Below, piece after piece: positions 1 through 64,000 of a stretch of DNA of 64,000 nucleotides. The translations under genes and the position numbers were made by a program. Below the pieces are notes generated by a model. The model did no database searches. It saw nothing but the letters and a program-made list of their open reading frames with translations, and had not been told where the DNA came from. Within the stretch, counting starts at the first letter, position 1, and each line of letters opens with the position of its first letter. This DNA comes from Candidatus Saccharimonadales bacterium (GTDB lineage Bacteria; Patescibacteriota; Saccharimonadia; Saccharimonadales; JAYRRP01): assembly GCA_041910055.1 (NCBI GenBank), contig JAYRRP010000002.1, positions 21,211 through 85,210 on the forward strand, given 5' to 3'.

Positions 1-635
1 TTTTTTAGGTAATTAATTACTCTATAAGTAACCGGCAACATCACCACTTCAACCATTGTCTTGAAACTCCAGCCCACTAAAATAAAGTTCACCATACTGG
101 CCGGTGAAAGGATACCGCCAAAGGCAATCAGGCCAAATATGACAGTATCGAGCCCTTCACCCACTACCGTGGAACCAATTAAACGCAGCCACATTTTCTT
201 GCCCTGGTAGCGTATTTTAAGCTTCGCAAGCACAAATGAGTTCATAAATTCACCCACAAGGTAAGCGGTGAGGCTAGCCAGGACGATGCGGGGAAAGAAT
301 CCCAGTATATCTACGTATGATTGTTGATTAGACCATTCTGGACTGGGTGGTAGATAACGCACCACTGTGAAAGCTACTACAGCCAGGAGCATCACCCCAA
401 AGCCTGTCCAGATGGCCCGTCGGGCGTAAGCATAGCCATATACTTCTGTTAACACATCTCCGAATATATAGGCCAATGGGAAGAGTATCGCACCCCCATC
501 AGTAACAATCGGGCCAATATTAATAAGTTTGACGGCGGCAATATTAGATATTAAGAGTACGGCTGCGAACAGGGCAAGGATAAGATCATAGTATTTCAGG
601 GAGTGGGCATGAGCAGTAACAACATTTTTTTTCAT
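1..635 (-). CDS. yhhQ: YhhQ/DUF165 (VUT-family) queuosine-precursor transporter, C-terminus cut by window edge
   Basis: Absent from the supplied ORF track because it runs off the window. Hand translation from ATG 635-633 gives MKKNVVTAHAHSLKYYDLILALFAAVLLISNIAAVKLINIGPIVTDGGAILFPLAYIFGDVLTEVYGYAYARRAIWTGF...LIGSTVVGEGLDTVIFGLIAFGG... with no stop down to position 1. It is a polytopic membrane protein fitting the YhhQ family pattern. Confidence 0.75.
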   Translation of the reverse strand, partial: MKKNVVTAHAHSLKYYDLILALFAAVLLISNIAAVKLINIGPIVTDGGAILFPLAYIFGDVLTEVYGYAYARRAIWTGFGVMLLAVVAFTVVRYLPPSPEWSNQQSYVDILGFFPRIVLASLTAYLVGEFMNSFVLAKLKIRYQGKKMWLRLIGSTVVGEGLDTVIFGLIAFGGILSPASMVNFILVGWSFKTMVEVVMLPVTYRVINYLK

Positions 636-687
636 GTCTTCGATTTAAACACGGCTTGATAAGTTTCGCAAAATTAGCAAATATAAA

Positions 688-722
688 GAGCCTCTAGAGG
701 GGGTGGGCACCGCTAGAGGCTC
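688..722 (-). terminator. Intrinsic-terminator-like hairpin inside the 5' leader of the yhhQ-like gene
   Basis: On the minus strand, GAGCCTCTAG (722-713) pairs with CTAGAGGCTC (697-688). That is a 10-bp stem with a 15-nt loop, followed by TTTATATTT. It lies about 50 nt upstream of ATG 635. The loop sequence CCCACCCC can also pair with GGGGTGGG at 744-737. Confidence 0.5.
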
Positions 723-970
723 ATTACACCCTTCAACCCACCCCAGCGAAGCATCGAAATCCAAAACTCCTTAAAGATTCGTGCCGTCTGCAGAACAGAC
801 ATACTGACGTACTCACTTTGAAAACGGGGTACCGATTGCAAGAAACAATTGGCAAAGTTAAAGGGGTTAGTCTGTTCTAGAGCGCTGTAGAAAAATACTT
901 CTCTACGCGCCAAAAGAGAAGTGGAGGGTAACAACTTAACTCATTGGACACGCTCTAAAACAATCTAACG

Positions 971-994
971 AATATCTGTGCAATTACAGATATT
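971..994. repeat. Perfect 9-bp inverted repeat (AATATCTGT-N6-ACAGATATT) in the divergent yhhQ/dprA intergenic region
   Basis: Read directly: 971-979 AATATCTGT, 6-nt spacer, 986-994 ACAGATATT. The geometry fits a dimeric operator or a small hairpin. Confidence 0.4.
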
Positions 995-1108
995 TGGGGG
1001 ATATAAGGTACCTAAGGCATAATAACGATTACAAATACATTATCATGCTTACGGATTGCGATTTTAGCAAAATAATGTCATTATGTCAATACTAAGTAAC
1101 TTATTTGT

Positions 1109-1966
1109 ATGGAAATCAAAAAACTTACGCTTGGAGACAACGATTACCCGTCACTGCTCGCCCACATCACTGGGCCACCAAAGCAACTGTACTATCTGTC
1201 AGAAAAAGGTAGTGAGTTACTGAATAATACCGCCGTCGCAGTGGTGGGGAGCCGTAAATTTAGCCCCTACGGGCATCGGGTAACTCTGGAGCTCGCTGGT
1301 GAACTCGCCCGGGCTGGTCTTGTTATTGTCAGCGGTCTCGCCCTCGGGGTAGACTCCTTTGCCCATCAGGCGGCTTTAGAGAGCCAGGGACAAACCATTG
1401 CAGTCTTACCATGTGGGCTAGATACTGTTTATCCCGTCTCTCATCGCAATCTGGCCCGACGTATTCTAGAAACAGGTGGGATGCTGATTAGTGAGTATCC
1501 TCCCGGTACCGTTGCTTTTAAGCAGAACTTTATCGCCCGTAACCGCATTATTTCCGGCCTCAGCCAAGGAGTACTCATCACTGAAGCAGCTGAAAAGAGC
1601 GGCAGTTTGCATACCGCCCGTTTTGCGCTCGAACAAGGCAGGGAAGTGTTTGCCGTACCAGGTAATATTACCAGCCCGCACTCAGTCGGCACGAATAACC
1701 TTATTAAAGCGGGTGCCAGTCCCGTCAGCCGCGCGCAGGATATACTTTTTGCACTTCATATCGACCGTTCATTAGACAAAGTTTCACTTGCCAGTAACCC
1801 AGAGGAACAACTTATCCTCGACCAGCTCACGCAAGGTATTCACGACAGTGATATGCTCCTGCAGGTTACGGGTTTATCTGCTGATGTCTTTCACCGTACT
1901 ATTACCATGCTTGAGTTAAGTGGCAAGATAAAGACAATGGGCGGAGGCCAGTGGTATCAAGGCTAA
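1109..1966 (+). CDS. dprA: DNA processing protein DprA (Smf)
   Basis: 285 aa. DprA core motifs are present: VAVVGSRKFSPYG, GLALGVDSFAHQAAL, GSLHTARFALEQGREVFAVPG. The classic dprA-topA synteny is also seen. Confidence 0.9.
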   Translation: MEIKKLTLGDNDYPSLLAHITGPPKQLYYLSEKGSELLNNTAVAVVGSRKFSPYGHRVTLELAGELARAGLVIVSGLALGVDSFAHQAALESQGQTIAVLPCGLDTVYPVSHRNLARRILETGGMLISEYPPGTVAFKQNFIARNRIISGLSQGVLITEAAEKSGSLHTARFALEQGREVFAVPGNITSPHSVGTNNLIKAGASPVSRAQDILFALHIDRSLDKVSLASNPEEQLILDQLTQGIHDSDMLLQVTGLSADVFHRTITMLELSGKIKTMGGGQWYQG

Positions 1967-2027
1967 GCCCAAGCTTGTGTAAACGGCTCCTCGGATGAAG
2001 AAGCAGGTGTAGTATACTGATGCCTGC

Positions 2028-4313
2028 ATGAGTAAACATCTTGTCATTGTAGAATCGCCAGCTAAAGCTAAAACAATTGAAAAATACCTCGGAAAGGACT
2101 ACGCGGTCAAAAGCAGTTTTGGCCATATTAGGGACCTACCCAAGAAGGGTTTAAGTATTGATATTCCAGCTGGATTTCAACCAACCTATGAAATTAGCGC
2201 TGATAAAAAGAAAGTCGTTGCAGAACTAAAAAAAGCTGCCAAAGACGCCCGTGAAGTATGGTTAGCTAGTGATGAAGACCGGGAAGGCGAAGCCATTGCC
2301 TGGCATCTGACACAAGCTCTCAGGCTTGATCCAGCAGCTACAAAGCGTATTGTCTTTCACGAGATTACCAAGAAAGCTATCGAACACGCGATTGAGAATC
2401 CCCGCACCATTGATCGAAACTTGGTGGATGCTCAACAAGCCCGCCGGATTTTGGACCGTTTAGTCGGCTATGAGTTGTCACCTGTGCTATGGAAAAAGGT
2501 GAGGACTGGCCTGAGCGCCGGACGGGTGCAATCGGTAGCAGTCCGGCTAATAGTTGAGCGGGAAAGAGAGATTAAAGCATTCGAGCCAGTCTCAAGCTAT
2601 AAAGTGATCGCACGTTTCTTATCAAAAGGCGAACCATTTGAGGCTGAGCTGGACAGCCGATTTACTACTCCCGAAGAGGCAGAAGCGTTTCTCCGTAGTA
2701 ATATCCACGCTCATTACACCGTACAGGCAATGACGCAAAAACCAGCTACACGTAATCCGGGTCCGCCCTTTACTACTAGTAGTTTGCAACAAGAAGCCTC
2801 ACGTCGGCTTGGTTTTGGCGTTAAACAAACCATGACACTGGCGCAACGTTTGTATGAGAATGGCCATATTACCTACATGCGAACTGATAGCCTGACACTG
2901 TCTACACAAGCTATTGCTGCCGCCGGTGAATACATTACACAAAACTTTGGGAAGAAATATCATCACCAACGACAGTTCAAAACAAAAAATGCATCGGCAC
3001 AGGAAGCACACGAAGCTATCCGCCCGACTAATTTTTCAACCTCGCAGGCTGGAGCCGATGAAGCCCAAAGGAAGCTTTACAAGCTCATTTGGCAACGGAC
3101 TACTGCCAGCCAAATGTCAGCAGCCGAACTGAAGAGCACAGAGATTATTATTGATATCACAGGCCATTCGGAGCATTTCGTTGCAAAGGGTGAGCAACTG
3201 GTATTTGACGGCTACTATAAGGTATACGGAAAGGCTAAACCTGATTCGCTCCTACCGGCGATGCAGAAAGGCGACCGTTTACAACTTGATACTATGCAAG
3301 CCAGCCAAATTTATTCACGCGCGCCAGCTAGATATTCTGAGGCGAGTCTAGTTAAGAAACTTGAGGAACTCGGTATCGGTCGACCCAGTACCTACGCACC
3401 CACCATTAGCACAATCCAGACTCGCGGATACGTTGAAAAACGTGACCTTGAAGGCACTCCGCGGGATCTCTCGGTTATCGCCCTCAAAAATAATCAAATA
3501 ACTTCCCAAGTAACTAGCGAAGTATCAGGCGCGGACAGAGGCAAATTACTGCCAACACCCACTGCAGAGATGACGACAGATTTCTTAGTAAAATACTTTT
3601 CCGAAATAGTAGATTACGATTTTACTGCTACCGCAGAAGCTGGCTTTGACAGTATCGCAGCCGGAAAGGAGAAGTGGGAAGCAATGATACGTCAGTTTTA
3701 TTCCCGCTTCCACCCTCTAGTGGAGAAGTCTGAGAAAGCCAGCCGGCAAGAAGCTGCACAAGCCAGATTACTCGGCAAGGATCCTAAATCTGGACGATCT
3801 GTGTATGCGCGCTACGGACGTTACGGTGCTATGTTGCAAATTGGTGAAGCGAGCGAAGAAGAAGAGAAGCCCCTCTTTGCTCCTCTACCACAAGGCAAAA
3901 CCATGGACGATGTCACGCTGAAGGAGGCATTAGCAATGTTCACATTGCCGAGAAAAGTAGGCAAAACAGCTGATGGTCAAGAAATATCTGCGAACATCGG
4001 CCGATACGGCCCTTATATAAAAGTTGGCAAACTGTTTGTATCAATAAAAGGAAGTGACCCTCTGGTTATCACCGAGGCAGAAGCACGTCAGTTTTACGAT
4101 GAAAAACAGAAACAATTAGCGAACAAGTATATACAAGAATTCAGTAGTAGCCTCAAAGTCGCAAATGGACCCTATGGGCCTTACGTAACTGATGGCAAGA
4201 AAAATGCCCGCATACCAAAGGAAACAGACGCGGCCACACTGACTGAGCAGGAAGCAAAGCAGTTACTGCAAGCCGCACCTGCCAAAAAACGCTTCAGACG
4301 GAAAAGGGCATAG
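2028..4313 (+). CDS. topA: DNA topoisomerase I
   Basis: 761 aa. Toprim N-terminus MSKHLVIVESPAKAKTIEKYLG, DEDREGE motif and catalytic Tyr context HITYMRTDS. The C-terminal domain is Cys-less with three G(R)YGPY-type repeats and a Lys/Arg tail. Confidence 0.95.
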   Translation: MSKHLVIVESPAKAKTIEKYLGKDYAVKSSFGHIRDLPKKGLSIDIPAGFQPTYEISADKKKVVAELKKAAKDAREVWLASDEDREGEAIAWHLTQALRLDPAATKRIVFHEITKKAIEHAIENPRTIDRNLVDAQQARRILDRLVGYELSPVLWKKVRTGLSAGRVQSVAVRLIVEREREIKAFEPVSSYKVIARFLSKGEPFEAELDSRFTTPEEAEAFLRSNIHAHYTVQAMTQKPATRNPGPPFTTSSLQQEASRRLGFGVKQTMTLAQRLYENGHITYMRTDSLTLSTQAIAAAGEYITQNFGKKYHHQRQFKTKNASAQEAHEAIRPTNFSTSQAGADEAQRKLYKLIWQRTTASQMSAAELKSTEIIIDITGHSEHFVAKGEQLVFDGYYKVYGKAKPDSLLPAMQKGDRLQLDTMQASQIYSRAPARYSEASLVKKLEELGIGRPSTYAPTISTIQTRGYVEKRDLEGTPRDLSVIALKNNQITSQVTSEVSGADRGKLLPTPTAEMTTDFLVKYFSEIVDYDFTATAEAGFDSIAAGKEKWEAMIRQFYSRFHPLVEKSEKASRQEAAQARLLGKDPKSGRSVYARYGRYGAMLQIGEASEEEEKPLFAPLPQGKTMDDVTLKEALAMFTLPRKVGKTADGQEISANIGRYGPYIKVGKLFVSIKGSDPLVITEAEARQFYDEKQKQLANKYIQEFSSSLKVANGPYGPYVTDGKKNARIPKETDAATLTEQEAKQLLQAAPAKKRFRRKRA

Positions 4314-4343
4314 CTGCCATTTGCAGTTTATTCGCAGTTATTA

Positions 4344-4359
4344 CCCCTGTAGGCAGGGG
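4344..4359 (+). terminator. GC hairpin just downstream of topA (weak terminator candidate)
   Basis: CCCCTG (4344-4349), loop TAGG, CAGGGG (4354-4359), starting 31 nt after the topA stop. No convincing T-tract follows. Confidence 0.3.
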
Positions 4360-4533
4360 CAAGAACCTCGATTTAAAAAGACTGAGTTTTAGCCCTAATG
4401 GTACCTGAGCGCACTTTAGAAACTTATCCACATATTTGTATCTTACACGAGCTTATTCTGCAGTAATATTGACACATACTTATTATGCTAAAATTGCGAC
4501 TTAATGCTACAATAAGCACATAAAACCCTATGT

Positions 4534-4562
4534 TTGACATTACTAAACTTTAGTTTTATAAT
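4534..4562 (+). promoter_or_regulatory. Perfect consensus sigma-70-type promoter (TTGACA-17 nt-TATAAT)
   Basis: TTGACA at 4534-4539, exactly 17 nt of spacer, TATAAT at 4557-4562. It lies 33 nt upstream of ATG 4595, with AAGAGG as a likely SD. Confidence 0.65.
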
Positions 4563-4594
4563 TTAAAAGACCATTTACCTATAAGAGGCGGCAC

Positions 4595-5626
4595 ATGAGC
4601 AAGCAAGTATCGACTTCAGTAATCGAACAACGCATCGAAGACATTCTTGACACTATAGGGCGGGACCGCGAGAGAGAAATAATCTCTCGTCGTTTTGGAT
4701 TATTCGACCGGAAAGAGACCCTCGAGCAAATCGGGGAATTGCTTGGCATCACTCGAGAAAGAGTACGACAATTAGAGAAAGCAGTCGTCGCACGCCTCAA
4801 GGCCGCTGCTGAAGATGACTTACCCCATATAAAAACCGCTGAAAAAGAATTACGTGAAATCCTAACTGATTTAGGGAAGGTAGCCAGAGTACAAGAACTA
4901 AGTAAAGTGTTAACGGGATCACAAGAACGTCTAGAACAGTCCCGCATCTCATTTGTAGCAACCTTATGCCCAAATCTGGTTGTGATTGACGATAATGACA
5001 CCTACTACCACGCAGTTGGCCTCAATAGTACACAAAACGAGAAGACCATTCGTGAAGAAGTACAGAAAATTATTGATGCTGTCAAGAAAATTGGGGAACC
5101 AACCTCAATTGAGAAATTAACTGAGGCAACAAAAAAATCTGATACAGCACACGTGAAAGCACTGGCCAGCATATCCAAGCAGATTGCACACCTGAACAAC
5201 CGTTGGGGACTTGTAAAATGGCCAATGGTAAACCCTAAGAATATAAGGGACAAAATATACGTAACCCTTCACGACCATGGCAAACCAATGCACTTTAACG
5301 AGATTGCTAAGGCAATTAAAAACTCTACCTTCAAGCGCAAAGATGTAACTACCCAAGCAATTCACAACGAACTTATCAAAGATAACCGTTTCGTGCTAAT
5401 AGGGCGGGGCATTTACGCCTTAAAAGAGTGGGGATTCGAACGTGGTACGGTAGCTGATATTATTGCTGAGGTACTAAAAAAAGCCGGTGAACCACTGCAC
5501 CGTGATGAGATCGTAAAACGTGTATTGAAAAGCCGACAAGTCAAAGAAACTACCATCCTCCTAAATCTGCAGGGCAAGCCACAATTCAAGCGTGTAGCCA
5601 AAGCAACCTACGCTCTCGCAACTTAG
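4595..5626 (+). CDS. Sigma-70 region-4-like HTH protein with two C-terminal HARE-HTH-like winged helices (not a complete sigma factor)
   Basis: 343 aa. The N-terminus REREIISRRFGLFDRKETLEQIGELLGITRERVRQLEKAVVARLK matches sigma region 4.2; no region 2 is present. Two later segments (IYVTLHDHGKPMHFNEIAKAI...IGRGIYALKEW and VADIIAEVLKKAGEPLHRDEIVKRVL...) resemble the HARE-HTH of the RNAP delta subunit. Confidence 0.6.
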   Translation: MSKQVSTSVIEQRIEDILDTIGRDREREIISRRFGLFDRKETLEQIGELLGITRERVRQLEKAVVARLKAAAEDDLPHIKTAEKELREILTDLGKVARVQELSKVLTGSQERLEQSRISFVATLCPNLVVIDDNDTYYHAVGLNSTQNEKTIREEVQKIIDAVKKIGEPTSIEKLTEATKKSDTAHVKALASISKQIAHLNNRWGLVKWPMVNPKNIRDKIYVTLHDHGKPMHFNEIAKAIKNSTFKRKDVTTQAIHNELIKDNRFVLIGRGIYALKEWGFERGTVADIIAEVLKKAGEPLHRDEIVKRVLKSRQVKETTILLNLQGKPQFKRVAKATYALAT

Positions 5627-5640
5627 GAAAGATTAGGCAG

Positions 5641-6141
5641 ATGGAAGAATCACCTTTCCATTTCAGCCGTAAAGAGCAGTGGGCGAGCCTGAGCGCTGAA
5701 GAGAAAGAAGCACATATTATATCCGATAGAGTTGCGCTGTTGCACCTTTCAATGGAAGAAGACGCCACAATAACCTTTACTGACGAACTGACACCTCGAC
5801 ATTACAAAGATGATCCAGACCGACATTGTTATTATCGGGGTAAAGTCCTGGAAATAGGAGAAGATGAAGAGGGCGCATGGGCAGTAGTAGACCTTATAGA
5901 GCATAAACTTCAATTATCTAGTTTTGAAAGCGTTCTGCCTGGTTTTGGAAATTATATTAGTGCAATGTATTCCACTCTTGCCGAACCTACAGACCTCATA
6001 GGGGGAATTAAGGAAATGCAAGACGCAGCTAATGAGTTTCCAGAAGTAGAGATAATGTTAGATCTGCCTCTCTCTGACCAGCCACAAAAATTTTATGTTA
6101 AAGACATGCCCGCCTGCATAATGACTAAAAATAATGAATAA
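5641..6141 (+). CDS. Hypothetical acidic protein (166 aa)
   Basis: The ORF starts 14 nt after the preceding gene. I recognise no motif. Confidence 0.5.
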   Translation: MEESPFHFSRKEQWASLSAEEKEAHIISDRVALLHLSMEEDATITFTDELTPRHYKDDPDRHCYYRGKVLEIGEDEEGAWAVVDLIEHKLQLSSFESVLPGFGNYISAMYSTLAEPTDLIGGIKEMQDAANEFPEVEIMLDLPLSDQPQKFYVKDMPACIMTKNNE

Positions 6142-6833
6142 TGTGTACATTTTGCGAACATTTTCTAGCAGATACTGTTTCGGGCAAGCGCTAGTAAACA
6201 CGATCAAAATAATCTTCCCGGCATACTAGAAGCAGGGATTAGCAAAACTTAAAATATGAATGCGGTTTGATAAATAGCGCGCGGGGAAAGTCTGAATAGT
6301 AGGCCAAACCAAACTTATCATCAAACGTCGCACAATGTATATTTTACGACTCGTTATATCCTTGTTATGTCTATATTGGGCTACCTTCTAACAGGGGAGT
6401 ATCTCACATACTTTGGTTAATTTACGTTGTTTTACTCTTTTAAGTATGGCCGTAATATAGCCTCAATTTAGAACGCTGGAGTGCCTTAGCAAAACTATCT
6501 ATAATCGCAAGTTTTCCACAACGGCAGTTTGCATTATTTGCTTTTTTAGGGCTTTATTGTTTTTTATATTCACTCTCCCCTTTATACCCTTTTATTGATA
6601 ATTTTGACATTTTACTATTAATATATATTAATATAGTTTTATGAAAAAATAATCGGCATTTAAAAACTGTACAAATTACGAACTACTAGGGGAGAGAGGT
6701 GTACTATATATTATAATTAGGACTCAAAAAGTCTAGGCCTATATCAGAGAGATCTAGTCTACTAAATTAAAGACTGTACGGTGGCCTGTCCTTCCCCTGT
6801 TGAGGCAGGTCTATGGTTTCACAGCGCCAAAAA

Positions 6834-7769
6834 CTATAAATAAAAGACCCTCTCTTCGATCCGCAAATCAACATATTGCGAAGGCACAATATGTTTGGTA
6901 TCAAACTCATGTAACACCGCGAGGGCATTACCTGAAGCCTGTTTTGGGTCCATCAGCAAACTAAACTTCAAGTAGTAAGGCTTTCCGCCCAATTTTACAT
7001 GCAAACGATTGGGCTGTGGCGGTAATGTCATACTCTCAATCGCCACTCCTTTCGAATTCAACTGATTATAGACTGTAGTTAAAAACTCTACGCTCTGCTT
7101 TGGCAGAATGTTCTTGCCCTGCTCTATTGGTAAATTGGACTCATCTTTTACAACCGGTAAACCTTTTGCCAGGTTTTGTTTGGTAGTCTCATTTGAATTA
7201 AGCAGTACTCTGCCTGAATTATCAATCAAATAAGATTTTCCTTGTGCGGTCTTCAATATCATTGCTGGCTGGCTAGCATGCAATTCAACCACAATCCGTT
7301 GCCCAATGAAAGGTAGCACAAAATTCACCTCTGAGAGTTCCGGGAACATCGCCGACATGCGTTGGTTCAACTGTTCAGTATTGACGGTAATCTTATTCCG
7401 ATTTAAAAGGGAGCTTCGTAGCAGAGCTTCTGCCCCTTGGGAATATTCATCAGTAGGCCTGAGCAGTAGAGCTTCGGGATCAGAAACACTCGCTACGTGG
7501 ATTCTTGGGGTGGTATTCAGTAATGAGGCGTAAATCGCACACGATATGATTGCAGCCAGCGCGAATAAACCTGGGAGTAAATGCCAGAATGGACGCGCTG
7601 TATTACGGTCGCGGACAGGCGAAGAAGTTGTCTCTTCCCTGCCACGCGACACTGATGAAATTGATCGATTGGCATGATAAGAAAACACGTCTCGTGTAGA
7701 CAGACGCTCATCGCGTAAGTTTGCCTGCCGAGTAGCTGACCTTATCTGACGTTTACGATGAAAGACCAT
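6834..7769 (-). CDS. ftsQ: Cell division protein FtsQ/DivIB-like (bitopic, POTRA-type)
   Basis: 311 aa. Basic cytoplasmic N-terminus, a single TM (FWHLLPGLFALAAIISCAIYASLL), then a POTRA-like and beta-rich ectodomain. It is the last gene of the dcw cluster and overlaps the murG stop by 17 nt. Confidence 0.6.
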   Translation of the reverse strand: MVFHRKRQIRSATRQANLRDERLSTRDVFSYHANRSISSVSRGREETTSSPVRDRNTARPFWHLLPGLFALAAIISCAIYASLLNTTPRIHVASVSDPEALLLRPTDEYSQGAEALLRSSLLNRNKITVNTEQLNQRMSAMFPELSEVNFVLPFIGQRIVVELHASQPAMILKTAQGKSYLIDNSGRVLLNSNETTKQNLAKGLPVVKDESNLPIEQGKNILPKQSVEFLTTVYNQLNSKGVAIESMTLPPQPNRLHVKLGGKPYYLKFSLLMDPKQASGNALAVLHEFDTKHIVPSQYVDLRIEERVFYL

Positions 7770-8931
7770 GACTCTTCCCTGTCGTAATAATCAAGCCGGC
7801 GAGTTGCTGGGTGGCATCCTTTTTGGCGAATTTATGGAGAGCTCTGCTGTAGACAGTACGTTTGTGCGAAGAATGAAGCAAGTCCGATAAAGGAGATAGA
7901 AGAATAGTAGGGTCAGCCTGCAATTTATTCTCTGACACCACAATGACGGCTTTACGCTTTTGCAAAGCCTGTGCGTTTTTTAGCTGGTGTCCGCCCGTCA
8001 GTAAGGGATTAGGAATAACAATGCAAGGTTTTGCCTGAACTGCGAATTCGGCTAGGCTAGTAGCCCCTGCACGGCAAATAACCACGTCTGCAGCACCACT
8101 ATATCGGTAAGCATCGGTAACAAAGCCCTGGACACTGCAGTGTTGTGTGTAATTGTCCCCCAATATTTGCTGGTATTGTTTATCCACTTCATCTTTGTGG
8201 TCACGTCCTGCTAAATGTAGGAGCTGCAACCGTGGAAAACGGGAAATGAGTTCCGGTGCTATTGCCATAACAGCCTCATTTACCCTTTTTGCACCTAAAC
8301 CACCGCCAGCTATACATACTACCGGGCCCTTGTCCAATCCCAATTCATGACGATAATGATCTCGTAGTTTTGATGTTACATAGCGATACCGTTCGTCTAC
8401 TGGTACACCTGTCTCCACCACTTTGTCAGGAAAATAAGTATAAAGGTTCTTTGGCAACGCTACTGCGTGCACTGTCGCCCAACGGCTAATAATTCGATTC
8501 GCTAATCCGGGCACAGCGTCAGAATCGTGTGTAATGAACGGGGTTCGCCGCAGAGCTGCCGCCAAACCCATTGGTACTCCTACGAATCCTCCTTTAATAA
8601 AGACCGCCTCTGGCTTGCAACGGCCAAGCAGCCAAAAGCTTTGCCAGGTCCCAATTAAAAAATACCAAAAATCTCTAAGGTTTTTTAGCAACGTGGACAC
8701 ATCAAGAATTTGGCGCCATCCCTCTTGGTGATACCGCCTGAACTTACCCGCATGCACTGTCCAGATATGATCAAAGACACCATCAGTTTCTGCCACGTCT
8801 CGCAACTTATCAGTACGGGAGCCTACATAACATATAGTCGTCTTTGGTTTTTGGCGCTTGATCTCTTTAGCGACCGCCAGGAGTGGGGTGATATGCCCCC
8901 CGGAGCCGCCGCCGACCAGGACTATTGTCAT
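7753..8931 (-). CDS. murG: UDP-GlcNAc:lipid I N-acetylglucosaminyltransferase MurG
   Basis: The track ORF runs to 9015. I start it at ATG 8931 (MTIVLVGGGSGGHITPLLAVAKEI, the canonical MurG N-terminal G-loop). This leaves a 65-nt overlap with ftsW. Confidence 0.85.
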   Translation of the reverse strand: MTIVLVGGGSGGHITPLLAVAKEIKRQKPKTTICYVGSRTDKLRDVAETDGVFDHIWTVHAGKFRRYHQEGWRQILDVSTLLKNLRDFWYFLIGTWQSFWLLGRCKPEAVFIKGGFVGVPMGLAAALRRTPFITHDSDAVPGLANRIISRWATVHAVALPKNLYTYFPDKVVETGVPVDERYRYVTSKLRDHYRHELGLDKGPVVCIAGGGLGAKRVNEAVMAIAPELISRFPRLQLLHLAGRDHKDEVDKQYQQILGDNYTQHCSVQGFVTDAYRYSGAADVVICRAGATSLAEFAVQAKPCIVIPNPLLTGGHQLKNAQALQKRKAVIVVSENKLQADPTILLSPLSDLLHSSHKRTVYSRALHKFAKKDATQQLAGLIITTGKSHGLSS

Positions 8932-10105
8932 AACTGTTCCTTTGTGTGTTTCTTGAAGGACTATAGGTAGTATATCGCGAAATGTTGAACACGACACCAA
9001 TTGCACCAGTGACAAATACCAAGCTTGTTCCCCCGTAACTTATAAATGGCAAAGTAATCCCCTTCAGTGGCAGCAAACCTAACATTGCCCCGATATTAAT
9101 AATTGCTTGTGTGCTAAGCCAGGCAAGAATACCCGTCACGAGCAGCCGTGTATAAATATCCGGCGTCCTCTCAATAATGAACTTTAAGCGCGCAAATAAG
9201 ACAAAAAATAGTGCCAGCAGTGCCGCGCTGCCAATAAATCCAAACTTCTCAGCGTAAATCGCGAAAATTGAGTCGTTAGCCGCTTCTGGGAGGTAGCCAT
9301 AGGCTTGGACACTTCTGGCTAACCCCAAACCAAACATGCCGCCAGAGCCCACTGCAATCAATGCCTGACAGGCTTGATAACCAGAACCTTGACAGTCACG
9401 GGCAGGATTGAGATAGGTTGAGAACCTGTCCCGTCGATAACCGCTAGAAGCAATTGCTAATATGCCTCCCATTAATATTATGCCGCCGACCATAACGACA
9501 CGTTTTAGCGGCAAACCAGCAACAAAAGTCATGACCGCCATCATCGCCGCAATTACTCCCATTGAACCCAAGTCACTCTGAATAACCGCCACAATAACAC
9601 TAATAAGCGCTAATGCAATGAGTAATGGCTTTAACGTCTTTTGTTGATCCGGCAGTTCGTTGTTGCGGATTCTATCAGTTAAAAAACCAGCCAACCATAC
9701 CAGCAGTGCAAATTTAATCAGTTCTGCAGCCTGAAAAGATAGGCCGCCGATTTGAACCCAACGATATGCCCCATTAACCCGTTCACCGAATAGCCTCACC
9801 GCCACGCTCGCTGCAAATGCGGTAATAATTAAAGGTTTCTCCAGGTGACGCCAGGTTCGAATGGGCATATTTGCCATCACGAGAAAAGTTATCGTACCTA
9901 AGCCGATGGCCAACAATTGTTTACCTACATAGTAATTTTCGCTGACATGTTTTTGGGCGCTTAAACCAGGGCTAATAGCGTATACCACAATAAGCCCTAC
10001 TACCAGCAGTGCCAGACATAACAAGACCAACCAATAATCCGGACGATGGCGCCGTTGCAAAACAGAACCGACACCGAGTGGCCGGCGGCTTTGGCCCGGT
10101 CTCAT
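8867..10105 (-). CDS. ftsW: SEDS-family peptidoglycan polymerase FtsW/RodA
   Basis: 412 aa polytopic membrane protein with SEDS-type sequence (GERVNGAYRWVQIGGLSFQAAELIKFAL..., LPLKGITLPFISYGGTS). Located between mraY and murG. Confidence 0.85.
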   Translation of the reverse strand: MRPGQSRRPLGVGSVLQRRHRPDYWLVLLCLALLVVGLIVVYAISPGLSAQKHVSENYYVGKQLLAIGLGTITFLVMANMPIRTWRHLEKPLIITAFAASVAVRLFGERVNGAYRWVQIGGLSFQAAELIKFALLVWLAGFLTDRIRNNELPDQQKTLKPLLIALALISVIVAVIQSDLGSMGVIAAMMAVMTFVAGLPLKRVVMVGGIILMGGILAIASSGYRRDRFSTYLNPARDCQGSGYQACQALIAVGSGGMFGLGLARSVQAYGYLPEAANDSIFAIYAEKFGFIGSAALLALFFVLFARLKFIIERTPDIYTRLLVTGILAWLSTQAIINIGAMLGLLPLKGITLPFISYGGTSLVFVTGAIGVVFNISRYTTYSPSRNTQRNSYDNSPGRRRLRGAYHPTPGGR

Positions 10106-11145
10106 AGGTACTTCCCTATCAAGAACAGCATAAGGCCTAAGACACTACATACCTGGCCAATTACCCAAAAACGCATGGTTACCTTCGTCTCTGGCCAGCC
10201 GCTCGCCTCAAAGTGATGATGAAGAGGTGTAATTTTGAATATCTTCTTCCCTCCCCGTAATTTTTTAGAAATAATCTGTAGTAACGTCGAACCAGCTTCG
10301 GCCACAAATACCAAGCCAATGATAGGCAGCAAGGCCACGGTATCAGTCAGCATGGCCACCACGCCCAGAGCCGTACCAAGTGCAAACGACCCCACGTCAC
10401 CCATGAAAAACCGAGCCGGAAAAATATTAAACCATGTGTATGACAAGAGCGCACCGACTATGGTTAAACAGAATGCGGAGATGCCAAAACGATTCTCAAG
10501 AAAAGCAATCAAGGCATAGACCCCAAAAGCCGTTACCGCCAAGCCGCCAGCCAAGCCGTCAAGCCCATCTGACATGTTCACCGCGTTTGCGCTTGCCACT
10601 ACTACTAAGATAAAAAGCGGAATAATTAGCCATCCGAGATGCAGTGGCCCCCAAAGTGGAATGTGTATGCTATCTACTTCCAATTTATAGTAAAAAAACC
10701 AACCGCCAATAAGTGCGACAAGGGTCGTCAACAAGAGTTTTAATTTTGACGGTAAACCAGCCACACCTATCCCCGTCCCTCTTATATTGATAATGTCGTC
10801 AAGCAAACCCACAGACCCCGCACCTGCAAATGCAGCTAACGGCAACCAGGTTTCTGCTCGGCTAAGATTGGCAATGAGCGTGACAATCGCCACCGCACAT
10901 ACAAAAACGATGCCGGCCATAGTAGGAATGTTGCGAAGGTGTTTTTCGGCATGTAATTTGGCGAACACTTTTGCCGGTTCACCGGTCACCGCGGTAGTCC
11001 GTGGTTTTTTCCACCATTGGTAACGATAGGCGAACGTCGTGTACAGGGGTGTTATGAGCATACTCGTCAAAAATCCCATAAAACCAAGCAAAAGGATACG
11101 GATGACTGTTTGTATCTCGACTGTAATGTGAAGTGTATTTTCCAT
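10102..11145 (-). CDS. mraY: Phospho-N-acetylmuramoyl-pentapeptide transferase MraY
   Basis: 347 aa. Motifs LLDDIINI, NAVNMSDGLDGLAGG, MGDVGSFALG and the HHHFE loop. Confidence 0.92.
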   Translation of the reverse strand: MENTLHITVEIQTVIRILLLGFMGFLTSMLITPLYTTFAYRYQWWKKPRTTAVTGEPAKVFAKLHAEKHLRNIPTMAGIVFVCAVAIVTLIANLSRAETWLPLAAFAGAGSVGLLDDIINIRGTGIGVAGLPSKLKLLLTTLVALIGGWFFYYKLEVDSIHIPLWGPLHLGWLIIPLFILVVVASANAVNMSDGLDGLAGGLAVTAFGVYALIAFLENRFGISAFCLTIVGALLSYTWFNIFPARFFMGDVGSFALGTALGVVAMLTDTVALLPIIGLVFVAEAGSTLLQIISKKLRGGKKIFKITPLHHHFEASGWPETKVTMRFWVIGQVCSVLGLMLFLIGKYL

Positions 11146-11169
11146 TTGTTATTTCTTTCTATTATACCC

Positions 11170-12942
11170 TTAGGGGGTACTAGACGCGATGTTGAAATTA
11201 TCCATTAACATAGAGGACAAAGCCGCAAAAATCGGTGCGGCGGCTTTCGCGCCAGCATAGCCTGCGATGTGCGGTTCATTCACGCGCACCACAATGACAT
11301 ATTTGGGCTTATCACCGCCAACAAACCCCATGAAGGTGCCGTTGAATTTATTGTCATAGTAACCGCCCTCAGGTTTAGTAATTTCAGCAGTGCCGGTTTT
11401 TCCACCTATTAAGTAACCATCCGGTGGTTTTTTCATGCTATAAGCAAGGTAATTTTTTGCTACCACATGCTGCATAAGACCCCTGATTTCTTCACTGGTC
11501 TTAGCTGATACGACCGGTCCGCCCACAACTTGTGGAACCTTCTTAGTTTGCTTGCCCTGGGCATCAGTCACTTTATCCACCAAACGCGGTCGATAATACG
11601 TACCACCGTTTACCAGCGACGATAAGGCTGCGCCTATTTGTAGAGGGGTTGTCAGCATACCCTGGCCGAAAGCCATGTTGGCATACTGGATATTGAGACC
11701 AAAACCATCTTTGGGGTCAGGGATTGATCCAGCCGCCTCATAGCCTTGCTCAATACCAGTTGGCTGGCCAAATCTGTAGTGATTTGTCAGATAGTCATGC
11801 CAAGTTACTCGAGCTTTTTCATTCACGCTACCACCACCTAATTGTTGCAATAAATATACTGCTCCAGTATTTAAAGATAGCTGCAAAATGTCGGCAATAC
11901 TGCGGGTTCCAGCCCCACCATCTTCTTCAATATTAGTTATTTTTTTTCCATCCACCACTACATAACTAGGATCGTAATAAGTAGTACTTTGCTTGACTGC
12001 ACCTTGGTTGAGAGCCGCGGCAGCAGTAAACGGTTTCATAATTGAGCCAACCTCTAAAGGAGCGCTTACCGCTGCATTATTAAAAACTGCCGCATCCTGT
12101 ACTTTATAAAATTCAGAGGGACTGTAAGTAGGATAATTCGCCATTGCCTTCACCGCACCAGTGTCTGCTTCCATAATCAATGCGCTGCCCGATGATGATT
12201 TGGCATTATCCAGACCTGTCTTAAGAATATCTTGGAGCTGGCGTTGCACAGCAATATCAAGAGTAAGCGATACTCGCTGTCCGTTTTGTGGTTGAGTGAT
12301 AATATTATCCTTGTTAGCCACGAGAGGAACTCCTTGGGCATCAGTAATTGCCTTCAGCTGGCCAGGTGTGCCTGCTAACTCCTTTTGTAGGTACTGTTCT
12401 ATCCCATATTTGCCTTCACCATCATCATTCACAAACCCCAGTAATTGTGCCGCTAAATCACCTTGAGGATAAGTTCGCTGGCTGGACTCACGAGTACCTA
12501 GACCTTTTATTTTCAACTCATCCAGCTGTTCATGTTGTTTTTTGTCCAATTTTTTGGCAAGCACCGCGTAACGACTATTCACCCGCATTTTCTGCTCATA
12601 GTCAGCCTTGTTGCCGCCAATTATGTTCGATACTAAATCAGCCGTGTGAGCAGGATCTTTTATATATTTAGGATCAGCAAATAAGATGTACCGCGTTTCG
12701 TTGAGGACAAGCGGCACGGTTTTATCCCCGTCATATACTTCTATTACTCCCCGCTCAGACGGGATTTGATATTCTTTAACCTGTGCTTTCAAAGCCGTTT
12801 GCCGATAGTAGTCGTGGCGAATTACCTGCAAATAGAATAAACGCAGTAAGAAAACTGCGAGAACAAGCAAAACAAGCGCGTACCAAATACGCACTCGCTT
12901 TAATGAACCGATGGTAGCCGGCATTGGTGCTGGCGCTTGCAT
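11170..12942 (-). CDS. ftsI: Class B penicillin-binding protein / FtsI-type transpeptidase
   Basis: 590 aa. N-terminal TM; SxxK (GSIMKPF), SxN (LSLNTG) and KTG (GGKTGTAE). Confidence 0.9.
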   Translation of the reverse strand: MQAPAPMPATIGSLKRVRIWYALVLLVLAVFLLRLFYLQVIRHDYYRQTALKAQVKEYQIPSERGVIEVYDGDKTVPLVLNETRYILFADPKYIKDPAHTADLVSNIIGGNKADYEQKMRVNSRYAVLAKKLDKKQHEQLDELKIKGLGTRESSQRTYPQGDLAAQLLGFVNDDGEGKYGIEQYLQKELAGTPGQLKAITDAQGVPLVANKDNIITQPQNGQRVSLTLDIAVQRQLQDILKTGLDNAKSSSGSALIMEADTGAVKAMANYPTYSPSEFYKVQDAAVFNNAAVSAPLEVGSIMKPFTAAAALNQGAVKQSTTYYDPSYVVVDGKKITNIEEDGGAGTRSIADILQLSLNTGAVYLLQQLGGGSVNEKARVTWHDYLTNHYRFGQPTGIEQGYEAAGSIPDPKDGFGLNIQYANMAFGQGMLTTPLQIGAALSSLVNGGTYYRPRLVDKVTDAQGKQTKKVPQVVGGPVVSAKTSEEIRGLMQHVVAKNYLAYSMKKPPDGYLIGGKTGTAEITKPEGGYYDNKFNGTFMGFVGGDKPKYVIVVRVNEPHIAGYAGAKAAAPIFAALSSMLMDNFNIASSTP

Positions 12943-12958
12943 GGTCTCTTATTATACC

Positions 12959-13306
12959 TCAGTTTTGAATCGTCGAACTGGGCGCAACAGATACAAGTTT
13001 CTTAGCTGGCTCGCTGTTCTTGACCCTATCAAGCGCTTGCAAACGTGCTGAAGCTACTTCAAGCTCTTCATGCTCTTGCTGCAATTGAGCCTGCTGCTGA
13101 GTTAGCTCATTGATTCGATAGCCGTGGGCATTTGTTTTCGTCACCTGAGTGAGATAAAGCATCCCCAAGACGCAGCCTAACACAATAAGCAGCACAATAG
13201 TGCTGATTGGGCCCAAAGTCCGCTCCCGGCTTTGGAAACTAGTAAAATTTTGGTTGCGCTTGGTAAAGCGCTGTCGGCCCATGGCCAACGAACTTGAATA
13301 TGTCAT
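12959..13306 (-). CDS. ftsL: FtsL-like bitopic coiled-coil division protein
   Basis: 115 aa. Short cytoplasmic N-terminus, TM (ISTIVLLIVLGCVLGMLYL), then a Gln/Glu/Leu-rich coiled coil. It occupies the canonical position between rsmH and ftsI. Confidence 0.6.
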   Translation of the reverse strand: MTYSSSLAMGRQRFTKRNQNFTSFQSRERTLGPISTIVLLIVLGCVLGMLYLTQVTKTNAHGYRINELTQQQAQLQQEHEELEVASARLQALDRVKNSEPAKKLVSVAPSSTIQN

Positions 13307-13333
13307 ATATTTTTATGTTTATTTTTATTTTTT

Positions 13334-13358
13334 GCTAGGGGCCAAACTGACCCCTAGC
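13334..13358. other. Stable 8-bp GC hairpin between rsmH and ftsL
   Basis: GCTAGGGG (13334-13341), 9-nt loop, CCCCTAGC (13351-13358). On the coding (minus) strand it is followed by an A-rich tract, not a U-rich one, so it is not a canonical terminator. Confidence 0.5.
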
Positions 13359-13400
13359 CTATTGCCTATCGATATATATTAGAGGACTCTAACACGTACC

Positions 13401-14348
13401 TTATAGGCGCGGGAGGTGCTTTTTACCTGTATTGGCATGACCTTCCCTTCCATTTTTATTTTTCACTGCTGCCCTTAGTTTTGCACTACGGGCACGCGGA
13501 TTAATAGCAACTTCTTTGGCCGAGGGAGTTATCGGTTTAGGGGTGAGTACCGTCAGTACGGCATCATACGCTTTTTTTGCCCCTGTTTGGGCTAGGAAAC
13601 GCTTCACTATCCTATCTTCAAGGCTATGGAAGCTTACGACTGCCAGACGACCTCCAGGTTTCAAGAGCTCAAGCCATAATGGTAAAGCTTTTTCTAACAA
13701 ACCCAATTCGTCATTGACCGCAATTCGCAAGGCCTGAAAAGTGCGGGTGGCTGGATGAAGCTTAGCAGATGTTCCTCGTCGAGGAATTTCCTTGCTTATG
13801 GCCGCCGCCAATTCACTAGTGGTGGAAAATGGCCGCTGCTGGACAATCATCCGGGCAATTTGCCGCGAACGCGGTTCTTCGCCATAGCGCCAGATAAGTT
13901 GTGCCAACTCATCCACTTCATAGCCATTCACGATATCTGCTGCCGTAAAAGATTGCCGCTGGTCCATACGCATATCCAGCGGTCCCTCAAGGCTAATAGC
14001 AAATCCTCGGCTCGATATATTAAGGTGCGGTGACGACACGCCCAAATCTGCCAGGAGCAGATCAAACTGCTGGCCCTGTTCTAACATAGCTTGGCTTGCA
14101 GAGAGAAAATCCTGATGTCGAATAATGACATTACTGCGTGTGAAAGTTGTGTGTAAACTCTCGACAGCTACATCATCACGATCGACTAATACCGCCACAC
14201 CATCTTCGGTGCGAGCCAGTACTGCGTTCGCGTGGCCTCCATACCCTGCCGTCATATCAGCATAAGCTTCATGCGGCTTCGGGTCTAAAAGGCCGAGGAT
14301 TTCTGCCAGCAAGACCGGTTTATGTTTGTTTTTGTTTTCTTGGGACAT
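13401..14348 (-). CDS. rsmH: 16S rRNA (cytosine1402-N4)-methyltransferase RsmH (MraW)
   Basis: Motifs HKPVLLAEIL, DMTAGYGGH, LADLGVSSPHL, SFHSLEDRIVK. The track ORF starts at GTG 14381; I prefer ATG 14348 (MSQENKNKHKPV), but the start is uncertain. Confidence 0.9.
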   Translation of the reverse strand: MSQENKNKHKPVLLAEILGLLDPKPHEAYADMTAGYGGHANAVLARTEDGVAVLVDRDDVAVESLHTTFTRSNVIIRHQDFLSASQAMLEQGQQFDLLLADLGVSSPHLNISSRGFAISLEGPLDMRMDQRQSFTAADIVNGYEVDELAQLIWRYGEEPRSRQIARMIVQQRPFSTTSELAAAISKEIPRRGTSAKLHPATRTFQALRIAVNDELGLLEKALPLWLELLKPGGRLAVVSFHSLEDRIVKRFLAQTGAKKAYDAVLTVLTPKPITPSAKEVAINPRARSAKLRAAVKNKNGREGHANTGKKHLPRL

Positions 14349-14683
14349 ATCTTTTGATGCTTTTTGTTTTTGCAAGGTCACCTAACCAGCAGTCAGCTTT
14401 TTGTTTTTTTGATTGTTTTTGTTTTTGTTGTTTTTTGTAGCTTAAGCCTTAATTGAGAAAAGTATGGGTAAGTCAAGATTTGATATCTTGAAACACTTTT
14501 TTCAGGTTCAAACTACATTTGAGAGACTTATGTGTGAGGTGGAGTTTTGGGAGGTGTTTTTTGGGTAAGGTACTAGGGTTTTGAAGGTGGTTGCCCTCGT
14601 GCCACCTGCTGACTGCCGATTAGCTGACCTCGCGCCGAATGATGTCTCGCGTAGTCTTTGGCTAATATTTGTTAAGGTACTCC

Positions 14684-15037
14684 TTAGGCTGCCACCAGGC
14701 GCCAGTATCGTCCTGCTCGCACCGCTTTGATGTTACGGTTGATACCGGCATAGTCGAGTAAGTGCTGTTCGAGCACAACCCTTCCCTGTTTTTGGTCGAG
14801 TGGCGCTTCGTACTTGCCGGTCCGAAACTGGACGTTTAAATCGGCAGTCTTTTCGTTGAGGATATCGCCCTTAAGTTGTGGCTCAACTTCCTCATCCCAC
14901 ACCGATTTAGGGTAAAGGTGCAAGTAATCTTGAAAACCACGGCTGACAACTACCCCGCTCGCAAATTCTTTTCTAAGCTCGACTGGTATGGTTAACCGCC
15001 GCTTATCATCAAGCCTGCGCTCAAAATAATCGACCAC
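14684..15037 (-). CDS. mraZ: Transcriptional regulator MraZ (short, divergent form)
   Basis: 117 aa. Two SpoVT/AbrB-type half-sites: RRLDDKRRLTIPVELRKEF and PLDQKQGRVVLEQHLLDYAGI. It is the first gene of the dcw cluster. Confidence 0.7.
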   Translation of the reverse strand: MVDYFERRLDDKRRLTIPVELRKEFASGVVVSRGFQDYLHLYPKSVWDEEVEPQLKGDILNEKTADLNVQFRTGKYEAPLDQKQGRVVLEQHLLDYAGINRNIKAVRAGRYWRLVAA

Positions 15038-15104
15038 CGTGCTCTCCTGTTTACTGATAGTGGTTTTTGTTTTTTCGCGGTGTATCCTGAGCTAGCCGCT
15101 CGGC

Positions 15105-15152
15105 TACCCACGATTACCCACTGCCATGAATATACTACCCACAGCTACCCAC
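15105..15152 (-). promoter_or_regulatory. Four phased GTGGGTA direct repeats: candidate MraZ operator
   Basis: On the plus strand, TACCCAC occurs at 15105-15111, 15115-15121, 15136-15142 and 15146-15152. This is GTGGGTA on the mraZ strand, with spacings of 10, 21 and 10 bp. The array lies 68-115 bp upstream of the mraZ start. Confidence 0.6.
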
Positions 15153-15256
15153 AAGCAAGCATTTTTTATTGTAAAAAAACAAATACTCGCCTAGTTTTCC
15201 ACAAAACATCCTGTGCGATGCCTTACTACACAACATATAGCGGTCTGGTGATAAGG

Positions 15257-15631
15257 CTACTCCCTATCGGATGATGGAGTGGGAGTCCTGGGAACATGCA
15301 GTTCTTCACCAATTTGCAAGCCAGGTTTGCCATCTGCTGCGGCTTGCCGGTTTAATTCCTCAAGCATAGGATCAATATTTTCCTTGGAGCCGACAGCTTC
15401 GCGGGCTATACCCCACTGTGTATCACCAGGTTTGGCAACCACGGTGCGGAAATGTGCTTCACTCTCAGGGTTACCGGGTTGATAGTGCTCAACTGGTGCG
15501 CCATTAACTCGCTCTGACCAATTCGAAGCAGCTTTGCCGACGCCCAGCAATGCAGCGCCAGCCATACCAGCAGCTATAAGCCGACGGGCATGGTAATTTG
15601 GTTGGTTTGAATTTTTATTTTTTTCTTGCAT
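15257..15631 (-). CDS. Membrane-anchored LysM-domain protein
   Basis: 124 aa. N-terminal TM/signal anchor (LIAAGMAGAALLGV) and a C-terminal LysM (TVVAKPGDTQWGIAREAV...LQIGEELHVP). Confidence 0.7.
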   Translation of the reverse strand: MQEKNKNSNQPNYHARRLIAAGMAGAALLGVGKAASNWSERVNGAPVEHYQPGNPESEAHFRTVVAKPGDTQWGIAREAVGSKENIDPMLEELNRQAAADGKPGLQIGEELHVPRTPTPSSDRE

Positions 15632-15655
15632 AACATAAGCACTATACCAAGGATT

Positions 15656-16945
15656 TTAATTTTTGTCAATTACATTGCCCGCGTGCTCTAGCCGTTTTAT
15701 CTTATCAGCAAACCATTTTGCGCTTGGTCGCACCCGGCGTGTCATATTATCCCCCCGCTCAACCGCAACCAGGCCAAACTTCGGCCACCAGCCATACGAC
15801 CACTCAAAATTATCCAGTAAGCTCCAATGAAAGTATCCCCTCAAGTCCACCCCTTCACTCAGTGCTCTTTCCATCGCTACAATAGTTTCCTCTATCCACC
15901 ACTGGCGATACTGGTCACTTTCATCTGCTACCCCATTTTCTGTTATAAAGATCGGTTTTTTGTATCTTATCCAAGTTCTTAATAATAACGGGTAGAGTCC
16001 TTCGGGTTCCATATACCACCCGAGATCATTCACTGGCAGACGTGGGTTTTCCCGTTTGAAAAGACCAGTATAATAATCGGTGAAATAGTAGTTAAAGCCA
16101 ACGAAGTCCTGTTGTTTTCGGATGCGCCGTAAAAACCACCAATTCCAGAAATAACGCATCAATTTCGTAGAAACTTCGTCCAAGACGTTATGCGGCCGTT
16201 TGGCCTGTATATTCGCCAGCTGTGCAGCCACACCGACCTGCAGATGCGGATTTTTGTGTTTGAGAATCCTATAAGCCTGGCGATGAGCGCTAACTAAATT
16301 TACATAAACTCTTATGAAGCTCAGCCAGCTCTTTTCTTGTGGTGGCCACTGACCATTCAAATAGCCAAAGCTGGCATAGACATTCGGCTCATTGAGCGTA
16401 ATACAAAATTGGACCGAATCAGCAAATTCATCTGCAATTTTCTGGACAAACCGTTTCCAGTCAGCTAGGTTGGTACGCTTCTTAAAACCACCTTTGTCAG
16501 CAAACCATGTCGGTAACGTCCAGTGCCAAAGATTCAGAAATGGCTCCATACCCTGTTTCTTTAACTCAGCGATATAATCACGATAGTGCTGAATGGCTGC
16601 TTCATTCCATTGGCCCGCCTCCGGCTCGATTCGTGACCATTCAATGCCAAACCGAAAGGCATTAAAGTTTAGTGACTCAGCAAGTTCGAAATCACTTTTA
16701 TAGTGCTTGTAGTGTCCAATGCCGTGTCCTGAAACGTAGTTAGCGGGGGTAGTTGCCTGGGTTTTTACTTTTTCCCAGTCAGGCAGCCAATCAAGTCGAT
16801 GTGGCGCCGTTTTGGCCAGCTCGCTAGCATGAGCCAGCTCCCATACCGTCCATTGGTTATCACACCCGCCCTCCACTTGATGGCTGGCAGTACTCACTCC
16901 CCAGTAGAATTTTTTTGGAAATATATTTTTTGTCACCTTGGTCAT
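15656..16945 (-). CDS. Glycoside hydrolase family 1 beta-glucosidase
   Basis: 429 aa. GH1 signatures FYWGVSTASHQVEGG, acid/base TLNEPN, nucleophile ITENG. Confidence 0.9.
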   Translation of the reverse strand: MTKVTKNIFPKKFYWGVSTASHQVEGGCDNQWTVWELAHASELAKTAPHRLDWLPDWEKVKTQATTPANYVSGHGIGHYKHYKSDFELAESLNFNAFRFGIEWSRIEPEAGQWNEAAIQHYRDYIAELKKQGMEPFLNLWHWTLPTWFADKGGFKKRTNLADWKRFVQKIADEFADSVQFCITLNEPNVYASFGYLNGQWPPQEKSWLSFIRVYVNLVSAHRQAYRILKHKNPHLQVGVAAQLANIQAKRPHNVLDEVSTKLMRYFWNWWFLRRIRKQQDFVGFNYYFTDYYTGLFKRENPRLPVNDLGWYMEPEGLYPLLLRTWIRYKKPIFITENGVADESDQYRQWWIEETIVAMERALSEGVDLRGYFHWSLLDNFEWSYGWWPKFGLVAVERGDNMTRRVRPSAKWFADKIKRLEHAGNVIDKN

Positions 16946-16961
16946 TATTATACTTGAGCTA

Positions 16962-17495
16962 TCAGCTCTCTTCTAAACATAAAGGCATTGAAGTAATACT
17001 GACAAGATTATTATTGAGCGGCAAGACTAGCTGGTCATAAAGCCCAGCGATACCGTGTAAGCTGCTGAGCGATTCAGGCTGACCATCAAATATCTCCGGC
17101 AAAAGTGGCTCAACCACTAACCCAAGACCATTTTGGTACCACGTTGCTTCACTAGTTGACCACGACGATGGCGTGTGAGCAGGTAGTTGCTCTAAAAACG
17201 GGGTGGGCACAATGGTCATTAATTCTCCAAAACCTGTTATCTCATGAACAATGGCGGCATCCGTAGAAGCATTTTCCATCGCATATAAACCACTAAAGAA
17301 AAGCAGACGTTCCCCAAGAGTCTGGTGCGCATAGTCAGAAGCTGTTGAGACCATAACTACTTCGGCTTCCACCACACCCGCAAACGAAGCATTGACTTCA
17401 AAGTAATCCCTTGCCATGTTCTCAAGTTCCGATAGGTCATGCGCGTCCTGCAAAAGCGCAACCTCTAGTGACATTGCCTCCATAATTAACCTCAT
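16962..17495 (-). CDS. Hypothetical acidic protein (177 aa)
   Basis: Uninterrupted ORF in a tight co-directional gene array. No motif recognised. Confidence 0.5.
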   Translation of the reverse strand: MRLIMEAMSLEVALLQDAHDLSELENMARDYFEVNASFAGVVEAEVVMVSTASDYAHQTLGERLLFFSGLYAMENASTDAAIVHEITGFGELMTIVPTPFLEQLPAHTPSSWSTSEATWYQNGLGLVVEPLLPEIFDGQPESLSSLHGIAGLYDQLVLPLNNNLVSITSMPLCLEES

Positions 17496-17565
17496 TATAC
17501 CGTATGTTCAATAGTGGTATTGTGCCAGGTTGCCTGCCAAGATAATTGTCAATTATTTTGGGTAT

Positions 17566-18231
17566 TCACTCTACAAAATAATCAGACCAATTACTCCAGA
17601 TATCTTCTGTTTTAGGGAGAAATGTTGCGGCTACTAATTGTGGAAATTTGCTGGCCATTTGAACATCATAATTTTTCTTAAACCATTCGTACATTGTCAT
17701 GCGATCGGCAACATCATTACTATCAGTAAACAAATATTGCAAATTTGGAGTGATAGCTCTTGGCACGAGCAAACCGCAAACCGCTGCCTTATTAACCGCT
17801 GGTTTGTATAACGCAACCGCAGCAACTGTACGCAACGAATTTTCTGCTACAATCTCACTCGTTTGCTGACGCAATCTCGCCATAATGTCCTGCTCATTAA
17901 TCTCTGCCGCTCTTGTTTGGTACGGGGTGATTAATCGGTCATACCCTTCTATAAAATCCTCTTGCAGCTGGGTAAAATTTTGAGGATGAGTATCGCCAGG
18001 TGCAAATATAATTTTTTGAGTAATGTTATATCTATCACCTCTTAGGTTATTTATATACGCCGCGCCTAAGATCGGGCGGGGATACAATTTCAGTGTTGAA
18101 TACACCTCAGGTTTTATACCTTCAAAATTAAAACGCTCGAGCTCTCTTGTTTCGATTAGAACTTCCTGCAAACTTTTGCGCTCAAGATTCGGAGTGATAT
18201 CAATAACATTATTTTCTGGAAAGTATTCCAT
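17566..18231 (-). CDS. Hypothetical protein (221 aa)
   Basis: Uninterrupted ORF. No motif recognised. Confidence 0.5.
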   Translation of the reverse strand: MEYFPENNVIDITPNLERKSLQEVLIETRELERFNFEGIKPEVYSTLKLYPRPILGAAYINNLRGDRYNITQKIIFAPGDTHPQNFTQLQEDFIEGYDRLITPYQTRAAEINEQDIMARLRQQTSEIVAENSLRTVAAVALYKPAVNKAAVCGLLVPRAITPNLQYLFTDSNDVADRMTMYEWFKKNYDVQMASKFPQLVAATFLPKTEDIWSNWSDYFVE

Positions 18232-18277
18232 ATATCGCCTGCCAATCTCGTTTCTCGTGCGTCCTTATTTAATCAAG

Positions 18278-18892
18278 CTATACTCGTTTTAGCATACCAT
18301 CATTACGACGGATGAACTCTTCAGTGTCTGACACTAAAGTTGTGTCGTCAGCATGATCAGCCGTTTTTCCGGCTTGCGATACATATAAAACATCTTTAAA
18401 AATCTCAAAATTATAACCCTTGCAGAAATCAACAAATTGCTGCATATTCACTGGCTCTAAAACCTGTCGCAATTCCACCTGTTTACCAGGTGTGCAGTAA
18501 ACCTTGAAATAATCCGGAAAGTCACCCTCCAGCTCAGCTGGCTCCAATAAATTGTTGGACACTCTTTCCGCCAACAATTTCAAAAGCAGGCTGTTCTCTC
18601 CAACTGCGACAATATGCAAATTGGTATTCCGTGGCAATGTCACGAGGAGCATGACATCTCCAGCTGAGTTGGTCAACAAATTGTAAGGGTACTTCGCAAT
18701 GCTCCCTTTTGCCATTGATTGACTGGAAGCATTCAACTGTCGCGAAGAAATCACCGGGTCATCGTAGCGGTTGGCGATAATTGTCGGGGTAACTTTATAA
18801 TGCCAATAAATTGACCTGAGCAGCATGTACAAGCCAACCAACATAAGAATGGCAAGTGATAACCGCCAGTCCCCACCGCCATAATATCCCAT
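18278..18892 (-). CDS. Hypothetical membrane-anchored protein (possibly DUF3137-like)
   Basis: 204 aa with an N-terminal TM (LSLAILMLVGLYMLL). The segment LEPAELEGDFPDYFKVYCTPGKQVELRQVLEPVNMQQFVDF resembles, from memory, the DUF3137 pattern (E..F...F.VY.......R.LL.P..M). This is low-confidence. Confidence 0.45.
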   Translation of the reverse strand: MGYYGGGDWRLSLAILMLVGLYMLLRSIYWHYKVTPTIIANRYDDPVISSRQLNASSQSMAKGSIAKYPYNLLTNSAGDVMLLVTLPRNTNLHIVAVGENSLLLKLLAERVSNNLLEPAELEGDFPDYFKVYCTPGKQVELRQVLEPVNMQQFVDFCKGYNFEIFKDVLYVSQAGKTADHADDTTLVSDTEEFIRRNDGMLKRV

Positions 18893-18913
18893 GTAATTAG
18901 CACCTTCGCATGG

Positions 18914-20224
18914 TTAAAATTTCAGTGCTTCGAACAACCCATTGGCATTGATACGTTTTTGCGTAGTGGTATCTCGATCTCGCACTGTTACGGTGTTATC
19001 TTCAAGTGTTTGAAAATCTATCGTCACACAATACGGCGTACCAATTTCATCTTGCCGACGATAGCGCTTGCCAATGTTGCCATTATCGTCCCACATGACA
19101 AATGTAAAGTTTTTTTGCAGTGACTTATATATCTCCCGAGCTCTGGAGATTAATTCCGCTCTGTTTTTTAAAAGTGGTGAGACGGCAATTTTTACTGGTG
19201 CAAGTTTTGGTGGTAATTTTAAGACTAAACGTGTCTCTCCGTTAATCTCATCTTTTGTAAACGCCTGGCTAAGTACTGCCAGTACATGCCGGTCTAAGCC
19301 CCATGTTGGTTCAATGACGTGCGGTGTAAAGGAATCGCTACCGTCTTTGGGGCGATACATCAAATTTTTACCGGAATGCTTTTGGTGATTTGCAAGATCA
19401 AAGTCTGTTCTGTATGCCAACCCGCCGATTTCATCAAAACCTAGTGTTGGGAATTCATACAGAAAATCTACTGTCCGCTTGCTGTAGTGTGCTCGGTCTG
19501 ACGCCGGCACTTCTTCTGTTTTAATTTTTCCTGCCGGTAAACCAAGCTGTTCAAACCAAAGCTGGAAATCATTCTGCCATTTCTCGAAAGCCTCTTGCCA
19601 TTTATCTGGATGGACAAAGTACTCCAATTCCATAATCTCAAATTCCCGAACCCTAAAAACAAAATCCCGCGGACTAATTTCATTACGGAAAGCTTTGCCT
19701 GACTGTGCAATGCCAAATGGCAAGTCTGGTTGAAAGACATCGACGATATTCTTAAAGTTTGTAAACATGCCCTGGGCGGTTTCGCCGCGCAAATACGTCG
19801 CATTGGCCTCGTCTTGTATGGGGCCAACGTGGGTTTTGAATAATAAGTTAAACTGCCGTGCCTCACCAAAAGTATCACTTTGTCCGCAATTTGGGCAGCG
19901 GCTGGTGTCAATCTTGTCTTGCCGAAACCGCATATGACAATGTGCGCATTCGACAAGTGGATCGTTGAAAGTTTCGACATGACCGCTCGCATGCCAAACC
20001 TGCGGATTCATTAGTATGGCCGACTCAATTTCATACATATCATCCCAGCCATCAACAAAAAGCTTATGCCAGAGTTCAGATATATTCCGCTTTAGTTGCA
20101 CACCGAGCGGACCATAATCCCATGTACCGGCAAGTCCACCATAAATCTCTGACCCTTGGTATATAAAACCACGTCGTTTTGCCAGACTTACCAAGTCTTC
20201 AAGCGTCGTTTCTTGTTTTTCCAT
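18914..20224 (-). CDS. glyQS: Glycine--tRNA ligase (alpha2 / GlyQS type)
   Basis: I start it at ATG 20224 (MEKQETTLEDLVSLAKRRGFIYQGSEIYGGLAGTWDYGPLG, the canonical N-terminus). It has a class II core and a C-terminal anticodon-binding domain. The track ORF begins 36 nt further upstream. Confidence 0.92.
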   Translation of the reverse strand: MEKQETTLEDLVSLAKRRGFIYQGSEIYGGLAGTWDYGPLGVQLKRNISELWHKLFVDGWDDMYEIESAILMNPQVWHASGHVETFNDPLVECAHCHMRFRQDKIDTSRCPNCGQSDTFGEARQFNLLFKTHVGPIQDEANATYLRGETAQGMFTNFKNIVDVFQPDLPFGIAQSGKAFRNEISPRDFVFRVREFEIMELEYFVHPDKWQEAFEKWQNDFQLWFEQLGLPAGKIKTEEVPASDRAHYSKRTVDFLYEFPTLGFDEIGGLAYRTDFDLANHQKHSGKNLMYRPKDGSDSFTPHVIEPTWGLDRHVLAVLSQAFTKDEINGETRLVLKLPPKLAPVKIAVSPLLKNRAELISRAREIYKSLQKNFTFVMWDDNGNIGKRYRRQDEIGTPYCVTIDFQTLEDNTVTVRDRDTTTQKRINANGLFEALKF

Positions 20225-20287
20225 TCTCTTAAGTATCAGCAATTTACTTATAAGAATCAAGCCACGATTGTAGGCAGCTAAATCTCA

Positions 20288-20842
20288 TTATCCTCTCGTA
20301 GTACCATTACGCTTTGTCTTCTCTATCAATTCCTTCATTATGTCATTTAGTTGTTTGGCTTCGGTCTCCCCCGCTAACCCATAAAAAGGTTCATGGGTCA
20401 TTGTAGTATCATTCAACTCCGTTGATCTTTTCCAATAAATCTGTGGTTTATCTGAGGTTGTACTCTCCAACATATACATGAGATATTGCTTATCTTCTTC
20501 ATGCTTCGCTGTCAGTCGAGGTAAGCCTTCCACCGCCAGCTCGGCTACATCATACTCGTCTTTACTGGTGAGTCGCTGAAGCATTAACTTGGCGTGCCAG
20601 CCATATTCCTGAGGATCTGCCGCTACATGCAAGGCAAGCATAGTATCTTCTTGGGGATCAACATACTCAATCAGCGTGTGAATTGGAGTTTCAAATCCTG
20701 ATAGATAGACCGGCTCTGCACAGTAATGACGTTTACCAAGTAAAACACATGAATGAGCAAGTAAATCGTAGGTCTCCTCTGTTAAAGGAGGTGCGAGCTC
20801 ATTACTAGCATAAGCAAATAACTCAGACTCTGGTGAAGACAT
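20288..20842 (-). CDS. Hypothetical acidic protein (184 aa)
   Basis: ORF preceded by an AT-rich 74-nt gap and a GAGG-type SD. No motif recognised. Confidence 0.5.
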   Translation of the reverse strand: MSSPESELFAYASNELAPPLTEETYDLLAHSCVLLGKRHYCAEPVYLSGFETPIHTLIEYVDPQEDTMLALHVAADPQEYGWHAKLMLQRLTSKDEYDVAELAVEGLPRLTAKHEEDKQYLMYMLESTTSDKPQIYWKRSTELNDTTMTHEPFYGLAGETEAKQLNDIMKELIEKTKRNGTTRG

Positions 20843-20916
20843 ATCAATACCTCATTACGGAAAAATTAAAAGCAATAATTTTAATATTATCGCTCTATTT
20901 TGATGTAATTACAAAT

Positions 20917-21597
20917 CTAGGGCCGGACAAACTTCGTACCTACGCGCCGCGCAAGATCAAAGCAATCATTAGTAATTAGTTCTACCCCAGTAATGCGCCC
21001 CAGTGTCTGGGGCGAGGACGCTGATACAGCAACCCTTAAAAGCTTAATATGATTCGGCGTAAACCTACCCCTGTTGTCAGGCCGGAATTCCATAGCTTCA
21101 CCCGCGTCAAACGTATAACGTGCTGCATCTGTCTGGCGTACTTTAAATGATGGCAAATGCCCACTCAGTTTTAGGAATTGCAACCAGAACCACAAGCCAG
21201 TTAATTTACTATCCCGCGAAGTTTCATCAAGTGCAGCAAGTGCTTTATGTAATAGATCATAGTACTCCTGTCCGCCTCCCTCTTCGGTTGTCCGGTCAAT
21301 AGTTTTTAGTAACTCATACCCTGTCTGCAAATGATCTGCGTCTTTAATGATATTGCCAAAGTGCGAAGCAAGTCTTGAAGAAATAAGGGTGTATATTTCA
21401 CTGCGCCCTTTCATAATAGTGAGGCTGCTTATGCTGAAAAGTTCAATGCCGCCAGACAGTTTGCTTTTAGCTTTCCTCACACCTTTAGCAATAATTCTTA
21501 ATTTTCCTTGGTCAGGAGTTATAACTGCCAGTATCCGGTCTGCTTCTGCAAAATTTATCCTTGAGAGAATAATGCCGCTGGTAACAATTTGATTCAT
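20917..21597 (-). CDS. recO: DNA repair protein RecO
   Basis: I start it at ATG 21597 (MNQIVTSGIILSRINFAEADRILAVITPDQGKLRIIAKGVRKAKSKL, a RecO OB-fold N-terminus). The start forms an ATGA overlap with the stop of the upstream receiver gene. Confidence 0.8.
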   Translation of the reverse strand: MNQIVTSGIILSRINFAEADRILAVITPDQGKLRIIAKGVRKAKSKLSGGIELFSISSLTIMKGRSEIYTLISSRLASHFGNIIKDADHLQTGYELLKTIDRTTEEGGGQEYYDLLHKALAALDETSRDSKLTGLWFWLQFLKLSGHLPSFKVRQTDAARYTFDAGEAMEFRPDNRGRFTPNHIKLLRVAVSASSPQTLGRITGVELITNDCFDLARRVGTKFVRP

Positions 21598-21968
21598 GCC
21601 GTGAGACAGATATTTTCTACCATGCGAGTTAGGTGGACAAGCTTGGCGTTTGGTTTGTAAAGGTACAGCGCCTTTAGCTGTCGCCATTGATCATTGTCAT
21701 TCATGGATTTAAGCGGTATTGCGCCTAGGGCAATCACCGGTATATCACGGCAGTCTCGGTATGATCGCAATTCATATAAAAATTCAATACCATTATGCAA
21801 CGGCATACTTATATCTAAAACAATAATATCTGGGATTTGATGATCCACTGTCGCTATCGCAGCCTGCGCACTTGTTTTCCAGATCACCTCATGGCCCTGG
21901 ACTTGAAAAGCTCGGGAGTAGCTGTGGCCCAAAATTATGTCGGGTTCCACTAAAAGTATGCGGACCAT
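21594..21968 (-). CDS. Stand-alone receiver (REC) domain protein, partly degenerate
   Basis: 124 aa. MVRILLVEPD (E-P-D instead of the usual acidic pair), phospho-acceptor context IIVLDISMP, conserved Lys-Pro (YKP). The usual Thr/Ser position reads VIALGA. Confidence 0.75.
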   Translation of the reverse strand: MVRILLVEPDIILGHSYSRAFQVQGHEVIWKTSAQAAIATVDHQIPDIIVLDISMPLHNGIEFLYELRSYRDCRDIPVIALGAIPLKSMNDNDQWRQLKALYLYKPNAKLVHLTRMVENICLTA

Positions 21969-21972
21969 ATAA

Positions 21973-22734
21973 TTAGATCAAGCTCAGTTGGCCAGCGGGC
22001 ATCAAGGTTGCCGCTAAGCCTGTTAATTTTTGGTGCTGGGCCACTCGCAAGCCACTCGACATATGGGTTAATAGTGCTTCTGCAAGATAGACTGCGCCAC
22101 CGTTTGCAGCAAAATGTGGTAGCGGTTGTTTGACATTACCAAGTAGGGTGCGGCCACGTCGAAGCATTTGATTCGTTAAAGGAATCTCGGACTTCGCAAA
22201 GAGCCCTGCTACAATCCCCCCCCTACTACGATGTGAACCAAGTTTCACCACCGAACGTTTCTCCGCAGTGCTTGCCTGATTTTCGATGAATAGACTACCC
22301 AAAGATAGCAAGGCTGCTTGCAGACCTCGCCGATGGACAAGAACCGGCTCATAACGTCCGCTCATGTGTAACTCAATATCGCAATTATATTCTTGGCCAA
22401 AAGAAGAAAGTTGATGAGCAGTATCATTAAGGACAGCGCTGATCGCCACTGGTTCGAGTGTTATACCTTGTGCTAGTTCTAGGCTCAGCAAATAGTTGTC
22501 GATAAAGCGGTGGGCATGATCAGCAATTCCCTCTATAGCAGTAAGTGCTGAATCAGCCTCATTGGTGATTTTACCAAGCTCTGCCCGCCGAGCAATCTGG
22601 ATAAGTGGTAACTGCAGGCCAGCTGCTACCGCAAACAATAAGCGTTGTTTAGTGTCTTCATTCTGATCCGTCTCAACATGCGAAATTGGCACGCGAAATC
22701 CCTCTCTTCGTTTCCCTAATGCCCAGTATAACAA
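21973..22734 (-). CDS. Soluble histidine-kinase-like protein lacking the catalytic signatures (pseudo-HK)
   Basis: 253 aa with no TM. It is collinear with HisKA+HATPase_c but degenerate. The H-box position reads AAGLQLPL (versus SHELRTPL). The N-box reads LLSLGSLFIENQ. The G1 position reads VAGLFAK and G2 reads GGAVYLAEA. The start codon (TTG 22734) is uncertain. Confidence 0.45.
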   Translation of the reverse strand: MLYWALGKRREGFRVPISHVETDQNEDTKQRLLFAVAAGLQLPLIQIARRAELGKITNEADSALTAIEGIADHAHRFIDNYLLSLELAQGITLEPVAISAVLNDTAHQLSSFGQEYNCDIELHMSGRYEPVLVHRRGLQAALLSLGSLFIENQASTAEKRSVVKLGSHRSRGGIVAGLFAKSEIPLTNQMLRRGRTLLGNVKQPLPHFAANGGAVYLAEALLTHMSSGLRVAQHQKLTGLAATLMPAGQLSLI

Positions 22735-22740
22735 TTCTAA

Positions 22741-23403
22741 CTATGGTACAAAAGTGAGATTTGCCAAGACAATACTATCAAGATCCGGCGTGAACTGACT
22801 GGATTCTGTCCATATTTTCAGTGTTTTATCGCGAGAGGGTAGTAATATTATAGTCCCTTGTTTTTTAGGAAATATTTCTCCCTCTAAACGTGTTCCAGTG
22901 ACTCCAGGCACTTTGGGTGCTTTATAGGAAGTAGATTTGACTCTGCCGGTTTTTACGTAAGATGCATAGAACTTTACTTCTTGGTCATAAGGTTTCTCAC
23001 TCACTTGCACCCTGATAGCAAAATTCGTACCTGAACTTACGCCAGGAACATAATCCGGATGGAAGTAACCATCTACCGGATTTGCGGTTGCCGCATTCTC
23101 ACTTACGTAGCCACTCCAAGTTTTCGGATAATTTATACTCACCGTACCATACGCTGCGGGCGAAATATAATTTCGGTAAGGCTGCTTTTCTTTTTCTTCC
23201 CATTCTTTATCTTTTTCTTTTTTAGTTGTTTCGGTAGCATCTGCCACTGCTGCACTTATTTTTTGGTCAGTATTGTTCTTGTAATCCTGCCGACCCATGA
23301 AAGCCCACACCCCAAATCCAACTGCTCCTAAAAATAAAACTATAAATACTATCATGAAAACCAACGTCAAGCTGACTTCGCCGCGCCGGTCTATTTGTTT
23401 CAT
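22741..23403 (-). CDS. Membrane-anchored extracytoplasmic protein, hypothetical
   Basis: I start it at ATG 23403 (MKQIDRRGEVSLTLVFMIVFIVLFLGAVGFGVWAF). It has a single N-terminal TM, a Lys/Glu-rich linker and a beta-rich C-terminal domain. It is the first gene of the pseudo-HK/REC/recO array. Confidence 0.5.
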   Translation of the reverse strand: MKQIDRRGEVSLTLVFMIVFIVLFLGAVGFGVWAFMGRQDYKNNTDQKISAAVADATETTKKEKDKEWEEKEKQPYRNYISPAAYGTVSINYPKTWSGYVSENAATANPVDGYFHPDYVPGVSSGTNFAIRVQVSEKPYDQEVKFYASYVKTGRVKSTSYKAPKVPGVTGTRLEGEIFPKKQGTIILLPSRDKTLKIWTESSQFTPDLDSIVLANLTFVP

Positions 23404-23448
23404 ACCGGTTATGGTAACTGAGAAGTTTAGCCTACGCAAGTTTTGGTG

Positions 23449-23664
23449 CTAGTTTGTATCCTCTGTATCATTCTGTAAACGAACTTTTTTTATCTGGTTT
23501 TGAGCTGTTTGTAAATATTTTCGCATCTGCTTGACTATTTCCGTGCCTCGTTTATAAAGAGCCATTGTTTCATCCAGCCCAAGCTCCCCTGTTTGCATAT
23601 GATAGATAATCGATTCGAGTTCATCATTGAGGCTGGTATAGTCAGTTTTCTTAGTCTGAGTCAT
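23449..23664 (-). CDS. xseB: Exodeoxyribonuclease VII small subunit
   Basis: 71 aa helical protein (LNDELESIIYHMQTGELGLDETMALYKRGTEIVKQMRKYL) with a 4-nt overlap with xseA. Confidence 0.85.
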   Translation of the reverse strand: MTQTKKTDYTSLNDELESIIYHMQTGELGLDETMALYKRGTEIVKQMRKYLQTAQNQIKKVRLQNDTEDTN

Positions 23665-24791
23665 AATCTATTTTTTATTGTAACTCTCTTTATCGAGACA
23701 TCAGCCTGCCCGTCATGCATCAGTATCTCTATTTGCTGTTTGGGAGACAATTGTGCGGCACTTCTAAAAGTCTGCTGACCATCACGTAAAACAGCATATC
23801 CACGCTTCAAGATACGTGAGGGGCTTAAAGCCTCCAATAGCTGGCTCTTTGCTGACAATTCTTCCTCTTTATCGCGCATATAAGTAGTCGCAGCGCGCTC
23901 TAGGTTAGCAAACTGGGCGGTAAAGTCCATATTCAAAGCATCTAGAAATGAAGTCATCGAATGGTAAAGCTGTTTTTCCGTAGTGAGAAGATGGGCCAAC
24001 TCATGCACCTTATCAGGTAATAAAATCTCGGCAGCATTACTTGGTGTACTGGCACGCTGATCAGCCGCAAGTTCAGCAAGACTGACATCTGTCTCATGCC
24101 CAATTGCCACTAAAGTTGGTATGCGACTCGAAGCCACCGCGCGGGTGACTTGCTCAGAATTATAAGCCGCCAAATCGTCTGCACTCCCACCCCCGCGAAT
24201 AATGACCAGCGTATCGGCTAGTTCAGCTTGATTATTAAAACCCGTAATAGCACGGCAGATTTGTTCGATTGCTACGTCACCTTGAACTTGTACATCCGCT
24301 ACATGAATATCAAGACCACTCCACCGTTGACCACTTACCTTTACAAAGTCGGCATAGGCAGCAGATTCTATCGAGGTAATCAGGCCTATACGCTCAGGCA
24401 GATAAGGCAGTGGCCTCTTGCGTGCAGCATCAAATAGTCCTTCGGCTTCCAGTTTTGATTGCAGCAAAGACGCTGTTTTTTTCAATGTCCCCTCCCCGAC
24501 GGGTCGAATAGTCCTAAAATTAAAACTAAAGCTATACAGTGGGTGTAATCGTGGAACGCCAGTCACTCGCACTGTCATTCCGTCTTCTAAAGGACCTGGC
24601 AATTGATAAACTGAGCCAAAACAACGCAGACTGGCCGTTTCATCTTTGAGATCGAAATAAACCCATTTATTTTTACTGAGCCGAAAATTGGCCAACTCAC
24701 CCACCACTCCTACCTGAGGGTAGGCAATCTCAAGGCTCTGGTTTAGAACCGCCACAAAGTCACTAACAGATAGAACCGGCTCAGATCTCAT
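23661..24791 (-). CDS. xseA: Exodeoxyribonuclease VII large subunit
   Basis: 376 aa. N-terminal OB fold (VSDFVAVLNQSLEIAYPQVGVVGELANF) and catalytic core (IIRGGGSADDLAAYNSE, PTLVAIGHETD). Confidence 0.9.
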   Translation of the reverse strand: MRSEPVLSVSDFVAVLNQSLEIAYPQVGVVGELANFRLSKNKWVYFDLKDETASLRCFGSVYQLPGPLEDGMTVRVTGVPRLHPLYSFSFNFRTIRPVGEGTLKKTASLLQSKLEAEGLFDAARKRPLPYLPERIGLITSIESAAYADFVKVSGQRWSGLDIHVADVQVQGDVAIEQICRAITGFNNQAELADTLVIIRGGGSADDLAAYNSEQVTRAVASSRIPTLVAIGHETDVSLAELAADQRASTPSNAAEILLPDKVHELAHLLTTEKQLYHSMTSFLDALNMDFTAQFANLERAATTYMRDKEEELSAKSQLLEALSPSRILKRGYAVLRDGQQTFRSAAQLSPKQQIEILMHDGQADVSIKRVTIKNRL

Positions 24792-25827
24792 TGTTTTCGT
24801 CGCTATTTAAAGCAGTGTGATAAAAATAGTAACCAGGCGGCAATTGGATGGCCATATTTAATACTCGATACATCACCGTAACTGGCAGGCTCACACCCGG
24901 AGGTATACCACCCGCTGCCATGACAGCCGTCATAAGAGCTTCGTAAATACCGACCCCGCCGGGTAAGACCGAAATAAGTCCGGCAATATTTGCCACCGCA
25001 TAGGCGAGAATAACCGCCCCGGGATTAACCCAATGCCCGAAAGCAATGTAGACCACATAGATGGTAAGAACCTCACACAGATTTGCCAACAACGCAAACC
25101 CAACCGGTTTCTTAAAATGACGATACTTCCCTTTGAGGGCCACGTAGTTATTATGAAATTCAGTAAATAAGCTGCGGACCTGGGCGATTTCAATCGTTTC
25201 TGGATGCTTCGGCCGGAAAATCTGGATTAATTTATTGAGCAAACGTGTCATAAAGGTAAAGAAGCCGTTTATTCTTTTTTTGCTACCTATAATAATGCCA
25301 AAACCGATAGTAATCACAATGAGTAAGGTTGCTAAGGACCCACCGATGAGAATCATTAATTGACTGGCTTTTCCATCAAGTGCTAATAAGAACAATCCTA
25401 TAAATAGAAACACTTCAAATGATACCCATAGCATAAGCATCTTCATCATATGTACTAGTGTTGCCCGGCCAGCCCGTACGTTTTGAGTACGCATTCGCAC
25501 ACCGGCATAAGAAAATCCTGACACTCCCCCTGTGGGAAAAGCATTATTGACTAAATTCAACTCCAGCGACAGACGATAGAGGAACCAAACGTTAATACGA
25601 TCTCCCAGTAAAGCGAATAGATTCCTGTAGAGCTGAGCCTGGCCGTAATAGTTGAGTGCCTGAAGCGGTACCATTAAAAGCAAAACAACTGCGTTGATAC
25701 GGGTAAGATTTTGCATCGTGTCATAAATCTGATGGCGCAATGCATAAGCCAGACCAACTAATGCCAAGACGGTCACTACGTTGACGATCAGCTTCCAACG
25801 TCGCCTGAAAAAATGCGGTTCACTCAT
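24781..25827 (-). CDS. Polytopic membrane protein, LPG-synthase-TM / flippase-like (UPF0104) family
   Basis: 348 aa with about 8 TM segments. The N-terminus RRRWKLIVNVVTVLALVGLAYALRHQI is typical of this family. The assignment is from general pattern only. Confidence 0.5.
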   Translation of the reverse strand: MSEPHFFRRRWKLIVNVVTVLALVGLAYALRHQIYDTMQNLTRINAVVLLLMVPLQALNYYGQAQLYRNLFALLGDRINVWFLYRLSLELNLVNNAFPTGGVSGFSYAGVRMRTQNVRAGRATLVHMMKMLMLWVSFEVFLFIGLFLLALDGKASQLMILIGGSLATLLIVITIGFGIIIGSKKRINGFFTFMTRLLNKLIQIFRPKHPETIEIAQVRSLFTEFHNNYVALKGKYRHFKKPVGFALLANLCEVLTIYVVYIAFGHWVNPGAVILAYAVANIAGLISVLPGGVGIYEALMTAVMAAGGIPPGVSLPVTVMYRVLNMAIQLPPGYYFYHTALNSDENNEI

Positions 25828-25877
25828 ATCTGATGCAACCTATTATATCTGCTGTTTGCGCGTATACTAAATAGATT

Positions 25878-27077
25878 ATGTCTCAAACTCTGTGTATTCT
25901 CGGACGTCAGTCTACGCTCAGCCTAGCTGAACTGGAAGCCTTGTGTGGCGCAGATAACTTGCATCCTATTGGACAAGTAGCAGCTCTGATCGATACCGAT
26001 CCAGCTACCATTGACTTTAGCCGTTTGGGTGGTACTGTTAAGTTTTGCAAACTCCTCGCTAAAATAGCGTCTCCCAAGTGGACAGAGGTTGAAGCCTATC
26101 TTTCCCAAGCGATTCCCCCACACTTGTCCGCAATGCCACCGGGAAAGTTACAGTTTGGCCTCAGCGTCTATGGGTTTGACATTACACCCGCACAAATCAA
26201 TGCTACGGGTTTAAGGCTTAAAAAAGTAATCCGTTCCCATGGGAAGTCTGTCCGGGTTGTCGCCAACACTGCACCTGCCCTCACCAGCGCCCAGGTATTA
26301 CATAATAAACTCACCCACCGGGGATCATGGGAGCTTGTCATTGTGAGAGATGGCAACCAAACATTCTTAGCCCAAAATATCGCTGAACAGGATATCGAAG
26401 CTTACTCGCGTCGTGACCAGCAACGACCAAAACGCGACAGTCGAGTTGGTATGCTTCCACCTAAACTGGCCCAAATTATTGTAAATCTCTCTGGTGCGAG
26501 ACCTCATGACACTCTCTGGGATCCATTTTGCGGTACGGGAGTACTTCTACAAGAAGCACTACTTATGTCTATGGAAGTCTGCGGCAGCGACCTCGATTCT
26601 CGAATGATTGACTACAGCCAAACGAACCTAAGATGGTTACAAGAAAAAATTCCTGACATTTGTGGGAAAGACATGAGAGGGTCATTTGCATTAAAAACGG
26701 CGGACGCCCGTACAGTACAATTCACTCCTACTTTCGAAAAAGCATTAAGCGTCATTGCCAGCGAGACATATCTTGGCCATCCCTTCCACTCTGCACCTAA
26801 AGAAGAATTACTCCAAAAAACTATGCAGGAGGTTGATACTCTTCACCTCAAGTTCCTGCAAAACCTTTGTCGTCAAACCAAACCCGGTTTTCAGCTTTGT
26901 TTGGCAGTACCTGCCTGGCACATTCACGGAAAGGTTCATCACCTTAGAGTGCTTGATTCCCTACCGAAGTTAGGGTATACTCGGCAGAGTTTTGTTCACG
27001 CAACTGACCGAGAGCTTATTTATCATCGGCCTCAACAAATAGTCGGTCGTGAACTGGTAGTACTAGTAAGGAAGTAA
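25878..27077 (+). CDS. Putative SAM-dependent RNA methyltransferase (UPF0020/Trm11-like)
   Basis: 399 aa. It has the SAM motif I context PPKLAQIIVNLSG...LWDPFCGTGVLLQEA. The motif IV position reads SETYLG rather than DPPYG. Confidence 0.5.
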   Translation: MSQTLCILGRQSTLSLAELEALCGADNLHPIGQVAALIDTDPATIDFSRLGGTVKFCKLLAKIASPKWTEVEAYLSQAIPPHLSAMPPGKLQFGLSVYGFDITPAQINATGLRLKKVIRSHGKSVRVVANTAPALTSAQVLHNKLTHRGSWELVIVRDGNQTFLAQNIAEQDIEAYSRRDQQRPKRDSRVGMLPPKLAQIIVNLSGARPHDTLWDPFCGTGVLLQEALLMSMEVCGSDLDSRMIDYSQTNLRWLQEKIPDICGKDMRGSFALKTADARTVQFTPTFEKALSVIASETYLGHPFHSAPKEELLQKTMQEVDTLHLKFLQNLCRQTKPGFQLCLAVPAWHIHGKVHHLRVLDSLPKLGYTRQSFVHATDRELIYHRPQQIVGRELVVLVRK

Positions 27078-27079
27078 TA

Positions 27080-27352
27080 ATGAGTAAGACTAAAGCAGGC
27101 GGATCCAGCAAAAACGTACATGATAGCCCCGGCCAACGACTGGGAGTAAAGCTATACGGTGGTCAAAAAGTAAAAACTGGTCAGATTATTGTGCGCCAAG
27201 TGGGCATGACGAAACGTGCAGGTGAAGGCACAAAGTTAAGCCGTAACTACACTATTCACGCTGCACGCGACGGTATTGTGACCTATAAAAGTCGTAAGGT
27301 GCGCCGTTTCACCGGTAAAACTGTCCAACGTACTGAAGTTACAGTTCAGTAA
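27080..27352 (+). CDS. rpmA: 50S ribosomal protein L27
   Basis: 90 aa. MSKTKAGGSSKNVHDSPGQRLGVKLYGGQ is the canonical L27 N-terminus, with no Prp-type propeptide. Confidence 0.95.
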   Translation: MSKTKAGGSSKNVHDSPGQRLGVKLYGGQKVKTGQIIVRQVGMTKRAGEGTKLSRNYTIHAARDGIVTYKSRKVRRFTGKTVQRTEVTVQ

Positions 27353-27409
27353 AATTAAAATCTGGTGAAGTTAAAAATTCTGGTTCGAAGCCGGCCCTTT
27401 GTGAAGATT

Positions 27410-27829
27410 TCAACCTTCGAGGTGTTGCTTAATCCGTTCGACTACATCAGCAATAACTACTTGTGATTTAACTAAATAATCGTCTGCACCCAATGATTTG
27501 GCTTTTTCCTTATCAGAATCCTGACTCAGAGCGGTCAGCATCATCACCTTTACCTTAGATGTCTCTGGGGTATTACGCAGAATATCAAGCACATCAAACC
27601 CGCTTACTTTAGGCATCATTACATCAAGCAATATCAAATCTGGTTTATATTCTAATGCCGACTGTAAGGCATCTTCTCCGTTAGGTACTCGGCGGACATC
27701 AAAGTTTTCTGCCTGTAAACGTGTTTGGTAGACGCTCGCCAGAGCGTCATCATCTTCTACTAGCAAAATCTTTTTACCACTTGTTTTGTCACTCGGTTGA
27801 AAAGTACTTACATCATTCATAAGGCTCAT
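27410..27829 (-). CDS. Orphan CheY-like response regulator (REC only)
   Basis: 139 aa with all canonical residues: LLVEDDD, LILLDVMMP, MMLTAL, DYLVKS. Confidence 0.85.
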   Translation of the reverse strand: MSLMNDVSTFQPSDKTSGKKILLVEDDDALASVYQTRLQAENFDVRRVPNGEDALQSALEYKPDLILLDVMMPKVSGFDVLDILRNTPETSKVKVMMLTALSQDSDKEKAKSLGADDYLVKSQVVIADVVERIKQHLEG

Positions 27830-27838
27830 GCTAAGCGA

Positions 27839-29455
27839 TTACGCCGGTTTTTGCAACAGGCTATCAAGAAAACCCTGAAAGAGCGGATGTGGACGATTTG
27901 GACGAGACCGGAATTCGGGATGGAATTGACTGGCTACAAAGAAACGGTGTTCAGGAGCCTCGATCATTTCTACCAACTTATTGTCCGGCGAAGTGCCGAC
28001 AGCGTTGATGCCCCAAACATTATACTGTGTGCGATAGGTATTATTGCATTCATAACGATGACGGTGGCGCTCCGTAATTCTCGCTGTTCCATATAACTTC
28101 ATTGACAAACTCCCCTTTTGTAGCAAGCACGGATAGTCTCCCAATCGCATTGTGCCACCTGTGTTTTCCTTACCCTTTTGATCTGCCATCGTATTGATGA
28201 CTGGATCCTTGCACCGGGGAGCAAATTCAGTCGAATTAGCATTGCGTAGTCCGGCTTGACGAGCAGCCGCAATGACCCCCACCTGTAACCCTAAACACAA
28301 TCCCAAATACGGAACATTATGTTGGAGTGCATATTGTGCAGCCTTAATCTTACCTTCTACCCCTCGCTCACCAAAACCACCGGGCACTACAATCCCATCC
28401 AGGTTTACAAATACTTTGGATAAATCACGCTTGTGTTCCAGTTTTTCAGCATCAATCCATTGAATCTTAAGTTTTACGCCGGCTGACCACGCAGCCGCCC
28501 GTAATGCTTCAAAAACTGACATGTAGGTGTCTTGATTGTCCAGATATTTTGCCACCACTCCTACCGTGGCTTTCTTCTGGCGCACGGTAGTAGCCTTGGC
28601 CACCACTTGGCGCCATGATTTTAAATCAGGTGACGTTACGCCACTAAGGCCCAGACGCTGACACATTACATCAGCAATACCGGTATCCTCAAGCGTAAGC
28701 GGTACCTGATAAATACTCGGTGCATTGGGCAATAAAGCAATCGCTTCCACCGGCACCCCACAAAACAGGCTTAACTTATCCTTTACACTTGCTACTGCCG
28801 GGTGTTCACTTCGCGCTACTAAAATGTCAGGCGAAATACCAAGGCCTCTCAATTCCCGTACGGAATTTTGAGCTGGTTTAGTTTTTGTCTCTTTACTCGC
28901 TCCTAGAAACGGCAGGTAGACAACGTGCACATACAGGCATTGGTCGCGACCAACCCGTAGCCCTAACTCTCTTATGGCTTCAATAAAACTCAAACTCTCG
29001 TAGTCACCAACCGTGCCGCCTATCTCAACAATGTGCACATCAAAACCCTTGCCTGCGGCTACGATATACTCCTGGATAGCTCCTGTCAGGTGCGGAATAA
29101 TTTGGACATCTTCACCCTTATATAAACCAGCCCGTTCATCTTGAATGACCTTCAGTAACACCCGGCCGCTCATCAGTGAGCTGGTACTGGTAAGTTCCTG
29201 GTCGAGAAATCGTTCATAGTGACCAAGGTCTAAATCAGTTTCAGCCCCGTCCTTGGTCACAAAACATTCACCATGTTCTCTAGGATTTAGAGTGCCTGCA
29301 TCAATATTGAGATAGGGATCGCATTTTTGGATGTTAACTTTCAGCCCGCGGGCTTTTAATAGATTGCCGATTGAGGCGGCGGTAATGCCTTTGCCGAGTC
29401 CGGAAAGTACCCCGCCAGTCACAAAAATGTATTTGGTCGCTCTCTTTGCTCCCAT
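27839..29455 (-). CDS. pyrG: CTP synthase
   Basis: 538 aa. KYIFVTGGVLSGLGKG and the GATase domain motifs GLCLGLQ and HRHRYE. Confidence 0.95.
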   Translation of the reverse strand: MGAKRATKYIFVTGGVLSGLGKGITAASIGNLLKARGLKVNIQKCDPYLNIDAGTLNPREHGECFVTKDGAETDLDLGHYERFLDQELTSTSSLMSGRVLLKVIQDERAGLYKGEDVQIIPHLTGAIQEYIVAAGKGFDVHIVEIGGTVGDYESLSFIEAIRELGLRVGRDQCLYVHVVYLPFLGASKETKTKPAQNSVRELRGLGISPDILVARSEHPAVASVKDKLSLFCGVPVEAIALLPNAPSIYQVPLTLEDTGIADVMCQRLGLSGVTSPDLKSWRQVVAKATTVRQKKATVGVVAKYLDNQDTYMSVFEALRAAAWSAGVKLKIQWIDAEKLEHKRDLSKVFVNLDGIVVPGGFGERGVEGKIKAAQYALQHNVPYLGLCLGLQVGVIAAARQAGLRNANSTEFAPRCKDPVINTMADQKGKENTGGTMRLGDYPCLLQKGSLSMKLYGTARITERHRHRYECNNTYRTQYNVWGINAVGTSPDNKLVEMIEAPEHRFFVASQFHPEFRSRPNRPHPLFQGFLDSLLQKPA

Positions 29456-29513
29456 CTTCTCCCTAACTTTTCTGATACGATACTACCTTGGTGTTGGTTT
29501 AGGTGCAAGTGTT

Positions 29514-30731
29514 TTATTGCCGTAATAATTGCAGTGCAGCATCTTTTTGAGGATCCTTGCCGTTTTGGTAATCTTCGTCGCTGCGCTCAACTTTCTTGTC
29601 AGGTTCAATGCCCTCTTTATTAATATTGCGGCCATTCGGTGTAAACCATTTAGCAACCGTCACCTTCAACTCGCCGCCATCCTGGAGTTTCTCAATTGAC
29701 TGCACACTGCCTTTGCCGAATGTCTTTATCCCTAATAACGTAGCGGCTTTATTGTCTTGCAAGGCGCCGGCGGTAATCTCACTTGCACTGGCACTTCCGT
29801 CATCTACTAGGACGATAGTTGGAATGCCTTTCAAAATATTCTGACCGGTAGTCGGCTTATACGTTTTTACTACCACATTTCCTCGTTTTTCCTGTAATAC
29901 TGTCTGTGATGAATCAAGCCATAAACCAGATACATCAACTGCTTCTGTTAAAAGTCCGCCCGGATTGCCACGCAAATCAAGAATTACCCCCTTAACCTGT
30001 GCATCCTTAAAGCGTTGGGCTGCCTCTTGCGCTGCCTGACCGGTATCTTCTGAAAATCTCGAGACTTTCATATAACCAATCTGACCGTCCATAACTTGTG
30101 ATTCTACGCTCGGCACAGTAATTTCTGCCCGGGTAATCTCGACTTCAAAGTCCTTGTTGTTTCCGCGGACAATTTTAAGTCGTACCTTAGAGTCCTTTGG
30201 CCCCCTAATGCGATCAACCGCTTCGGACACACTAAGGTCAAACGTACTTTGTCCATCAACAGCAACAACCTGATCTTTGGGTTTCAAACCAGCCTTCTCT
30301 GCAGGATAACCCGATAAAGGCGCGACCACAATAATTGCTCCTGTTTTTGGATCTTTACTTAGTTCAGCTCCAATACCAGTAAAGGTACCGTTCAGATCTT
30401 CGCTAAAGCGTTTTGATTCTTCAGAATTAAGGTATTCAGTGTACGGATCGCCACTGGCTTTTACTAGTCCCTGTTTCAGACCATCCTGAAGTTTCTGGGC
30501 ATCAAGTTGGCCATCAAAATTGTCGCGTAATTTATCATAGAGCTGCTCAACGCTTGAGTAATCAAGACTCGCCGGTAACTTATTACTGGTTACCTGTCGG
30601 TGGAAAACAGCATTAGAACCGAGCGCAATGCGCCCGCTGCCAATTCCCCAACCAAGCAAAAACACCGCGGCAGTGCCGACAATAAGTTTGGCGTACGAAG
30701 CAATACTTTTTTTCTGCTTTTTCTCCATCAA
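29514..30731 (-). CDS. S41 carboxy-terminal processing protease (Ctp/Prc-like) with PDZ
   Basis: 405 aa. N-terminal TM, FTGIGAEL, PDZ (PAEKAGLKPKDQVVAVDG), LDLRGNPGG, catalytic Ser context GSASASE and TFGKG. Confidence 0.9.
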   Translation of the reverse strand: MMEKKQKKSIASYAKLIVGTAAVFLLGWGIGSGRIALGSNAVFHRQVTSNKLPASLDYSSVEQLYDKLRDNFDGQLDAQKLQDGLKQGLVKASGDPYTEYLNSEESKRFSEDLNGTFTGIGAELSKDPKTGAIIVVAPLSGYPAEKAGLKPKDQVVAVDGQSTFDLSVSEAVDRIRGPKDSKVRLKIVRGNNKDFEVEITRAEITVPSVESQVMDGQIGYMKVSRFSEDTGQAAQEAAQRFKDAQVKGVILDLRGNPGGLLTEAVDVSGLWLDSSQTVLQEKRGNVVVKTYKPTTGQNILKGIPTIVLVDDGSASASEITAGALQDNKAATLLGIKTFGKGSVQSIEKLQDGGELKVTVAKWFTPNGRNINKEGIEPDKKVERSDEDYQNGKDPQKDAALQLLRQ

Positions 30732-30796
30732 TTCGTCTATTATTACACAGCCTAGAGGCTACGCGCCACTATTCATAAGCAATTTGTCAGGTTTTC

Positions 30797-31993
30797 TTAA
30801 AAGTGAACGAACCAAAGGCCGCTGGCGCTAATGGAATTGGTATCATATTTACCGGTGCCAGCTCGATTATAGTCACTGACTACTATCGTGCCATTGCCAT
30901 TCACTCCTTCGACATACATCACATGTCCAAAGGTACCGGCAGTACTGACTGCAGCCGCACCTGTCTCTGGAGTTTGATCAACCCTATATCCATAACCTGG
31001 AGCAGTAACTACCCAGCTTTTTGCATTGCCTAAACCCGATGGTACATATCTGCCAGTGCTTCTGACCCGATACGAAACCCAATCTGTACAGTTACGGTAC
31101 CCATAACCGCCAGTTGCCCAGTTCCAGACAGAGCCATTTACCGCCCAATCATAGTTAGGGCACCAGCCATCCACCTGACCAGTGTGCAAGCAAGCCGCGT
31201 TACCCCATGGATAACCACCACCGCCAATTACTCCACCGCTGCCGCCAAATAAACGGACATTTTCTATGGCCTGCTGGCGCTTTAATTCAGTGATACGGTC
31301 ATAATTATCTTTTATTTCTTTATCAGTGGTCGCTTGTTCACTCTGATTCAGACCAAGTAAACGGTTTTGTTCACCTTGTTGGGTGGCTAATTGGTCCTGA
31401 AGTTTGGTGAGCTCTTTAATCAGCCGTTCAACTTCTTCTTTTTGGCCTTTCAGCTGAAGCTTCAGTGCGGTCACTTTATCAAGTGTAGTTTTTACTTTGT
31501 CGCGCACTGCATTGCGATATTGCTGTTTATCGACGAATTCGCTCAAGTCACGGCTTGAGGCTAACATTTCTAAAGTCGAGATCTGTCCTTCCAGGTACAT
31601 CTCTCGGATATTTTCACCCAATACGTGTTTTTGCTTAGCCAGCTCAGCCTCGGCGTCAGCAATTTGTTTTTGAAGTTCATCGTTACGCGCCTTGTTGGCA
31701 TTTATTTGGATTTGCAGGCCATTGATTTGTTCTTGTAAGGCATTAATGGTTGCCTGCAGGCCGCTGGCCTCTACTTTCAGACCGTTAAGGACCCCTTTCT
31801 TCTGGTTATTTTCCTCTGAGAGCGCATTAATCTGATCTTGGTAACGGTCTGCACTCGCCAATGGAAAATGGACTGCTGCGCTGATAGTCAGCACACCGCT
31901 AATAAGGACTGCCGCTAGGGGCAATAATTGCGATCTTAATTTTTTAGATTTTTGTTTTACCATAAACGTTTTTACTATACCATACCTTGCCAT
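30797..31993 (-). CDS. Secreted coiled-coil + CHAP-domain peptidoglycan hydrolase (PcsB/CwlO-like architecture)
   Basis: 398 aa. Signal anchor, about 200 aa of heptad-rich coiled coil (LQEQINGLQIQINANKARNDELQKQIADAEAELAKQK...) and a C-terminal CHAP domain (NCTDWVSYRV, GHVMYVEGV). An AGAGGA SD precedes ATG 31993. Confidence 0.8.
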   Translation of the reverse strand: MARYGIVKTFMVKQKSKKLRSQLLPLAAVLISGVLTISAAVHFPLASADRYQDQINALSEENNQKKGVLNGLKVEASGLQATINALQEQINGLQIQINANKARNDELQKQIADAEAELAKQKHVLGENIREMYLEGQISTLEMLASSRDLSEFVDKQQYRNAVRDKVKTTLDKVTALKLQLKGQKEEVERLIKELTKLQDQLATQQGEQNRLLGLNQSEQATTDKEIKDNYDRITELKRQQAIENVRLFGGSGGVIGGGGYPWGNAACLHTGQVDGWCPNYDWAVNGSVWNWATGGYGYRNCTDWVSYRVRSTGRYVPSGLGNAKSWVVTAPGYGYRVDQTPETGAAAVSTAGTFGHVMYVEGVNGNGTIVVSDYNRAGTGKYDTNSISASGLWFVHF

Positions 31994-32074
31994 GTATTGT
32001 AAATATCCTCTTTATATGGCTTCGCAGCCTTAGCTATCACTCACTTTTTGTAAGTCGGAGGGCTTGATAAAAAT

Positions 32075-33034
32075 TTATTTTGCTGTTTTAAACTTTAAGT
32101 ACCGCCGGGTCGCAATAAATGAAGAAGCGGCTCCGATGAATATACCAATCCCGACTTGCATTGTCAAAAATAACCAGAAGTGTTTTGCAAAATAGTCATT
32201 GGCGTAACCAATGTCCAGTAAACCTAAACTGCTAGCTTCAAATGCTGACGACGATATTACAAACAATGCATTGAGAAATGCTACCGAGATCACCGCTGAA
32301 ACAATTCCATATATCATGGTTTCAACAATAAACGGACCGCGGATGTAGTTAGTGCTAGCCCCCAGCAGACGCATAATTGTGAGTTCTTCGCGGCGGTTAA
32401 AAATTGCCATTCGAATAGTATTAAAAATGATCAGCATTGAGATGAACGCAAAAGTCAGTACTCCTGCAATGCCAAACCGACGGATAAAGGCAGTCGCACT
32501 GGTAATTTTATCGATTGCTTCTTTCCTGGCTCCAGAGTAGGATGTTTCTTCGGATTGCAGTTCCTTCACCTCCTTTTTCTCTAAGAAAGCCTTAATTTCA
32601 TTTATCCGATTGGGGTCTTTCGGCTTAATCTGCAGACTGGCCGGCAAGGGATTATCAGTTTGAGATATAGCCACCAAAAGATCTGGATTATCGGCATTTT
32701 CCTTTTTATAACTTTCAAGTGCCTCTTCTTTTGAGATAAAACGGACTGATCTCACATTATCCAAAGCCCTCACCTGCTCAATCAATTGTTCACGTTTTTC
32801 TGGTTTTATATCATCTTTTAAATAAACCGACACATCAATTCGATCAGTAATCTGGGCAATAGTATTGGTAAAGGTAGCATTTGCAATTACTGAAAAAAGT
32901 ACAATCGTGAGTGTAATGACCATCACTGCCATCGCGGCAATCCCTAGCCAGGCATTGCGGAAAAAATTAACCCCGCCGGCTTTAATAATGCGCCGAAGGG
33001 TGATTAGTCTCCGTCTAAAACCAGATCTTTTCAT
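32075..33034 (-). CDS. ftsX: Cell division ABC transporter permease-like FtsX
   Basis: 319 aa. TM1, a large extracellular loop, then 3 C-terminal TMs. Immediately downstream of ftsE. Confidence 0.85.
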   Translation of the reverse strand: MKRSGFRRRLITLRRIIKAGGVNFFRNAWLGIAAMAVMVITLTIVLFSVIANATFTNTIAQITDRIDVSVYLKDDIKPEKREQLIEQVRALDNVRSVRFISKEEALESYKKENADNPDLLVAISQTDNPLPASLQIKPKDPNRINEIKAFLEKKEVKELQSEETSYSGARKEAIDKITSATAFIRRFGIAGVLTFAFISMLIIFNTIRMAIFNRREELTIMRLLGASTNYIRGPFIVETMIYGIVSAVISVAFLNALFVISSSAFEASSLGLLDIGYANDYFAKHFWLFLTMQVGIGIFIGAASSFIATRRYLKFKTAK

Positions 33035-33037
33035 CTT

Positions 33038-33724
33038 TTAGGCATACTCCGCATTCGCCTTATCGCTAATGACCTTCCCGTCCCTGATTGTCACCACACG
33101 CCGCTTCAGTCGGTTTACTATGTCTTGATTATGGGTAGTCAGCAGCACAGTCGTACCAAAACGATTAATTTTTTCAAGCACTTTAATCACGTCCCACGCA
33201 TGCTTTGGGTCCAGGTTGCCAGTCGGCTCATCGGCGATAAGAATCTTAGGTTGGCGGACTATTGCTCTGGCAATTGCGACACGTTGCCGTTCTCCACCAG
33301 AAAGTTCGCGCGGCATGCTTTTCTCCTTACCTTTCAGACCGACAATCTCAAGCACACGCGGAACGGTGTGTTGAATTTCGTGATTGCTCATACCAGCAAT
33401 CTCAAGCGCAAAGGCTACATTCTCAAAGACGTTTCTATTCGCGAGTAACTTGAAGTCCTGAAAAACAACACCAATTTTTCGGCGTAAAAGCGGAATCTCT
33501 CTATCTTTTAGGCTGTCGTAGTCAATACCGCCAACAATAATCTTACCGCTGGTTGGTTTTTCTTCCCGTGTCAACAATTTCAATAAGGTTGATTTACCAG
33601 CACCGCTTGGCCCAATAATAATAACGAATTCTTTCGGTTCAACGTGCAGACTGACCCGATCCAAAGCCGAGCCGGTAGTACGACCGTATGTTTTCGTTAC
33701 CCTGTCCAACAGAATCATTAGCAC
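33038..33724 (-). CDS. ftsE: Cell division ATP-binding protein FtsE
   Basis: 228 aa. Walker A GPSGAGKST, signature LSGGERQR, Walker B ILIADEPTGNLD. Confidence 0.92.
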   Translation of the reverse strand: MLMILLDRVTKTYGRTTGSALDRVSLHVEPKEFVIIIGPSGAGKSTLLKLLTREEKPTSGKIIVGGIDYDSLKDREIPLLRRKIGVVFQDFKLLANRNVFENVAFALEIAGMSNHEIQHTVPRVLEIVGLKGKEKSMPRELSGGERQRVAIARAIVRQPKILIADEPTGNLDPKHAWDVIKVLEKINRFGTTVLLTTHNQDIVNRLKRRVVTIRDGKVISDKANAEYA

Positions 33725-33750
33725 TATTATAGCAAGCTCATAGCGAAGCG

Positions 33751-34857
33751 CTAGTTGTGATCAGGTCTCGTTGCTGGTCGCTGCTCAAGCCACGCACCCA
33801 TAAAAGCATCCAGTTCACCCCTCAGGACAGCCTCAGCATCAGACGTTTCGTATTTTGTGCGCAAATCTTTTACCATTTTATATGGATGTAACACGTAACT
33901 ACGGATTTGGTTCCCCCACTCTGCTGACTGATGTGGGCCTTTTAGGCGATCCAATGATATTTGATGTTGTTCAGCTTGCAAGCGTGCCAATTTAGAACGC
34001 AGAATCGTCAGCGCAGTCTCTTTGTTTTGGAGTTGAGATCGCTCGTTCTGGATTGTCACTTGTATATTAGTCGGCAGATGGGTCACGCGAACGGCTGAAT
34101 CGGTCGTATTCACGCTTTGACCACCATGTCCACCAGCACGAAAGACATCTATCTTAAGATCGTCCTTATCTATTTCGATCTCTTTTGGCGTATCTATCTT
34201 TGGTAATATCTCTACTTTCGCAAAACTTGTTTGCCGCAAATTATCAGCATTAAAGGGGCTGAGTCGTACCAAACGGTGAACCCCATGTTCGCTTTGTAAT
34301 TTCCCATAGGCGTAAGGCAAAGTCACGACAAACACTACTCTCTTTAATCCTGCTTCCTCTCCACTTGATTGATCAAGCACCTTGCAAGTACCCCCAGATT
34401 TCTCAACCCATCGCAAATACATATTGAACAACATTTGTGTCCAATCTTGGGCATCGGTACCTCCTGCCCCTGCATAGATGCTGATTATAGCCGGGTGATC
34501 GTCATAGGGGCCACTAAAAAGTAAGTCGCGCTTTAATTTGTTAAGTTGTTTCGTCATTTCCTCAATTTGCTGAGATAATTCCAGTGCTATACCCGGGTCC
34601 GCCAAATTATGTAACTCTTTAACCTCTTCCAGTTCCGTGCGCATTTTCAACCAGGGCTCAGCTTGGTTTTTAACCCGTTGATAACGCTCTACAACCGTCT
34701 GAGCTTGTTGATTATCCTGCCAAAAATCAGGTTCAGCCATTTTTTGCTGAAGTTCCTCCATCTGTAGATGAAATTTTTCAAGCTCAGAATTGCGGGCAGC
34801 TTCTTCAAAGTCCCGCTCTAACTCCCTCAACCTCTTCTGGTTGTCTTCGTTTGTCAT
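33751..34857 (-). CDS. prfB: Peptide chain release factor 2 (single uninterrupted ORF, no +1 frameshift)
   Basis: 368 aa. SPF tripeptide (LSPFNADNLRQTSFA), GGQ ([22 protein letters not shown]) and an in-frame N-terminus. Confidence 0.92.
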   Translation of the reverse strand: MTNEDNQKRLRELERDFEEAARNSELEKFHLQMEELQQKMAEPDFWQDNQQAQTVVERYQRVKNQAEPWLKMRTELEEVKELHNLADPGIALELSQQIEEMTKQLNKLKRDLLFSGPYDDHPAIISIYAGAGGTDAQDWTQMLFNMYLRWVEKSGGTCKVLDQSSGEEAGLKRVVFVVTLPYAYGKLQSEHGVHRLVRLSPFNADNLRQTSFAKVEILPKIDTPKEIEIDKDDLKIDVFRAGGHGGQSVNTTDSAVRVTHLPTNIQVTIQNERSQLQNKETALTILRSKLARLQAEQHQISLDRLKGPHQSAEWGNQIRSYVLHPYKMVKDLRTKYETSDAEAVLRGELDAFMGAWLEQRPATRPDHN

Positions 34858-34887
34858 ATGTTTATTATACCGTCTGGTGAGAGAAAG

Positions 34888-36174
34888 TTACTGCCATAGA
34901 GGCAGAATTTTAGATTGGAGTGTGTGAATAAAATCTTTGCTCGTATTGCCAAGTACTCCGAACCCCCATATGTTGTCTCTGAACATCTTTTTGGTAGTGC
35001 GGATAATCCTAGCTTGCGTAATGGCATCAATTCGAGCAGGAATTTTATAATAGTCATCAACTACTTCATCAAAGAAATAACGGTAACTATATCCGCTCGC
35101 CGTTCCACTAACTGTCTGGCCGCTCCGCTGGTAACGACCGAGAGCATATTGTTTCGCCGCTTGAATGTCTTCGTCGTGCACTTGGCCATTAAATATTGCC
35201 TGGAGTTCGTGAGTGATAATATCGAAGAGTTCCGGCGCATTACGAGGTAACACTTGACTGCCAAACCACCAGTTCGTACTCATTTTCGTTTGCCCGATAC
35301 CGGAGCTCATACTATAAACTAATCCCCTCTCGCGTGCTCGACCCAGTATCTTAGAATAAAGCGTTTCGGTCAGCATAGTATTCATTAAATTCAGGCTATC
35401 TACTTCATTGTCACCGAGACGACGTCGTAAAAAGGTATCAATATAAAAGTAGACATTCTCAACTGTAGTATTTGGCAAATAAAGAGGTTCTGCCAGGCGC
35501 TGGGGCGTCTCCGTAGGTAGCTGACGACGACCTTCACCCTTTTCCAATTCCAAGCTTCCTATTAACTTCTCTATTTGACGGCGCCGGACTGCTGATATGT
35601 TCCCAGCAATTACAAAACGCAGATTAGAGGTAGTATGAGTTACCTTATAATGTTGTCGGATATCTGTAATTGATACGTTATCCATTAATTGCAGTCTCTC
35701 CTGGTCAGTTAACACATAGAACCCATATGCTTCACGTAATGCCAGGCTTAAGTATCTAAAATGGTTGTTAGATCGAGCAGTTAACTCTTCCCTCACATTG
35801 CTGAACTCCGCTTCAAACTCCTCCTTTAGAAATAATGGTCGTGTCATAACAATTAACAGCAAGCCTAGAATACGGTCCCACTCAAAATCAGCACACTCAG
35901 CTTCATAAGTAATATCATAGGTACCCGTACTGGCATTCGAATAAGCACCGTTCTTTTCAAACTCAGCTTGAAAGGCACGAGATTTGGGAATTAACTCATT
36001 TGCACCTAACATAAGGTGTTCCATGATATGAGGAGTTTCCCATTTTTCACGCGGCACCAGGTATTCACCTGCTCGATAATTAAATTCAAACGTCATCACA
36101 CTTGCGCCCGGTATATGAATGAGAAGTCCTTTGGCGCCGTTCTGCAGTGTAAGTTCTTCTACTGTGTGTTTCAT
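34888..36174 (-). CDS. M16-family (pitrilysin/insulinase-like) zinc peptidase
   Basis: I start it at ATG 36174 (MKHTVEELTLQNG...). It has an inverted zinc motif HxxEH (HIMEH). The track ORF extends 174 nt into secA and I rejected that extension. Confidence 0.75.
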   Translation of the reverse strand: MKHTVEELTLQNGAKGLLIHIPGASVMTFEFNYRAGEYLVPREKWETPHIMEHLMLGANELIPKSRAFQAEFEKNGAYSNASTGTYDITYEAECADFEWDRILGLLLIVMTRPLFLKEEFEAEFSNVREELTARSNNHFRYLSLALREAYGFYVLTDQERLQLMDNVSITDIRQHYKVTHTTSNLRFVIAGNISAVRRRQIEKLIGSLELEKGEGRRQLPTETPQRLAEPLYLPNTTVENVYFYIDTFLRRRLGDNEVDSLNLMNTMLTETLYSKILGRARERGLVYSMSSGIGQTKMSTNWWFGSQVLPRNAPELFDIITHELQAIFNGQVHDEDIQAAKQYALGRYQRSGQTVSGTASGYSYRYFFDEVVDDYYKIPARIDAITQARIIRTTKKMFRDNIWGFGVLGNTSKDFIHTLQSKILPLWQ

Positions 36175-36202
36175 AAATAAAATGATCCGAGAGGAGCCTG
36201 GT

Positions 36203-38821
36203 TTATTTCCGTCTCTTACCGTGAGCTCGCCTTCGTTGCCGCTCCGCTTTACGTGCTTTCTTTCGTTGATCGGTGGTAGTAGTTTTCTTGGTACTACTTG
36301 TACGAAGCAAACTGTCAAAATCCTTCTCTTCAAACTCTTCAGCCTCAATTATCCTGTCTGCGTTATCAACTGATTGCCGTGCTGCTCGTGTTAATTCAGT
36401 TTCTATCGGTCCTTCAAGCTGTTCTTGGCTCACTGCTTCGGCATGGAAGAGGCTCCGCACTACATCATGCCGAAGTGTCTGCTGCATAGTTTCAAACAGG
36501 TGTTGGCCCTGTCGTCTGTATTCCACTAAAGGGTCGCGCTGGCCGACACTTATCCAGTGAATACCTTCACGTAAGTGATCCATGTTCTCCAGGTGCTGCA
36601 TCCAAAGGTTATCAAGAATTTGCAGGTAAATATCTCTCTCAACTTTGCGCAGAATTTCTGGGGTAAAAGCCAATTCTCGAGCTTCATAAAACTCAAGTGC
36701 CTCGCTCTTTAAGACCGTTTTAAATTGATCGACTTCAGTATTAAACAATCTGTCGAGTGTCGCATCATCAAACGCAAATACCTCATGAACCACAGCTTCA
36801 AATTCATCACTAGCAATCAGTGGTGATTCGGCTAAAGCCTCACTTTCGTCAGTTATTAGGGACTTGATACGACGACTAATATCCGGATTAGTCAGTATTT
36901 CCCGACGCATTGCATAGATAGCTTTGCGATGCCGATTCATGACGTCATCGTATTGCACCACATTCTTTCGTTGGTCAAAGTTAAAGCCTTCTACTTTCTT
37001 CTGTGCAGCTTCAAGACTTTTAGAAATTATCCGGTTTTCAATTGGGGTATCTTCGTCAACCTTTAAGCGATCCATAATGGCAGCAATCCGCTCACCCCCA
37101 AATATGCGCATAAGATCATCCTCAGTACTGACAAAAAATTGCGTGGTGCCCGGATCACCCTGACGGCCAGACCGACCCCTTAACTGGTTATCGGTTCGCC
37201 TCGCTTCATGCCTTTCACTCCCTAAGACAAATAGGCCGCCAAGTTCCTTGACCCCTTCCCCCAGTACGATGTCAGTACCCCGGCCCGCGATATTGGTAGC
37301 TAAAGTAACTGCTCCTTTTTGACCCGCCCGGGCGATGATACCAGCTTCACGCTCGTTATTCTTTGCATTAAGGACTTGATGCGACACACCAGCCTTATTC
37401 AAGAGATTGCCTAACAATTCATTTTTCTCAATAGAGGCAGTACCAAGTAAGACAGGCTGTCCACGTTGGTGCAATAATTTTACCTCCCGGGCAATAGACT
37501 TAAACTTAGCTTGCTCGCTGCGATAAATCCGATCCGGCCGGTCAGTACGGTTGATTTGCCTATTGGGAGGTATCTCTACGACCTCTAACTTATAAATCTG
37601 ATGAAATTCTTCGCTTTCGGTCATAGCAGTACCGGTCATACCGGCCAATTTTTGATATAACCTAAAATAATTCTGAAAGCTAATTGTGGCGAGCGTCATT
37701 GATTCTTCTTGAACTTCTACACCTTCCTTAGCCTCAATTGCTTGATGCAAACCCTCATTGTAACGACGGCCACGCAACAAGCGGCCCGTGAATTCATCAA
37801 CGATAACCACTTCGCCATCATTTGTCACCACATAGTCTTTATCACGCTTGAACAAGGCCTCGGCACGCAACGCTTGTTCAAGATGGTAAATTGTTCGAAT
37901 ATTATCGGTGCCGTAAAGATTATCAATACCCAATATACGCTCTACCTGCTCCACGCCATCATCTGTGAGCACCACCGCTTTACGTTTCTCATCAACTTCG
38001 TAATGTTTCTCAGGTTTAAGTTGGCGGGCTACTTTTGAAAACTGAGCATAGGCACTGCCGCTTGTGACAGCTGGTGCAGAAATAATTAAGGGGGTCCGGG
38101 CTTCATCAATGAGAATAGAATCCACTTCATCCACAATGGCATAATGCAATTCCCTTTGGCGAAGCTGGTCTACTTCCCTCACCATGTTATCGCGCAAATA
38201 ATCAAAACCGAATTCGTTGTTGGTCCCGTATGTCACATCGGCACGATAAGCTTCCATACGTGTAGCCGGACGCAAGTGGTGAAAACGGGGATCCTCATGG
38301 TTTTTATTGTGATAGTCAGGATCAAAAATATAAGATTCATCGGCAATTATCACTCCCGTAGTCAAACCGAGAAAATTATAGATCTGACCCATCCAACCGG
38401 CATCTCGCTGAGCTAAATAGTCGTTGACGGTAACCACGTGTACACCTTTTTCCGTTAACGCATTCAAGTAAACCGGTAAAGTCGCCACGAGAGTTTTACC
38501 TTCACCAGTTTTCATTTCAGCAACACTGCCTTCATGCAGAACCATGCCACCAATTAACTGCACATCAAAGTGTCTTTGCTTCAACACTCGGGAGGCCGCT
38601 TCACGAACCAATGCAAAGGCATCGGGTAATATCTTGTCTAATGATTCTTTGCCGAGGCGTTTTTTTAGTTTCTCGGTTTGTTGCTTGAGTTCTGTATCAG
38701 ACATTTTTTTATACTTCGGCGCAAGCCCGTTTACCACCTGCACCCTTTTGCGCAGGCGTTTTAGAGTCTTTACCTGGGGATCCCCTAGTACACGCTTCAG
38801 TACTTTCTTCATGCCGGACAT
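36203..38821 (-). CDS. secA: Preprotein translocase ATPase SecA
   Basis: 872 aa. MKTGEGKTLVATLP, DEAD-like IVDEVDSILIDEARTPLIIS, TNIAGRGTDI. The C-terminus is basic and lacks the Cys-rich zinc tail. Confidence 0.97.
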   Translation of the reverse strand: MSGMKKVLKRVLGDPQVKTLKRLRKRVQVVNGLAPKYKKMSDTELKQQTEKLKKRLGKESLDKILPDAFALVREAASRVLKQRHFDVQLIGGMVLHEGSVAEMKTGEGKTLVATLPVYLNALTEKGVHVVTVNDYLAQRDAGWMGQIYNFLGLTTGVIIADESYIFDPDYHNKNHEDPRFHHLRPATRMEAYRADVTYGTNNEFGFDYLRDNMVREVDQLRQRELHYAIVDEVDSILIDEARTPLIISAPAVTSGSAYAQFSKVARQLKPEKHYEVDEKRKAVVLTDDGVEQVERILGIDNLYGTDNIRTIYHLEQALRAEALFKRDKDYVVTNDGEVVIVDEFTGRLLRGRRYNEGLHQAIEAKEGVEVQEESMTLATISFQNYFRLYQKLAGMTGTAMTESEEFHQIYKLEVVEIPPNRQINRTDRPDRIYRSEQAKFKSIAREVKLLHQRGQPVLLGTASIEKNELLGNLLNKAGVSHQVLNAKNNEREAGIIARAGQKGAVTLATNIAGRGTDIVLGEGVKELGGLFVLGSERHEARRTDNQLRGRSGRQGDPGTTQFFVSTEDDLMRIFGGERIAAIMDRLKVDEDTPIENRIISKSLEAAQKKVEGFNFDQRKNVVQYDDVMNRHRKAIYAMRREILTNPDISRRIKSLITDESEALAESPLIASDEFEAVVHEVFAFDDATLDRLFNTEVDQFKTVLKSEALEFYEARELAFTPEILRKVERDIYLQILDNLWMQHLENMDHLREGIHWISVGQRDPLVEYRRQGQHLFETMQQTLRHDVVRSLFHAEAVSQEQLEGPIETELTRAARQSVDNADRIIEAEEFEEKDFDSLLRTSSTKKTTTTDQRKKARKAERQRRRAHGKRRK

Positions 38822-38906
38822 TACCTCACGTCACCAAATTAGCTATCAGCTATTTATTGTAGCTCATTTCACGACCAGATGTGACGTTATTTTACCAACA
38901 AACTTA

Positions 38907-39266
38907 TTACCCGCGACGTGAGAGGCGACGAAGAAGCCGCCGGTGCAAACGAAAAGAGCCCTGGGTCTCTTTATAGCGTTTGAGCTGATTCTTGAGTTTG
39001 GCAGCCACTATATCAATGGCGGCAAACATATTTATAGTCGTCTCTTTTGCAGTAAGCGTATCATGCGGCAGATGGAGAATCACCTCGCAACTACATTCTT
39101 TCTTCGCTTTTACTTTGTGCTGCTGAAGTTTTACCTCAGCGTGAAGAGATTTACGGGCATGCCTAGAAATATACTGATCCAAACGGCCTATTTTTTTTGC
39201 TGCATACTTACGAACGTCATCATCAAGTGTAAAGTGGATACCACTAATTTCAAGACGTGAAATCAT
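38907..39266 (-). CDS. hpf: Ribosome hibernation factor, short HPF/RaiA (S30AE) type
   Basis: 119 aa. MISRLEISGIHFTLDDDVRKYAAKKIGRLDQY. The hpf-secA-prfB synteny matches that in Firmicutes. Confidence 0.8.
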   Translation of the reverse strand: MISRLEISGIHFTLDDDVRKYAAKKIGRLDQYISRHARKSLHAEVKLQQHKVKAKKECSCEVILHLPHDTLTAKETTINMFAAIDIVAAKLKNQLKRYKETQGSFRLHRRLLRRLSRRG

Positions 39267-40558
39267 ATTCGTTCTCTCCCTCCCATATAAGGAATTAAGA
39301 CCTTTGGTATTGCTACGCTGCCATCAGCTTGCTGAAAATTTTCAATAATTGCAATTAACGGACGTTGAGAAAACACCGTCGCATCATTGGTATGGACAAG
39401 CTCCATTGTTCCATCTGGTTTTTTAACACGAATCTTAAGACGTCTCGCTTGATAGTCAGTCATGTAATCAGCTGTATGGGTTTCCCGGTATTTACCTTGC
39501 CCAGGTAACCATACTTCCACATCCCACCCCCGCGCATTCGGTTTGCCAATATCAGCCGTGCACTTATTCAGAACGCGATAGGGTAAATCCAATGCCTGCA
39601 TAAGATGTTCCTGTAAAGCAATCATTAAAAGGTGCTCCTGTAAAGCTGATAAGGAAGAACTTAGGCTCTCCATCTCCAGCTTGTCGAATTGGTGCATACG
39701 AATAATCCCTTCAGTGTCTTTGCCATAACTGCCAGCTTCTTTGCGGAAAGAGGTGGCAAAACCGATATAACGAAGCGGCAACTGGCTCTCGAGCAATACT
39801 TCATTGGCGTGCATACTCCCGAGTACATGCTCCGCGCTGCCTTGCAGCCAAAGTTCTTCGCCCTCAATTTTATAACGGTCATCTCGAGGATCAAGACGAT
39901 CCATTGCTTCGTACATATCCGTTTTAATCATAAGAGGAGGCAATACTGGGGTAAAAGGTGTGTCAGCTACCTCCAAACCATTTTTGGCAATTACCTCCGC
40001 CAGAACCATGCGATCGGTCAGCTGATCAAGAGCAAACTGCATTAATGCCCATTGCAGACGCACTAAATCTCCCTTGATATAAGCAAATCGCGCTCCGGCC
40101 ACTTTTGCTGCTCGTTTTTTATCTATCCACATTCGGTTTTCAGCCAATTCCCAATGATTTTTGGGTTTAAATGAAAAATTGGGTGGCTCTCCGACTGTCT
40201 TTGCCACAACATTATCAGCCTCACTTTTCCCAACTGGCACATCTTTATAAGGCATATTGGGTACCTGCTTCAATAAGGTAAGGTATTCACTATCTAGCGA
40301 AACTAATCTGTGTTCAGCATCGGCAAGCTCAGTTTTTAGCTGACGAGCAACCTGGGTTTTCTCAGTATCAGGCCCCTCACCCAGCGGTTGCTTGGCCATT
40401 TGTTTACGCCATCGGCGTAAATCCTCAACCTTCTGCAACATTTCCCGACGCGCCTGATCAAAGCCCAGCAACTGTTTAATATCGACACTATACCCTTTTT
40501 GACTTGATTTATCGGCTACTTCCTCAGGGTGTGAACGAATAAACTGAATGTCAAGCAT
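39263..40558 (-). CDS. serS: Serine--tRNA ligase
   Basis: 431 aa. N-terminal coiled-coil arm (MLDIQFIRSHPEEV...) followed by a class II catalytic core. Confidence 0.92.
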   Translation of the reverse strand: MLDIQFIRSHPEEVADKSSQKGYSVDIKQLLGFDQARREMLQKVEDLRRWRKQMAKQPLGEGPDTEKTQVARQLKTELADAEHRLVSLDSEYLTLLKQVPNMPYKDVPVGKSEADNVVAKTVGEPPNFSFKPKNHWELAENRMWIDKKRAAKVAGARFAYIKGDLVRLQWALMQFALDQLTDRMVLAEVIAKNGLEVADTPFTPVLPPLMIKTDMYEAMDRLDPRDDRYKIEGEELWLQGSAEHVLGSMHANEVLLESQLPLRYIGFATSFRKEAGSYGKDTEGIIRMHQFDKLEMESLSSSLSALQEHLLMIALQEHLMQALDLPYRVLNKCTADIGKPNARGWDVEVWLPGQGKYRETHTADYMTDYQARRLKIRVKKPDGTMELVHTNDATVFSQRPLIAIIENFQQADGSVAIPKVLIPYMGGRERI

Positions 40559-40605
40559 GGAACCATTATATAACGTATTAAAACGCTAAGCGCTCAATTG
40601 AAGTT

Positions 40606-41445
40606 TCATTTCAGTAACTCAAGGATTGGACCAGATGGTCTGGAGACAGGTTTATGCTTTTTCTTATCTTTTTGCATATGTGTAAGCGTAAGCTGTGTGC
40701 GTTGTTTCGCATATTCACAATACTCACAGACACCCCCCATGGCAGCCACTCCCACAGGTGGCATATCACCTTCCATACATTGCTTCATTTCTCCCAGAGC
40801 TGGTTCAATCCAGCCATCATTCCCAATATAAGCTATAATCTTGGTCTGAAATTCAACCTTATCGTAAAAGCCATCCAAATCAAGCCGGCCGTTGGTATAA
40901 ACAAAATAGCCAGTATCGCTTACCTGAAAGCCATTCTGCCTAAGCAGCCACTGATAAACTTCCAATTGGCGCTTATAAGATATTTGCCAAGGTGCCTCCA
41001 ATGAGACTTCGCCCGCCTTAGCGGTGGCTTTATAGTCAACGACTATCAACTTCCCTGATTCATCCACCCATAGATCGTCAATTGCCCCAAAAACGCGCAG
41101 ATTAGTAGGAGTATGCAATGTCCGAACACCAGTAAGGTTGTGGCGCCATTGCGGAAGGTCATCATGCTGCAGGGGCACTGCTTTAATCTGATTGTCCGTC
41201 ATCCACGGATGCGGCTCCTGTTTTTGACGGTAAGTATCAAATTCTTTTTTCAGTAACTCATCAATTGCCTTGTTAATTTGGAAGGGCGGCATTGATGGAC
41301 GGGATATTTTAAGCCGGACGTCCAGCCAAAAACAACGCGGGCATTGCATAAACAGCTCGATTTTACTTCGGCTCACCTCAAATGGCACTATTTGGCCCGG
41401 TTTGTAAGGATTGCGTCGCTTCCGCCATTGATTTGAAATTGCCAT
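40606..41445 (-). CDS. PD-(D/E)XK nuclease with Cas4/AddB-like Cys cluster
   Basis: I start it at ATG 41445 (MAISNQWRKRR...). One N-terminal Cys pair (CPRCFW) plus a C-terminal CEYCEY suggests a 4Fe-4S cluster. The nuclease motif is DDLWVDESGKLIVVDYK. Confidence 0.6.
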   Translation of the reverse strand: MAISNQWRKRRNPYKPGQIVPFEVSRSKIELFMQCPRCFWLDVRLKISRPSMPPFQINKAIDELLKKEFDTYRQKQEPHPWMTDNQIKAVPLQHDDLPQWRHNLTGVRTLHTPTNLRVFGAIDDLWVDESGKLIVVDYKATAKAGEVSLEAPWQISYKRQLEVYQWLLRQNGFQVSDTGYFVYTNGRLDLDGFYDKVEFQTKIIAYIGNDGWIEPALGEMKQCMEGDMPPVGVAAMGGVCEYCEYAKQRTQLTLTHMQKDKKKHKPVSRPSGPILELLK

Positions 41446-41450
41446 GGCTT

Positions 41451-42155
41451 TTATTGTAACAGTTGGGCTACCACCACCGCACAAGCAGTTTCGGCTCGTA
41501 GAGTAAAGTTATGAAGATTCATCTTGCGTAAATGATATATCTTAAATTGTTGCTTTTCTTCTTCACTCCATCCGCCTTCCGGACCTACAAAAACTCCTAC
41601 TGTCTTTTCACTCAGCTGGCTATCAGGAGATTGCTCTGTATTTCTTTCACACCAATAAGTTGCCATTTTAGGAGTGTACTCATCGAGTGCTGTCCGCAAA
41701 CTAATTGGTTGGCGTATAGATGGTAAGCTGCTGCGGCCGCATTGCTCAGTTGCCTCGATCATAATTTTGTGCCAACGCTCCAACTGACTATCCGATAATG
41801 ATTTTTTTTCGCTGCGGGCACTTATTATGGGCACTAAATGGCCAACCCCTAGTTCTGTGCATTTCTGCACCACCCAATCGTTCTTATCTCTTTTTAGTAG
41901 TGACCAAAAGAGAAATACTTCCTTCTTAGGCAAATTACGAACAGTCTCCGTTACTAACTCCAACTCAGCTTCGTTCTCATTCAAGCTTATAATCCTGTAG
42001 ATTCGCTCATGCTGAACCCCATCAAACAAGACTAACTCCTGCCCAGGCCGAAACCGCAACACTCGATTCCATTGCTGCAACAGGCCACGATCATGAAGCC
42101 ACATAGTCTGCCGTAGTATCGTGTCAGGCTCGATATAAAAACGATGAAGTTTCAT
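41451..42155 (-). CDS. rsmE: 16S rRNA (uracil1498-N3)-methyltransferase RsmE
   Basis: 234 aa. MKLHRFYIEPD N-terminus (PUA-like) and C-terminal SPOUT motifs (GPEGGWSEEE, LRAETA). Confidence 0.8.
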   Translation of the reverse strand: MKLHRFYIEPDTILRQTMWLHDRGLLQQWNRVLRFRPGQELVLFDGVQHERIYRIISLNENEAELELVTETVRNLPKKEVFLFWSLLKRDKNDWVVQKCTELGVGHLVPIISARSEKKSLSDSQLERWHKIMIEATEQCGRSSLPSIRQPISLRTALDEYTPKMATYWCERNTEQSPDSQLSEKTVGVFVGPEGGWSEEEKQQFKIYHLRKMNLHNFTLRAETACAVVVAQLLQ

Positions 42156-42203
42156 CTGTGCAGCGATCTTGCCTCTTTACTTGCTACTCTTGTAGCGTAG
42201 ACA

Positions 42204-43025
42204 TTAGGGACGCAAAGCACCGAAGAAAATCTGCCAGGCCAGCGCCGTTTTAGCTACTAGGCTCAATATCATATAAATTCGTTCCCCATACAGATAATCT
42301 GCCCACTTTCCTTGCCGGCGATACTGCAGGAACATGTTGACCGCAAAGCTCATGAAGAAAACAAATAAGCTTACGTAAATCCAATAGACAAATGCAGGAA
42401 TTTTACCAGAGCCATATACCCGCGCACCCCATAGGTAAATCGTGAAGACAACCCAGGGCACAATTCCGGCTAACCAACCAATTTTGTAACTTAACCAATC
42501 GGTTGTTTTCTGACCCAGGTTCTGTACTTCCATGATAAGCCCTAACAGGCTCATGACCGCACAAAGCGTAAATATCATAATGAGACTGGAGAGATCGTAT
42601 ACACCAGTGAGTAAGCCGATAGCCACCAGCATTGTGCTCGCACTAAAGGCATATTCGACCCAGCGCGTCCGATTAATACCCTGCCGTAATCCGGCTTCAT
42701 ACCTTTGGCGATAGACGGTTGCCAGAAATCCGTGGGCGATCGCCGACATGAAGAAGAAAGCTGCAATCAGCCAGGCCATACGCACATCAAACAAGTGGCG
42801 CATGGCAGGAGCGAGGACAGGTTTACCGCTTGCCTGAGTCGCCAACATATTCGTTGTTAAATAACTAGTCGTGACAGGAAAAGTAACTGCCTTGCTTAAA
42901 ACAAGGACTGCAATACCCTGGACCGCATGCAACAAGGCTAAACTTACGTTCCATTTATAAAGATTTGGTTCTTTGACAGATGTGGTAGATTTTTTTATCT
43001 TTTTGGTTGCTTGCTTTTTTGCCAT
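42204..43025 (-). CDS. Heliorhodopsin (7-TM retinal protein, inverted topology)
   Basis: 273 aa. From memory it is collinear with heliorhodopsin 48C12: NRTRWVEYAFSASTMLV (Glu counterion), GWLAGIVPW, PAFVYWIYVSLFVFFMSFAVNMFLQYRRQGKWADYLYGERIYMILSLVAKTALAWQIFFGALRP (Schiff-base Lys259, codon 42251-42249). His33 and His98 are also conserved. Confidence 0.85.
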   Translation of the reverse strand: MAKKQATKKIKKSTTSVKEPNLYKWNVSLALLHAVQGIAVLVLSKAVTFPVTTSYLTTNMLATQASGKPVLAPAMRHLFDVRMAWLIAAFFFMSAIAHGFLATVYRQRYEAGLRQGINRTRWVEYAFSASTMLVAIGLLTGVYDLSSLIMIFTLCAVMSLLGLIMEVQNLGQKTTDWLSYKIGWLAGIVPWVVFTIYLWGARVYGSGKIPAFVYWIYVSLFVFFMSFAVNMFLQYRRQGKWADYLYGERIYMILSLVAKTALAWQIFFGALRP

Positions 43026-43118
43026 GGCATCACTATAGCATGATTTACAGCTTAGAAGTTATTTTATTCGCCTTTGGACACTATGCTTTGCGGTTAACTT
43101 CTAGAAACTTCATCTATA

Positions 43119-44654
43119 TTAAGCTTGGAGTCGTAGACGTTTTATAAGCCAGTCACGCGGTAAAATGCTCAAAAACCATCCCGCTCTCGGTCCGGATTGT
43201 TGATCAATCAGTACTTTGTAAAGAGTTCCAAATAGTTCTTGGGCTGGCAAATCATGCGTACCCTTAAATTCGTAAATTGTTTTATGAAACCACTCTCCAT
43301 CTGCGTCTATTGGAGCCATCTCTACCTTCGCTGCAAGTTGGCAAAGGTAGTTCCTTTGTGGGTCAGTTAGCTGTAGGCCATCTAGTGATTTACGAAGTTC
43401 AAACTTCACATCGTCCGGCGCCCATTTATCAAGCCAGGCATCAATAAAGCGAAGTTCTTTGCTAATAACCTCTGCTTGCTGTTGAACCGTATCGGCATGT
43501 TCCGTACGACGAATAATATCTAGGGTTTTAACTTTATCACGCAGGGCTGCTTGATAACTGGCCACTAGATGTGAAAATGGCACATTACTGATAGTATTTC
43601 CACCTTTAATAGGGTGAGTGCAAATATACAATAGTAGTTCATCTTCTTTCGTTTTATCCGGCTTTGCCAGAAGTTCAGCGAAGTCATCAATTAGACGCAC
43701 TACACCATCTGTCTCATCAAAAAAAAGCTGCTTGCTTGGCGGATACCGCAAGACAAAATAGCGTACGATCTCTGGCGGTAAGACTTCCAGGAGTTCTGAA
43801 ATGGTGACAGTATTACCGGCACTCTTACTCATCTTCTTGGTCTCACCTGAACGGTTAATAAACTGGTATGGAACTGGTAACGGTGCTTTACCCCCAAAAA
43901 TATCTTTTACGAGGGCCGCACCAGTGTCATAGCTTCCTCCCTTTGCAGCATGGTCACGTCCAAACGGCTCTACATGGACAGACAATAGCCACCACCGTGC
44001 TGGCCAGTCAAGTCGCCAATCAAGCTTCACGTCACCCTTATCGTAGCTAATAGTCTGTTCTTGTCCTTTTATATCTTTATAGGAGAGCTGTTTCTTTTCA
44101 GTATCAAGGCGAACAAATGGGCGTTTTTTTAGATAGCCATCTTCGTTTACCTGAATTGGCGACCATTCTTCCCCTAAACTTCGGCCTGATACATCCTCAA
44201 GCACACGCTTGGCCTCAGAGATGTTCATAAGTGTTTTCTCAATCGACGGAACAAAATAACCACTTCGGTATTTCTCATGACTGCGTACGACTTCCATATC
44301 AATACCAAGTACATCAACATTTTTAATGAAGTCACTTAGGTAGTAATTTGCATATGAGTCAGCCTCCGGCTCTGGTGAAGGTACATCACAAACAGGTTTA
44401 CCAAGGTATTTTGAAAACTCCTCTGGCACGCCAGTGGGTATTTTACGCAGACCATCAAGATCATCAACAAAATGCACATGATGCGCCTCACGACCACGCT
44501 TACGTAGAATCAGCAGTATTGCATCGGCAGTTAAGACTTCGCGAAGCGTACCAATATGATACTTCCCTGATGGTGAAACTCCAGAGGATATCAAAACAGC
44601 GTCGCTTGGGTATAAGCGTTCTAACTCGTCAGCAATTTGATTGAGCCACAGCAT
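43119..44654 (-). CDS. lysK: Class I lysine--tRNA ligase (archaeal-type LysRS)
   Basis: 511 aa. SGVSPSGKYHIGTLREV (HIGH-like motif of class I LysRS), FVDDLDGLRKIP and KMSKSAGN. Confidence 0.88.
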   Translation of the reverse strand: MLWLNQIADELERLYPSDAVLISSGVSPSGKYHIGTLREVLTADAILLILRKRGREAHHVHFVDDLDGLRKIPTGVPEEFSKYLGKPVCDVPSPEPEADSYANYYLSDFIKNVDVLGIDMEVVRSHEKYRSGYFVPSIEKTLMNISEAKRVLEDVSGRSLGEEWSPIQVNEDGYLKKRPFVRLDTEKKQLSYKDIKGQEQTISYDKGDVKLDWRLDWPARWWLLSVHVEPFGRDHAAKGGSYDTGAALVKDIFGGKAPLPVPYQFINRSGETKKMSKSAGNTVTISELLEVLPPEIVRYFVLRYPPSKQLFFDETDGVVRLIDDFAELLAKPDKTKEDELLLYICTHPIKGGNTISNVPFSHLVASYQAALRDKVKTLDIIRRTEHADTVQQQAEVISKELRFIDAWLDKWAPDDVKFELRKSLDGLQLTDPQRNYLCQLAAKVEMAPIDADGEWFHKTIYEFKGTHDLPAQELFGTLYKVLIDQQSGPRAGWFLSILPRDWLIKRLRLQA

Positions 44655-44697
44655 CTCTATTTCAAGAGTAACTGATTTTGGGGCACGCTGCCAGGGT

Positions 44698-45159
44698 TTA
44701 GCTAATATCTACAATCCCATAGGTCATAGTTTCAGCCGGTGTCTTTATCTCAACTTTGTCACCAACTTTTTTGCCAAGCAATGCCTGTCCAATTGGTGAT
44801 TCGTCGGAAATTTTACCATTTAAGGGGTCGGCTTCTACTGTTCCAACTACCTGGAATTCCTTAGACTGACCTTTTTTTGCCTTTAGTTTCACTACTGAAC
44901 CAAGTTGGACTTTACTGTCGCCACGCGGTTTAGTAATAATTTCAACATTCTTTAGTATGTGATCGATCTCGGCCACCCGGCTTTCTACTCGCTCCTGTTC
45001 TTGACGCGCTGCACTGTACTCGGCGTTTTCATTCAAGTCTCCAAATTCGCGGGCTGCTTTTATGCGCTCTGCAATTGGCGCCCGCTGAGCGACCAGTTCA
45101 TCATATTCAGCTTGCAGCTCTGCCACACCATCTTTGGTAAGTCGGAATTGTTTCTTCAT
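44698..45159 (-). CDS. greA: Transcription elongation factor GreA
   Basis: 153 aa. Coiled-coil N-terminus with REFGDLNENAEYSAARQEQ and a C-terminal FKBP-like domain. Confidence 0.92.
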   Translation of the reverse strand: MKKQFRLTKDGVAELQAEYDELVAQRAPIAERIKAAREFGDLNENAEYSAARQEQERVESRVAEIDHILKNVEIITKPRGDSKVQLGSVVKLKAKKGQSKEFQVVGTVEADPLNGKISDESPIGQALLGKKVGDKVEIKTPAETMTYGIVDIS

Positions 45160-45214
45160 TTATCTATACATACTCCTTTGATAACCCTGCTCAAAGCCCT
45201 CCGTATTCGCTGGC

Positions 45215-45243
45215 ATTATACCAAGCATTGGACACCTTATCCA
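45215..45243 (-). promoter_or_regulatory. Candidate extended -10 promoter for greA
   Basis: On the minus strand: TGGATA (45243-45238), 17 nt, then TGgTATAAT with TATAAT at 45220-45215. This is about 56 nt upstream of ATG 45159. Confidence 0.4.
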
Positions 45244-45268
45244 CGCCAAGTTCGTGGCCTTGCCTGAT

Positions 45269-46534
45269 TTAAGAATGGTGAGGCTTCACGAACTGGCCAA
45301 GCAGTTCATGAAGATTAACCAATTTGATTTCTTCTGAACCGCGGGCTTTTAATTCTACCATACTTTTTTGCACAGTCTTATCACTAATAACCACGCGCCA
45401 TGGGATACCCAGTAAATCTGCATCGGCAAACTTCTCACCCGGCCGCATATCCCGATCGTCATATAAGACATCGACACCGGCAAGCTGCAATTTAGCAAAC
45501 AGATCATCAGCAGCTTGCACCACATGTGTTTCAGTACCCAGACGAGCTAGATAGACTTGAGCTGGCGCAATATCCTCAGGCCAGATAAGGCCTCTGTTAT
45601 CAGCAAAGTGTTCTGCCAATAAACCCATCAGTCGGCTAATACCAATCCCGTAGCAACCCATGATAATAGAATGCTGTTTGCCGGCTTCATCGGTATAACG
45701 CACATCAAGCGCATCGGTGTACTTGGTTTCTAAGGGAAAGATATTCCCTACTTCTACCCCACGTTTCTCGACTAGGTCAGGCTTATTTAAACCAAGTTTT
45801 CGCAAATTCTCATCAGTATAGACCTCTTTATTTACGGCAACTTTTCTCTGCTCATCAACATAAATCGTGTCTTCGCCAATAGGACTCACCGTCTGAAATT
45901 CATCACTAAATTTCTCAGTAAAAATACCTCCATCGGCTGCTGTTCGATAGGTGATATCACCAATACCGAGCCGTTCGTATACACGGTCGTAAGCTTTAGC
46001 CGCCTTTTCATAGAGTGCTTCATGCTCCTTCTGACTACGTGCCAATGAATACATATCTTTCATAACGAATTCACGGCCGCGTAACAGCCCGCTTTTCGCA
46101 CGAAGTTCATTCCGGAATTTGCTCTGTATCTGGTAGACGTAAATCGGCAGATCTTTATAAGAGTTCACAAAACTGCTGAGAGCGTCAACTATAGGTTCCT
46201 CATGTGTTAAACCCATACCAAGTTCTGTTCCGTTTATTAGTTTTGTCTTGAACCAGTTATCTACTTTTTTGTCATCCCAACGGTCAGTCTTTTCAAAAAT
46301 ACCGCGTGGCTGCAGTACCGTCATTTGAACTTCTTGCCCGCCAATCCTGTTCATCTCTTCGCGCACAATCTGGGCAATCTTGTCGAGTACAATCTTGCCC
46401 AAGGGCAAGTAAGCATAGACACCCGCCATTTCTTTATGTATGTAACCAGCCTGGATGAGGAGTTGGGCATTTTTTGCCCGCTCATCAGCTGGAATGGTTT
46501 TGCTGGTTTTAGTAAATAGCTTAGATAGCCGCAT
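45269..46534 (-). CDS. proS: Proline--tRNA ligase, bacterial-type but lacking the INS editing domain
   Basis: 421 aa. Bacterial-type N-terminus (MRLSKLFTKTSKTIPADERAKNAQLLIQAGYIHKEMAGVYAYLPLG). Motif 2 and motif 3 are joined by only about 45 aa where E. coli ProRS carries the roughly 180-aa INS. The C-terminal anticodon-binding domain is present. Confidence 0.88.
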   Translation of the reverse strand: MRLSKLFTKTSKTIPADERAKNAQLLIQAGYIHKEMAGVYAYLPLGKIVLDKIAQIVREEMNRIGGQEVQMTVLQPRGIFEKTDRWDDKKVDNWFKTKLINGTELGMGLTHEEPIVDALSSFVNSYKDLPIYVYQIQSKFRNELRAKSGLLRGREFVMKDMYSLARSQKEHEALYEKAAKAYDRVYERLGIGDITYRTAADGGIFTEKFSDEFQTVSPIGEDTIYVDEQRKVAVNKEVYTDENLRKLGLNKPDLVEKRGVEVGNIFPLETKYTDALDVRYTDEAGKQHSIIMGCYGIGISRLMGLLAEHFADNRGLIWPEDIAPAQVYLARLGTETHVVQAADDLFAKLQLAGVDVLYDDRDMRPGEKFADADLLGIPWRVVISDKTVQKSMVELKARGSEEIKLVNLHELLGQFVKPHHS

Positions 46535-46551
46535 TGAAGATCATTGTATCT

Positions 46552-47427
46552 TTAGCGCCCGTGGAATACAAACAGGGTTAAAAAAGCTACCATATTCTTT
46601 AGCATATGTAACCCAATTGGTGCTGCCAACCCTCCTGTCCTTTCTTTCAGAAAAATGAGCACCATTGACAAAGTAAACGTATCGAGAGCTGCCACCCATA
46701 ACAATGGAGCACCTGAACCAGCTTGTAAATGAGCGAGCCCAAACAAGACACTGGTGAGAATGGCCGCTATAAAAGGACGCATGCCTTTCCTCAAACCACT
46801 GTACAAAAATCCTCTCACTAAAATCTCCTCCACAAACGCTGGCATTAACACCAAGCTGGCAAAAACAGCGACGAGACTTAAACCAGCTGCATTATCAAAA
46901 CCAATCTGTTGCTGTTGGTCTGTTTTAAGAGCAGGGACCAAGGCTTTAGCTATACTCAGCAGTGCAATAAATGATATAAAATAAATTGCAAACCCTAAAG
47001 CTACATATCCTAAATCACGCCATTTTGGCGATTTGAAACCGAGATATTTTAAAGAGGTCTGTCGTCTTTTCAAGAAGCCAAGCAACAGTCCTACGCTAAT
47101 AGCTTCAATGAAGAAAACTGTCATAAATTGCCCATACACTGAGCTGTCCAACCACTTAATAATCCCATCGTTGGCAAATCCACCTAGATGGCTAATAGCT
47201 ACTGCGGCCAGGACTCCCATAAATTGTGCGCCAAAATAGATAAACAGCGTCACCCCCACACTCTCCAAGGGTGTCCACGTGATACCGTCTTCGGTATTTT
47301 GTTCGGCCTTCACTGACTTAATACTTTTAGGAGAAAAATATCGTACTAACCCATACACAGCGAGAAGATAAAGGGGGGTAAACCAGCTAATCCCGTTTAT
47401 TGCAGAGAAAGCAACCAGTAACTTCAA
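46552..47427 (-). CDS. CPBP (CAAX) family intramembrane glutamic protease
   Basis: Motifs EEILVRGFLY and FGLAHL. The track ORF (to 47829) overlaps rseP by 400 nt. I propose TTG 47427 as the start, preceded by GAGGAG, which forms a TTGA start/stop overlap with rseP. The start is uncertain. Confidence 0.65.
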   Translation of the reverse strand: MKLLVAFSAINGISWFTPLYLLAVYGLVRYFSPKSIKSVKAEQNTEDGITWTPLESVGVTLFIYFGAQFMGVLAAVAISHLGGFANDGIIKWLDSSVYGQFMTVFFIEAISVGLLLGFLKRRQTSLKYLGFKSPKWRDLGYVALGFAIYFISFIALLSIAKALVPALKTDQQQQIGFDNAAGLSLVAVFASLVLMPAFVEEILVRGFLYSGLRKGMRPFIAAILTSVLFGLAHLQAGSGAPLLWVAALDTFTLSMVLIFLKERTGGLAAPIGLHMLKNMVAFLTLFVFHGR

Positions 47428-48551
47428 AAGAATCTCCTCACATCCACTATAGTAATTAACACGAACAGTATCATAAGGGCCACAAAACCTGTTCCATGAA
47501 TAAGCTCCTCCATACGCGGACTCAGGGGTTTTCGTAAACCTCTGAACAACCAAGTCACAAATAGCCGGCCACCGTCTAGCGCCGGTATGGGCAACAGATT
47601 CATAATTGCCAGTGTCAAGGAAATAATAGCCACAATTAGTAAGATAAACTGTACCCCCATTAAGCTCCCGTCTTTTAGAAGTACAAAAATACCCACTGGC
47701 CCTGCTACTTGGCTGGTTGCCTGGGCAGTATTCCAGCTTAAAAGTCCACTCAAAGCTAGCCAAAGTCCATGCAAGGTTGCCTGTGTTACTTGCACAATAA
47801 ACCCTAGCGCCATGATAGGTGCCGACCATGTTGAACGTGTTAACGTATATTCAGTCGGGACTACCCCTAAGTAGCCCTTAGGATTATCAGTGTGTTTACT
47901 CTCTTCCACTTCCTGTTGAGCCCGAAGCTGAACAGGTAAACGCCGCTCATTTCCTTGCCGTAAGACCTTAATTTGAAGCTTTTGGCCCGCATATTGTTTA
48001 GTGATATCCGGAAATTGAGAGGCGTTTTCTATCTTTATTTCTGTTCCACCAGGAACTTCCAGACTCTGGATTTGGTCGCGCGTTTTCACCCCAGCTTGCT
48101 CGGCTGGCGAGTTTGTTTCTACATACCCTACTAATACCTGATTTTTTACTACATGACTATCCGCTCGGACAGTGAATTGATTGTCGAGCACTTGCGGCAT
48201 ACCAACCCAGCCGAGGATAGTGAGTATGAAAAAAGCTGCCAGTAGATTCATTCCCACACCTGCCAACATGATTTTTGTTTTCGTCCGCAAATTTGCTGCT
48301 CCGTAGGTGCCCTTACCAGTGTCAGCGTCATGTTCACCTTTTAGACGCACGAACCCTCCAAGTGGTAAGTAGTTTATACTCAGCAGCAAGCCACTTCGTA
48401 ATCGCCTGCTCCACGCCTTCGGTGGAAAACCAATGGCAAATTCTTCTACATCTACCCCATTGCGCCGGGCAGCCAGAAAATGACCAAATTCGTGTACGAT
48501 AACTAAGCCTATAAATAAGACTAAACCTAATACGAGTAAGGTGACCGTCAT
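47424..48551 (-). CDS. rseP: Site-2 (M50) regulated intramembrane protease RseP
   Basis: 375 aa. HEFGHF zinc motif, PDZ domain and NLLPIPALDGG. Confidence 0.92.
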   Translation of the reverse strand: MTVTLLVLGLVLFIGLVIVHEFGHFLAARRNGVDVEEFAIGFPPKAWSRRLRSGLLLSINYLPLGGFVRLKGEHDADTGKGTYGAANLRTKTKIMLAGVGMNLLAAFFILTILGWVGMPQVLDNQFTVRADSHVVKNQVLVGYVETNSPAEQAGVKTRDQIQSLEVPGGTEIKIENASQFPDITKQYAGQKLQIKVLRQGNERRLPVQLRAQQEVEESKHTDNPKGYLGVVPTEYTLTRSTWSAPIMALGFIVQVTQATLHGLWLALSGLLSWNTAQATSQVAGPVGIFVLLKDGSLMGVQFILLIVAIISLTLAIMNLLPIPALDGGRLFVTWLFRGLRKPLSPRMEELIHGTGFVALMILFVLITIVDVRRFF

Positions 48552-49243
48552 ACTCCGAATCTCCGTTGACGACGGGAATATTCCCTAAGCGCCTTGTCGA
48601 GCATTTCAACTGTGAAGGCCGGCCAGTGTTCTTTGAAGAAAATAAGCTCACTGTAAGCGGCTCGCCACAGCATAAAATTGCTCAAGCGTTGTTCGCCCGA
48701 AGTTCGGATTATTAAATCAACTGGTGGTACGTCTGGTGCATACAAATTTTGTTCAATTATATCAGGGGTGATGGGCTTTTTTTCACCTGATTCGATATAC
48801 TTTTGGCAAGCCTCTGCAATCTCCTGCTGCCCACCATAATTAAAACAAAGCAACACGGTGCCTTTCGTATTATTTTTAGTAAGCTCTTCGGCGCTGCGCA
48901 TGGCACTGATTATGGCTTTAGATAAACGCTCAGTTGAACCTAGAAACCGTACTCGGATACCTTCTTTATTTAGTTCTCTTATTTCTTGTTTACTTACCCA
49001 TAACAACAACTTCATCAAATAGCTCACTTCAGCTTTACTGCGATTCCAGTTTTCTGTAGAAAAAAGATAGGCGCTCACATAAGTGATTTTTCTAGCCAGA
49101 GCAGCTTTTACAATATCTTTTAGATTTTGATAGCCTTTTCGATGTCCCTGAGAAACACTTAAGTTGTGGGTTTTTGCCCAGCGTCGGTTGCCATCCAGAA
49201 TTAAACCTAGATGTGTCGGTAATGATTGAAGGTTATATGGCAT
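48548..49243 (-). CDS. uppS: Undecaprenyl diphosphate synthase
   Basis: 231 aa. HLGLILDGNRRWA, and RTSGEQRLSNFMLWRAAYSE. Confidence 0.95.
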   Translation of the reverse strand: MPYNLQSLPTHLGLILDGNRRWAKTHNLSVSQGHRKGYQNLKDIVKAALARKITYVSAYLFSTENWNRSKAEVSYLMKLLLWVSKQEIRELNKEGIRVRFLGSTERLSKAIISAMRSAEELTKNNTKGTVLLCFNYGGQQEIAEACQKYIESGEKKPITPDIIEQNLYAPDVPPVDLIIRTSGEQRLSNFMLWRAAYSELIFFKEHWPAFTVEMLDKALREYSRRQRRFGV

Positions 49244-49287
49244 GTAAAATCCTAGTCTCGTACTTAAAGGTTGAGATGATAAACTCT

Positions 49288-49851
49288 TTAGACCGTCATA
49301 ATCTCAGTTTCTTTTGATTGGGAAAGGCCTTCAACTTTTTCACGCGCAGCAGACATATATTGGTCAATCTGCTTCTGTAGGCGGATATAGTCATCTTCAC
49401 CCATATCCTTATCCTTTTTGATACGCTCTGCTTTTTTCAGTCCATCATGTCTCGCTTGGCGGAACCGTATCATTGTCTCCTCGACTTTCTGGTGTAATTG
49501 CTTTACCACCTGCTGGCGCCGCTCCGTCGTAAGCGGTGGCAAAGGCACACGCACCACCCTGCCATCATCCATAGGATTCAGACCAAGTGATTGATTATCA
49601 CGTATGGCTGCGGTGATAGCTGACAAATTTTGTGAATCAAACGGGCTGACTTGGAGCATCTGTGCTTCGGGAACACTGATACTGCCAACTTGGAGAAGAG
49701 GTACTGTGGTCCCATATGCTTCTACCATTAATCCATCCAGGATTGCTGGATTTGCCCGGCCGGTCCGAATCTTCTTCAAATCATTCGCAAACTGCTCCTG
49801 TGCAGTATCAATTTCCCGCTTCACCTGCACCAATATTTGTGATGAATCCAT
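49288..49851 (-). CDS. frr: Ribosome recycling factor
   Basis: 187 aa. Canonical RRF sequence (LKKIRTGRANPAILDGLMVEAYG...). Confidence 0.95.
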   Translation of the reverse strand: MDSSQILVQVKREIDTAQEQFANDLKKIRTGRANPAILDGLMVEAYGTTVPLLQVGSISVPEAQMLQVSPFDSQNLSAITAAIRDNQSLGLNPMDDGRVVRVPLPPLTTERRQQVVKQLHQKVEETMIRFRQARHDGLKKAERIKKDKDMGEDDYIRLQKQIDQYMSAAREKVEGLSQSKETEIMTV

Positions 49852-49928
49852 AGTAAATAGTTTAGCAGAAAGTCACGTCAGTGAAATGTAATGATACTGC
49901 GTGTTGCCTAAGAGAGACAAATTAATAC

Positions 49929-50525
49929 TTAGCGCATCTCACCAAGAGCCAGACGATTAAATCGCCGAATAACTATATTCTCGCCCAACTTCGCGATATG
50001 CTCTTTCACGTATTGCCCTACGCTTATGTCCGGGTTTTTGACGAAAGGCTGCTCGAGTAGACAACGTTCAGCCAGATACTTTTTAAGCATTCCTTCCACA
50101 ATATTGCCGACAATCGCCTCAGGTTTACCCTCGGTCTTCACTTTATCAGTGAATTCAGTTGCGAGCTTCTCGCGTACCTTTGCCGGCACCTCTTCGGTGC
50201 TCACATATTCAGGGTTACTGGCAGCAATATGCATCGCCACATCCTTAGCGAGTCCTTGGAAAAGTTCGTTGCGAGCGACAAAATCAGTTTCACAGTTCAG
50301 TTCTACTAGCACACCAATTCGTCCATCATGCACGTAATGGCCAATCAAACCAGCTCTTGCCTCACGTTCTCCACGTTTTTCAGCCTTTGTGAGTCCCTTT
50401 TTCCGCATTGCCTCCAACGCTTTATCGAAGTTGCCCCGGGTTTCCTCAAGCGCCTTCTTCGCATCTGTAATGCCCACTCCCGTGAGTTCACGGAGTCGTT
50501 TTATTTCTTCGATAGGTATCTTCAT
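49929..50525 (-). CDS. tsf: Elongation factor Ts (short form)
   Basis: I start it at ATG 50525 ([28 protein letters not shown]). The upstream part of the track ORF overlaps rpsB and I rejected it. Confidence 0.9.
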
Positions 50526-50529
50526 TTTC

Positions 50530-51309
50530 TTAAGATTCCTCCGCCGATTTTTCTGCCTTAGAGGGTGTCTCTTTATTTCCCGGTTTTTCAGAAGTTTTTT
50601 CGCTCTTTTGGTATTTATTCTTTCCGGCAACTACTGCTTTTTCAACATAGTCGGCAATAAGCTGCAGCGTCTTTGTTGCATCATCATTTGCTGGTATAGG
50701 AAAATCAACACCTGTAGGATCGGTATTAGTATCAACGATGGCAATAAGAGGTAAGTTCAGTTTTTTGGCTTCCCTGACTGCATTTGCGTCATGCAGCACA
50801 TCAAAGACAAGTACAGCTCCTGGTCTGGCAGATAGGTTTTTGACACCGCCATACAGGAAGTTCATCTGATCTATTTCTTCTTGATAACGTTGGATTTCCA
50901 ATTTATTGTATTTGGCACCCATCTCACCACTTTGCATTTTTGTCTCTAAATCCTTGAGGTACTTAATGCGACCACCGATAGTCTTTTGGTTGGTCAGCAT
51001 TCCGCCCAGCCAACGTTCTGTTACATAAGGCATATTGGTGTCTTCACCAAGTTTCTTGACAATCTCCTTAGCCTGCCGTTTTGTGCCTACCAGCAGCAAT
51101 TGTTTACCCTGGGAGGTAATGTCGGTAATAAACTGGAGTGCTCCCTGTAAACCTTCCACGGTACTTGTAAGGTCAATGATATGAATGTCACCCCTCTTAC
51201 TATGAATGTAAGGCGCCATTTTAGGGTGCCAGCGGCTGGTCTTATGGCCAAAATGCGCCCCGGCTTCTAATAACTTCTTTATATCCACATCAGTAGATAC
51301 CATGAGCAA
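50530..51309 (-). CDS. rpsB: 30S ribosomal protein S2
   Basis: 259 aa. [19 protein letters not shown]. Has a Lys/Glu-rich C-terminal tail. Confidence 0.95.
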
Positions 51310-51442
51310 TCCTTTCTCTTCGGTGGCTTGCTACCCTTACTTGTCCTACACAGATCAAGTGGGGAGGATGCTATTGACCACCTGCTTAATTTAACTTAGG
51401 TTGATTAGTATAACAGATAAAACACCCCTGCACAACATTGGC

Positions 51443-51471
51443 TTGACCATAAGCTAACAGAGGTGTATACT
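51443..51471 (+). promoter_or_regulatory. Candidate promoter for rpmE (TTGACC-17 nt-TATACT)
   Basis: TTGACC at 51443-51448, 17-nt spacer, TATACT at 51466-51471. This is only 12 nt before ATG 51484 and there is no SD, so the mRNA may be leaderless or near-leaderless. Confidence 0.4.
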
Positions 51472-51483
51472 AACCGCTTGACT

Positions 51484-51819
51484 ATGAAAAAAGGGTTGCA
51501 TCCAGATAATTATCGTCCAGTCGTGTTCCAGGACCTCAATAACAACACGACCTTTTTAACGCGTTCTACAGCGGGCAGCGAAGAAACGATTAAGCTCGAT
51601 GGCGTAGAATACCCCCTTGTGAAGGTACATATTTCAAGCGCCTCACATCCCTTCTTTACCGGCCAGGAAAAATTAGTAGACGTCGAAGGTCGAGTTGACC
51701 GCTTTAAAGCCAAAACCCAAGCGGCAGAAGCTGCCAAAGCCCAACGGGTGAAACAAGCTGCCAAAAAAACAGCCCGAAAAAGCCAGCAGCAGGTGAAACA
51801 AGCTGCCAAAGCCCAATAA
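51484..51819 (+). CDS. rpmE: 50S ribosomal protein L31, type B (no CxxC) with Ala/Lys/Gln-rich C-terminal extension
   Basis: [17 protein letters not shown]...HPFFTG. I start it at ATG 51484, whereas the track uses an upstream GTG. Confidence 0.9.
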
Positions 51820-51885
51820 GCCTTCAAACTACTACTCAATCACGCAAAGTTTTTAGATAAGCTTTTGTATACTAAGATAGTCGCC

Positions 51886-52944
51886 ATGAAAGAAAAAGAA
51901 TCATCACTTCGAGAGGAATACCGCCAGCTCATCGCAAAATTATCCGAGCCATCGGTATTTTCATCACCCCGTTATCCCCATCTCGCCAGACGCCAAGCTG
52001 AGCTAGAAGAAATTATCAAGCTTTATGACGAGCGCACAAAACTTGCTACCCATTTAGATGAAGCAAAGAACATGGCACTCTCAGAGGATAAGGAAATCTC
52101 GGCGCTTGCCAAAGAAGAAGCAGTTCAATTGAAAGACAAAATAGCAAATATTGAAAGTCTTCTGGCTGTGCTGCTTACCCCAAAGGACCCGAACGACCAA
52201 CGAAACGCCATCATCGAAATCAGGGCTGCTGCGGGTGGCGATGAAGCCAGTCTCTTTGCAGGAGATTTATTCCGAATGTACTCACGGTGGGCTGAGACAA
52301 AGGGTTACACAATAGAGCTTATGAGCGAGAATGCGAACGAAGTGGGCGGATTTAAGGAAATTATTTTTGAAGTTCATGGTTTGAATGTCTACAAAAATCT
52401 CAAATTCGAGGCTGGTGTTCACCGGGTGCAACGCGTCCCTACTACTGAAAGCCAAGGTCGTATCCATACCAGTACGGTCACTGTAGCGGTAATGCCAGAA
52501 GCCGAGGAAACCGATGTAGAAATTAAGGACGCAGACCTGCGGATAGATGTTTTTCGCTCAGGTGGACATGGCGGGCAATCAGTTAACACAACTGATTCGG
52601 CTGTCCGCATCACTCATCTACCGACGGGTTTAGTCGTGGCTAACCAGGACGAAAAGTCCCAAATTAAGAATAAAGCGAAAGCAATGGGTGTACTGCGTTC
52701 GCGGCTGTTGCAGCTCAGAATAGAAGAGGAGCAAAAGAAACTTTCAGACGCCCGCCAAAAGCTTATCGGTACCGGTGATCGAAGTGAAAAAATACGTACT
52801 TATAACTTCCCCCAGGATCGCATCACTGACCACCGCATAGGATATTCGCGCAGTAACATACCTGCTGCTCTAGACGGTGATATTAACGATCTAATAGAAA
52901 AACTACAGGCATACGAACACGAGTTAATGCAAAATGACGATTGA
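51886..52944 (+). CDS. prfA: Peptide chain release factor 1
   Basis: Starts at ATG 51886 ([12 protein letters not shown]). [17 protein letters not shown] (P-x-T tripeptide region) and GGQ ([22 protein letters not shown]). Confidence 0.93.
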
Positions 52945-53740
52945 CGAGTGGCTTAGCCAAGCGTCTGCTAATCTACAAAAGCATCATATCAGTTCATACC
53001 AGCTTGATGCCCAGCTCCTAGTCTGCCACGTTACCCACCATTCCCGTGAATGGCTACTCGCTCATCCTGATTATTTGCTCCACTCCGCTGAAAAAACTAA
53101 GCTCGGGCATGCCCTAAAACGAAGGCTGACACTCGAACCAGTGGCCTACATCATCGGTAAAAAAGAATTCTATGGACGCTCATTTATAGTAAATGAGTCT
53201 ACTCTTATACCACGTCCAGAATCCGAGAGTCTCGTGGAACTCGTCTTATCTCTTTCCAGTAAACCTCTAAAAGTAATCGACTTAGGGTGCGGCAGTGGTG
53301 CTATTGGGATCACCCTTGCCCTCGAACGTCCAAATTGGACTGTTACGCTTAGTGATATCAGTAGGCGCGCACTGCAAGTAACCAAGTTAAATGCTACACA
53401 TTACCAATTACAGAGACAAATCCGCTTCCGCTGTCAAGATTTACTAGAACACGACCCGACAGATTATCAGGTAATAGTTGCGAATCTACCCTACGTACCC
53501 AATGCGTTACGACACAAACCGGATTTACAGGCCGAACCACCAGAGTCTCTTTTCTCCGGAGAAGATGGCCTTCACCACTACCGAAGCTTGCTGTCGCAAC
53601 TTGCGCAGCGCACGCCGCTACCTACCGATATTTTCCTTGAAGCTCTCACCTCTCAGCATGAAACCCTTATTCAGATAGCAGCCAACAACGGTTACAATCT
53701 TATTAAGATTGCGGGACTTGCCTTACAATTTCAAACTTAG
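52934..53740 (+). CDS. prmC: Release factor glutamine N5-methyltransferase PrmC (HemK)
   Basis: 268 aa. [10 protein letters not shown] and the NPPY-type motif NLPYV. Overlaps the prfA stop by 11 nt. Confidence 0.88.
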
Positions 53741-54939
53741 CTTTCAGGCGCAGCTTCAAGGTTGGCTTGAACAGTCTGTTCTTTACCGTCACGTACAACT
53801 GTAATGTTGACTTTATCCCCCACGCTCAAGCGGCCAAGTACAGAGGTAAGGCTATTGTTTTCATCTATTGGTGTATCGTTAATTTTCACGATAATATCCT
53901 TCTCTTTCAGGCCAGCTTTTTCAGCAGGACTACCACTCACCACCACCGGTTGGCCAGTACGGCCAGGGGCGAGATAGGCTCCTCGTTTTGTGTTGAGGTT
54001 GTATTGATATGCCAAGTCATCAGTTAGCGATACATAGCGGACCCCTAAATATGGTCGAAGCAACTTACCTTGTTCAAGCACACTTTTAATTAGTCCCTTA
54101 ACGTCATTAATCGGTATAGCAAAGCCGATATTTTCGGCGTTGCCTGCCACGGCGGTGTTAATACCAATAACTTCCCCAGCCATATTCATTAACGGTCCGC
54201 CTGAGTTACCCCGATTAATAGCCGTATCAGTTTGGAATAAGTTCTGCAAGGTTTCGGAAGAGCTGCCACTATCATCGCCAGCCTCTACACTGCGCCCATA
54301 GCCCGATATTATTCCTGATGTTACTGTATTCTGAAACTGGCCGAGCGCGTTGCCGATAGCGATTACCTTATCACCTACTTTTACCTTACTAGAATCACCC
54401 AGCTTAATTGGTGTAAGGGTTTTACCCTTTTTATCTTTAATCTTGAGGAAGGCAATATCAAGCGAGTCATTTTCGCTCGTCCGGCCAATTACCTCTACAT
54501 TATCAAGTTGAGTGCCATCAGAGAGAATAACACTTACACTACTGGTACCTTGAGGCACTACATGACGATTCGTAACAACTACACCGTCAGCACTAATAAT
54601 AAAACCGGTACCAGCACCTTGCTGAACACTCTCTTGCCCGAACACGGTCGTACCACCCGACGCCGTTACATTGATCGACACGACACTTGGCCCTGTATTA
54701 CGAGCAATGTCACTAATTAATTGGCTTTCACTAGACACCACAAGCTTTTGAGTGTCGTTATTATGAAGCGAATTATTGTTTTTTCGAGCAGCTGCCCCCA
54801 GCCAGCCTCCTAAAAAGCCGACACTTAATACCGCTAATACTACGAGTAAAATACCTGCGACCCGTTTGCGACTCTCTGGTGCAATGTAATTTTTGTTGCT
54901 GCTTGTTTTACGTGTACCTGGTGATACAGTCTGACTCAT
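53737..54939 (-). CDS. htrA: HtrA/DegP-family serine protease with one PDZ domain
   Basis: 400 aa. N-terminal TM, catalytic motifs TNRHVV, D, GNSGGPL, and a C-terminal PDZ (PAEKAGLKEKDIIVKIND). Confidence 0.92.
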   Translation of the reverse strand: MSQTVSPGTRKTSSNKNYIAPESRKRVAGILLVVLAVLSVGFLGGWLGAAARKNNNSLHNNDTQKLVVSSESQLISDIARNTGPSVVSINVTASGGTTVFGQESVQQGAGTGFIISADGVVVTNRHVVPQGTSSVSVILSDGTQLDNVEVIGRTSENDSLDIAFLKIKDKKGKTLTPIKLGDSSKVKVGDKVIAIGNALGQFQNTVTSGIISGYGRSVEAGDDSGSSSETLQNLFQTDTAINRGNSGGPLMNMAGEVIGINTAVAGNAENIGFAIPINDVKGLIKSVLEQGKLLRPYLGVRYVSLTDDLAYQYNLNTKRGAYLAPGRTGQPVVVSGSPAEKAGLKEKDIIVKINDTPIDENNSLTSVLGRLSVGDKVNITVVRDGKEQTVQANLEAAPES

Positions 54940-54960
54940 GATCCCCCCGTTTCTCCTATT

Positions 54961-55716
54961 TTACACAGCTTTATCGCCCCAGTCCGAGAAAACCAAAACA
55001 ATAATTATAATCGCGAACATTACAAAGATAAGTTGACGACGAAGCAGCAAGGATAGCCGGTCTGTTTCCTCGAGATAATAGATTCCACCTAATCCAAAAC
55101 TAATTACCGATAAGAGCAAGGCCGGTTGTGCAATTACTCCGTAAAACAGCAGCCAGTGCGACAACACCCATACCAGAGACGCACCAAAATAGGCCCATGT
55201 ATACGCGAGAAACCGACTATAGCTCTCCTCAAAACTCGTAAAGAAATGCCGGGCCGCGGAGTAACAGACTAGCCAGGTTAAGAGCACCAACAGCCACGTA
55301 TCCATGCCACCATATTGTAGAAACACCGCGACCAGCCCAAACGACTGACCGATTATAGCCTGTACCGATACACCCAACACGCCGGTCTGACGTTTTATTA
55401 CTAGTAACCATACTCCATATGCAATTGCCCAAATCAGCTGTACCATCATTGACCCGCTATGGGTCATAAATGCCACGATGGAAAGACCTACAATAATGTC
55501 AATCGCATTTGCACGGATATTGGCCGGCCAATGGCGAGGCTTTACAGCAAACATGCGCCATTTGCTTAGTATTATCACCACCACTGCCAAAGGCACAAAG
55601 TGCGTCCGCACAAAGACAAATACCAAAGCCGGCAACAGGCTGGTTAAGGCAATGTGGACGAAATGCGAAAAGCCACTGGCCGGTTTAATTTTGGCCGTTA
55701 GTTGTCTCATTAGCAC
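54961..55716 (-). CDS. Hypothetical polytopic membrane protein (about 7 TM)
   Basis: 251 aa and highly hydrophobic. It overlaps the end of the LCP gene by 32 nt. No motif recognised. Confidence 0.55.
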   Translation of the reverse strand: MLMRQLTAKIKPASGFSHFVHIALTSLLPALVFVFVRTHFVPLAVVVIILSKWRMFAVKPRHWPANIRANAIDIIVGLSIVAFMTHSGSMMVQLIWAIAYGVWLLVIKRQTGVLGVSVQAIIGQSFGLVAVFLQYGGMDTWLLVLLTWLVCYSAARHFFTSFEESYSRFLAYTWAYFGASLVWVLSHWLLFYGVIAQPALLLSVISFGLGGIYYLEETDRLSLLLRRQLIFVMFAIIIIVLVFSDWGDKAV

Positions 55717-57325
55717 CGACTATTATAACAAAATCCGCTGTTCCCGAAGCAATAGCACTATCTGGTAACTTATCAATCGCAGTAACGCCGAGGCGTTTTT
55801 CTAGGTAGTGTTTGGTGTATTTCTTATTTCCACCCCGTAGATCTACCAGTACAGTTTGGCGATAGCTTTTTGTTGGAGCATCGCCCACCTGTGCGACGTT
55901 ATAACCATATGATTTTAGTAAGTCTGCCTTGGCAGTGGCCAAGCCTGGTCGACTCGTCCCATTCAGTATCAATATACTGGCATTTTCTTTTTTGAGATAA
56001 CTATCCCTCAAAGTGTTACGGACATAGGATTGGATTTCCTGGTAATTGCCAACCCCCGCCTTCGGTACCACTACCGAGAGACCACTTATAGAGCCGGTTT
56101 TTACATACTCATTCGGTGGATCAGCCAAGCCAATTGAGGTAACTTTATCACCACCAATCTGTTTGGCAAGATCATAGAGACTTTTTACCTCGTTAGAATT
56201 AATATTAGTCTGGATATGGTCTCCAAAGGCATCCATTAACTGTGATATTTTCAGTGGGTTTGATAAAGTACCAACACTAAAGACTTTTTGCTTTAAGCCG
56301 ACCAGGATTGCACGCTGGCGCTCAGTACGATCGAAATCACCACGTGGGCTTGTATGCCGGGAGCGTGCATAGAAGAGCGCACGCGTTCCATCAAAATGCT
56401 GCGGGCCAGGTTGGACATTTAGAACGTAATTGCGGTGAGTTGACTCATCCCATAGGTTTTCATAAACCGATTGTTGAACATTCAAATCAATCCCACCTAC
56501 TGCATTTACCCCATCTTTAAATGCCTTGAAATCCACGATAACATGACGATGGATTGGTATACCGATCACCTGTTCGACAGTCTTATCTATTGCGTTCAGG
56601 CCAGCTTCTTCAGCTTTGGCAGCTTGGTTTGGTGTCTTTTTCCCGCTTAACACTGCATACTTGGCATCCGCGTAGACAGCGTTAATTTTCGTATAGCTTC
56701 CCCCATTCGCCGGTTTTACCCACAGATCACGGGGGATACTGAGCAAACCAGCTTCTTTTTGCACCGGGTCGATACTCGCAACAAGGATCGTGTCAGTAAG
56801 GTCTGGGGCCTCATGGCCATCACCACCTTTTCCAAGAAGTAATACATTGTAGCGTCCATCTCCCTCTACTTTCAGGGAGTTTGGATCCACGTCACCCTGA
56901 AGAGCTGCTACCTCTTGGCCACCACCTTTTAAGACCTTGCGCCATTTGAGATAACCCTTCGTGAACAATAATCCACCAGTAATTACTATCGCTAGCAATA
57001 AAACCAAAGCGCTGCGCTTTGCGGCTTTGCGCCATTGAAATTTTTTTGTTTCTTTCACACCATCATAAAGTTTTGAACGCCGACGAGGTGCACGGCTGAG
57101 CTTTTTTGTATTGCCGGGAGACGTAATTGTCGGGTTGCCACCTGGATGAAAGCCATCCTTCCTTCTGAAGTCATCAATATGCTTCGTGACGACATTGCCT
57201 GAAGCAGCTGAGGCTGACCGTTGGAAATTAATACTTCCAGTCCGCCTTGGCGTCCTGTCTTTCGTGACGATACCGTCTACTGATGCATGTCTGAGTGGCG
57301 ACTTACGACGCCTGAAATTATCCAT
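55685..57325 (-). CDS. LytR-CpsA-Psr (LCP) family cell-envelope phosphotransferase with LytR_C domain
   Basis: 546 aa. Long basic cytoplasmic tail, a TM, then the LCP core (YNVLLLGKGGDG...TDTILVASIDP...LLSIPRDLWV). Confidence 0.88.
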   Translation of the reverse strand: MDNFRRRKSPLRHASVDGIVTKDRTPRRTGSINFQRSASAASGNVVTKHIDDFRRKDGFHPGGNPTITSPGNTKKLSRAPRRRSKLYDGVKETKKFQWRKAAKRSALVLLLAIVITGGLLFTKGYLKWRKVLKGGGQEVAALQGDVDPNSLKVEGDGRYNVLLLGKGGDGHEAPDLTDTILVASIDPVQKEAGLLSIPRDLWVKPANGGSYTKINAVYADAKYAVLSGKKTPNQAAKAEEAGLNAIDKTVEQVIGIPIHRHVIVDFKAFKDGVNAVGGIDLNVQQSVYENLWDESTHRNYVLNVQPGPQHFDGTRALFYARSRHTSPRGDFDRTERQRAILVGLKQKVFSVGTLSNPLKISQLMDAFGDHIQTNINSNEVKSLYDLAKQIGGDKVTSIGLADPPNEYVKTGSISGLSVVVPKAGVGNYQEIQSYVRNTLRDSYLKKENASILILNGTSRPGLATAKADLLKSYGYNVAQVGDAPTKSYRQTVLVDLRGGNKKYTKHYLEKRLGVTAIDKLPDSAIASGTADFVIIVGANETTNGQN

Positions 57326-57417
57326 AATCGCGTCTGTCTAGTATAGCGTTTTCAGCGCAATACGTAAACGCGTAAACATGTGCATATTCAGGCTATTTGA
57401 GCTATAGTTGAACCGAT

Positions 57418-58062
57418 ATGGGAATGCACCAGGAACCCACTATGCCCGGCCAGTCGGTGACTAGTAACGATTCAGCTTCAGACGACAAGCCAGATACGAG
57501 AGAGCGCTTACGCAGTATCTTGTCGACGGTAGCAATTATCATAGTCGCGCCGCTGATTGCCCTTTCGCTCACAGCTTATGTATTTCAATCTTATGAAGTA
57601 GATGGTCCAAGCATGGAAACCACGTTGCAAAACCAAGACCGGCTCATAGTATATAAGGCCCCGCGTACTATTTCGCGTCTCACCCACCACCCCTATATCC
57701 CTCATCGAGGCGATATTATTATCTTTAATACCACAGAAGTCGGCAATGAGGAGAAACAGTTGATTAAGCGGGTAATCGGCCTACCCGGTGAAAAAGTAGT
57801 GGTCAAGGAAGGAACGGTTACTGTCTACAATAAAGAGCACCCCAACGGTTTTGAACCGGACAATATAATGCCCTACGGCAAAGTCATTGTGACAACACCC
57901 GGTGAGTATACTGCCACCATCCCTGATAATCAGGTCTTCGTACTCGGCGACAACCGCAATAACTCACTGGACTCCCGAGTGATTGGACCAATCCCTGCTC
58001 AGGACATAGTCGGTAAATTAGTTTTGCGGCTCTTCCCCTTTGGAAAAGCTCAGAAGTTCTAG
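57418..58062 (+). CDS. lepB: Signal peptidase I
   Basis: 214 aa. Catalytic Ser (VDGPSMETTL), Lys (IKRVIGLPGE) and GDNRNNSLDSR. Confidence 0.92.
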   Translation: MGMHQEPTMPGQSVTSNDSASDDKPDTRERLRSILSTVAIIIVAPLIALSLTAYVFQSYEVDGPSMETTLQNQDRLIVYKAPRTISRLTHHPYIPHRGDIIIFNTTEVGNEEKQLIKRVIGLPGEKVVVKEGTVTVYNKEHPNGFEPDNIMPYGKVIVTTPGEYTATIPDNQVFVLGDNRNNSLDSRVIGPIPAQDIVGKLVLRLFPFGKAQKF

Positions 58063-58929
58063 TTACTTTTTTGAGAGCTGCTTCAATATACGGGTTAGAT
58101 CAGCATCATCCTGAAAGACAATTTCCAAACGGCCGCCTTTCGCGGTTCGTTTCAGTTTGACAGGTGCCTGCAGGATCACGCTTAGTTTCTTTGTTTGGGG
58201 AGTCGTATCAAGGACTCTTTTCTTCACAGCTTCAGCTGATTTAATACCCTGCTTGTGAGCAAGTACAAAACGTTCTGCTTGGCGGACTGTCCAGCCATGT
58301 TTCCGTATCAATTGCAAGAGATAGTCCTGTGTTTGGGGCGTCTTTAAAGCCAAAATTGCGCGAGCATGCCCCTCAGTAATTTCCTTAGTGTGCAAGGCTT
58401 TCTGGGCTTTTGGTGATAACTGGAGCAAACGAACAATATTCATTACCGTTGACAAAGCTTTGCCTAAACGCTTGGCAATAACAGAGTATTCCTGGCTGAA
58501 TTGCTCGTGTAATCGTTGGATCGAGGCAGCTTGTTCTAATGGCGAAAGATCAACCCGTTGGACATTTTCCACGAGAGCAACTTCTAATTGCTGCAGTTCT
58601 TTAGTGGTGCGTACCACTGCTGGCACTGTTTTCAAACCTGCCAGCTGCGCTGCCCGCCACCGCCGTTCACCGGCAACAATCTGGTAGCGATCTTCGTGCA
58701 AAGGTGTAACAACCAGTGGCTGCAAAATACCATGGCGTTTGATTGATTCTGACAATTCAATTAAGAATTCCTGATCAAAATGCCGTCTTGGCTGGTGTGG
58801 ATTAGGTGCTAATTTAGTGATCGACAATTCTCTAATCCGCTCTTCTTTGTGAGTAAGGGCACTCACATCTAGGTTTTCTGGTATGAGCGCCTCGAATCCT
58901 TTTCCCAGACTCACATGTTTACGTGACAC
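58063..58929 (-). CDS. parB: Chromosome partitioning protein ParB (Spo0J)
   Basis: 288 aa. ParB box IVAGERRWRAAQLAG and an HTH region. Confidence 0.92.
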   Translation of the reverse strand: MSRKHVSLGKGFEALIPENLDVSALTHKEERIRELSITKLAPNPHQPRRHFDQEFLIELSESIKRHGILQPLVVTPLHEDRYQIVAGERRWRAAQLAGLKTVPAVVRTTKELQQLEVALVENVQRVDLSPLEQAASIQRLHEQFSQEYSVIAKRLGKALSTVMNIVRLLQLSPKAQKALHTKEITEGHARAILALKTPQTQDYLLQLIRKHGWTVRQAERFVLAHKQGIKSAEAVKKRVLDTTPQTKKLSVILQAPVKLKRTAKGGRLEIVFQDDADLTRILKQLSKK

Positions 58930-59677
58930 GGTTCTCTACCTCCTTCGCTAATTGCTTATAGCTTCGTGCACCCTTGGACCACTTATCATGCTCGGCAATC
59001 GTCTTGCCAAAACTCGGCGCCTCAGCTAAGCGGACATTCCGCGGAATAAGTGTACTGAGGACTTTGTCGCCAAAATGTTTTTGAAGTTCTTCGACTACTT
59101 GGTCAGACAATGAAGTGCGTCGATCATACATTGTGACCACCAGTCCAAGAATTTCCAAGTCTGGGTTGAGTCCACCTCTTACGCGTTTTATCACCTCCAG
59201 TAACTGGCTTAAACCTTCGAGGGCATAGTACTCAGCTTGTACTGGTATTAACACGTAGTGAGCTGCCGTCAAAGCATTCACTGTTAGTAAACCAAGTGCC
59301 GGTGGACAATCAATAATGATGTAGTCGTGAACGCACCCCGCTATGACCCGTTGCAGTTTATGTTCTCGTTTTGTTTCACCTGCCAGTTCCAACTCTGCTG
59401 CTGCCAGCGCTGAATTGCTTGGCGCCAAATTTAAACCGGCTGTTTCAGTGGCAAGAATTGCCTGATCTATCGTACAGCGCCCAAACAGGACGTCGTACAT
59501 TGTTCGTTCCAGTGAGTGCTTGTTCTGGCCTAAACCGCTCGTGGCATTTCCCTGTGGGTCGATATCCACCAGCAGAACTGTCTTGTCTTTCTTCGCTAAA
59601 TATGAAGCCAGATTAATTGCCGTAGTAGTTTTTCCTACTCCACCTTTTTGATTTATGACCGCGATGATATGGCTCAT
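58919..59677 (-). CDS. parA: Chromosome partitioning ATPase ParA (Soj)
   Basis: 252 aa. Deviant Walker A NQKGGVGKTT. Confidence 0.93.
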   Translation of the reverse strand: MSHIIAVINQKGGVGKTTTAINLASYLAKKDKTVLLVDIDPQGNATSGLGQNKHSLERTMYDVLFGRCTIDQAILATETAGLNLAPSNSALAAAELELAGETKREHKLQRVIAGCVHDYIIIDCPPALGLLTVNALTAAHYVLIPVQAEYYALEGLSQLLEVIKRVRGGLNPDLEILGLVVTMYDRRTSLSDQVVEELQKHFGDKVLSTLIPRNVRLAEAPSFGKTIAEHDKWSKGARSYKQLAKEVENRVT

Positions 59678-59797
59678 CTAAAAATTTTATCTTCCCACTT
59701 AATAACCATAAGCCTACCATTAAGCGAGACAAGAGTAAATCATCCTTTATGTAGCCTTTTAATACTAGCATCTAATGGCTAGTATCTTAATAACCCC

Positions 59798-60103
59798 TTA
59801 GGCTATTTTGGTTATTTTGATCCTGGAGTGGATTTGTCGATGACCGTGTATTTTGCGAACCCGCTTTTTAGCTTTATAACGGATAGCAGTCACCTTCTCT
59901 GCCTTAATTTCAGGTTCAGTTATTTGAGCAGTCACTGTGACACCTTCTATTTCTGGCGCACCGACAGTCACCTTGCCATCTATTATTGTCAATAAGGGAG
60001 CAAAGGATAGCTTTTCTTTCCCGCTAATGCGCTCTACTTCTAACTCCTCGCCTTCATAGACAAGATATTGCTTTCCACCAGTTGTAATTACTGCTTTTTT
60101 CAC
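59798..60103 (-). CDS. rplU: 50S ribosomal protein L21 (GTG start)
   Basis: 101 aa. (V)KKAVITTGGKQYLVYEGEEL. The start codon at 60103-60101 is GTG. Confidence 0.9.
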   Translation of the reverse strand: MKKAVITTGGKQYLVYEGEELEVERISGKEKLSFAPLLTIIDGKVTVGAPEIEGVTVTAQITEPEIKAEKVTAIRYKAKKRVRKIHGHRQIHSRIKITKIA

Positions 60104-60130
60104 TATCTTTAATAATTCAGTTTAAGAAAT

Positions 60131-60192
60131 GTTACCGATAGATGGTAACAGAGATGACCTTCTCTGTAAAGACTTCCTGAAATACTAGGAAG
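60131..60192 (-). promoter_or_regulatory. Three tandem hairpins in the ileS-rplU spacer (terminator and/or rplU leader)
   Basis: Plus-strand coordinates: GTTACC 60131-60136 / GGTAAC 60144-60149; CAGAGA 60149-60154 / TCTCTG 60161-60166; CTTCCT 60173-60178 / AGGAAG 60187-60192. On the minus strand the last hairpin is followed by ATTTCTT. Confidence 0.4.
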
Positions 60193-60226
60193 AGGAAGAA
60201 GCTATATTTCGCAAGTCGTAACCTTC

Positions 60227-63157
60227 TTACTGAGAGTGTGAAACTTTTGTGAGACGAATATGAAGATCCTTACCTTCTATCGACACAGTAGTCGCAGGGG
60301 GTGATTGGGATGAAGACGCACTCACAAGCTCTGTGGCAAGCGTTTCATGACTAATGGTCTGTTTGTAGTGATCAATAGTTTTGGCAAGTTGTGAGTCCTC
60401 TGTATAAAGCTCAAGCACAATGCGATCGTCCACCTGCAGCCCGGCTTTCTTACGGGTATTCTGAATATGGCGAATAATTTCACGCATAGTGCCCTCCTGT
60501 CGAAGATCAGAAGTAATCTTCATATCAAGTTGGATATCCAAGGAGTGAATCGGTGACGAAATGTTGCCATCTGGCAGCAAGCTAACCGCTTTGACATTTA
60601 ACTCCTCTTTTACAATTTGCACCAAAGCTTCCCAGTGGAGACGCGAAGTGTCTAATCCCCCGGTGATAGTTGCCCTGGCAAGTGGTTGTCGCACCTTAAT
60701 ACCACCTTCTGCACGCTTGGCCAGACCCTCTGTAATAGCCATTCGAATAGAGGCCATATCATCTAAGAGTAATTCATCGATATGGCCAAATTCAGGCCAA
60801 TCCAGCAGGTGCACTGATTCACCTCCTGTGAGTTTTTGATACAGTTCTTCGGCCAGGAATGGAGTGAACGGCGCCATAATCATTGAAAGTTGCACCAGTA
60901 CGTAATGAAGCGTCTGGTATGCGTTATTTTTATCTTCGTCGTCACCTGACTTCCAGAAACGGCGACGGGAACGGCGTACGTACCAATTCGATGCATCATC
61001 TATAAATGGCAAGATCGGTTTCACTGCATTAGGAATATCATATGCATCCATATGTTTCCCCACTTCTCGAGTTAACTGATGTACTCGACTAATAATCCAT
61101 TGGTCAAGCGGGTTTTTACAGGTCTCACTTGGATCAGTGTGAGCACCCTCCCACTTCCAGTCATCAACCTCGGCATACATTGTGAAGAAATCATACATAT
61201 TCCACACCATGTTCAACTTCCGATATATGTCAGCCACGTCTTTATCGTGAACGATAAAATCTTCAGCATTTAAAACCGGTGATGCAAGCAGTAGAAACCT
61301 CAAACTATCAGCTGAGTACTGATCCATCAATTCATTCGGATCAGTGTAGTTACCATAACTCTTACTGAGTTTCCGCCCGTCTGAACCCAGAAGAGTACCG
61401 GTGGCGATTACCTGCTTGAAGGCGTTGCGGCCAAACAGGCCAACACTCACTGCATGCATGTAGTAAAACCATGCCCGTACCTGACCCACATATTCCACCA
61501 CAAAATCACCTGGAAAATTGGCCTCAAACTTTTCTTTGTTCTCAAACGGGTAGTGAAACTGGGCAAATGGCATTGACCCGCTCTCGAACCAGCAATCCAT
61601 TACCTTATCAATGCGCCGATAATGAACATTGTCCAGGTCAAATTCCACGCCATCAATCCAGGGCCGGTGATAATCATCTAGCACTACCCCTGAAAGTTCT
61701 TCGAGCTCCGCATAGCTGCCTACCACTTTGATACGTTCCTGTCCCTCGCTATCCGTTCCTTTCCAAACCGGCATTGCCGTTGCCCAAAAACGGTCACGTG
61801 ATAAATTCCAATCTGGCGCAGTCCGGATTGTATGTTCAAACCGGCCATGTTTAATATGCCCAGGAAACCAGCTGATATTTTCGGTATTCTCAACCAACAT
61901 TTGTTGTTTCTGACCCTCAATATTCATAAACCAACTGGGGTGAGCTCGGTACATTAACCGTGTGCCACAACGGTGGCAATGGGGATAGCTGTGTCTGATA
62001 TAGTCAATTTTCCACACTACCCCTTTTTCATACAAATTCTTGGCGATTGTTTTGTTTATTTCCCACACATTGCTGCCTTGCCAATCTCCCTCGGTATAAA
62101 ATCCGCTTTCATCAATCACGTGGACAACCGGCAAACCCTTCTCTTGAGCTAACGTAAAATCGTCCTCACCATATGCCGGCGCGATATGAACCACTCCTGA
62201 ACCCTCTTCAGAACTGACAAAATCAGCCAGCCAAATAAAATGCGCACCTTCACCACGGTCGACAAATAATGGTTGATACCTTTTCCCGGCTAACTCATGG
62301 CCTTTTACTTTGCCGATCACTTCAAAGTGAAGCGGTTGGTGGTGTTCATCAACCAAGACCTTGGGGGCAAGCTTCTCTGCCAAGATAAATGTCTCTTGGC
62401 CAAGTTTTACCTTCAAGTAATCGAGGTCACCGTTTATAGCCAGTCCCGTGTTTCCCAACAGTGTCCAAGGAGTGGTCGTCCACACCAACATGTAGGCATC
62501 TTCATCAACCAGTTTAAACTTCACAAAGACACTTGGGTCGGTTACCTCTTGGTATGTCCCTGTATCCATAGTCACTTCTGCCTTTGACAGTGGCGTTGCG
62601 TCTCGAGTGCAATACATAAGCACCCTTTCGCCTTCGTAAATTTTCCCTTGATCGTAAAGTGTTTTAAAAGCCCACCAAACTGATTCCATGTAGGATTTGT
62701 CCATAGTCTTATAGGCACCTTTGAAATCTACCCAACGACCAATCCGATCGATGGTGTCTTCCCATTGGCTGCCTGTCTGGATCATATTATCGCGGTTAGC
62801 TTTTATATAATCTTCTAAGCTTATTTTGGTGCCGATATCGCGACGATCAGTAATTCCAAGCTTTTTTTCGGTATAGGTCTCAGCCGGGAGGCCGTGACAG
62901 TCCCAGCCCCAAACCCTTTCTACCCGCTTGCCCCGCATCGTCTGGTAGCGCGGCACCGCGTCTTTAACAATAGAGCTCAATAAAGTACCGTGATGTGGTA
63001 CGCCGGTAATGAAAGGTGGGCCATCATAGAAAACATAGGCATTATCTTTGGAGCGGTTTTCTACGGATTTTTCGAAAGCCTTATGGGCTTTCCACTGCTT
63101 CACCAACTCTTTTTCGTATTCTATTGGTGGTTGCCGACTACCCGACTCAAACTTCAT
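60227..63157 (-). CDS. ileS: Isoleucine--tRNA ligase, type 2 (eukaryote/actinobacteria-like)
   Basis: I start it at ATG 63157 (MKFESGSRQPPIEYEKELVKQWK), preceded by a GGGAG SD at 63167-63163. HIGH region PPFITGVPHHGTLLSSIVKD (type 2 style), a KMSKS variant RKLSKS and a CP1 editing domain. Confidence 0.93.
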   Translation of the reverse strand: MKFESGSRQPPIEYEKELVKQWKAHKAFEKSVENRSKDNAYVFYDGPPFITGVPHHGTLLSSIVKDAVPRYQTMRGKRVERVWGWDCHGLPAETYTEKKLGITDRRDIGTKISLEDYIKANRDNMIQTGSQWEDTIDRIGRWVDFKGAYKTMDKSYMESVWWAFKTLYDQGKIYEGERVLMYCTRDATPLSKAEVTMDTGTYQEVTDPSVFVKFKLVDEDAYMLVWTTTPWTLLGNTGLAINGDLDYLKVKLGQETFILAEKLAPKVLVDEHHQPLHFEVIGKVKGHELAGKRYQPLFVDRGEGAHFIWLADFVSSEEGSGVVHIAPAYGEDDFTLAQEKGLPVVHVIDESGFYTEGDWQGSNVWEINKTIAKNLYEKGVVWKIDYIRHSYPHCHRCGTRLMYRAHPSWFMNIEGQKQQMLVENTENISWFPGHIKHGRFEHTIRTAPDWNLSRDRFWATAMPVWKGTDSEGQERIKVVGSYAELEELSGVVLDDYHRPWIDGVEFDLDNVHYRRIDKVMDCWFESGSMPFAQFHYPFENKEKFEANFPGDFVVEYVGQVRAWFYYMHAVSVGLFGRNAFKQVIATGTLLGSDGRKLSKSYGNYTDPNELMDQYSADSLRFLLLASPVLNAEDFIVHDKDVADIYRKLNMVWNMYDFFTMYAEVDDWKWEGAHTDPSETCKNPLDQWIISRVHQLTREVGKHMDAYDIPNAVKPILPFIDDASNWYVRRSRRRFWKSGDDEDKNNAYQTLHYVLVQLSMIMAPFTPFLAEELYQKLTGGESVHLLDWPEFGHIDELLLDDMASIRMAITEGLAKRAEGGIKVRQPLARATITGGLDTSRLHWEALVQIVKEELNVKAVSLLPDGNISSPIHSLDIQLDMKITSDLRQEGTMREIIRHIQNTRKKAGLQVDDRIVLELYTEDSQLAKTIDHYKQTISHETLATELVSASSSQSPPATTVSIEGKDLHIRLTKVSHSQ

Positions 63158-63400
63158 GTTCACTCCCTTTTTGAGGCTCCCTATAAAAAATGCCCCTTTA
63201 AGCCGGCCGGAATCCCTAGTGATATAAGGACGGTACCATCCGGCTTCCAAAAGAGGCAGTTCTCTAGAGGCACTTTATTCTCGCTATAACGGGCTGCCCG
63301 TCAGGTTCTACTAGGGAGGATTTCCCGTTCTTCCTGCTCCTTTGTGGGTGATAACCACTTCTGCTCTATTGCTCTAACGCAACAGACACGGATTTACAGT
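63158..63400 (-). promoter_or_regulatory. T-box leader (tRNA-Ile-sensing riboswitch) upstream of ileS
   Basis: On the minus strand, the T-box core is GCCGGAUGGUACCGUCC (plus 63228-63246); the consensus is GGGUGGUACCGCG. The UGGU bulge is flanked by GCCGG/CCGGC and GUCC/GGAU helices. An F-box-like CCGUUA lies at plus 63287-63292. AUCA sits in the loop of hairpin GUGG-uuAUCAc-CCAC (the AUC specifier candidate, plus 63350-63352). Confidence 0.7.
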
Positions 63401-63413
63401 TTATGACTATACG

Positions 63414-63701
63414 CTACAGATAAGCGGCATGCAACTCAGGCTGGGCGTAGTTCGCTACCTCGCTGATAAGGGGAAGTTGCTCGCCTTCCCACGACCTTAT
63501 AAGCTGCCCATCATCTGTTATAGCGAGAATAGCAGGATAACGAACTACATCATACAAAGAGGCAGTGGCAGCACCATCACGTGTATCCAGATTCACCAAT
63601 TCCGCTTTACGGTCTGGGTATAAATGGCTGAACTCGTGCAGGAATTCTTCAATACTTCGTGCATGATCAGAATTCGGCCGGTACAAAACGCACACCTTCA
63701 T
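63414..63701 (-). CDS. Small thioredoxin-fold-like protein without CxxC
   Basis: I start it at ATG 63701 (MKVCVLYRPNSDHARSIEEFL...RYPAILAITDDGQLIRSWEG). It has a beta-alpha-beta and cis-Pro-like Trx/NrdH-type layout, but the redox-motif position reads NSDH. This is low-confidence. Confidence 0.4.
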   Translation of the reverse strand: MKVCVLYRPNSDHARSIEEFLHEFSHLYPDRKAELVNLDTRDGAATASLYDVVRYPAILAITDDGQLIRSWEGEQLPLISEVANYAQPELHAAYL

Positions 63702-63730
63702 TATGACCAGTAGTGTAGCACAGCTTGTGT

Positions 63731-64000
63731 TTAACTGCAGCCTGTTGTTGAACCACAAGCACTGCAAACATAGCAACTACCAGCCCGTTGGGTTTGGTTG
63801 CCACAGTTATAACAAATCGGAGCAGTATCATCTTGATTTTGAGTTGTTGTCGTGGGCGGCGAAACAGGCTGAACTGATTCTGTAGGCCGAGTGATGTCAC
63901 TGGAGCTAATCGTAGTATCCTGTGGGCGGGAAGTATCATCAATCGCGAGCTCTACCTGTTCCCCTGGCATATCTTCTATCGAAGCTAAGCCGAGCTCGAG
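63731..64000 (-). CDS. C-terminal end of a larger protein with a terminal Cys-rich zinc-ribbon tail, possibly class II (B12-dependent) ribonucleotide reductase
   Basis: The frame is open to the window edge (LELGLASIEDMPGEQ...). The tail PICYNCGNQTQRAGSCYVCSACGSTTGCS resembles the CxxC...CxxC C-terminal tail I recall for NrdJ-type RNRs. Only 89 aa are visible. Confidence 0.4.
   Translation of the reverse strand, partial: LELGLASIEDMPGEQVELAIDDTSRPQDTTISSSDITRPTESVQPVSPPTTTTQNQDDTAPICYNCGNQTQRAGSCYVCSACGSTTGCS

Follow-up and report, generated by a model that had tools for sequence, protein, structure and literature searches.

The window, that is, the whole 64-kb stretch of DNA analysed here, carries on its reverse strand a heliorhodopsin (HeR) gene. 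This gene is placed between those of a class I lysyl-tRNA synthetase (lysK), which lies upstream, and of the 16S rRNA methyltransferase RsmE, which starts 48 nt after the HeR stop codon (Table 1); the domain matches of both neighbours bear out the names given to them in a preliminary description of this DNA. In agreement with that description, Pfam scans of the 63 window ORFs (64 kb covered) revealed no carotenoid or retinal biosynthesis families (crt/blh) and no histidine kinase, MCP or other transducer gene; likewise, no second rhodopsin or bacteriorhodopsin family was found among them. The window also encodes an LCP (LytR-CpsA-Psr) protein, which is of relevance to a monoderm host, and no outer-membrane biogenesis families were detected among its ORFs over the 64 kb.

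Table 1. Features of the heliorhodopsin locus (window positions).
Feature	Position	Strand	Remarks
RsmE 16S rRNA methyltransferase, downstream neighbour	41451..42155	(-)	PF04452 + PF20260
Heliorhodopsin CDS	42204..43025	(-)	273 aa, ATG to TAA
Lys259 codon AAA, predicted retinal Schiff-base lysine in SLVAK	42249..42251	(-)	aligns to K241 (48C12), K238 (TaHeR)
Trp184 codon TGG, lateral-fenestration position (Cys166 in 48C12)	42474..42476	(-)	alignment of relatives
Glu124 codon GAA, predicted single Schiff-base counterion, TM3 RWVEY	42654..42656	(-)	aligns to E107 (48C12), E108 (TaHeR)
lysK-HeR intergenic region, 93 nt	43026..43118	(-)	no terminator-like or significantly structured element
Extended -10-like element TGCTATAGT	43032..43040	(-)	6 nt, then ATG of HeR
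Class I lysyl-tRNA synthetase (lysK), upstream neighbour	43119..44654	(-)	PF01921, E 7.8e-96

The family search proposed in the preliminary description returned Heliorhodopsin (PF18761) for the product of ORF 42204..43025 (E 1.1e-87, 293.9 bits, cutoff 26.7), with the profile covered completely, positions 1-242 of 242 falling on residues 22-271. With the NCBIfam equivalog model NF038020 (“heliorhodopsin HeR”), whose cutoff is 100 bits, the product scored 294.6 bits. Among PDB sequences, the best match is TaHeR from the Thermoplasmatales archaeon SG8-52-1 (6is6, E 3.5e-62); the founding bacterial heliorhodopsin 48C12 was matched at E 1.8e-45 (6su3/9ljj). The supposed end-to-end collinearity with 48C12 was recovered, residues 17-273 running along 48C12 6-255; as a reference, however, 48C12 has to give way to TaHeR as the closest solved relative, overall identity being 46% to TaHeR and 41% to 48C12. 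A type-1 microbial rhodopsin was considered and rejected: the product has no match to PF01036 (Bac_rhodopsin) at E <= 0.01, and its TM7 motif S255-L-V-A-K259 is of the SxxxK type of heliorhodopsins, unlike the DxxxK of type-1 rhodopsins.

Residues on which HeR function depends in the characterized proteins are all present. H33, H98, E124, E166, E248, S255 and K259 match functional residues of 48C12 and TaHeR and are invariant across 119 relatives, with the prospective Schiff-base lysine K259 and its counterion E124 each found in 119/119. In detail, H23, H82, E108, S234 and K238 of TaHeR (6is6, 7u55) and H23, H80, E107, E149, E230, S237 and K241 of 48C12 (6su3, 6uh3, 9ljj) are conserved, so that H33 corresponds to H23, H98 to H80 (48C12) or H82 (TaHeR), and S255 to S237 or S234, respectively. 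The two conserved histidines (in LLHAVQ and AIAHGF), the glutamate counterion (in RWVEYAFSAS) and the Schiff-base lysine had thus been correctly placed in the preliminary description. Two of its other statements did not hold: the TM6-TM7 block (residues 211-267), which it called nearly identical to that of 48C12, is 65% identical and hence similar only, and in the “conserved” GWLAGIVPW the W is specific to this lineage and takes the place of a Cys that is conserved as a rule. Position 212 is Asn here and in TaHeR, but Val in 48C12.

The AF2 (AlphaFold) model (pLDDT 84.4) predicts seven transmembrane helices (22-43, 83-102, 119-139, 145-168, 178-204, 211-236 and 244-271) and an AB-loop β-hairpin with strands 48-58 and 71-82. 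All ten top Foldseek matches to this model are heliorhodopsins (TMt 0.82-0.90), with TaHeR fitting best (TMt 0.90, rmsd 2.1 Å) and 48C12 superposing at TMt 0.82-0.86. Type-1 rhodopsin structures reached E-values of about 1e-3 and TM-scores of 0.4-0.6, their E-values being ~15 orders of magnitude worse than those of the heliorhodopsins. Compared with TaHeR, which stems from an archaeon, the protein studied here, with its bacterial (CPR) host, has an AB loop longer by six residues, an EF loop longer by five, and a longer Lys-rich N-terminus. The latter, already pointed out in the preliminary description, contains 7 Lys/Arg in residues 1-21. With 13 Lys+Arg on the predicted cytoplasmic (N-terminal side) loops versus 6 outside, the charge bias is moderate and fits a cytoplasmic N-terminus, i.e., the inverted topology. 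Judged by two curated HMMs, the comparison of the predicted fold and the full set of catalytic residues, ORF 42204..43025 is a genuine, intact, full-length heliorhodopsin, as had been claimed.

Some HeRs do move protons, as has been reported for the viral V2HeR3 (PMC9448325), and CPR cells have few means of building a proton gradient (PMC9296517); a light-driven or light-gated proton transporter supplying or dissipating proton-motive force in an energy-poor epibiont would, therefore, have a certain appeal. The hallmarks of proton transport, V2HeR3 E191, W195 and E205, correspond to I199, F203 and Q213 of TaHeR (PMC9448325). In the protein studied here, these positions are occupied by Leu220, Phe224 and Gln234, which is the non-transporting state, with Gln at the Glu205 position as in TaHeR and 48C12. 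Since these closest solved relatives are non-transporting as well, such a transporter is very unlikely; the absence of the hallmark residues favours a non-transporting photosensor with scavenged retinal.

Upstream of the HeR gene, the promoter-like element of the TGcTATAGT type noted in the preliminary description about 6 nt before the ATG proved to be real (TGCTATAGT, Table 1). Because the element ends 6 nt before the ATG, transcription is predicted to start at, or adjoining, the A of the start codon; a Shine-Dalgarno motif was not found upstream of it. The layout TGnTAnnnT-N6-7-ATG occurs in 43/72 HeR orthologues, compared with 67/847 other ORFs. Within the window, start-proximal -10 boxes are generally enriched (13/63 genes, where about 1.5 would be expected). 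A consensus promoter scan requiring a -35 box did not list the element, and the literature searched offered nothing relevant on leaderless mRNAs in Saccharibacteria. Given this element and its recurrence among the orthologues, an own extended -10 promoter with a leaderless HeR mRNA is plausible, the leaderless start following from the geometry of the motif, and the earlier idea of such an arrangement is strengthened. The conserved arrangement predicts HeR expression independent of the surrounding housekeeping genes. Read-through from lysK is possible as well, since a terminator scan found no site in the 93-nt gap between the two genes; none was found in the 48-nt gap towards rsmE either, which is possibly co-transcribed with HeR. 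A regulatory RNA or a terminator next to HeR was likewise considered and dismissed: Rfam gave no match at gathering thresholds anywhere in the 64-kb window, and the predicted folding of the intergenic regions on either side is no better than that of shuffled sequences (z-score of the 93-nt region, 0.03).

The best 80 genome matches to the HeR are almost all MAGs of Saccharibacteria/Saccharimonadales, and synteny with MAGs of the same group extends over the 12 housekeeping genes that flank it. Both observations fit the CPR origin assumed previously and point to a Saccharimonadia (CPR/Patescibacteria) bacterium as the host. The neighbourhood is conserved, with the same gene block kept in about 50 of 83 HeR-anchored loci; in relatives, the slot of lysK is taken by either class I or class II LysRS, and RsmE immediately follows HeR in 13 related loci. 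In metagenome loci anchored on the PDDEXK gene instead, the slot is filled with HeR in 25 cases and empty in 18, while the gene order is always the same. The HeR slot is thus fixed within a conserved housekeeping block and varies by presence or absence, and the adjacency to rsmE and lysK is housekeeping synteny, not functional partnership. The filled and empty slots constitute a natural with/without comparison for habitat or transcriptome studies. Spearman correlations between HeR identity and that of flanking proteins are ~0 for PDDEXK, SerRS and SecA, 0.41 for GreA and 0.29 for HPF, over an identity range too narrow to favour either vertical or horizontal inheritance.

The empty slots may also be read in another way. 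If HeR is missing from 18/43 informative related loci, it would be dispensable and repeatedly lost, as a decaying or non-photoactive relic might be; alternatively, the contig could be a contaminant misattributed to Saccharibacteria, and mis-binning does occur, with short HeR contigs found in Methanofastidiosum and Magnetospirillaceae MAGs. Against this stand the intact ORF with all key residues and HMM matches and a dN/dS of 0.04 relative to an 89%-identical orthologue, a value equally low for LysRS, which together counter the reading as a pseudogene; moreover, the promoter motif is conserved. Over the 64 kb, the gene is further embedded centrally among housekeeping genes of the Saccharibacteria type, and a near-identical member with the same gene order has been assembled independently in several samples. 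The relic or contaminant explanation is, therefore, largely refuted and the least probable of those considered; a functional HeR of a Saccharimonadia host is the reading pursued below.

Heliorhodopsins of CPR bacteria were described in 2021–2022, with 80 in Saccharimonadia. Those of CPR/Saccharimonadia were surveyed by Chiriac et al. 2022 (PMC9166423), where SLVAK is the commonest motif among CPR HeRs, and a CPR-dominated HeR cluster, C17, is contained in the bioRxiv version (10.1101/2021.02.01.429150) of Bulzu et al. 2021 (PMC8612252). Relatives from this group are 60-71% identical to the protein studied here, several of them auto-named “heliorhodopsin HeR [Candidatus Saccharibacteria bacterium]” by NCBI, and a sequence-identical protein is already present in NCBI data. 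The novelty implied by the preliminary description thus finds no support. Belonging to the same clade and sharing the same SLVAK motif, the protein shows no categorical difference from the published ones; it is one more member of the catalogued CPR heliorhodopsins, distinguished by its compact locus and by Trp184, its only lineage-specific oddity. On its own, it adds little, considering that the family has been surveyed in CPR and that the neighbours offer no functional clue.

According to PMC9296517, blh is missing from rhodopsin-bearing Saccharibacteria, and uptake of external retinal by HeR is rapid. Given that no retinal pathway is present in the window (64 kb) and that the clade is, by the same source, reported to be without one, the chromophore is probably scavenged. 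There is a precedent in TaHeR, whose host is, as cited in PMC9296517, also without retinal synthesis, and which takes external retinal via a lateral fenestration. At this very fenestration, Cys168 of TaHeR (C166 of 48C12) is replaced by Trp184. In 119 relatives, this column contains C in 98 cases, S in 7, T in 5, A and V in 3 each, I in 2, and W in 1, the only other Trp being that of the 89%-identical orthologue mentioned above (P0002). A Trp in place of a small residue might hinder the lateral retinal entry needed for scavenging. As a natural variant at the retinal-entry fenestration, it can be compared with Cys-bearing relatives.

Fenestration residues were defined here after a 2025 preprint (bioRxiv 10.1101/2025.11.27.691015), in which “fenestrated” HeRs have, in 48C12 numbering, Gly169, the aromatic pair F162/F206, a small residue at C166, and A210. 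The preprint reports a carotenoid site in 91% of HeRs and proposes two-antenna carotenoid binding for most of them. Accordingly, the protein could bind exogenous xanthophylls at the lateral fenestration, obtained from a carotenoid-producing host; such pigments would be within reach of an epibiont on pigmented Actinobacteria (PMC9296517). Much of the signature is present, namely Gly187 (=G169), Tyr180/Phe224 (=F162/F206) and Ala228 (=A210). However, the fourth rim residue, Cys166, is replaced by Trp184, here and in the closest relative only, and the conserved Asn207 by Met225, two exchanges that could constrict the site or shut it. The proposal itself is founded on docking and bioinformatics, and it concerns light capture while being silent on a downstream role. 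For this protein, a carotenoid antenna is, hence, considered unlikely.

Taken together, we favour a functional, most likely non-transporting HeR that conveys a light signal via a partner protein, uses scavenged retinal and is expressed from its own promoter as a leaderless mRNA, and we assign to this combined reading a probability of roughly three in four. The protein is a type-3 microbial rhodopsin with seven predicted transmembrane helices, and its Lys-rich N-terminus would lie in the cytoplasm. Lys259 is predicted to carry the covalently bound all-trans-retinal and Glu124 to serve as the sole counterion; membranes of the host or of the community are the probable source of the chromophore. 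By analogy with TaHeR and 48C12, ion movement is most likely absent; instead, light would lead to a long-lived intermediate that exerts a signalling or regulatory effect through contact with another protein. Transcription of the gene would start from the extended -10 promoter and yield a leaderless mRNA that may extend into rsmE.

This presumed mode, a light-activated membrane protein modulating a bound protein, is taken from members of the same family with demonstrated partners: AbHeR with glutamine synthetase (PMC9529153), TfHeR with photolyase (PMC9769723), and OcHeR with the ABC transporter OmrDE (PMC11109279). The genes of these partners are neither next to the HeR studied here nor elsewhere in the window; specifically, glutamine synthetase, photolyase, a MacB-type ABC transporter and MsrA are all absent from the 64 kb. 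A functional partner was also sought by ORF clustering of the 83 HeR-anchored loci, which yielded MsrA, a sortase, DUF427, a MacB-type ABC pair, a U5 RNA methyltransferase and a HAD hydrolase as recurrent neighbours. Since no homologue of any of these is present in the window, no partner function can be transferred to the lysK-HeR-rsmE locus, and inference of a partner from the neighbourhood was dismissed. From this locus, a partner protein is not nameable.

A further combination is rather improbable. In it, Trp184 would create a HeR whose fenestration is naturally closed and whose retinal uptake, colour or carotenoid binding is changed, and, separately, the light signal would reach an undescribed Saccharibacteria-specific partner, for example in a light-dependent control of methionine-sulfoxide repair. 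The idea of such a partner derives from the fixed slot, the conserved own promoter, and the position of MsrA, which in most relatives is encoded immediately upstream of HeR or one gene, the sortase, away. The literature searched contained no paper on a link between HeR and MsrA. Among related loci, the sortase, which like the LCP protein is of relevance to a monoderm host, adjoins HeR, and in many relatives the MacB-type ABC pair, absent here, lies 3–5 genes upstream of HeR. The locus studied here has none of the genes for MsrA, sortase, HAD and U5-methyltransferase by which HeR is flanked in the majority of relatives, and represents the most compact version of this arrangement.

The heliorhodopsin under study (HeR; residue numbers are its own) begins with an ATG codon and comprises 273 amino acids. 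Its assignment, which the preliminary description had proposed from the sequence alone, is borne out by a match to the Pfam family Heliorhodopsin (PF18761; E 1.1e-87) over the entire profile (1-242 of 242) and by a score of 294.6 bits against the NCBIfam equivalog "heliorhodopsin HeR" (NF038020; curated cutoff 100). The top match among PDB sequences is TaHeR from the Thermoplasmatales archaeon SG8-52-1 (6is6; E 3.5e-62, 46% identity), followed by the founding bacterial heliorhodopsin 48C12 (6su3/9ljj; E 1.8e-45, 41% identity); the nearest solved structure is, thus, TaHeR rather than 48C12. Residues 17-273 align with residues 6-255 of 48C12, in agreement with the collinearity claimed for the two proteins, but their TM6-TM7 blocks, described as nearly identical, are conserved to a lesser degree (65% identity). 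Overall, the original observation is confirmed, and the analysis supports its reading of identity and host.

In HMMER alignments, H33 corresponds to H23, H98 to H80 of 48C12 and H82 of TaHeR, E124 to the counterion E107/E108, and S255 and K259 to S237/K241 of 48C12 and S234/K238 of TaHeR. The Schiff-base lysine, the glutamate counterion and the two histidines recognised earlier, hence, all have counterparts in the solved proteins and, together with S255, E166 (=E149) and E248 (=E230), are invariant across 119 relatives. The TM7 motif of HeR is SLVAK, the commonest one reported for CPR heliorhodopsins (PMC9166423). An AlphaFold2 model built from a 30-sequence alignment (mean pLDDT 84.4) contains seven helices and the long AB-loop β-hairpin typical of heliorhodopsins. 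In a Foldseek comparison with the PDB, the top ten matches are exclusively heliorhodopsins (TaHeR, TMt 0.90, rmsd 2.1 Å; 48C12, 0.82-0.86), while type-1 rhodopsins match only at E ~1e-3. With helix boundaries taken from the model, 13 Lys and Arg residues lie on the N-terminal side and 6 on the opposite side; the Lys-rich N-terminus noted previously stands (7 Lys/Arg within residues 1-21), and the predicted inverted, N-in topology is consistent with this charge distribution, which falls short of proof.

In both the Schiff-base region and the cytoplasmic hydrogen-bond network, HeR retains all residues of TaHeR and 48C12, two proteins in which no ion transport was found (as cited in bioRxiv 10.1101/2025.11.27.691015). 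Proton-transporting viral heliorhodopsins carry a hallmark glutamate, E191 in V2HeR3, which works with Trp195 and Glu205 (PMC9448325). In HeR, these positions are occupied by Leu220, Phe224 and Gln234, matching the non-transporting proteins and arguing against a proton transporter of the V2HeR3 type. Judged by its residues, HeR is best regarded as a putative non-transporting, retinal-binding photoreceptor. A long-lived photoproduct of HeR might modulate some other protein, by analogy with the partners shown for other heliorhodopsins, namely glutamine synthetase (PMC9529153), photolyase (PMC9769723) and an ABC transporter (PMC11109279). Its retinal is probably scavenged, given the lack of a biosynthesis pathway in the window, the report of rhodopsin-bearing Saccharibacteria without blh, and the rapid uptake of external retinal by heliorhodopsin via a lateral opening (both PMC9296517).

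Pfam scans of 63 ORFs of the window recognised housekeeping functions only, including five or six aminoacyl-tRNA synthetases, SecA, RF1, RF2, PrmC, EF-Ts, S2, RRF, UppS, FtsEX, the dcw cluster, ParAB, TopA and DprA; about 12 ORFs had no match. Among the 63 ORFs, neither carotenoid/retinal biosynthesis families nor a second rhodopsin, histidine kinase or MCP were detected, so that the reported absence of retinal and transducer-like genes holds for the window. Two small stand-alone receiver-domain (PF00072) ORFs are located 14-20 kb from HeR, and no kinase gene was detected anywhere in the window.

The neighbours of HeR, class I lysK and rsmE, were correctly named, and the gene neighbourhood proved conserved among relatives: in about 50 of 83 HeR-anchored loci, HeR lies within one co-oriented block. 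Its order is ProRS - GreA - LysRS - (ABC ATPase, MacB/FtsX-type permease, DUF427, MsrA, sortase on the opposite strand) - HeR - (U5 RNA methyltransferase, HAD hydrolase) - RsmE - PD-(D/E)XK nuclease - SerRS - HPF - SecA. The LysRS-HeR-RsmE arrangement of the window is the most compact version, and homologues of the genes in brackets are lacking from the 64-kb window. In most relatives, MsrA lies ahead of HeR, often separated from it by a divergent sortase gene, and the genes that follow encode a HAD hydrolase, a TRAM-domain U5 RNA methyltransferase or both; no paper connecting HeR with MsrA was found in the literature searched. With the PD-(D/E)XK gene rather than HeR as the anchor in metagenome contigs (loci L088-L167), 43 informative, otherwise syntenic loci were obtained, of which 25 contain HeR in its slot and 18 lack it; the gene order never differed. 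In one locus (L153), LysRS2 is directly followed by RsmE, which is the window arrangement minus HeR, and in two others (L098, L122) MsrA and HAD are adjacent. Within the housekeeping block, HeR is, therefore, an accessory element whose presence varies but whose position does not; rsmE and lysK adjoin it through conserved synteny and are not evident functional partners. Directly downstream of greA, 17 related loci, including the window, encode a class I LysRS (PF01921) and 26 others a class II LysRS (PF00152) (comparison of L004-L074), a pattern suggestive of non-orthologous displacement in place among Saccharibacteria. HeR is under strong purifying selection, with a dN/dS of 0.04 against an 89%-identical orthologue (LysRS, 0.047), dS being close to saturation.

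Positions of features in the window and of example genes in related loci (L-numbers)
Feature	Position	Strand	Remark
HeR	42204..43025	-	
Extended -10 TGCTATAGT	43032..43040	-	last T 6 nt before A of HeR ATG
Trp184 codon	42474..42476	-	fenestration-rim C166 position of 48C12
Met225 codon	42351..42353	-	conserved N207 position of 48C12
Class I LysRS	43119..44654	-	
PD-(D/E)XK nuclease	40606..41484	-	listed TTG start, 292 aa
SerRS	39263..40558	-	TATAAT-like hexamer near start
RF2	33751..34857	-	same
ProRS	45269..46534	-	same
PBP	11170..12942	-	same
ParA	58919..59677	-	same
Receiver domain	27410..27829	-	PF00072
Receiver domain	21594..21968	-	PF00072
ORF without Pfam family	6834..7769	-	
ORF without Pfam family	16962..18892	-	
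ORF without Pfam family	20288..20842	-	
ORF without Pfam family	21973..23439	-	
ORF without Pfam family	54961..55716	-	
MsrA	L006:4067-4597		
Sortase	L012:5272-5949		opposite strand
Neighbour in relative	L026:7440-8705		
Neighbour in relative	L038:6890-7522		
LysRS class comparison	L023:1096-2613		example

The coding strand ahead of HeR reads ...TCATGCTATAGTGATGCC-ATG and is devoid of a Shine-Dalgarno motif. The previously noted extended -10 element is present, and, from its spacing to the ATG, transcription would be expected to begin at the start codon or immediately beside it; the motif suggests that HeR may have its own leaderless promoter. Scored as TGnTAnnnT-N6-7-ATG at an in-frame N-terminal ATG, this layout occurs in 43 of 72 HeR orthologues, whose intergenic sequences are otherwise unalike, versus 67 of the 847 other ORFs in these loci. 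In several of the orthologues that lack it, TGCTATAAT precedes a short GGAG-containing leader. In 13 of 63 window genes, a TATAAT-like hexamer terminates 5-9 nt ahead of the start codon (about 1.5 expected; 2.3 in other 5-nt bins), and a GGAG-type Shine-Dalgarno core was found for only about 10 of 63; from these patterns, leaderless or near-leaderless mRNAs seem to be common in this Saccharibacteria genome and not specific to HeR. Terminator-like hairpins, unusual structures and Rfam matches were found in neither the 93-nt upstream nor the 48-nt downstream gap of HeR; read-through from lysK via HeR into rsmE is possible.

The lateral fenestration of 48C12 is lined by F162, C166, G169, F206 and A210, with N207 nearby (bioRxiv 10.1101/2025.11.27.691015); the HeR equivalents are Tyr180, Trp184, Gly187, Phe224 and Ala228, with Met225 nearby. 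Of 119 relatives, 98 have Cys at column 184 and the others Ser, Thr, Ala, Val or Ile, except for the 89% sister orthologue, which alone shares Trp with HeR; Met at the N207 position recurs in 7 of the 119. TGG is one base away from the Cys codon TGY; the recurrence of Trp184 in several assemblies and in a second species rules out a sequencing error.

At least 572 species-representative genomes carry HeR relatives; the best 80 consist almost entirely of Saccharibacteria/Saccharimonadales MAGs, with a few Dojkabacteria among them. Saccharibacteria-like heliorhodopsin genes (54-57% identity) on short contigs of an archaeal Methanofastidiosum MAG (L076, 1.6 kb) and a diderm proteobacterial Magnetospirillaceae MAG (L077, 3.3 kb) are probably mis-binned rather than true occurrences. 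NCBI data already include an identical protein, and many relatives at 60-65% identity are named "heliorhodopsin HeR [Candidatus Saccharibacteria bacterium]" there; a near-identical protein, in the same gene order, is encoded on about 14 contigs of several samples. The bioRxiv version (10.1101/2021.02.01.429150) of Bulzu et al. (2021) (PMC8612252) defined the Patescibacteria-dominated cluster C17, together with an analysis of its gene neighbourhoods, and Patescibacteria also figure in the neighbour analysis of Chazan et al. (2021). Chiriac et al. (2022) (PMC9166423) recorded 98 heliorhodopsins among 1326 CPR genomes, of which 80 belong to Saccharimonadia, and proposed a link to oxidative-stress protection; the idea that Saccharibacteria rhodopsins use scavenged retinal was developed by Jaffe et al. 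(2022) (PMC9296517). HeR is, thus, a correctly identified gene of a known kind in a known host group and adds little novelty. Four features, all modest, were not found in the papers searched: the fixed but variably occupied slot, the conservation of the leaderless promoter layout, MsrA adjoining or one gene away from HeR in relatives, and Trp184.

A run of window ORFs of 170-310 aa is without a Pfam family at E <= 0.001. The PD-(D/E)XK nuclease ORF, as listed, overlaps rsmE by 34 nt; its orthologues have predicted lengths of 279 or 247 aa, and the ATG at 41445 yields 279 aa with the N-terminus MAISNQW, so that the listed start is probably too far upstream.

Follow-up and report, generated by a model that had tools for sequence, protein, structure and literature searches.

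The 64-kb stretch of DNA analysed here (the window) carries an ileS gene on its minus strand, and a 256-nt gap (63413-63158, minus strand) separates the stop codon of the upstream ORF (63414-63416) from the ileS ATG at 63157. The encoded IleRS is a type 2 enzyme, as the initial annotation of this DNA had proposed: it scored 693 bits against 8c8u and 633 bits against 1ile, compared with 310 bits for the type-1 enzyme 1ffy. The matches listed in a protein search with this IleRS were all Saccharibacteria-like, with identities of 67-100%. A scan for tRNA genes covering the 64-kb window and 71 loci found none, tRNA-Ile included. A consensus promoter scan detected no full promoter in the ileS leader; a -10-like box can be read by eye, and TATAAT- or TATACT-like boxes are located 8-25 nt 5' of the base helix in orthologs.

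The initial annotation had read the gap as a T-box riboswitch on ileS with a short Stem I. All the motifs on which it relied were found on the minus strand where it had placed them, and the T-box element as a whole was delimited to about 63392-63185 (minus strand), its 5' limit of ~63392 being given by the base-helix strand together with an extra hairpin, P0. The features of the leader, in the order in which they would be transcribed, are as follows.

63406-63411, minus strand: -10-like box UAUAGU, a putative leader promoter
63390-63392, minus strand: base helix, 5' strand UCC, which closes Stem I below a GA/K-turn-like motif and pairs with GGA at 63340-63338
63366-63385, minus strand: extra hairpin P0 (CUGUUGC-GUUAGA-GCAAUAG), predicted by folding, between the base-helix strand and Stem I
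63344-63358, minus strand: ultrashort Stem I, GUGG and CCAC around the 7-nt loop UUAUCAC, supported by covariation
63338-63340, minus strand: base helix, 3' strand GGA, with triplet covariation in orthologs as judged by eye
63302-63336, minus strand: Stem II, with the proximal helix CAGG/CCUG and the distal hairpin GGGA-AAUCC-UCCC, the proximal helix being supported by covariation
63283-63300, minus strand: Stem IIA hairpin CGG..CCG with the F-box CCGUUA (63292-63287) and the 3' strand of pseudoknot IIB, supported by covariation
63271-63276, minus strand: purine string AAAGUG (RRRxG motif), preceding Stem III
63247-63270, minus strand: Stem III, CC and AGAGA, loop ACUGCC, UCUUU and GG, with an internal loop and followed by AA (63246-63245), supported by covariation
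63250-63258, minus strand: lower helix of the putative terminator, 5' strand UGCCUCUUU, taken from Stem III (loop and 3' strand) and common to both predicted states
63206-63244, minus strand: discriminator hairpin of helix A1, the 7-nt T-box bulge and helix A2, supported by covariation
63185-63199, minus strand: lower helix of the putative terminator, 3' strand AAAGGGGCA (63199-63191), then U6 (63190-63185)
63155-63167, minus strand: SD GGGAG (63167-63163) and ileS start codon AUG (63157-63155), located 3' of the terminator and not part of the switch

Stem I presents the specifier AUC (63352-63350), followed by A (63349), in its loop, and GAA precedes the hairpin. The specifier matches the regulated gene, as it is an Ile codon with a purine after it and the gene is ileS. 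The four pairs of the stem were 99.6% paired and all showed compensatory change, a result that was the same on a plain MAFFT alignment. AUC was found in the Stem I loop of 70/70 assignable orthologs, in a search that permitted AUA, AUC and AUU, and also in 10/10 metagenomic relatives. The triplets of the base helix co-varied by eye in orthologs (UGC/GCA, UCC/GGA, AAC/GUU, GAC/GUC, GCC/GGC and CAUU/AAUG), and a hairpin of variable sequence occupied the P0 position, 1-4 nt 5' of Stem I, in about 46 of 71 orthologs. Stem II contains the S-turn motifs AAGAA (63332-63328) and AGUAGAA (63312-63306); AAGAA and AxUAGA varied little or not at all in alignment A6. On the plain MAFFT alignment the proximal helix of Stem II was 99.4% paired, with compensatory changes in 4/4 pairs, and Stem IIA was 97.7% paired. 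Pseudoknot IIB was predicted with 3-5 bp of varying sequence in 34 of 43 orthologs, and with only 2 bp (GC/GC) in the window. The predicted leader thus has the S-turn, the IIA/B pseudoknot and the F-box of Stem II-containing T-boxes.

Around Stem III the family consensus is AAGYG...AA, with AAGYG nearly invariant in alignments A1 and A4, and the window reads AAAGUG-Stem III-AA; the motif RRRxG-Stem III-AA has been defined previously (PMC7583486). Stem III is weak in the window, where its 7 bp are interrupted by an internal loop, and across the family it was 93.3% paired, with changes on both sides in eight of nine pairs. About ten orthologs, referred to here as type B, are devoid of a Stem III hairpin and keep the nested terminator described below. 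The discriminator comprises helix A1 (strands GCCGGA, 63244-63239, and UCCGGC, 63211-63206), the T-box bulge UGGUACC (63238-63232) and helix A2 (GUCC...GGAU, 63231-63212) with the basal pair G63231·U63212. UGG and ACC of the bulge were invariant in alignments A1 and A4, while helices A1 (99.5-99.7% paired) and A2 (99.6% paired) both showed compensatory changes. The basal pair of helix A2, the steric sensor of T-boxes, is GU in 35 of 60 family sequences and AU, UA or GC in the others. No other T-box discriminator was found in the 64-kb window.

A score below threshold against the Rfam model RF00230 had been set beforehand by the initial annotation as a result speaking against a T-box, and this is the result that was obtained: the window leader scored 17.9 bits (E=0.075 in a 451-nt search) against a gathering threshold of 93. 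This marginal value does not imply absence of a T-box, as it is low mainly because the model expects a long Stem I, of which 89 positions were deleted in the alignment. RF00230 was nevertheless alone among Rfam families in giving a signal. The alignment to RF00230 covers AGUAG, the F-box, Stem III and UGGUACC, and places GGAUGGUACCG on the discriminator hairpin. Orthologs scored 28-38 bits against the same model, with no other Rfam family at E<1, and Rfam at gathering thresholds returned no match in the whole 64-kb window, the T-box element included. Alignment of orthologous leaders, which had also been suggested, bore the reading out, with the UGG and ACC of the core conserved, with the specifier hairpin conserved and co-varying, and with motifs in the same order and at the same spacing as in the window. 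Our covariance model R1 scored 70 bits in the window. Among 80 species genomes of Saccharibacteria it located the leader 5' of ileS in 72, and oral Saccharibacteria (L042/L051/L068) carry it too; ten further examples came from metagenomes.

Two covariance models, one per state, were built because MAFFT alone misaligned the strands of Stem III and the terminator in some subfamilies. The structures counted on alignments A3 and A4 had also guided the fitting of these alignments, and the counts were cross-checked by RNAalifold on the MAFFT alignment and by single-sequence folds. The covariation counts derive from related sequences and hence do not represent independent events. Covariation backs every helix tested, and at the level of sequence we take the conservation to be decisive for a genuine T-box. 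The short Stem I with AUC in its terminal loop, as originally proposed, agrees with published definitions of Class III, or 'ultrashort', ileS T-boxes (PMC10482949; bioRxiv 10.1101/2023.02.28.530422).

The initial annotation could fold no convincing terminator and left the expression platform as either an SD sequestrator or a terminator. Folding, covariation and RNAalifold all revealed a terminator, in which a lower helix of 9-12 bp surrounds the intact A1/bulge/A2 hairpin, with the U-run directly 3'. The terminator hairpin of the window folded with a dG of -32.5 and a z of -3.3, and the stem adjoined a run of 4-7 U in 61/61 leaders. The lower helix was 94% paired, with compensatory changes in 12/12 pairs, compared with at most 57% paired in slid controls. 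RNAalifold, applied unguided to the plain MAFFT alignment, returned the lower helix together with A1 and A2, 17 of the 21 pairs being compensatory. A terminator scan with loops of up to 8 nt did not call this hairpin, which such a simple scan misses because of its loop limit. The terminator state was favoured over the fold with Stem III and A1/A2 by a mean of 12.9 kcal/mol (-35.6 versus -22.0 kcal/mol in the window). Stem III and the lower helix both co-vary, and they are mutually exclusive because the lower helix takes its 5' strand from Stem III (loop plus 3' strand); the competitors of the terminator would thus be Stem III and its purine latch, not A1/A2. With the terminator present and the SD outside conserved pairing, the expression platform is predicted to be an intrinsic terminator and the control transcriptional, so that of the two platforms first considered the terminator was retained and the SD sequestrator was dropped.

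It is unlikely, in our estimation, that the leader is canonical after all, with a terminator that remodels A1 and the bulge, an OFF state that hides the tRNA acceptor site and no competition with Stem III. This alternative draws on a repeat in the window, CCGGCCGG, through which AAGCCGG can re-pair one register downstream and UGG of the bulge can pair with CCG; the MFE structure of 63262-63180 gives precisely this slipped register, and the slip is compatible with the lower helix. However, neither the repeat nor the slip is conserved, helix A1 of the orthologs having a single register (99.7% paired in the terminator-state alignment) and an unpaired bulge, and the CCGGCCGG register slip was rejected as a general mechanism and considered specific to the window. 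A1 remodelling is further disfavoured by the 3' half of the element, which forms no terminator alone: when folded by itself, the segment that starts at the A2 loop and ends with the U-run gave a mean of -5.1 kcal/mol (-4.6 in the window), compared with -18.8 kcal/mol for a canonical control T-box (L092). A canonical terminator drawn from the 3' strands of A1/A2 was rejected on the same ground. Those strands, which in a canonical T-box supply the 5' strand of the terminator or sequestrator, stay within intact A1/A2 helices here.

Translational control as in the actinobacterial relatives, in which the SD would be sequestered without uncharged tRNA and the U-run would be incidental, appears less probable still. 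The Class III decoding architecture has so far been described only in translational ileS T-boxes, the SD GGGAG is placed 6 nt 5' of the AUG, and the MFE structure of the whole window leader joins a CUCCC stretch in Stem II to a GGGAG-like stretch further 3'. On the other hand, the SD lies at least 18 nt 3' of the U-run and outside all conserved helices, and the retention of hairpin and U-run in each of the 61 leaders, with a co-varying stem, argues against SD sequestration. Among 47 orthologous leaders the SD was paired with T-box nucleotides in only five and fully unpaired in 23, and SD sequestration was rejected as these 47 leaders have no conserved SD/T-box pairing. Least credible of all is a relic T-box without tRNA-dependent switching, in which the long hairpin and U-run would serve to attenuate constitutively, to set RNA stability or to terminate transcription of the upstream gene: A1/A2 are identical in both predicted states and type B orthologs have no obvious competitor, as such a relic would have it, but AUC, the following A, UGGN, the basal G·U, the purine string, the S-turn motifs and the F-box are kept across 72 species with compensatory changes, and a constitutive 35 kcal/mol terminator before an essential single-copy ileS would be deleterious.

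We propose instead that the ileS leader is probably a tRNA-Ile-sensing T-box riboswitch that acts by transcription attenuation, and we infer tRNA binding, termination and readthrough from its sequence and predicted folds. By default, the downstream strand would oust the 5' strand of Stem III and complete the long hairpin, whereupon RNA polymerase would stop at 63190-63185. Under isoleucine scarcity, the GAU anticodon of uncharged tRNA-Ile would pair with AUC and its 3'-ACCA with UGGU of the bulge, and the bound tRNA would fix Stem III and the purine string on the A1/A2-tRNA stack. Stem III, once locked, would withhold its strand from the terminator and allow readthrough into ileS; charged tRNA would leave Stem III unlocked and therefore permit termination. 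Stem III and the purine string are known to be needed for binding of the tRNA 3' end, with 'latch on' occurring with uncharged tRNA only (PMC7583486), and a charged-tRNA mimic leaves Stem III positioned away from the antisequestrator (PMC12647780).

We give about even weight to the stricter proposal that A1/A2 are formed in both states and that the signal passes solely through competition between the Stem III/purine-string latch and a terminator nesting the tRNA-3'-end sensor. Competition with Stem III cannot be the whole story, because type B orthologs keep the nested terminator in the absence of Stem III. We know of no demonstration of intrinsic termination in Saccharibacteria. If signalling through the latch alone were true, an ultrashort, elbow-less decoding module would act quickly enough to control transcription as it proceeds, the switching element of the T-box would be the latch and not the stability of A1/A2, and Saccharibacteria would retain this single tRNA-sensing riboswitch for an essential synthetase. 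The leader would also offer a natural experiment in which the tRNA-3'-end sensor is intact in both states and Stem III alone is contested, so that the part proposed for the Stem III/purine latch in sensing tRNA charge could be put to a direct test (PMC7583486; PMC12647780).

The closest known systems are the Class III/'ultrashort' (US) ileS T-boxes found in Actinobacteria (Nocardia farcinica, Mycobacterium smegmatis/tuberculosis; PDB 6UFM, 6UFG). Going by published descriptions, they have in common with the Saccharibacteria leader the ileS target, a very short Stem I lacking the distal double T-loop (IDTM), an apical-loop specifier, a Stem II S-turn, a IIA/B pseudoknot with F-box, and a discriminator of Stem III and A1/bulge/A2. 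They differ in host, which is Saccharibacteria (Patescibacteria) here, in the Stem I loop, which has 7 nt in Saccharibacteria (usually CUAUCAA, anticodon-loop-like) and 5-6 nt in Class III (PMC10482949), and in the extra hairpin 5' of Stem I that many Saccharibacteria members carry. The predicted output also differs, an intrinsic terminator in Saccharibacteria and an SD sequestrator in Class III; translational control by SD sequestration, a part of the Class III definition, was not found here, the hairpin and U-run being located 5' of the SD.

With canonical transcriptional T-boxes (Class I/II; Bacillus subtilis tyrS and glyQS; RF00230) the leader shares a predicted intrinsic terminator 5' of the SD, the RRRxG-Stem III-AA arrangement, the UGGNACC bulge, the basal G·U pair, and a default OFF state far more stable than the ON state (PMC7583486). 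Unlike them, the window element has no long Stem I or IDTM, and the Saccharibacteria leaders score only 18-38 bits against RF00230, for which the threshold is 93. Whereas the canonical terminator uses the 3' strands of A1/A2, the Saccharibacteria terminator surrounds A1/A2 and takes the 3' strand of Stem III. Reviews state that a long Stem I/IDTM is generally required in transcriptional T-boxes, and the present leader runs counter to the published generalisation that these need a long Stem I with a tRNA-elbow-binding motif. The competition resembles that of overlapping-hairpin attenuators such as the trp leader (1:2 versus 2:3), as the 3' strand of Stem III has either an upstream or a downstream partner; in this shared logic, upstream pairing prevents termination and downstream pairing beside the U-run causes it. 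Unlike in the trp leader, the 1:2 pairing would be stabilised by tertiary contacts of bound tRNA, with neither a stalled ribosome nor a protein setting the choice, and the 2:3 helix holds a large structured insert, the A1/A2 hairpin.

Saccharibacteria are genome-reduced, epibiotic and host-dependent for amino acids. A literature search found no paper joining T-boxes with Saccharibacteria, Patescibacteria or CPR, and a conserved riboswitch-class regulator is now placed in this lineage. Standard pipelines would miss the element because its Rfam score is too low and because the TBDB translational ileS model has been applied to Actinobacteria only. Inducible expression tools are needed in Patescibacteria (perspective, PMC11665869), and this native, compact leader of about 180 nt, putatively responsive to tRNA, makes a candidate expression part. 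In some loci ORFs were observed between the T-box and ileS, two of them without a Pfam match and one a cupin. Lastly, one metagenomic relative (L147) has the same Stem I but a canonical terminator.

The ileS leader occupies a 256-nt gap on the minus strand, between the stop codon that ends the preceding ORF (63416-63414) and the ileS ATG (63157). The motifs that the initial annotation had listed for this gap were all found in their places on this strand, and are set out here together with a base helix and an extra hairpin.

Features of the ileS leader (window positions)
63392-63390 / 63340-63338, minus strand: base helix UCC / GGA, short and co-varying (as read by eye)
63385-63366, minus strand: extra hairpin on the 5' side of Stem I, in about 46/71 orthologs
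63358-63344, minus strand: Stem I hairpin GUGG-UUAUCAC-CCAC, with AUC at 63352-63350, then A
63312-63306, minus strand: AGUAGAA
63292-63287, minus strand: CCGUUA (F-box)
63244-63206, minus strand: GCCGGA-UGGUACC-GUCC...GGAU-UCCGGC
63190-63185, minus strand: U6
63167-63163, minus strand: GGGAG (SD)

At gathering thresholds, Rfam gave no match anywhere in the 64-kb window. A sensitive Rfam scan of 451 nt returned RF00230 (T-box) as the sole plausible match (17.9 bits, E=0.075), so the RF00230 check that had been proposed came out under the gathering score of 93. The alignment covers AGUAG, the F-box, Stem III and GGAUGGUACCG, with 89 Stem I model positions deleted, and taken alone this match is marginal evidence of a T-box. 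Upstream of the leader, a small ORF (63417-63701, minus strand) with a weak, sub-threshold thioredoxin-fold match of 18 bits is flanked by a ribonucleotide reductase gene on one side and by the ileS leader on the other; its end is overlapped by a -10-like UAUAGU for the leader (63411-63406, minus strand).

For comparison with relatives, 80 loci from species-representative genomes were collected using the N-terminal 252 residues of IleRS as the query (72-84% identity), nearly all of them titled Candidatus Saccharibacteria, Saccharimonadia or Saccharimonadales. UGGNACC was found 60-240 nt 5' of the start codon, mostly at 60-110 nt, in 60/80 loci, and these carry AGUAG, CCGUAA/CCGUUA and a GYGG-CUAUCAA-CCRC hairpin at matching distances. 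A covariance model of the leader 3' half (R1) matched once in the window (63277-63185, 70 bits) and in 72 of the 80 loci; one of the eight negative loci has no upstream sequence. RF00230 gave only 28-38 bits, in 9/18 orthologous loci, and no other Rfam family reached E<1 in these 18. A metagenome pattern scan followed by a second covariance model (R2) yielded 10 further leaders of the window type, with AUC in all ten, and the same scan provided three canonical T-boxes that were used as controls. The exact window IleRS, which is type 2 as previously annotated, was present in one NCBI contig and one Logan assembly, and the closest relatives share 74% identity with it. About 12 loci have the T-box 400-900 nt 5' of ileS with another ORF between, and genes in this position would fall under isoleucine control. 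The small intervening gene differs among these loci (L003, L004, L007, L008, L029, L040, L046, L047, L069, L072, L079 and L093), being a cupin gene in L047 and HAD-like in L069, with no Pfam match for L040.

The claim that ileS is preceded by a T-box displaying AUC in the terminal loop of a very short Stem I is backed by ortholog conservation and covariation. Stem I has 4 bp and a 7-nt loop and is 99.6% paired among orthologs, with compensatory changes in 4/4 pairs (GUGG/CCAC, GCGG/CCGC, GCAG/CUGC, GCGA/UCGC, ACGG/CCGU and AUGG/CCAU). With AUA, AUC or AUU permitted as specifier, loop positions 3-5 read AUC in all orthologs that could be assigned; an A follows it directly in 69/71 sequences and a U stands one position 5' of the codon in 60/71, a pattern resembling an anticodon loop. 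When 43 decoding modules were aligned unfitted, by MAFFT alone, pairing was 100% in Stem I, 99.4% in the proximal Stem II helix (4/4 pairs compensatory) and 97.7% in Stem IIA, and AAGAA and AxUAGA(A) were invariant or near-invariant. Pseudoknot IIB forms 3-5 bp at a fixed place in 34/43 orthologs with differing sequences (including UCGA/UCGA, CGCU/AGCG, CCAG/CUGG and ACAG/CUGU), and in the window consists of GC/GC only. The base-helix triplets also co-vary by eye (UGC/GCA, UCC/GGA, AAC/GUU, GAC/GUC, GCC/GGC) and, together with GA..GA flanks, suggest the usual K-turn at the foot of Stem I.

The sensing half comprises, in order, AAAGUG (an RRRxG purine string), Stem III (63270-63247), AA, A1, the UGGUACC bulge and A2, whose basal pair is G·U. 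The order matches exactly the discriminator described in PMC7583486. Among orthologs, A1 and A2 are each >99% paired with compensatory changes present, and Stem III is 93% paired over 9 pairs, 8/9 of them changed on both sides, the control with slid partner columns reaching at most 61.5%. The leader is very probably a functional tRNA-Ile T-box. The fourth bulge base, the partner of the tRNA discriminator base, is not U in some lineages: it is C (UGGC) in L006, L014, L029 and L049 and A (UGGA) in L022, L038, L056 and L070, which predicts G73 or U73, respectively, in the tRNA-Ile of those lineages.

No convincing terminator had been folded in the initial annotation, but one is present: 63262-63180 folds into a single long hairpin (-32.5 kcal/mol, z=-3.3) with U6 directly after it. 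Its base pairs UGCCUCUUU (63258-63250) with AAAGGGGCA (63199-63191), and the A1/bulge/A2 hairpin sits on top. The fold was alike in 61 of 61 orthologous leaders: the lower helix encloses A1/bulge/A2, and its 3' end adjoins 4-7 consecutive U, in most cases 14-40 nt 5' of the start codon. In the model-fitted alignment the lower helix is 94% paired with 12/12 pairs compensatory (slid controls at most 57%), and RNAalifold on an unfitted MAFFT alignment predicted it unguided along with A1 and A2, 17/21 pairs being compensatory. Stem III and the lower helix are mutually exclusive, because the Stem III loop and 3' strand also serve as the lower-helix 5' strand. Relative to the antiterminated state, the terminator state is favoured by a mean of 12.9 kcal/mol in orthologous leaders (range 4.3-19.3), the window values being -35.6 vs -22.0 kcal/mol. 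A transcription terminator of unusual wiring is thereby supported as the expression platform, and the leader is likely to act through transcription termination.

A terminator of canonical topology is absent. Taken alone, the stretch that begins at the A2 loop and ends at the U-run folds with a mean of only -5.1 kcal/mol (window -4.6) and places nothing next to the U-run; in L092, a canonical metagenomic T-box used as control, it forms a -18.8 kcal/mol terminator with Stem III intact. Of the two platforms previously envisaged, the terminator stands and SD sequestration does not, the SD pairing with T-box nucleotides in the MFE structure of only 5/47 leaders and being fully unpaired in 23.

Sequence and covariation establish which parts the leader has, that these are conserved across species and that Stem III cannot coexist with the lower helix; a predicted energetic bias towards the terminator goes with them. 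In the mechanism we propose, uncharged tRNA-Ile(GAU) would pair with AUC and also, through ACCA at its 3' end, with UGGU. According to published structural and single-molecule studies, docking of Stem III and its purine string onto the tRNA-A1/A2 stack needs a free 3' end, and the purine string is said to 'latch on' (review, PMC7583486). Docked Stem III would keep the common strand from the incoming terminator strand, and RNA polymerase would pass the U-run. With tRNA absent or charged, the longer downstream strand would oust its Stem III rival, the 5' strand, and transcription would end at the nested hairpin. We lean towards a switching principle in which Stem III and the purine latch compete with the terminator.

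Every structural feature of the T-box family that was tested was found except the canonical terminator topology; the Rfam score was also too low. Sherwood et al. 2015 reportedly state in their abstract that many, not all, Class III/ultrashort ileS leaders are translational, so transcriptional leaders with a short Stem I may already be noted there. Class III is defined by a short Stem I that lacks the distal double T-loop, an apical-loop specifier and dependence on Stem II (PMC10482949), and members of the 'ultrashort' class all regulate ileS (bioRxiv 10.1101/2023.02.28.530422). The decoding architecture of the window matches both definitions, differing solely in its 7-nt loop (5-6 nt as reported), whereas the translational output of these T-boxes does not extend to the window leader. 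TBDB ran its translational ileS model in Actinobacteria only. Our literature search found no paper joining T-boxes with Saccharibacteria, Patescibacteria or CPR and, in the portions of the T-box literature it covered, no description of a terminator with the antiterminator nested inside it and Stem III as its competitor.

Two features are specific to this window. UGCCUCU occurs twice (63272-63266 and 63258-63252), so the terminator strand, whose usual partner is the Stem III loop and 3' strand, may in the MFE structure pair instead with the purine string and outer Stem III. The repeat CCGGCCGG (63210-63203) permits a register slip that would also hide the UGG of the T-box bulge.

Some leaders do not fit this scheme. 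About ten 'type B' orthologs (L006, L010, L012, L015, L023, L027, L034, L052, L060 and L066) have no Stem III hairpin, and their lower-helix 5' strand starts at the purine string, UUAAGUCCC pairing with GGGGCUU before the U-run. No obvious anti-terminator strand was seen in them, and the competitor, if any, must be the purine string itself. The metagenomic leader L147:44-127 (minus strand) shares the ultrashort Stem I (GAGCGGCUAUCAACCGCGA) but combines it with an intact Stem III and a canonical terminator from the A1 3' strand (UUCCAAU-GCAA-AUUGGAA + U7); both wirings therefore occur among ultrashort-Stem-I leaders. A leader of the window type, L140:7291-7379 and upstream (minus strand), seemingly lacks all of Stem II, the IIA/B pseudoknot following almost directly after Stem I, which is unexpected in a class said to need Stem II. 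Separately, L160:70-148 (minus strand) has a GC-rich discriminator with a weak score of 25.6 bits, an SD 7 nt before AUG, no U-run and a downstream ORF unlike IleRS; a translational T-box of high-GC origin is a possible reading. In L101:7839-7913 and L082:700-772, canonical long-Stem-I T-boxes 5' of alaS, the GGUAC strand next to the U-run takes GUACC in the T-box bulge itself as its partner, yet another terminator wiring.
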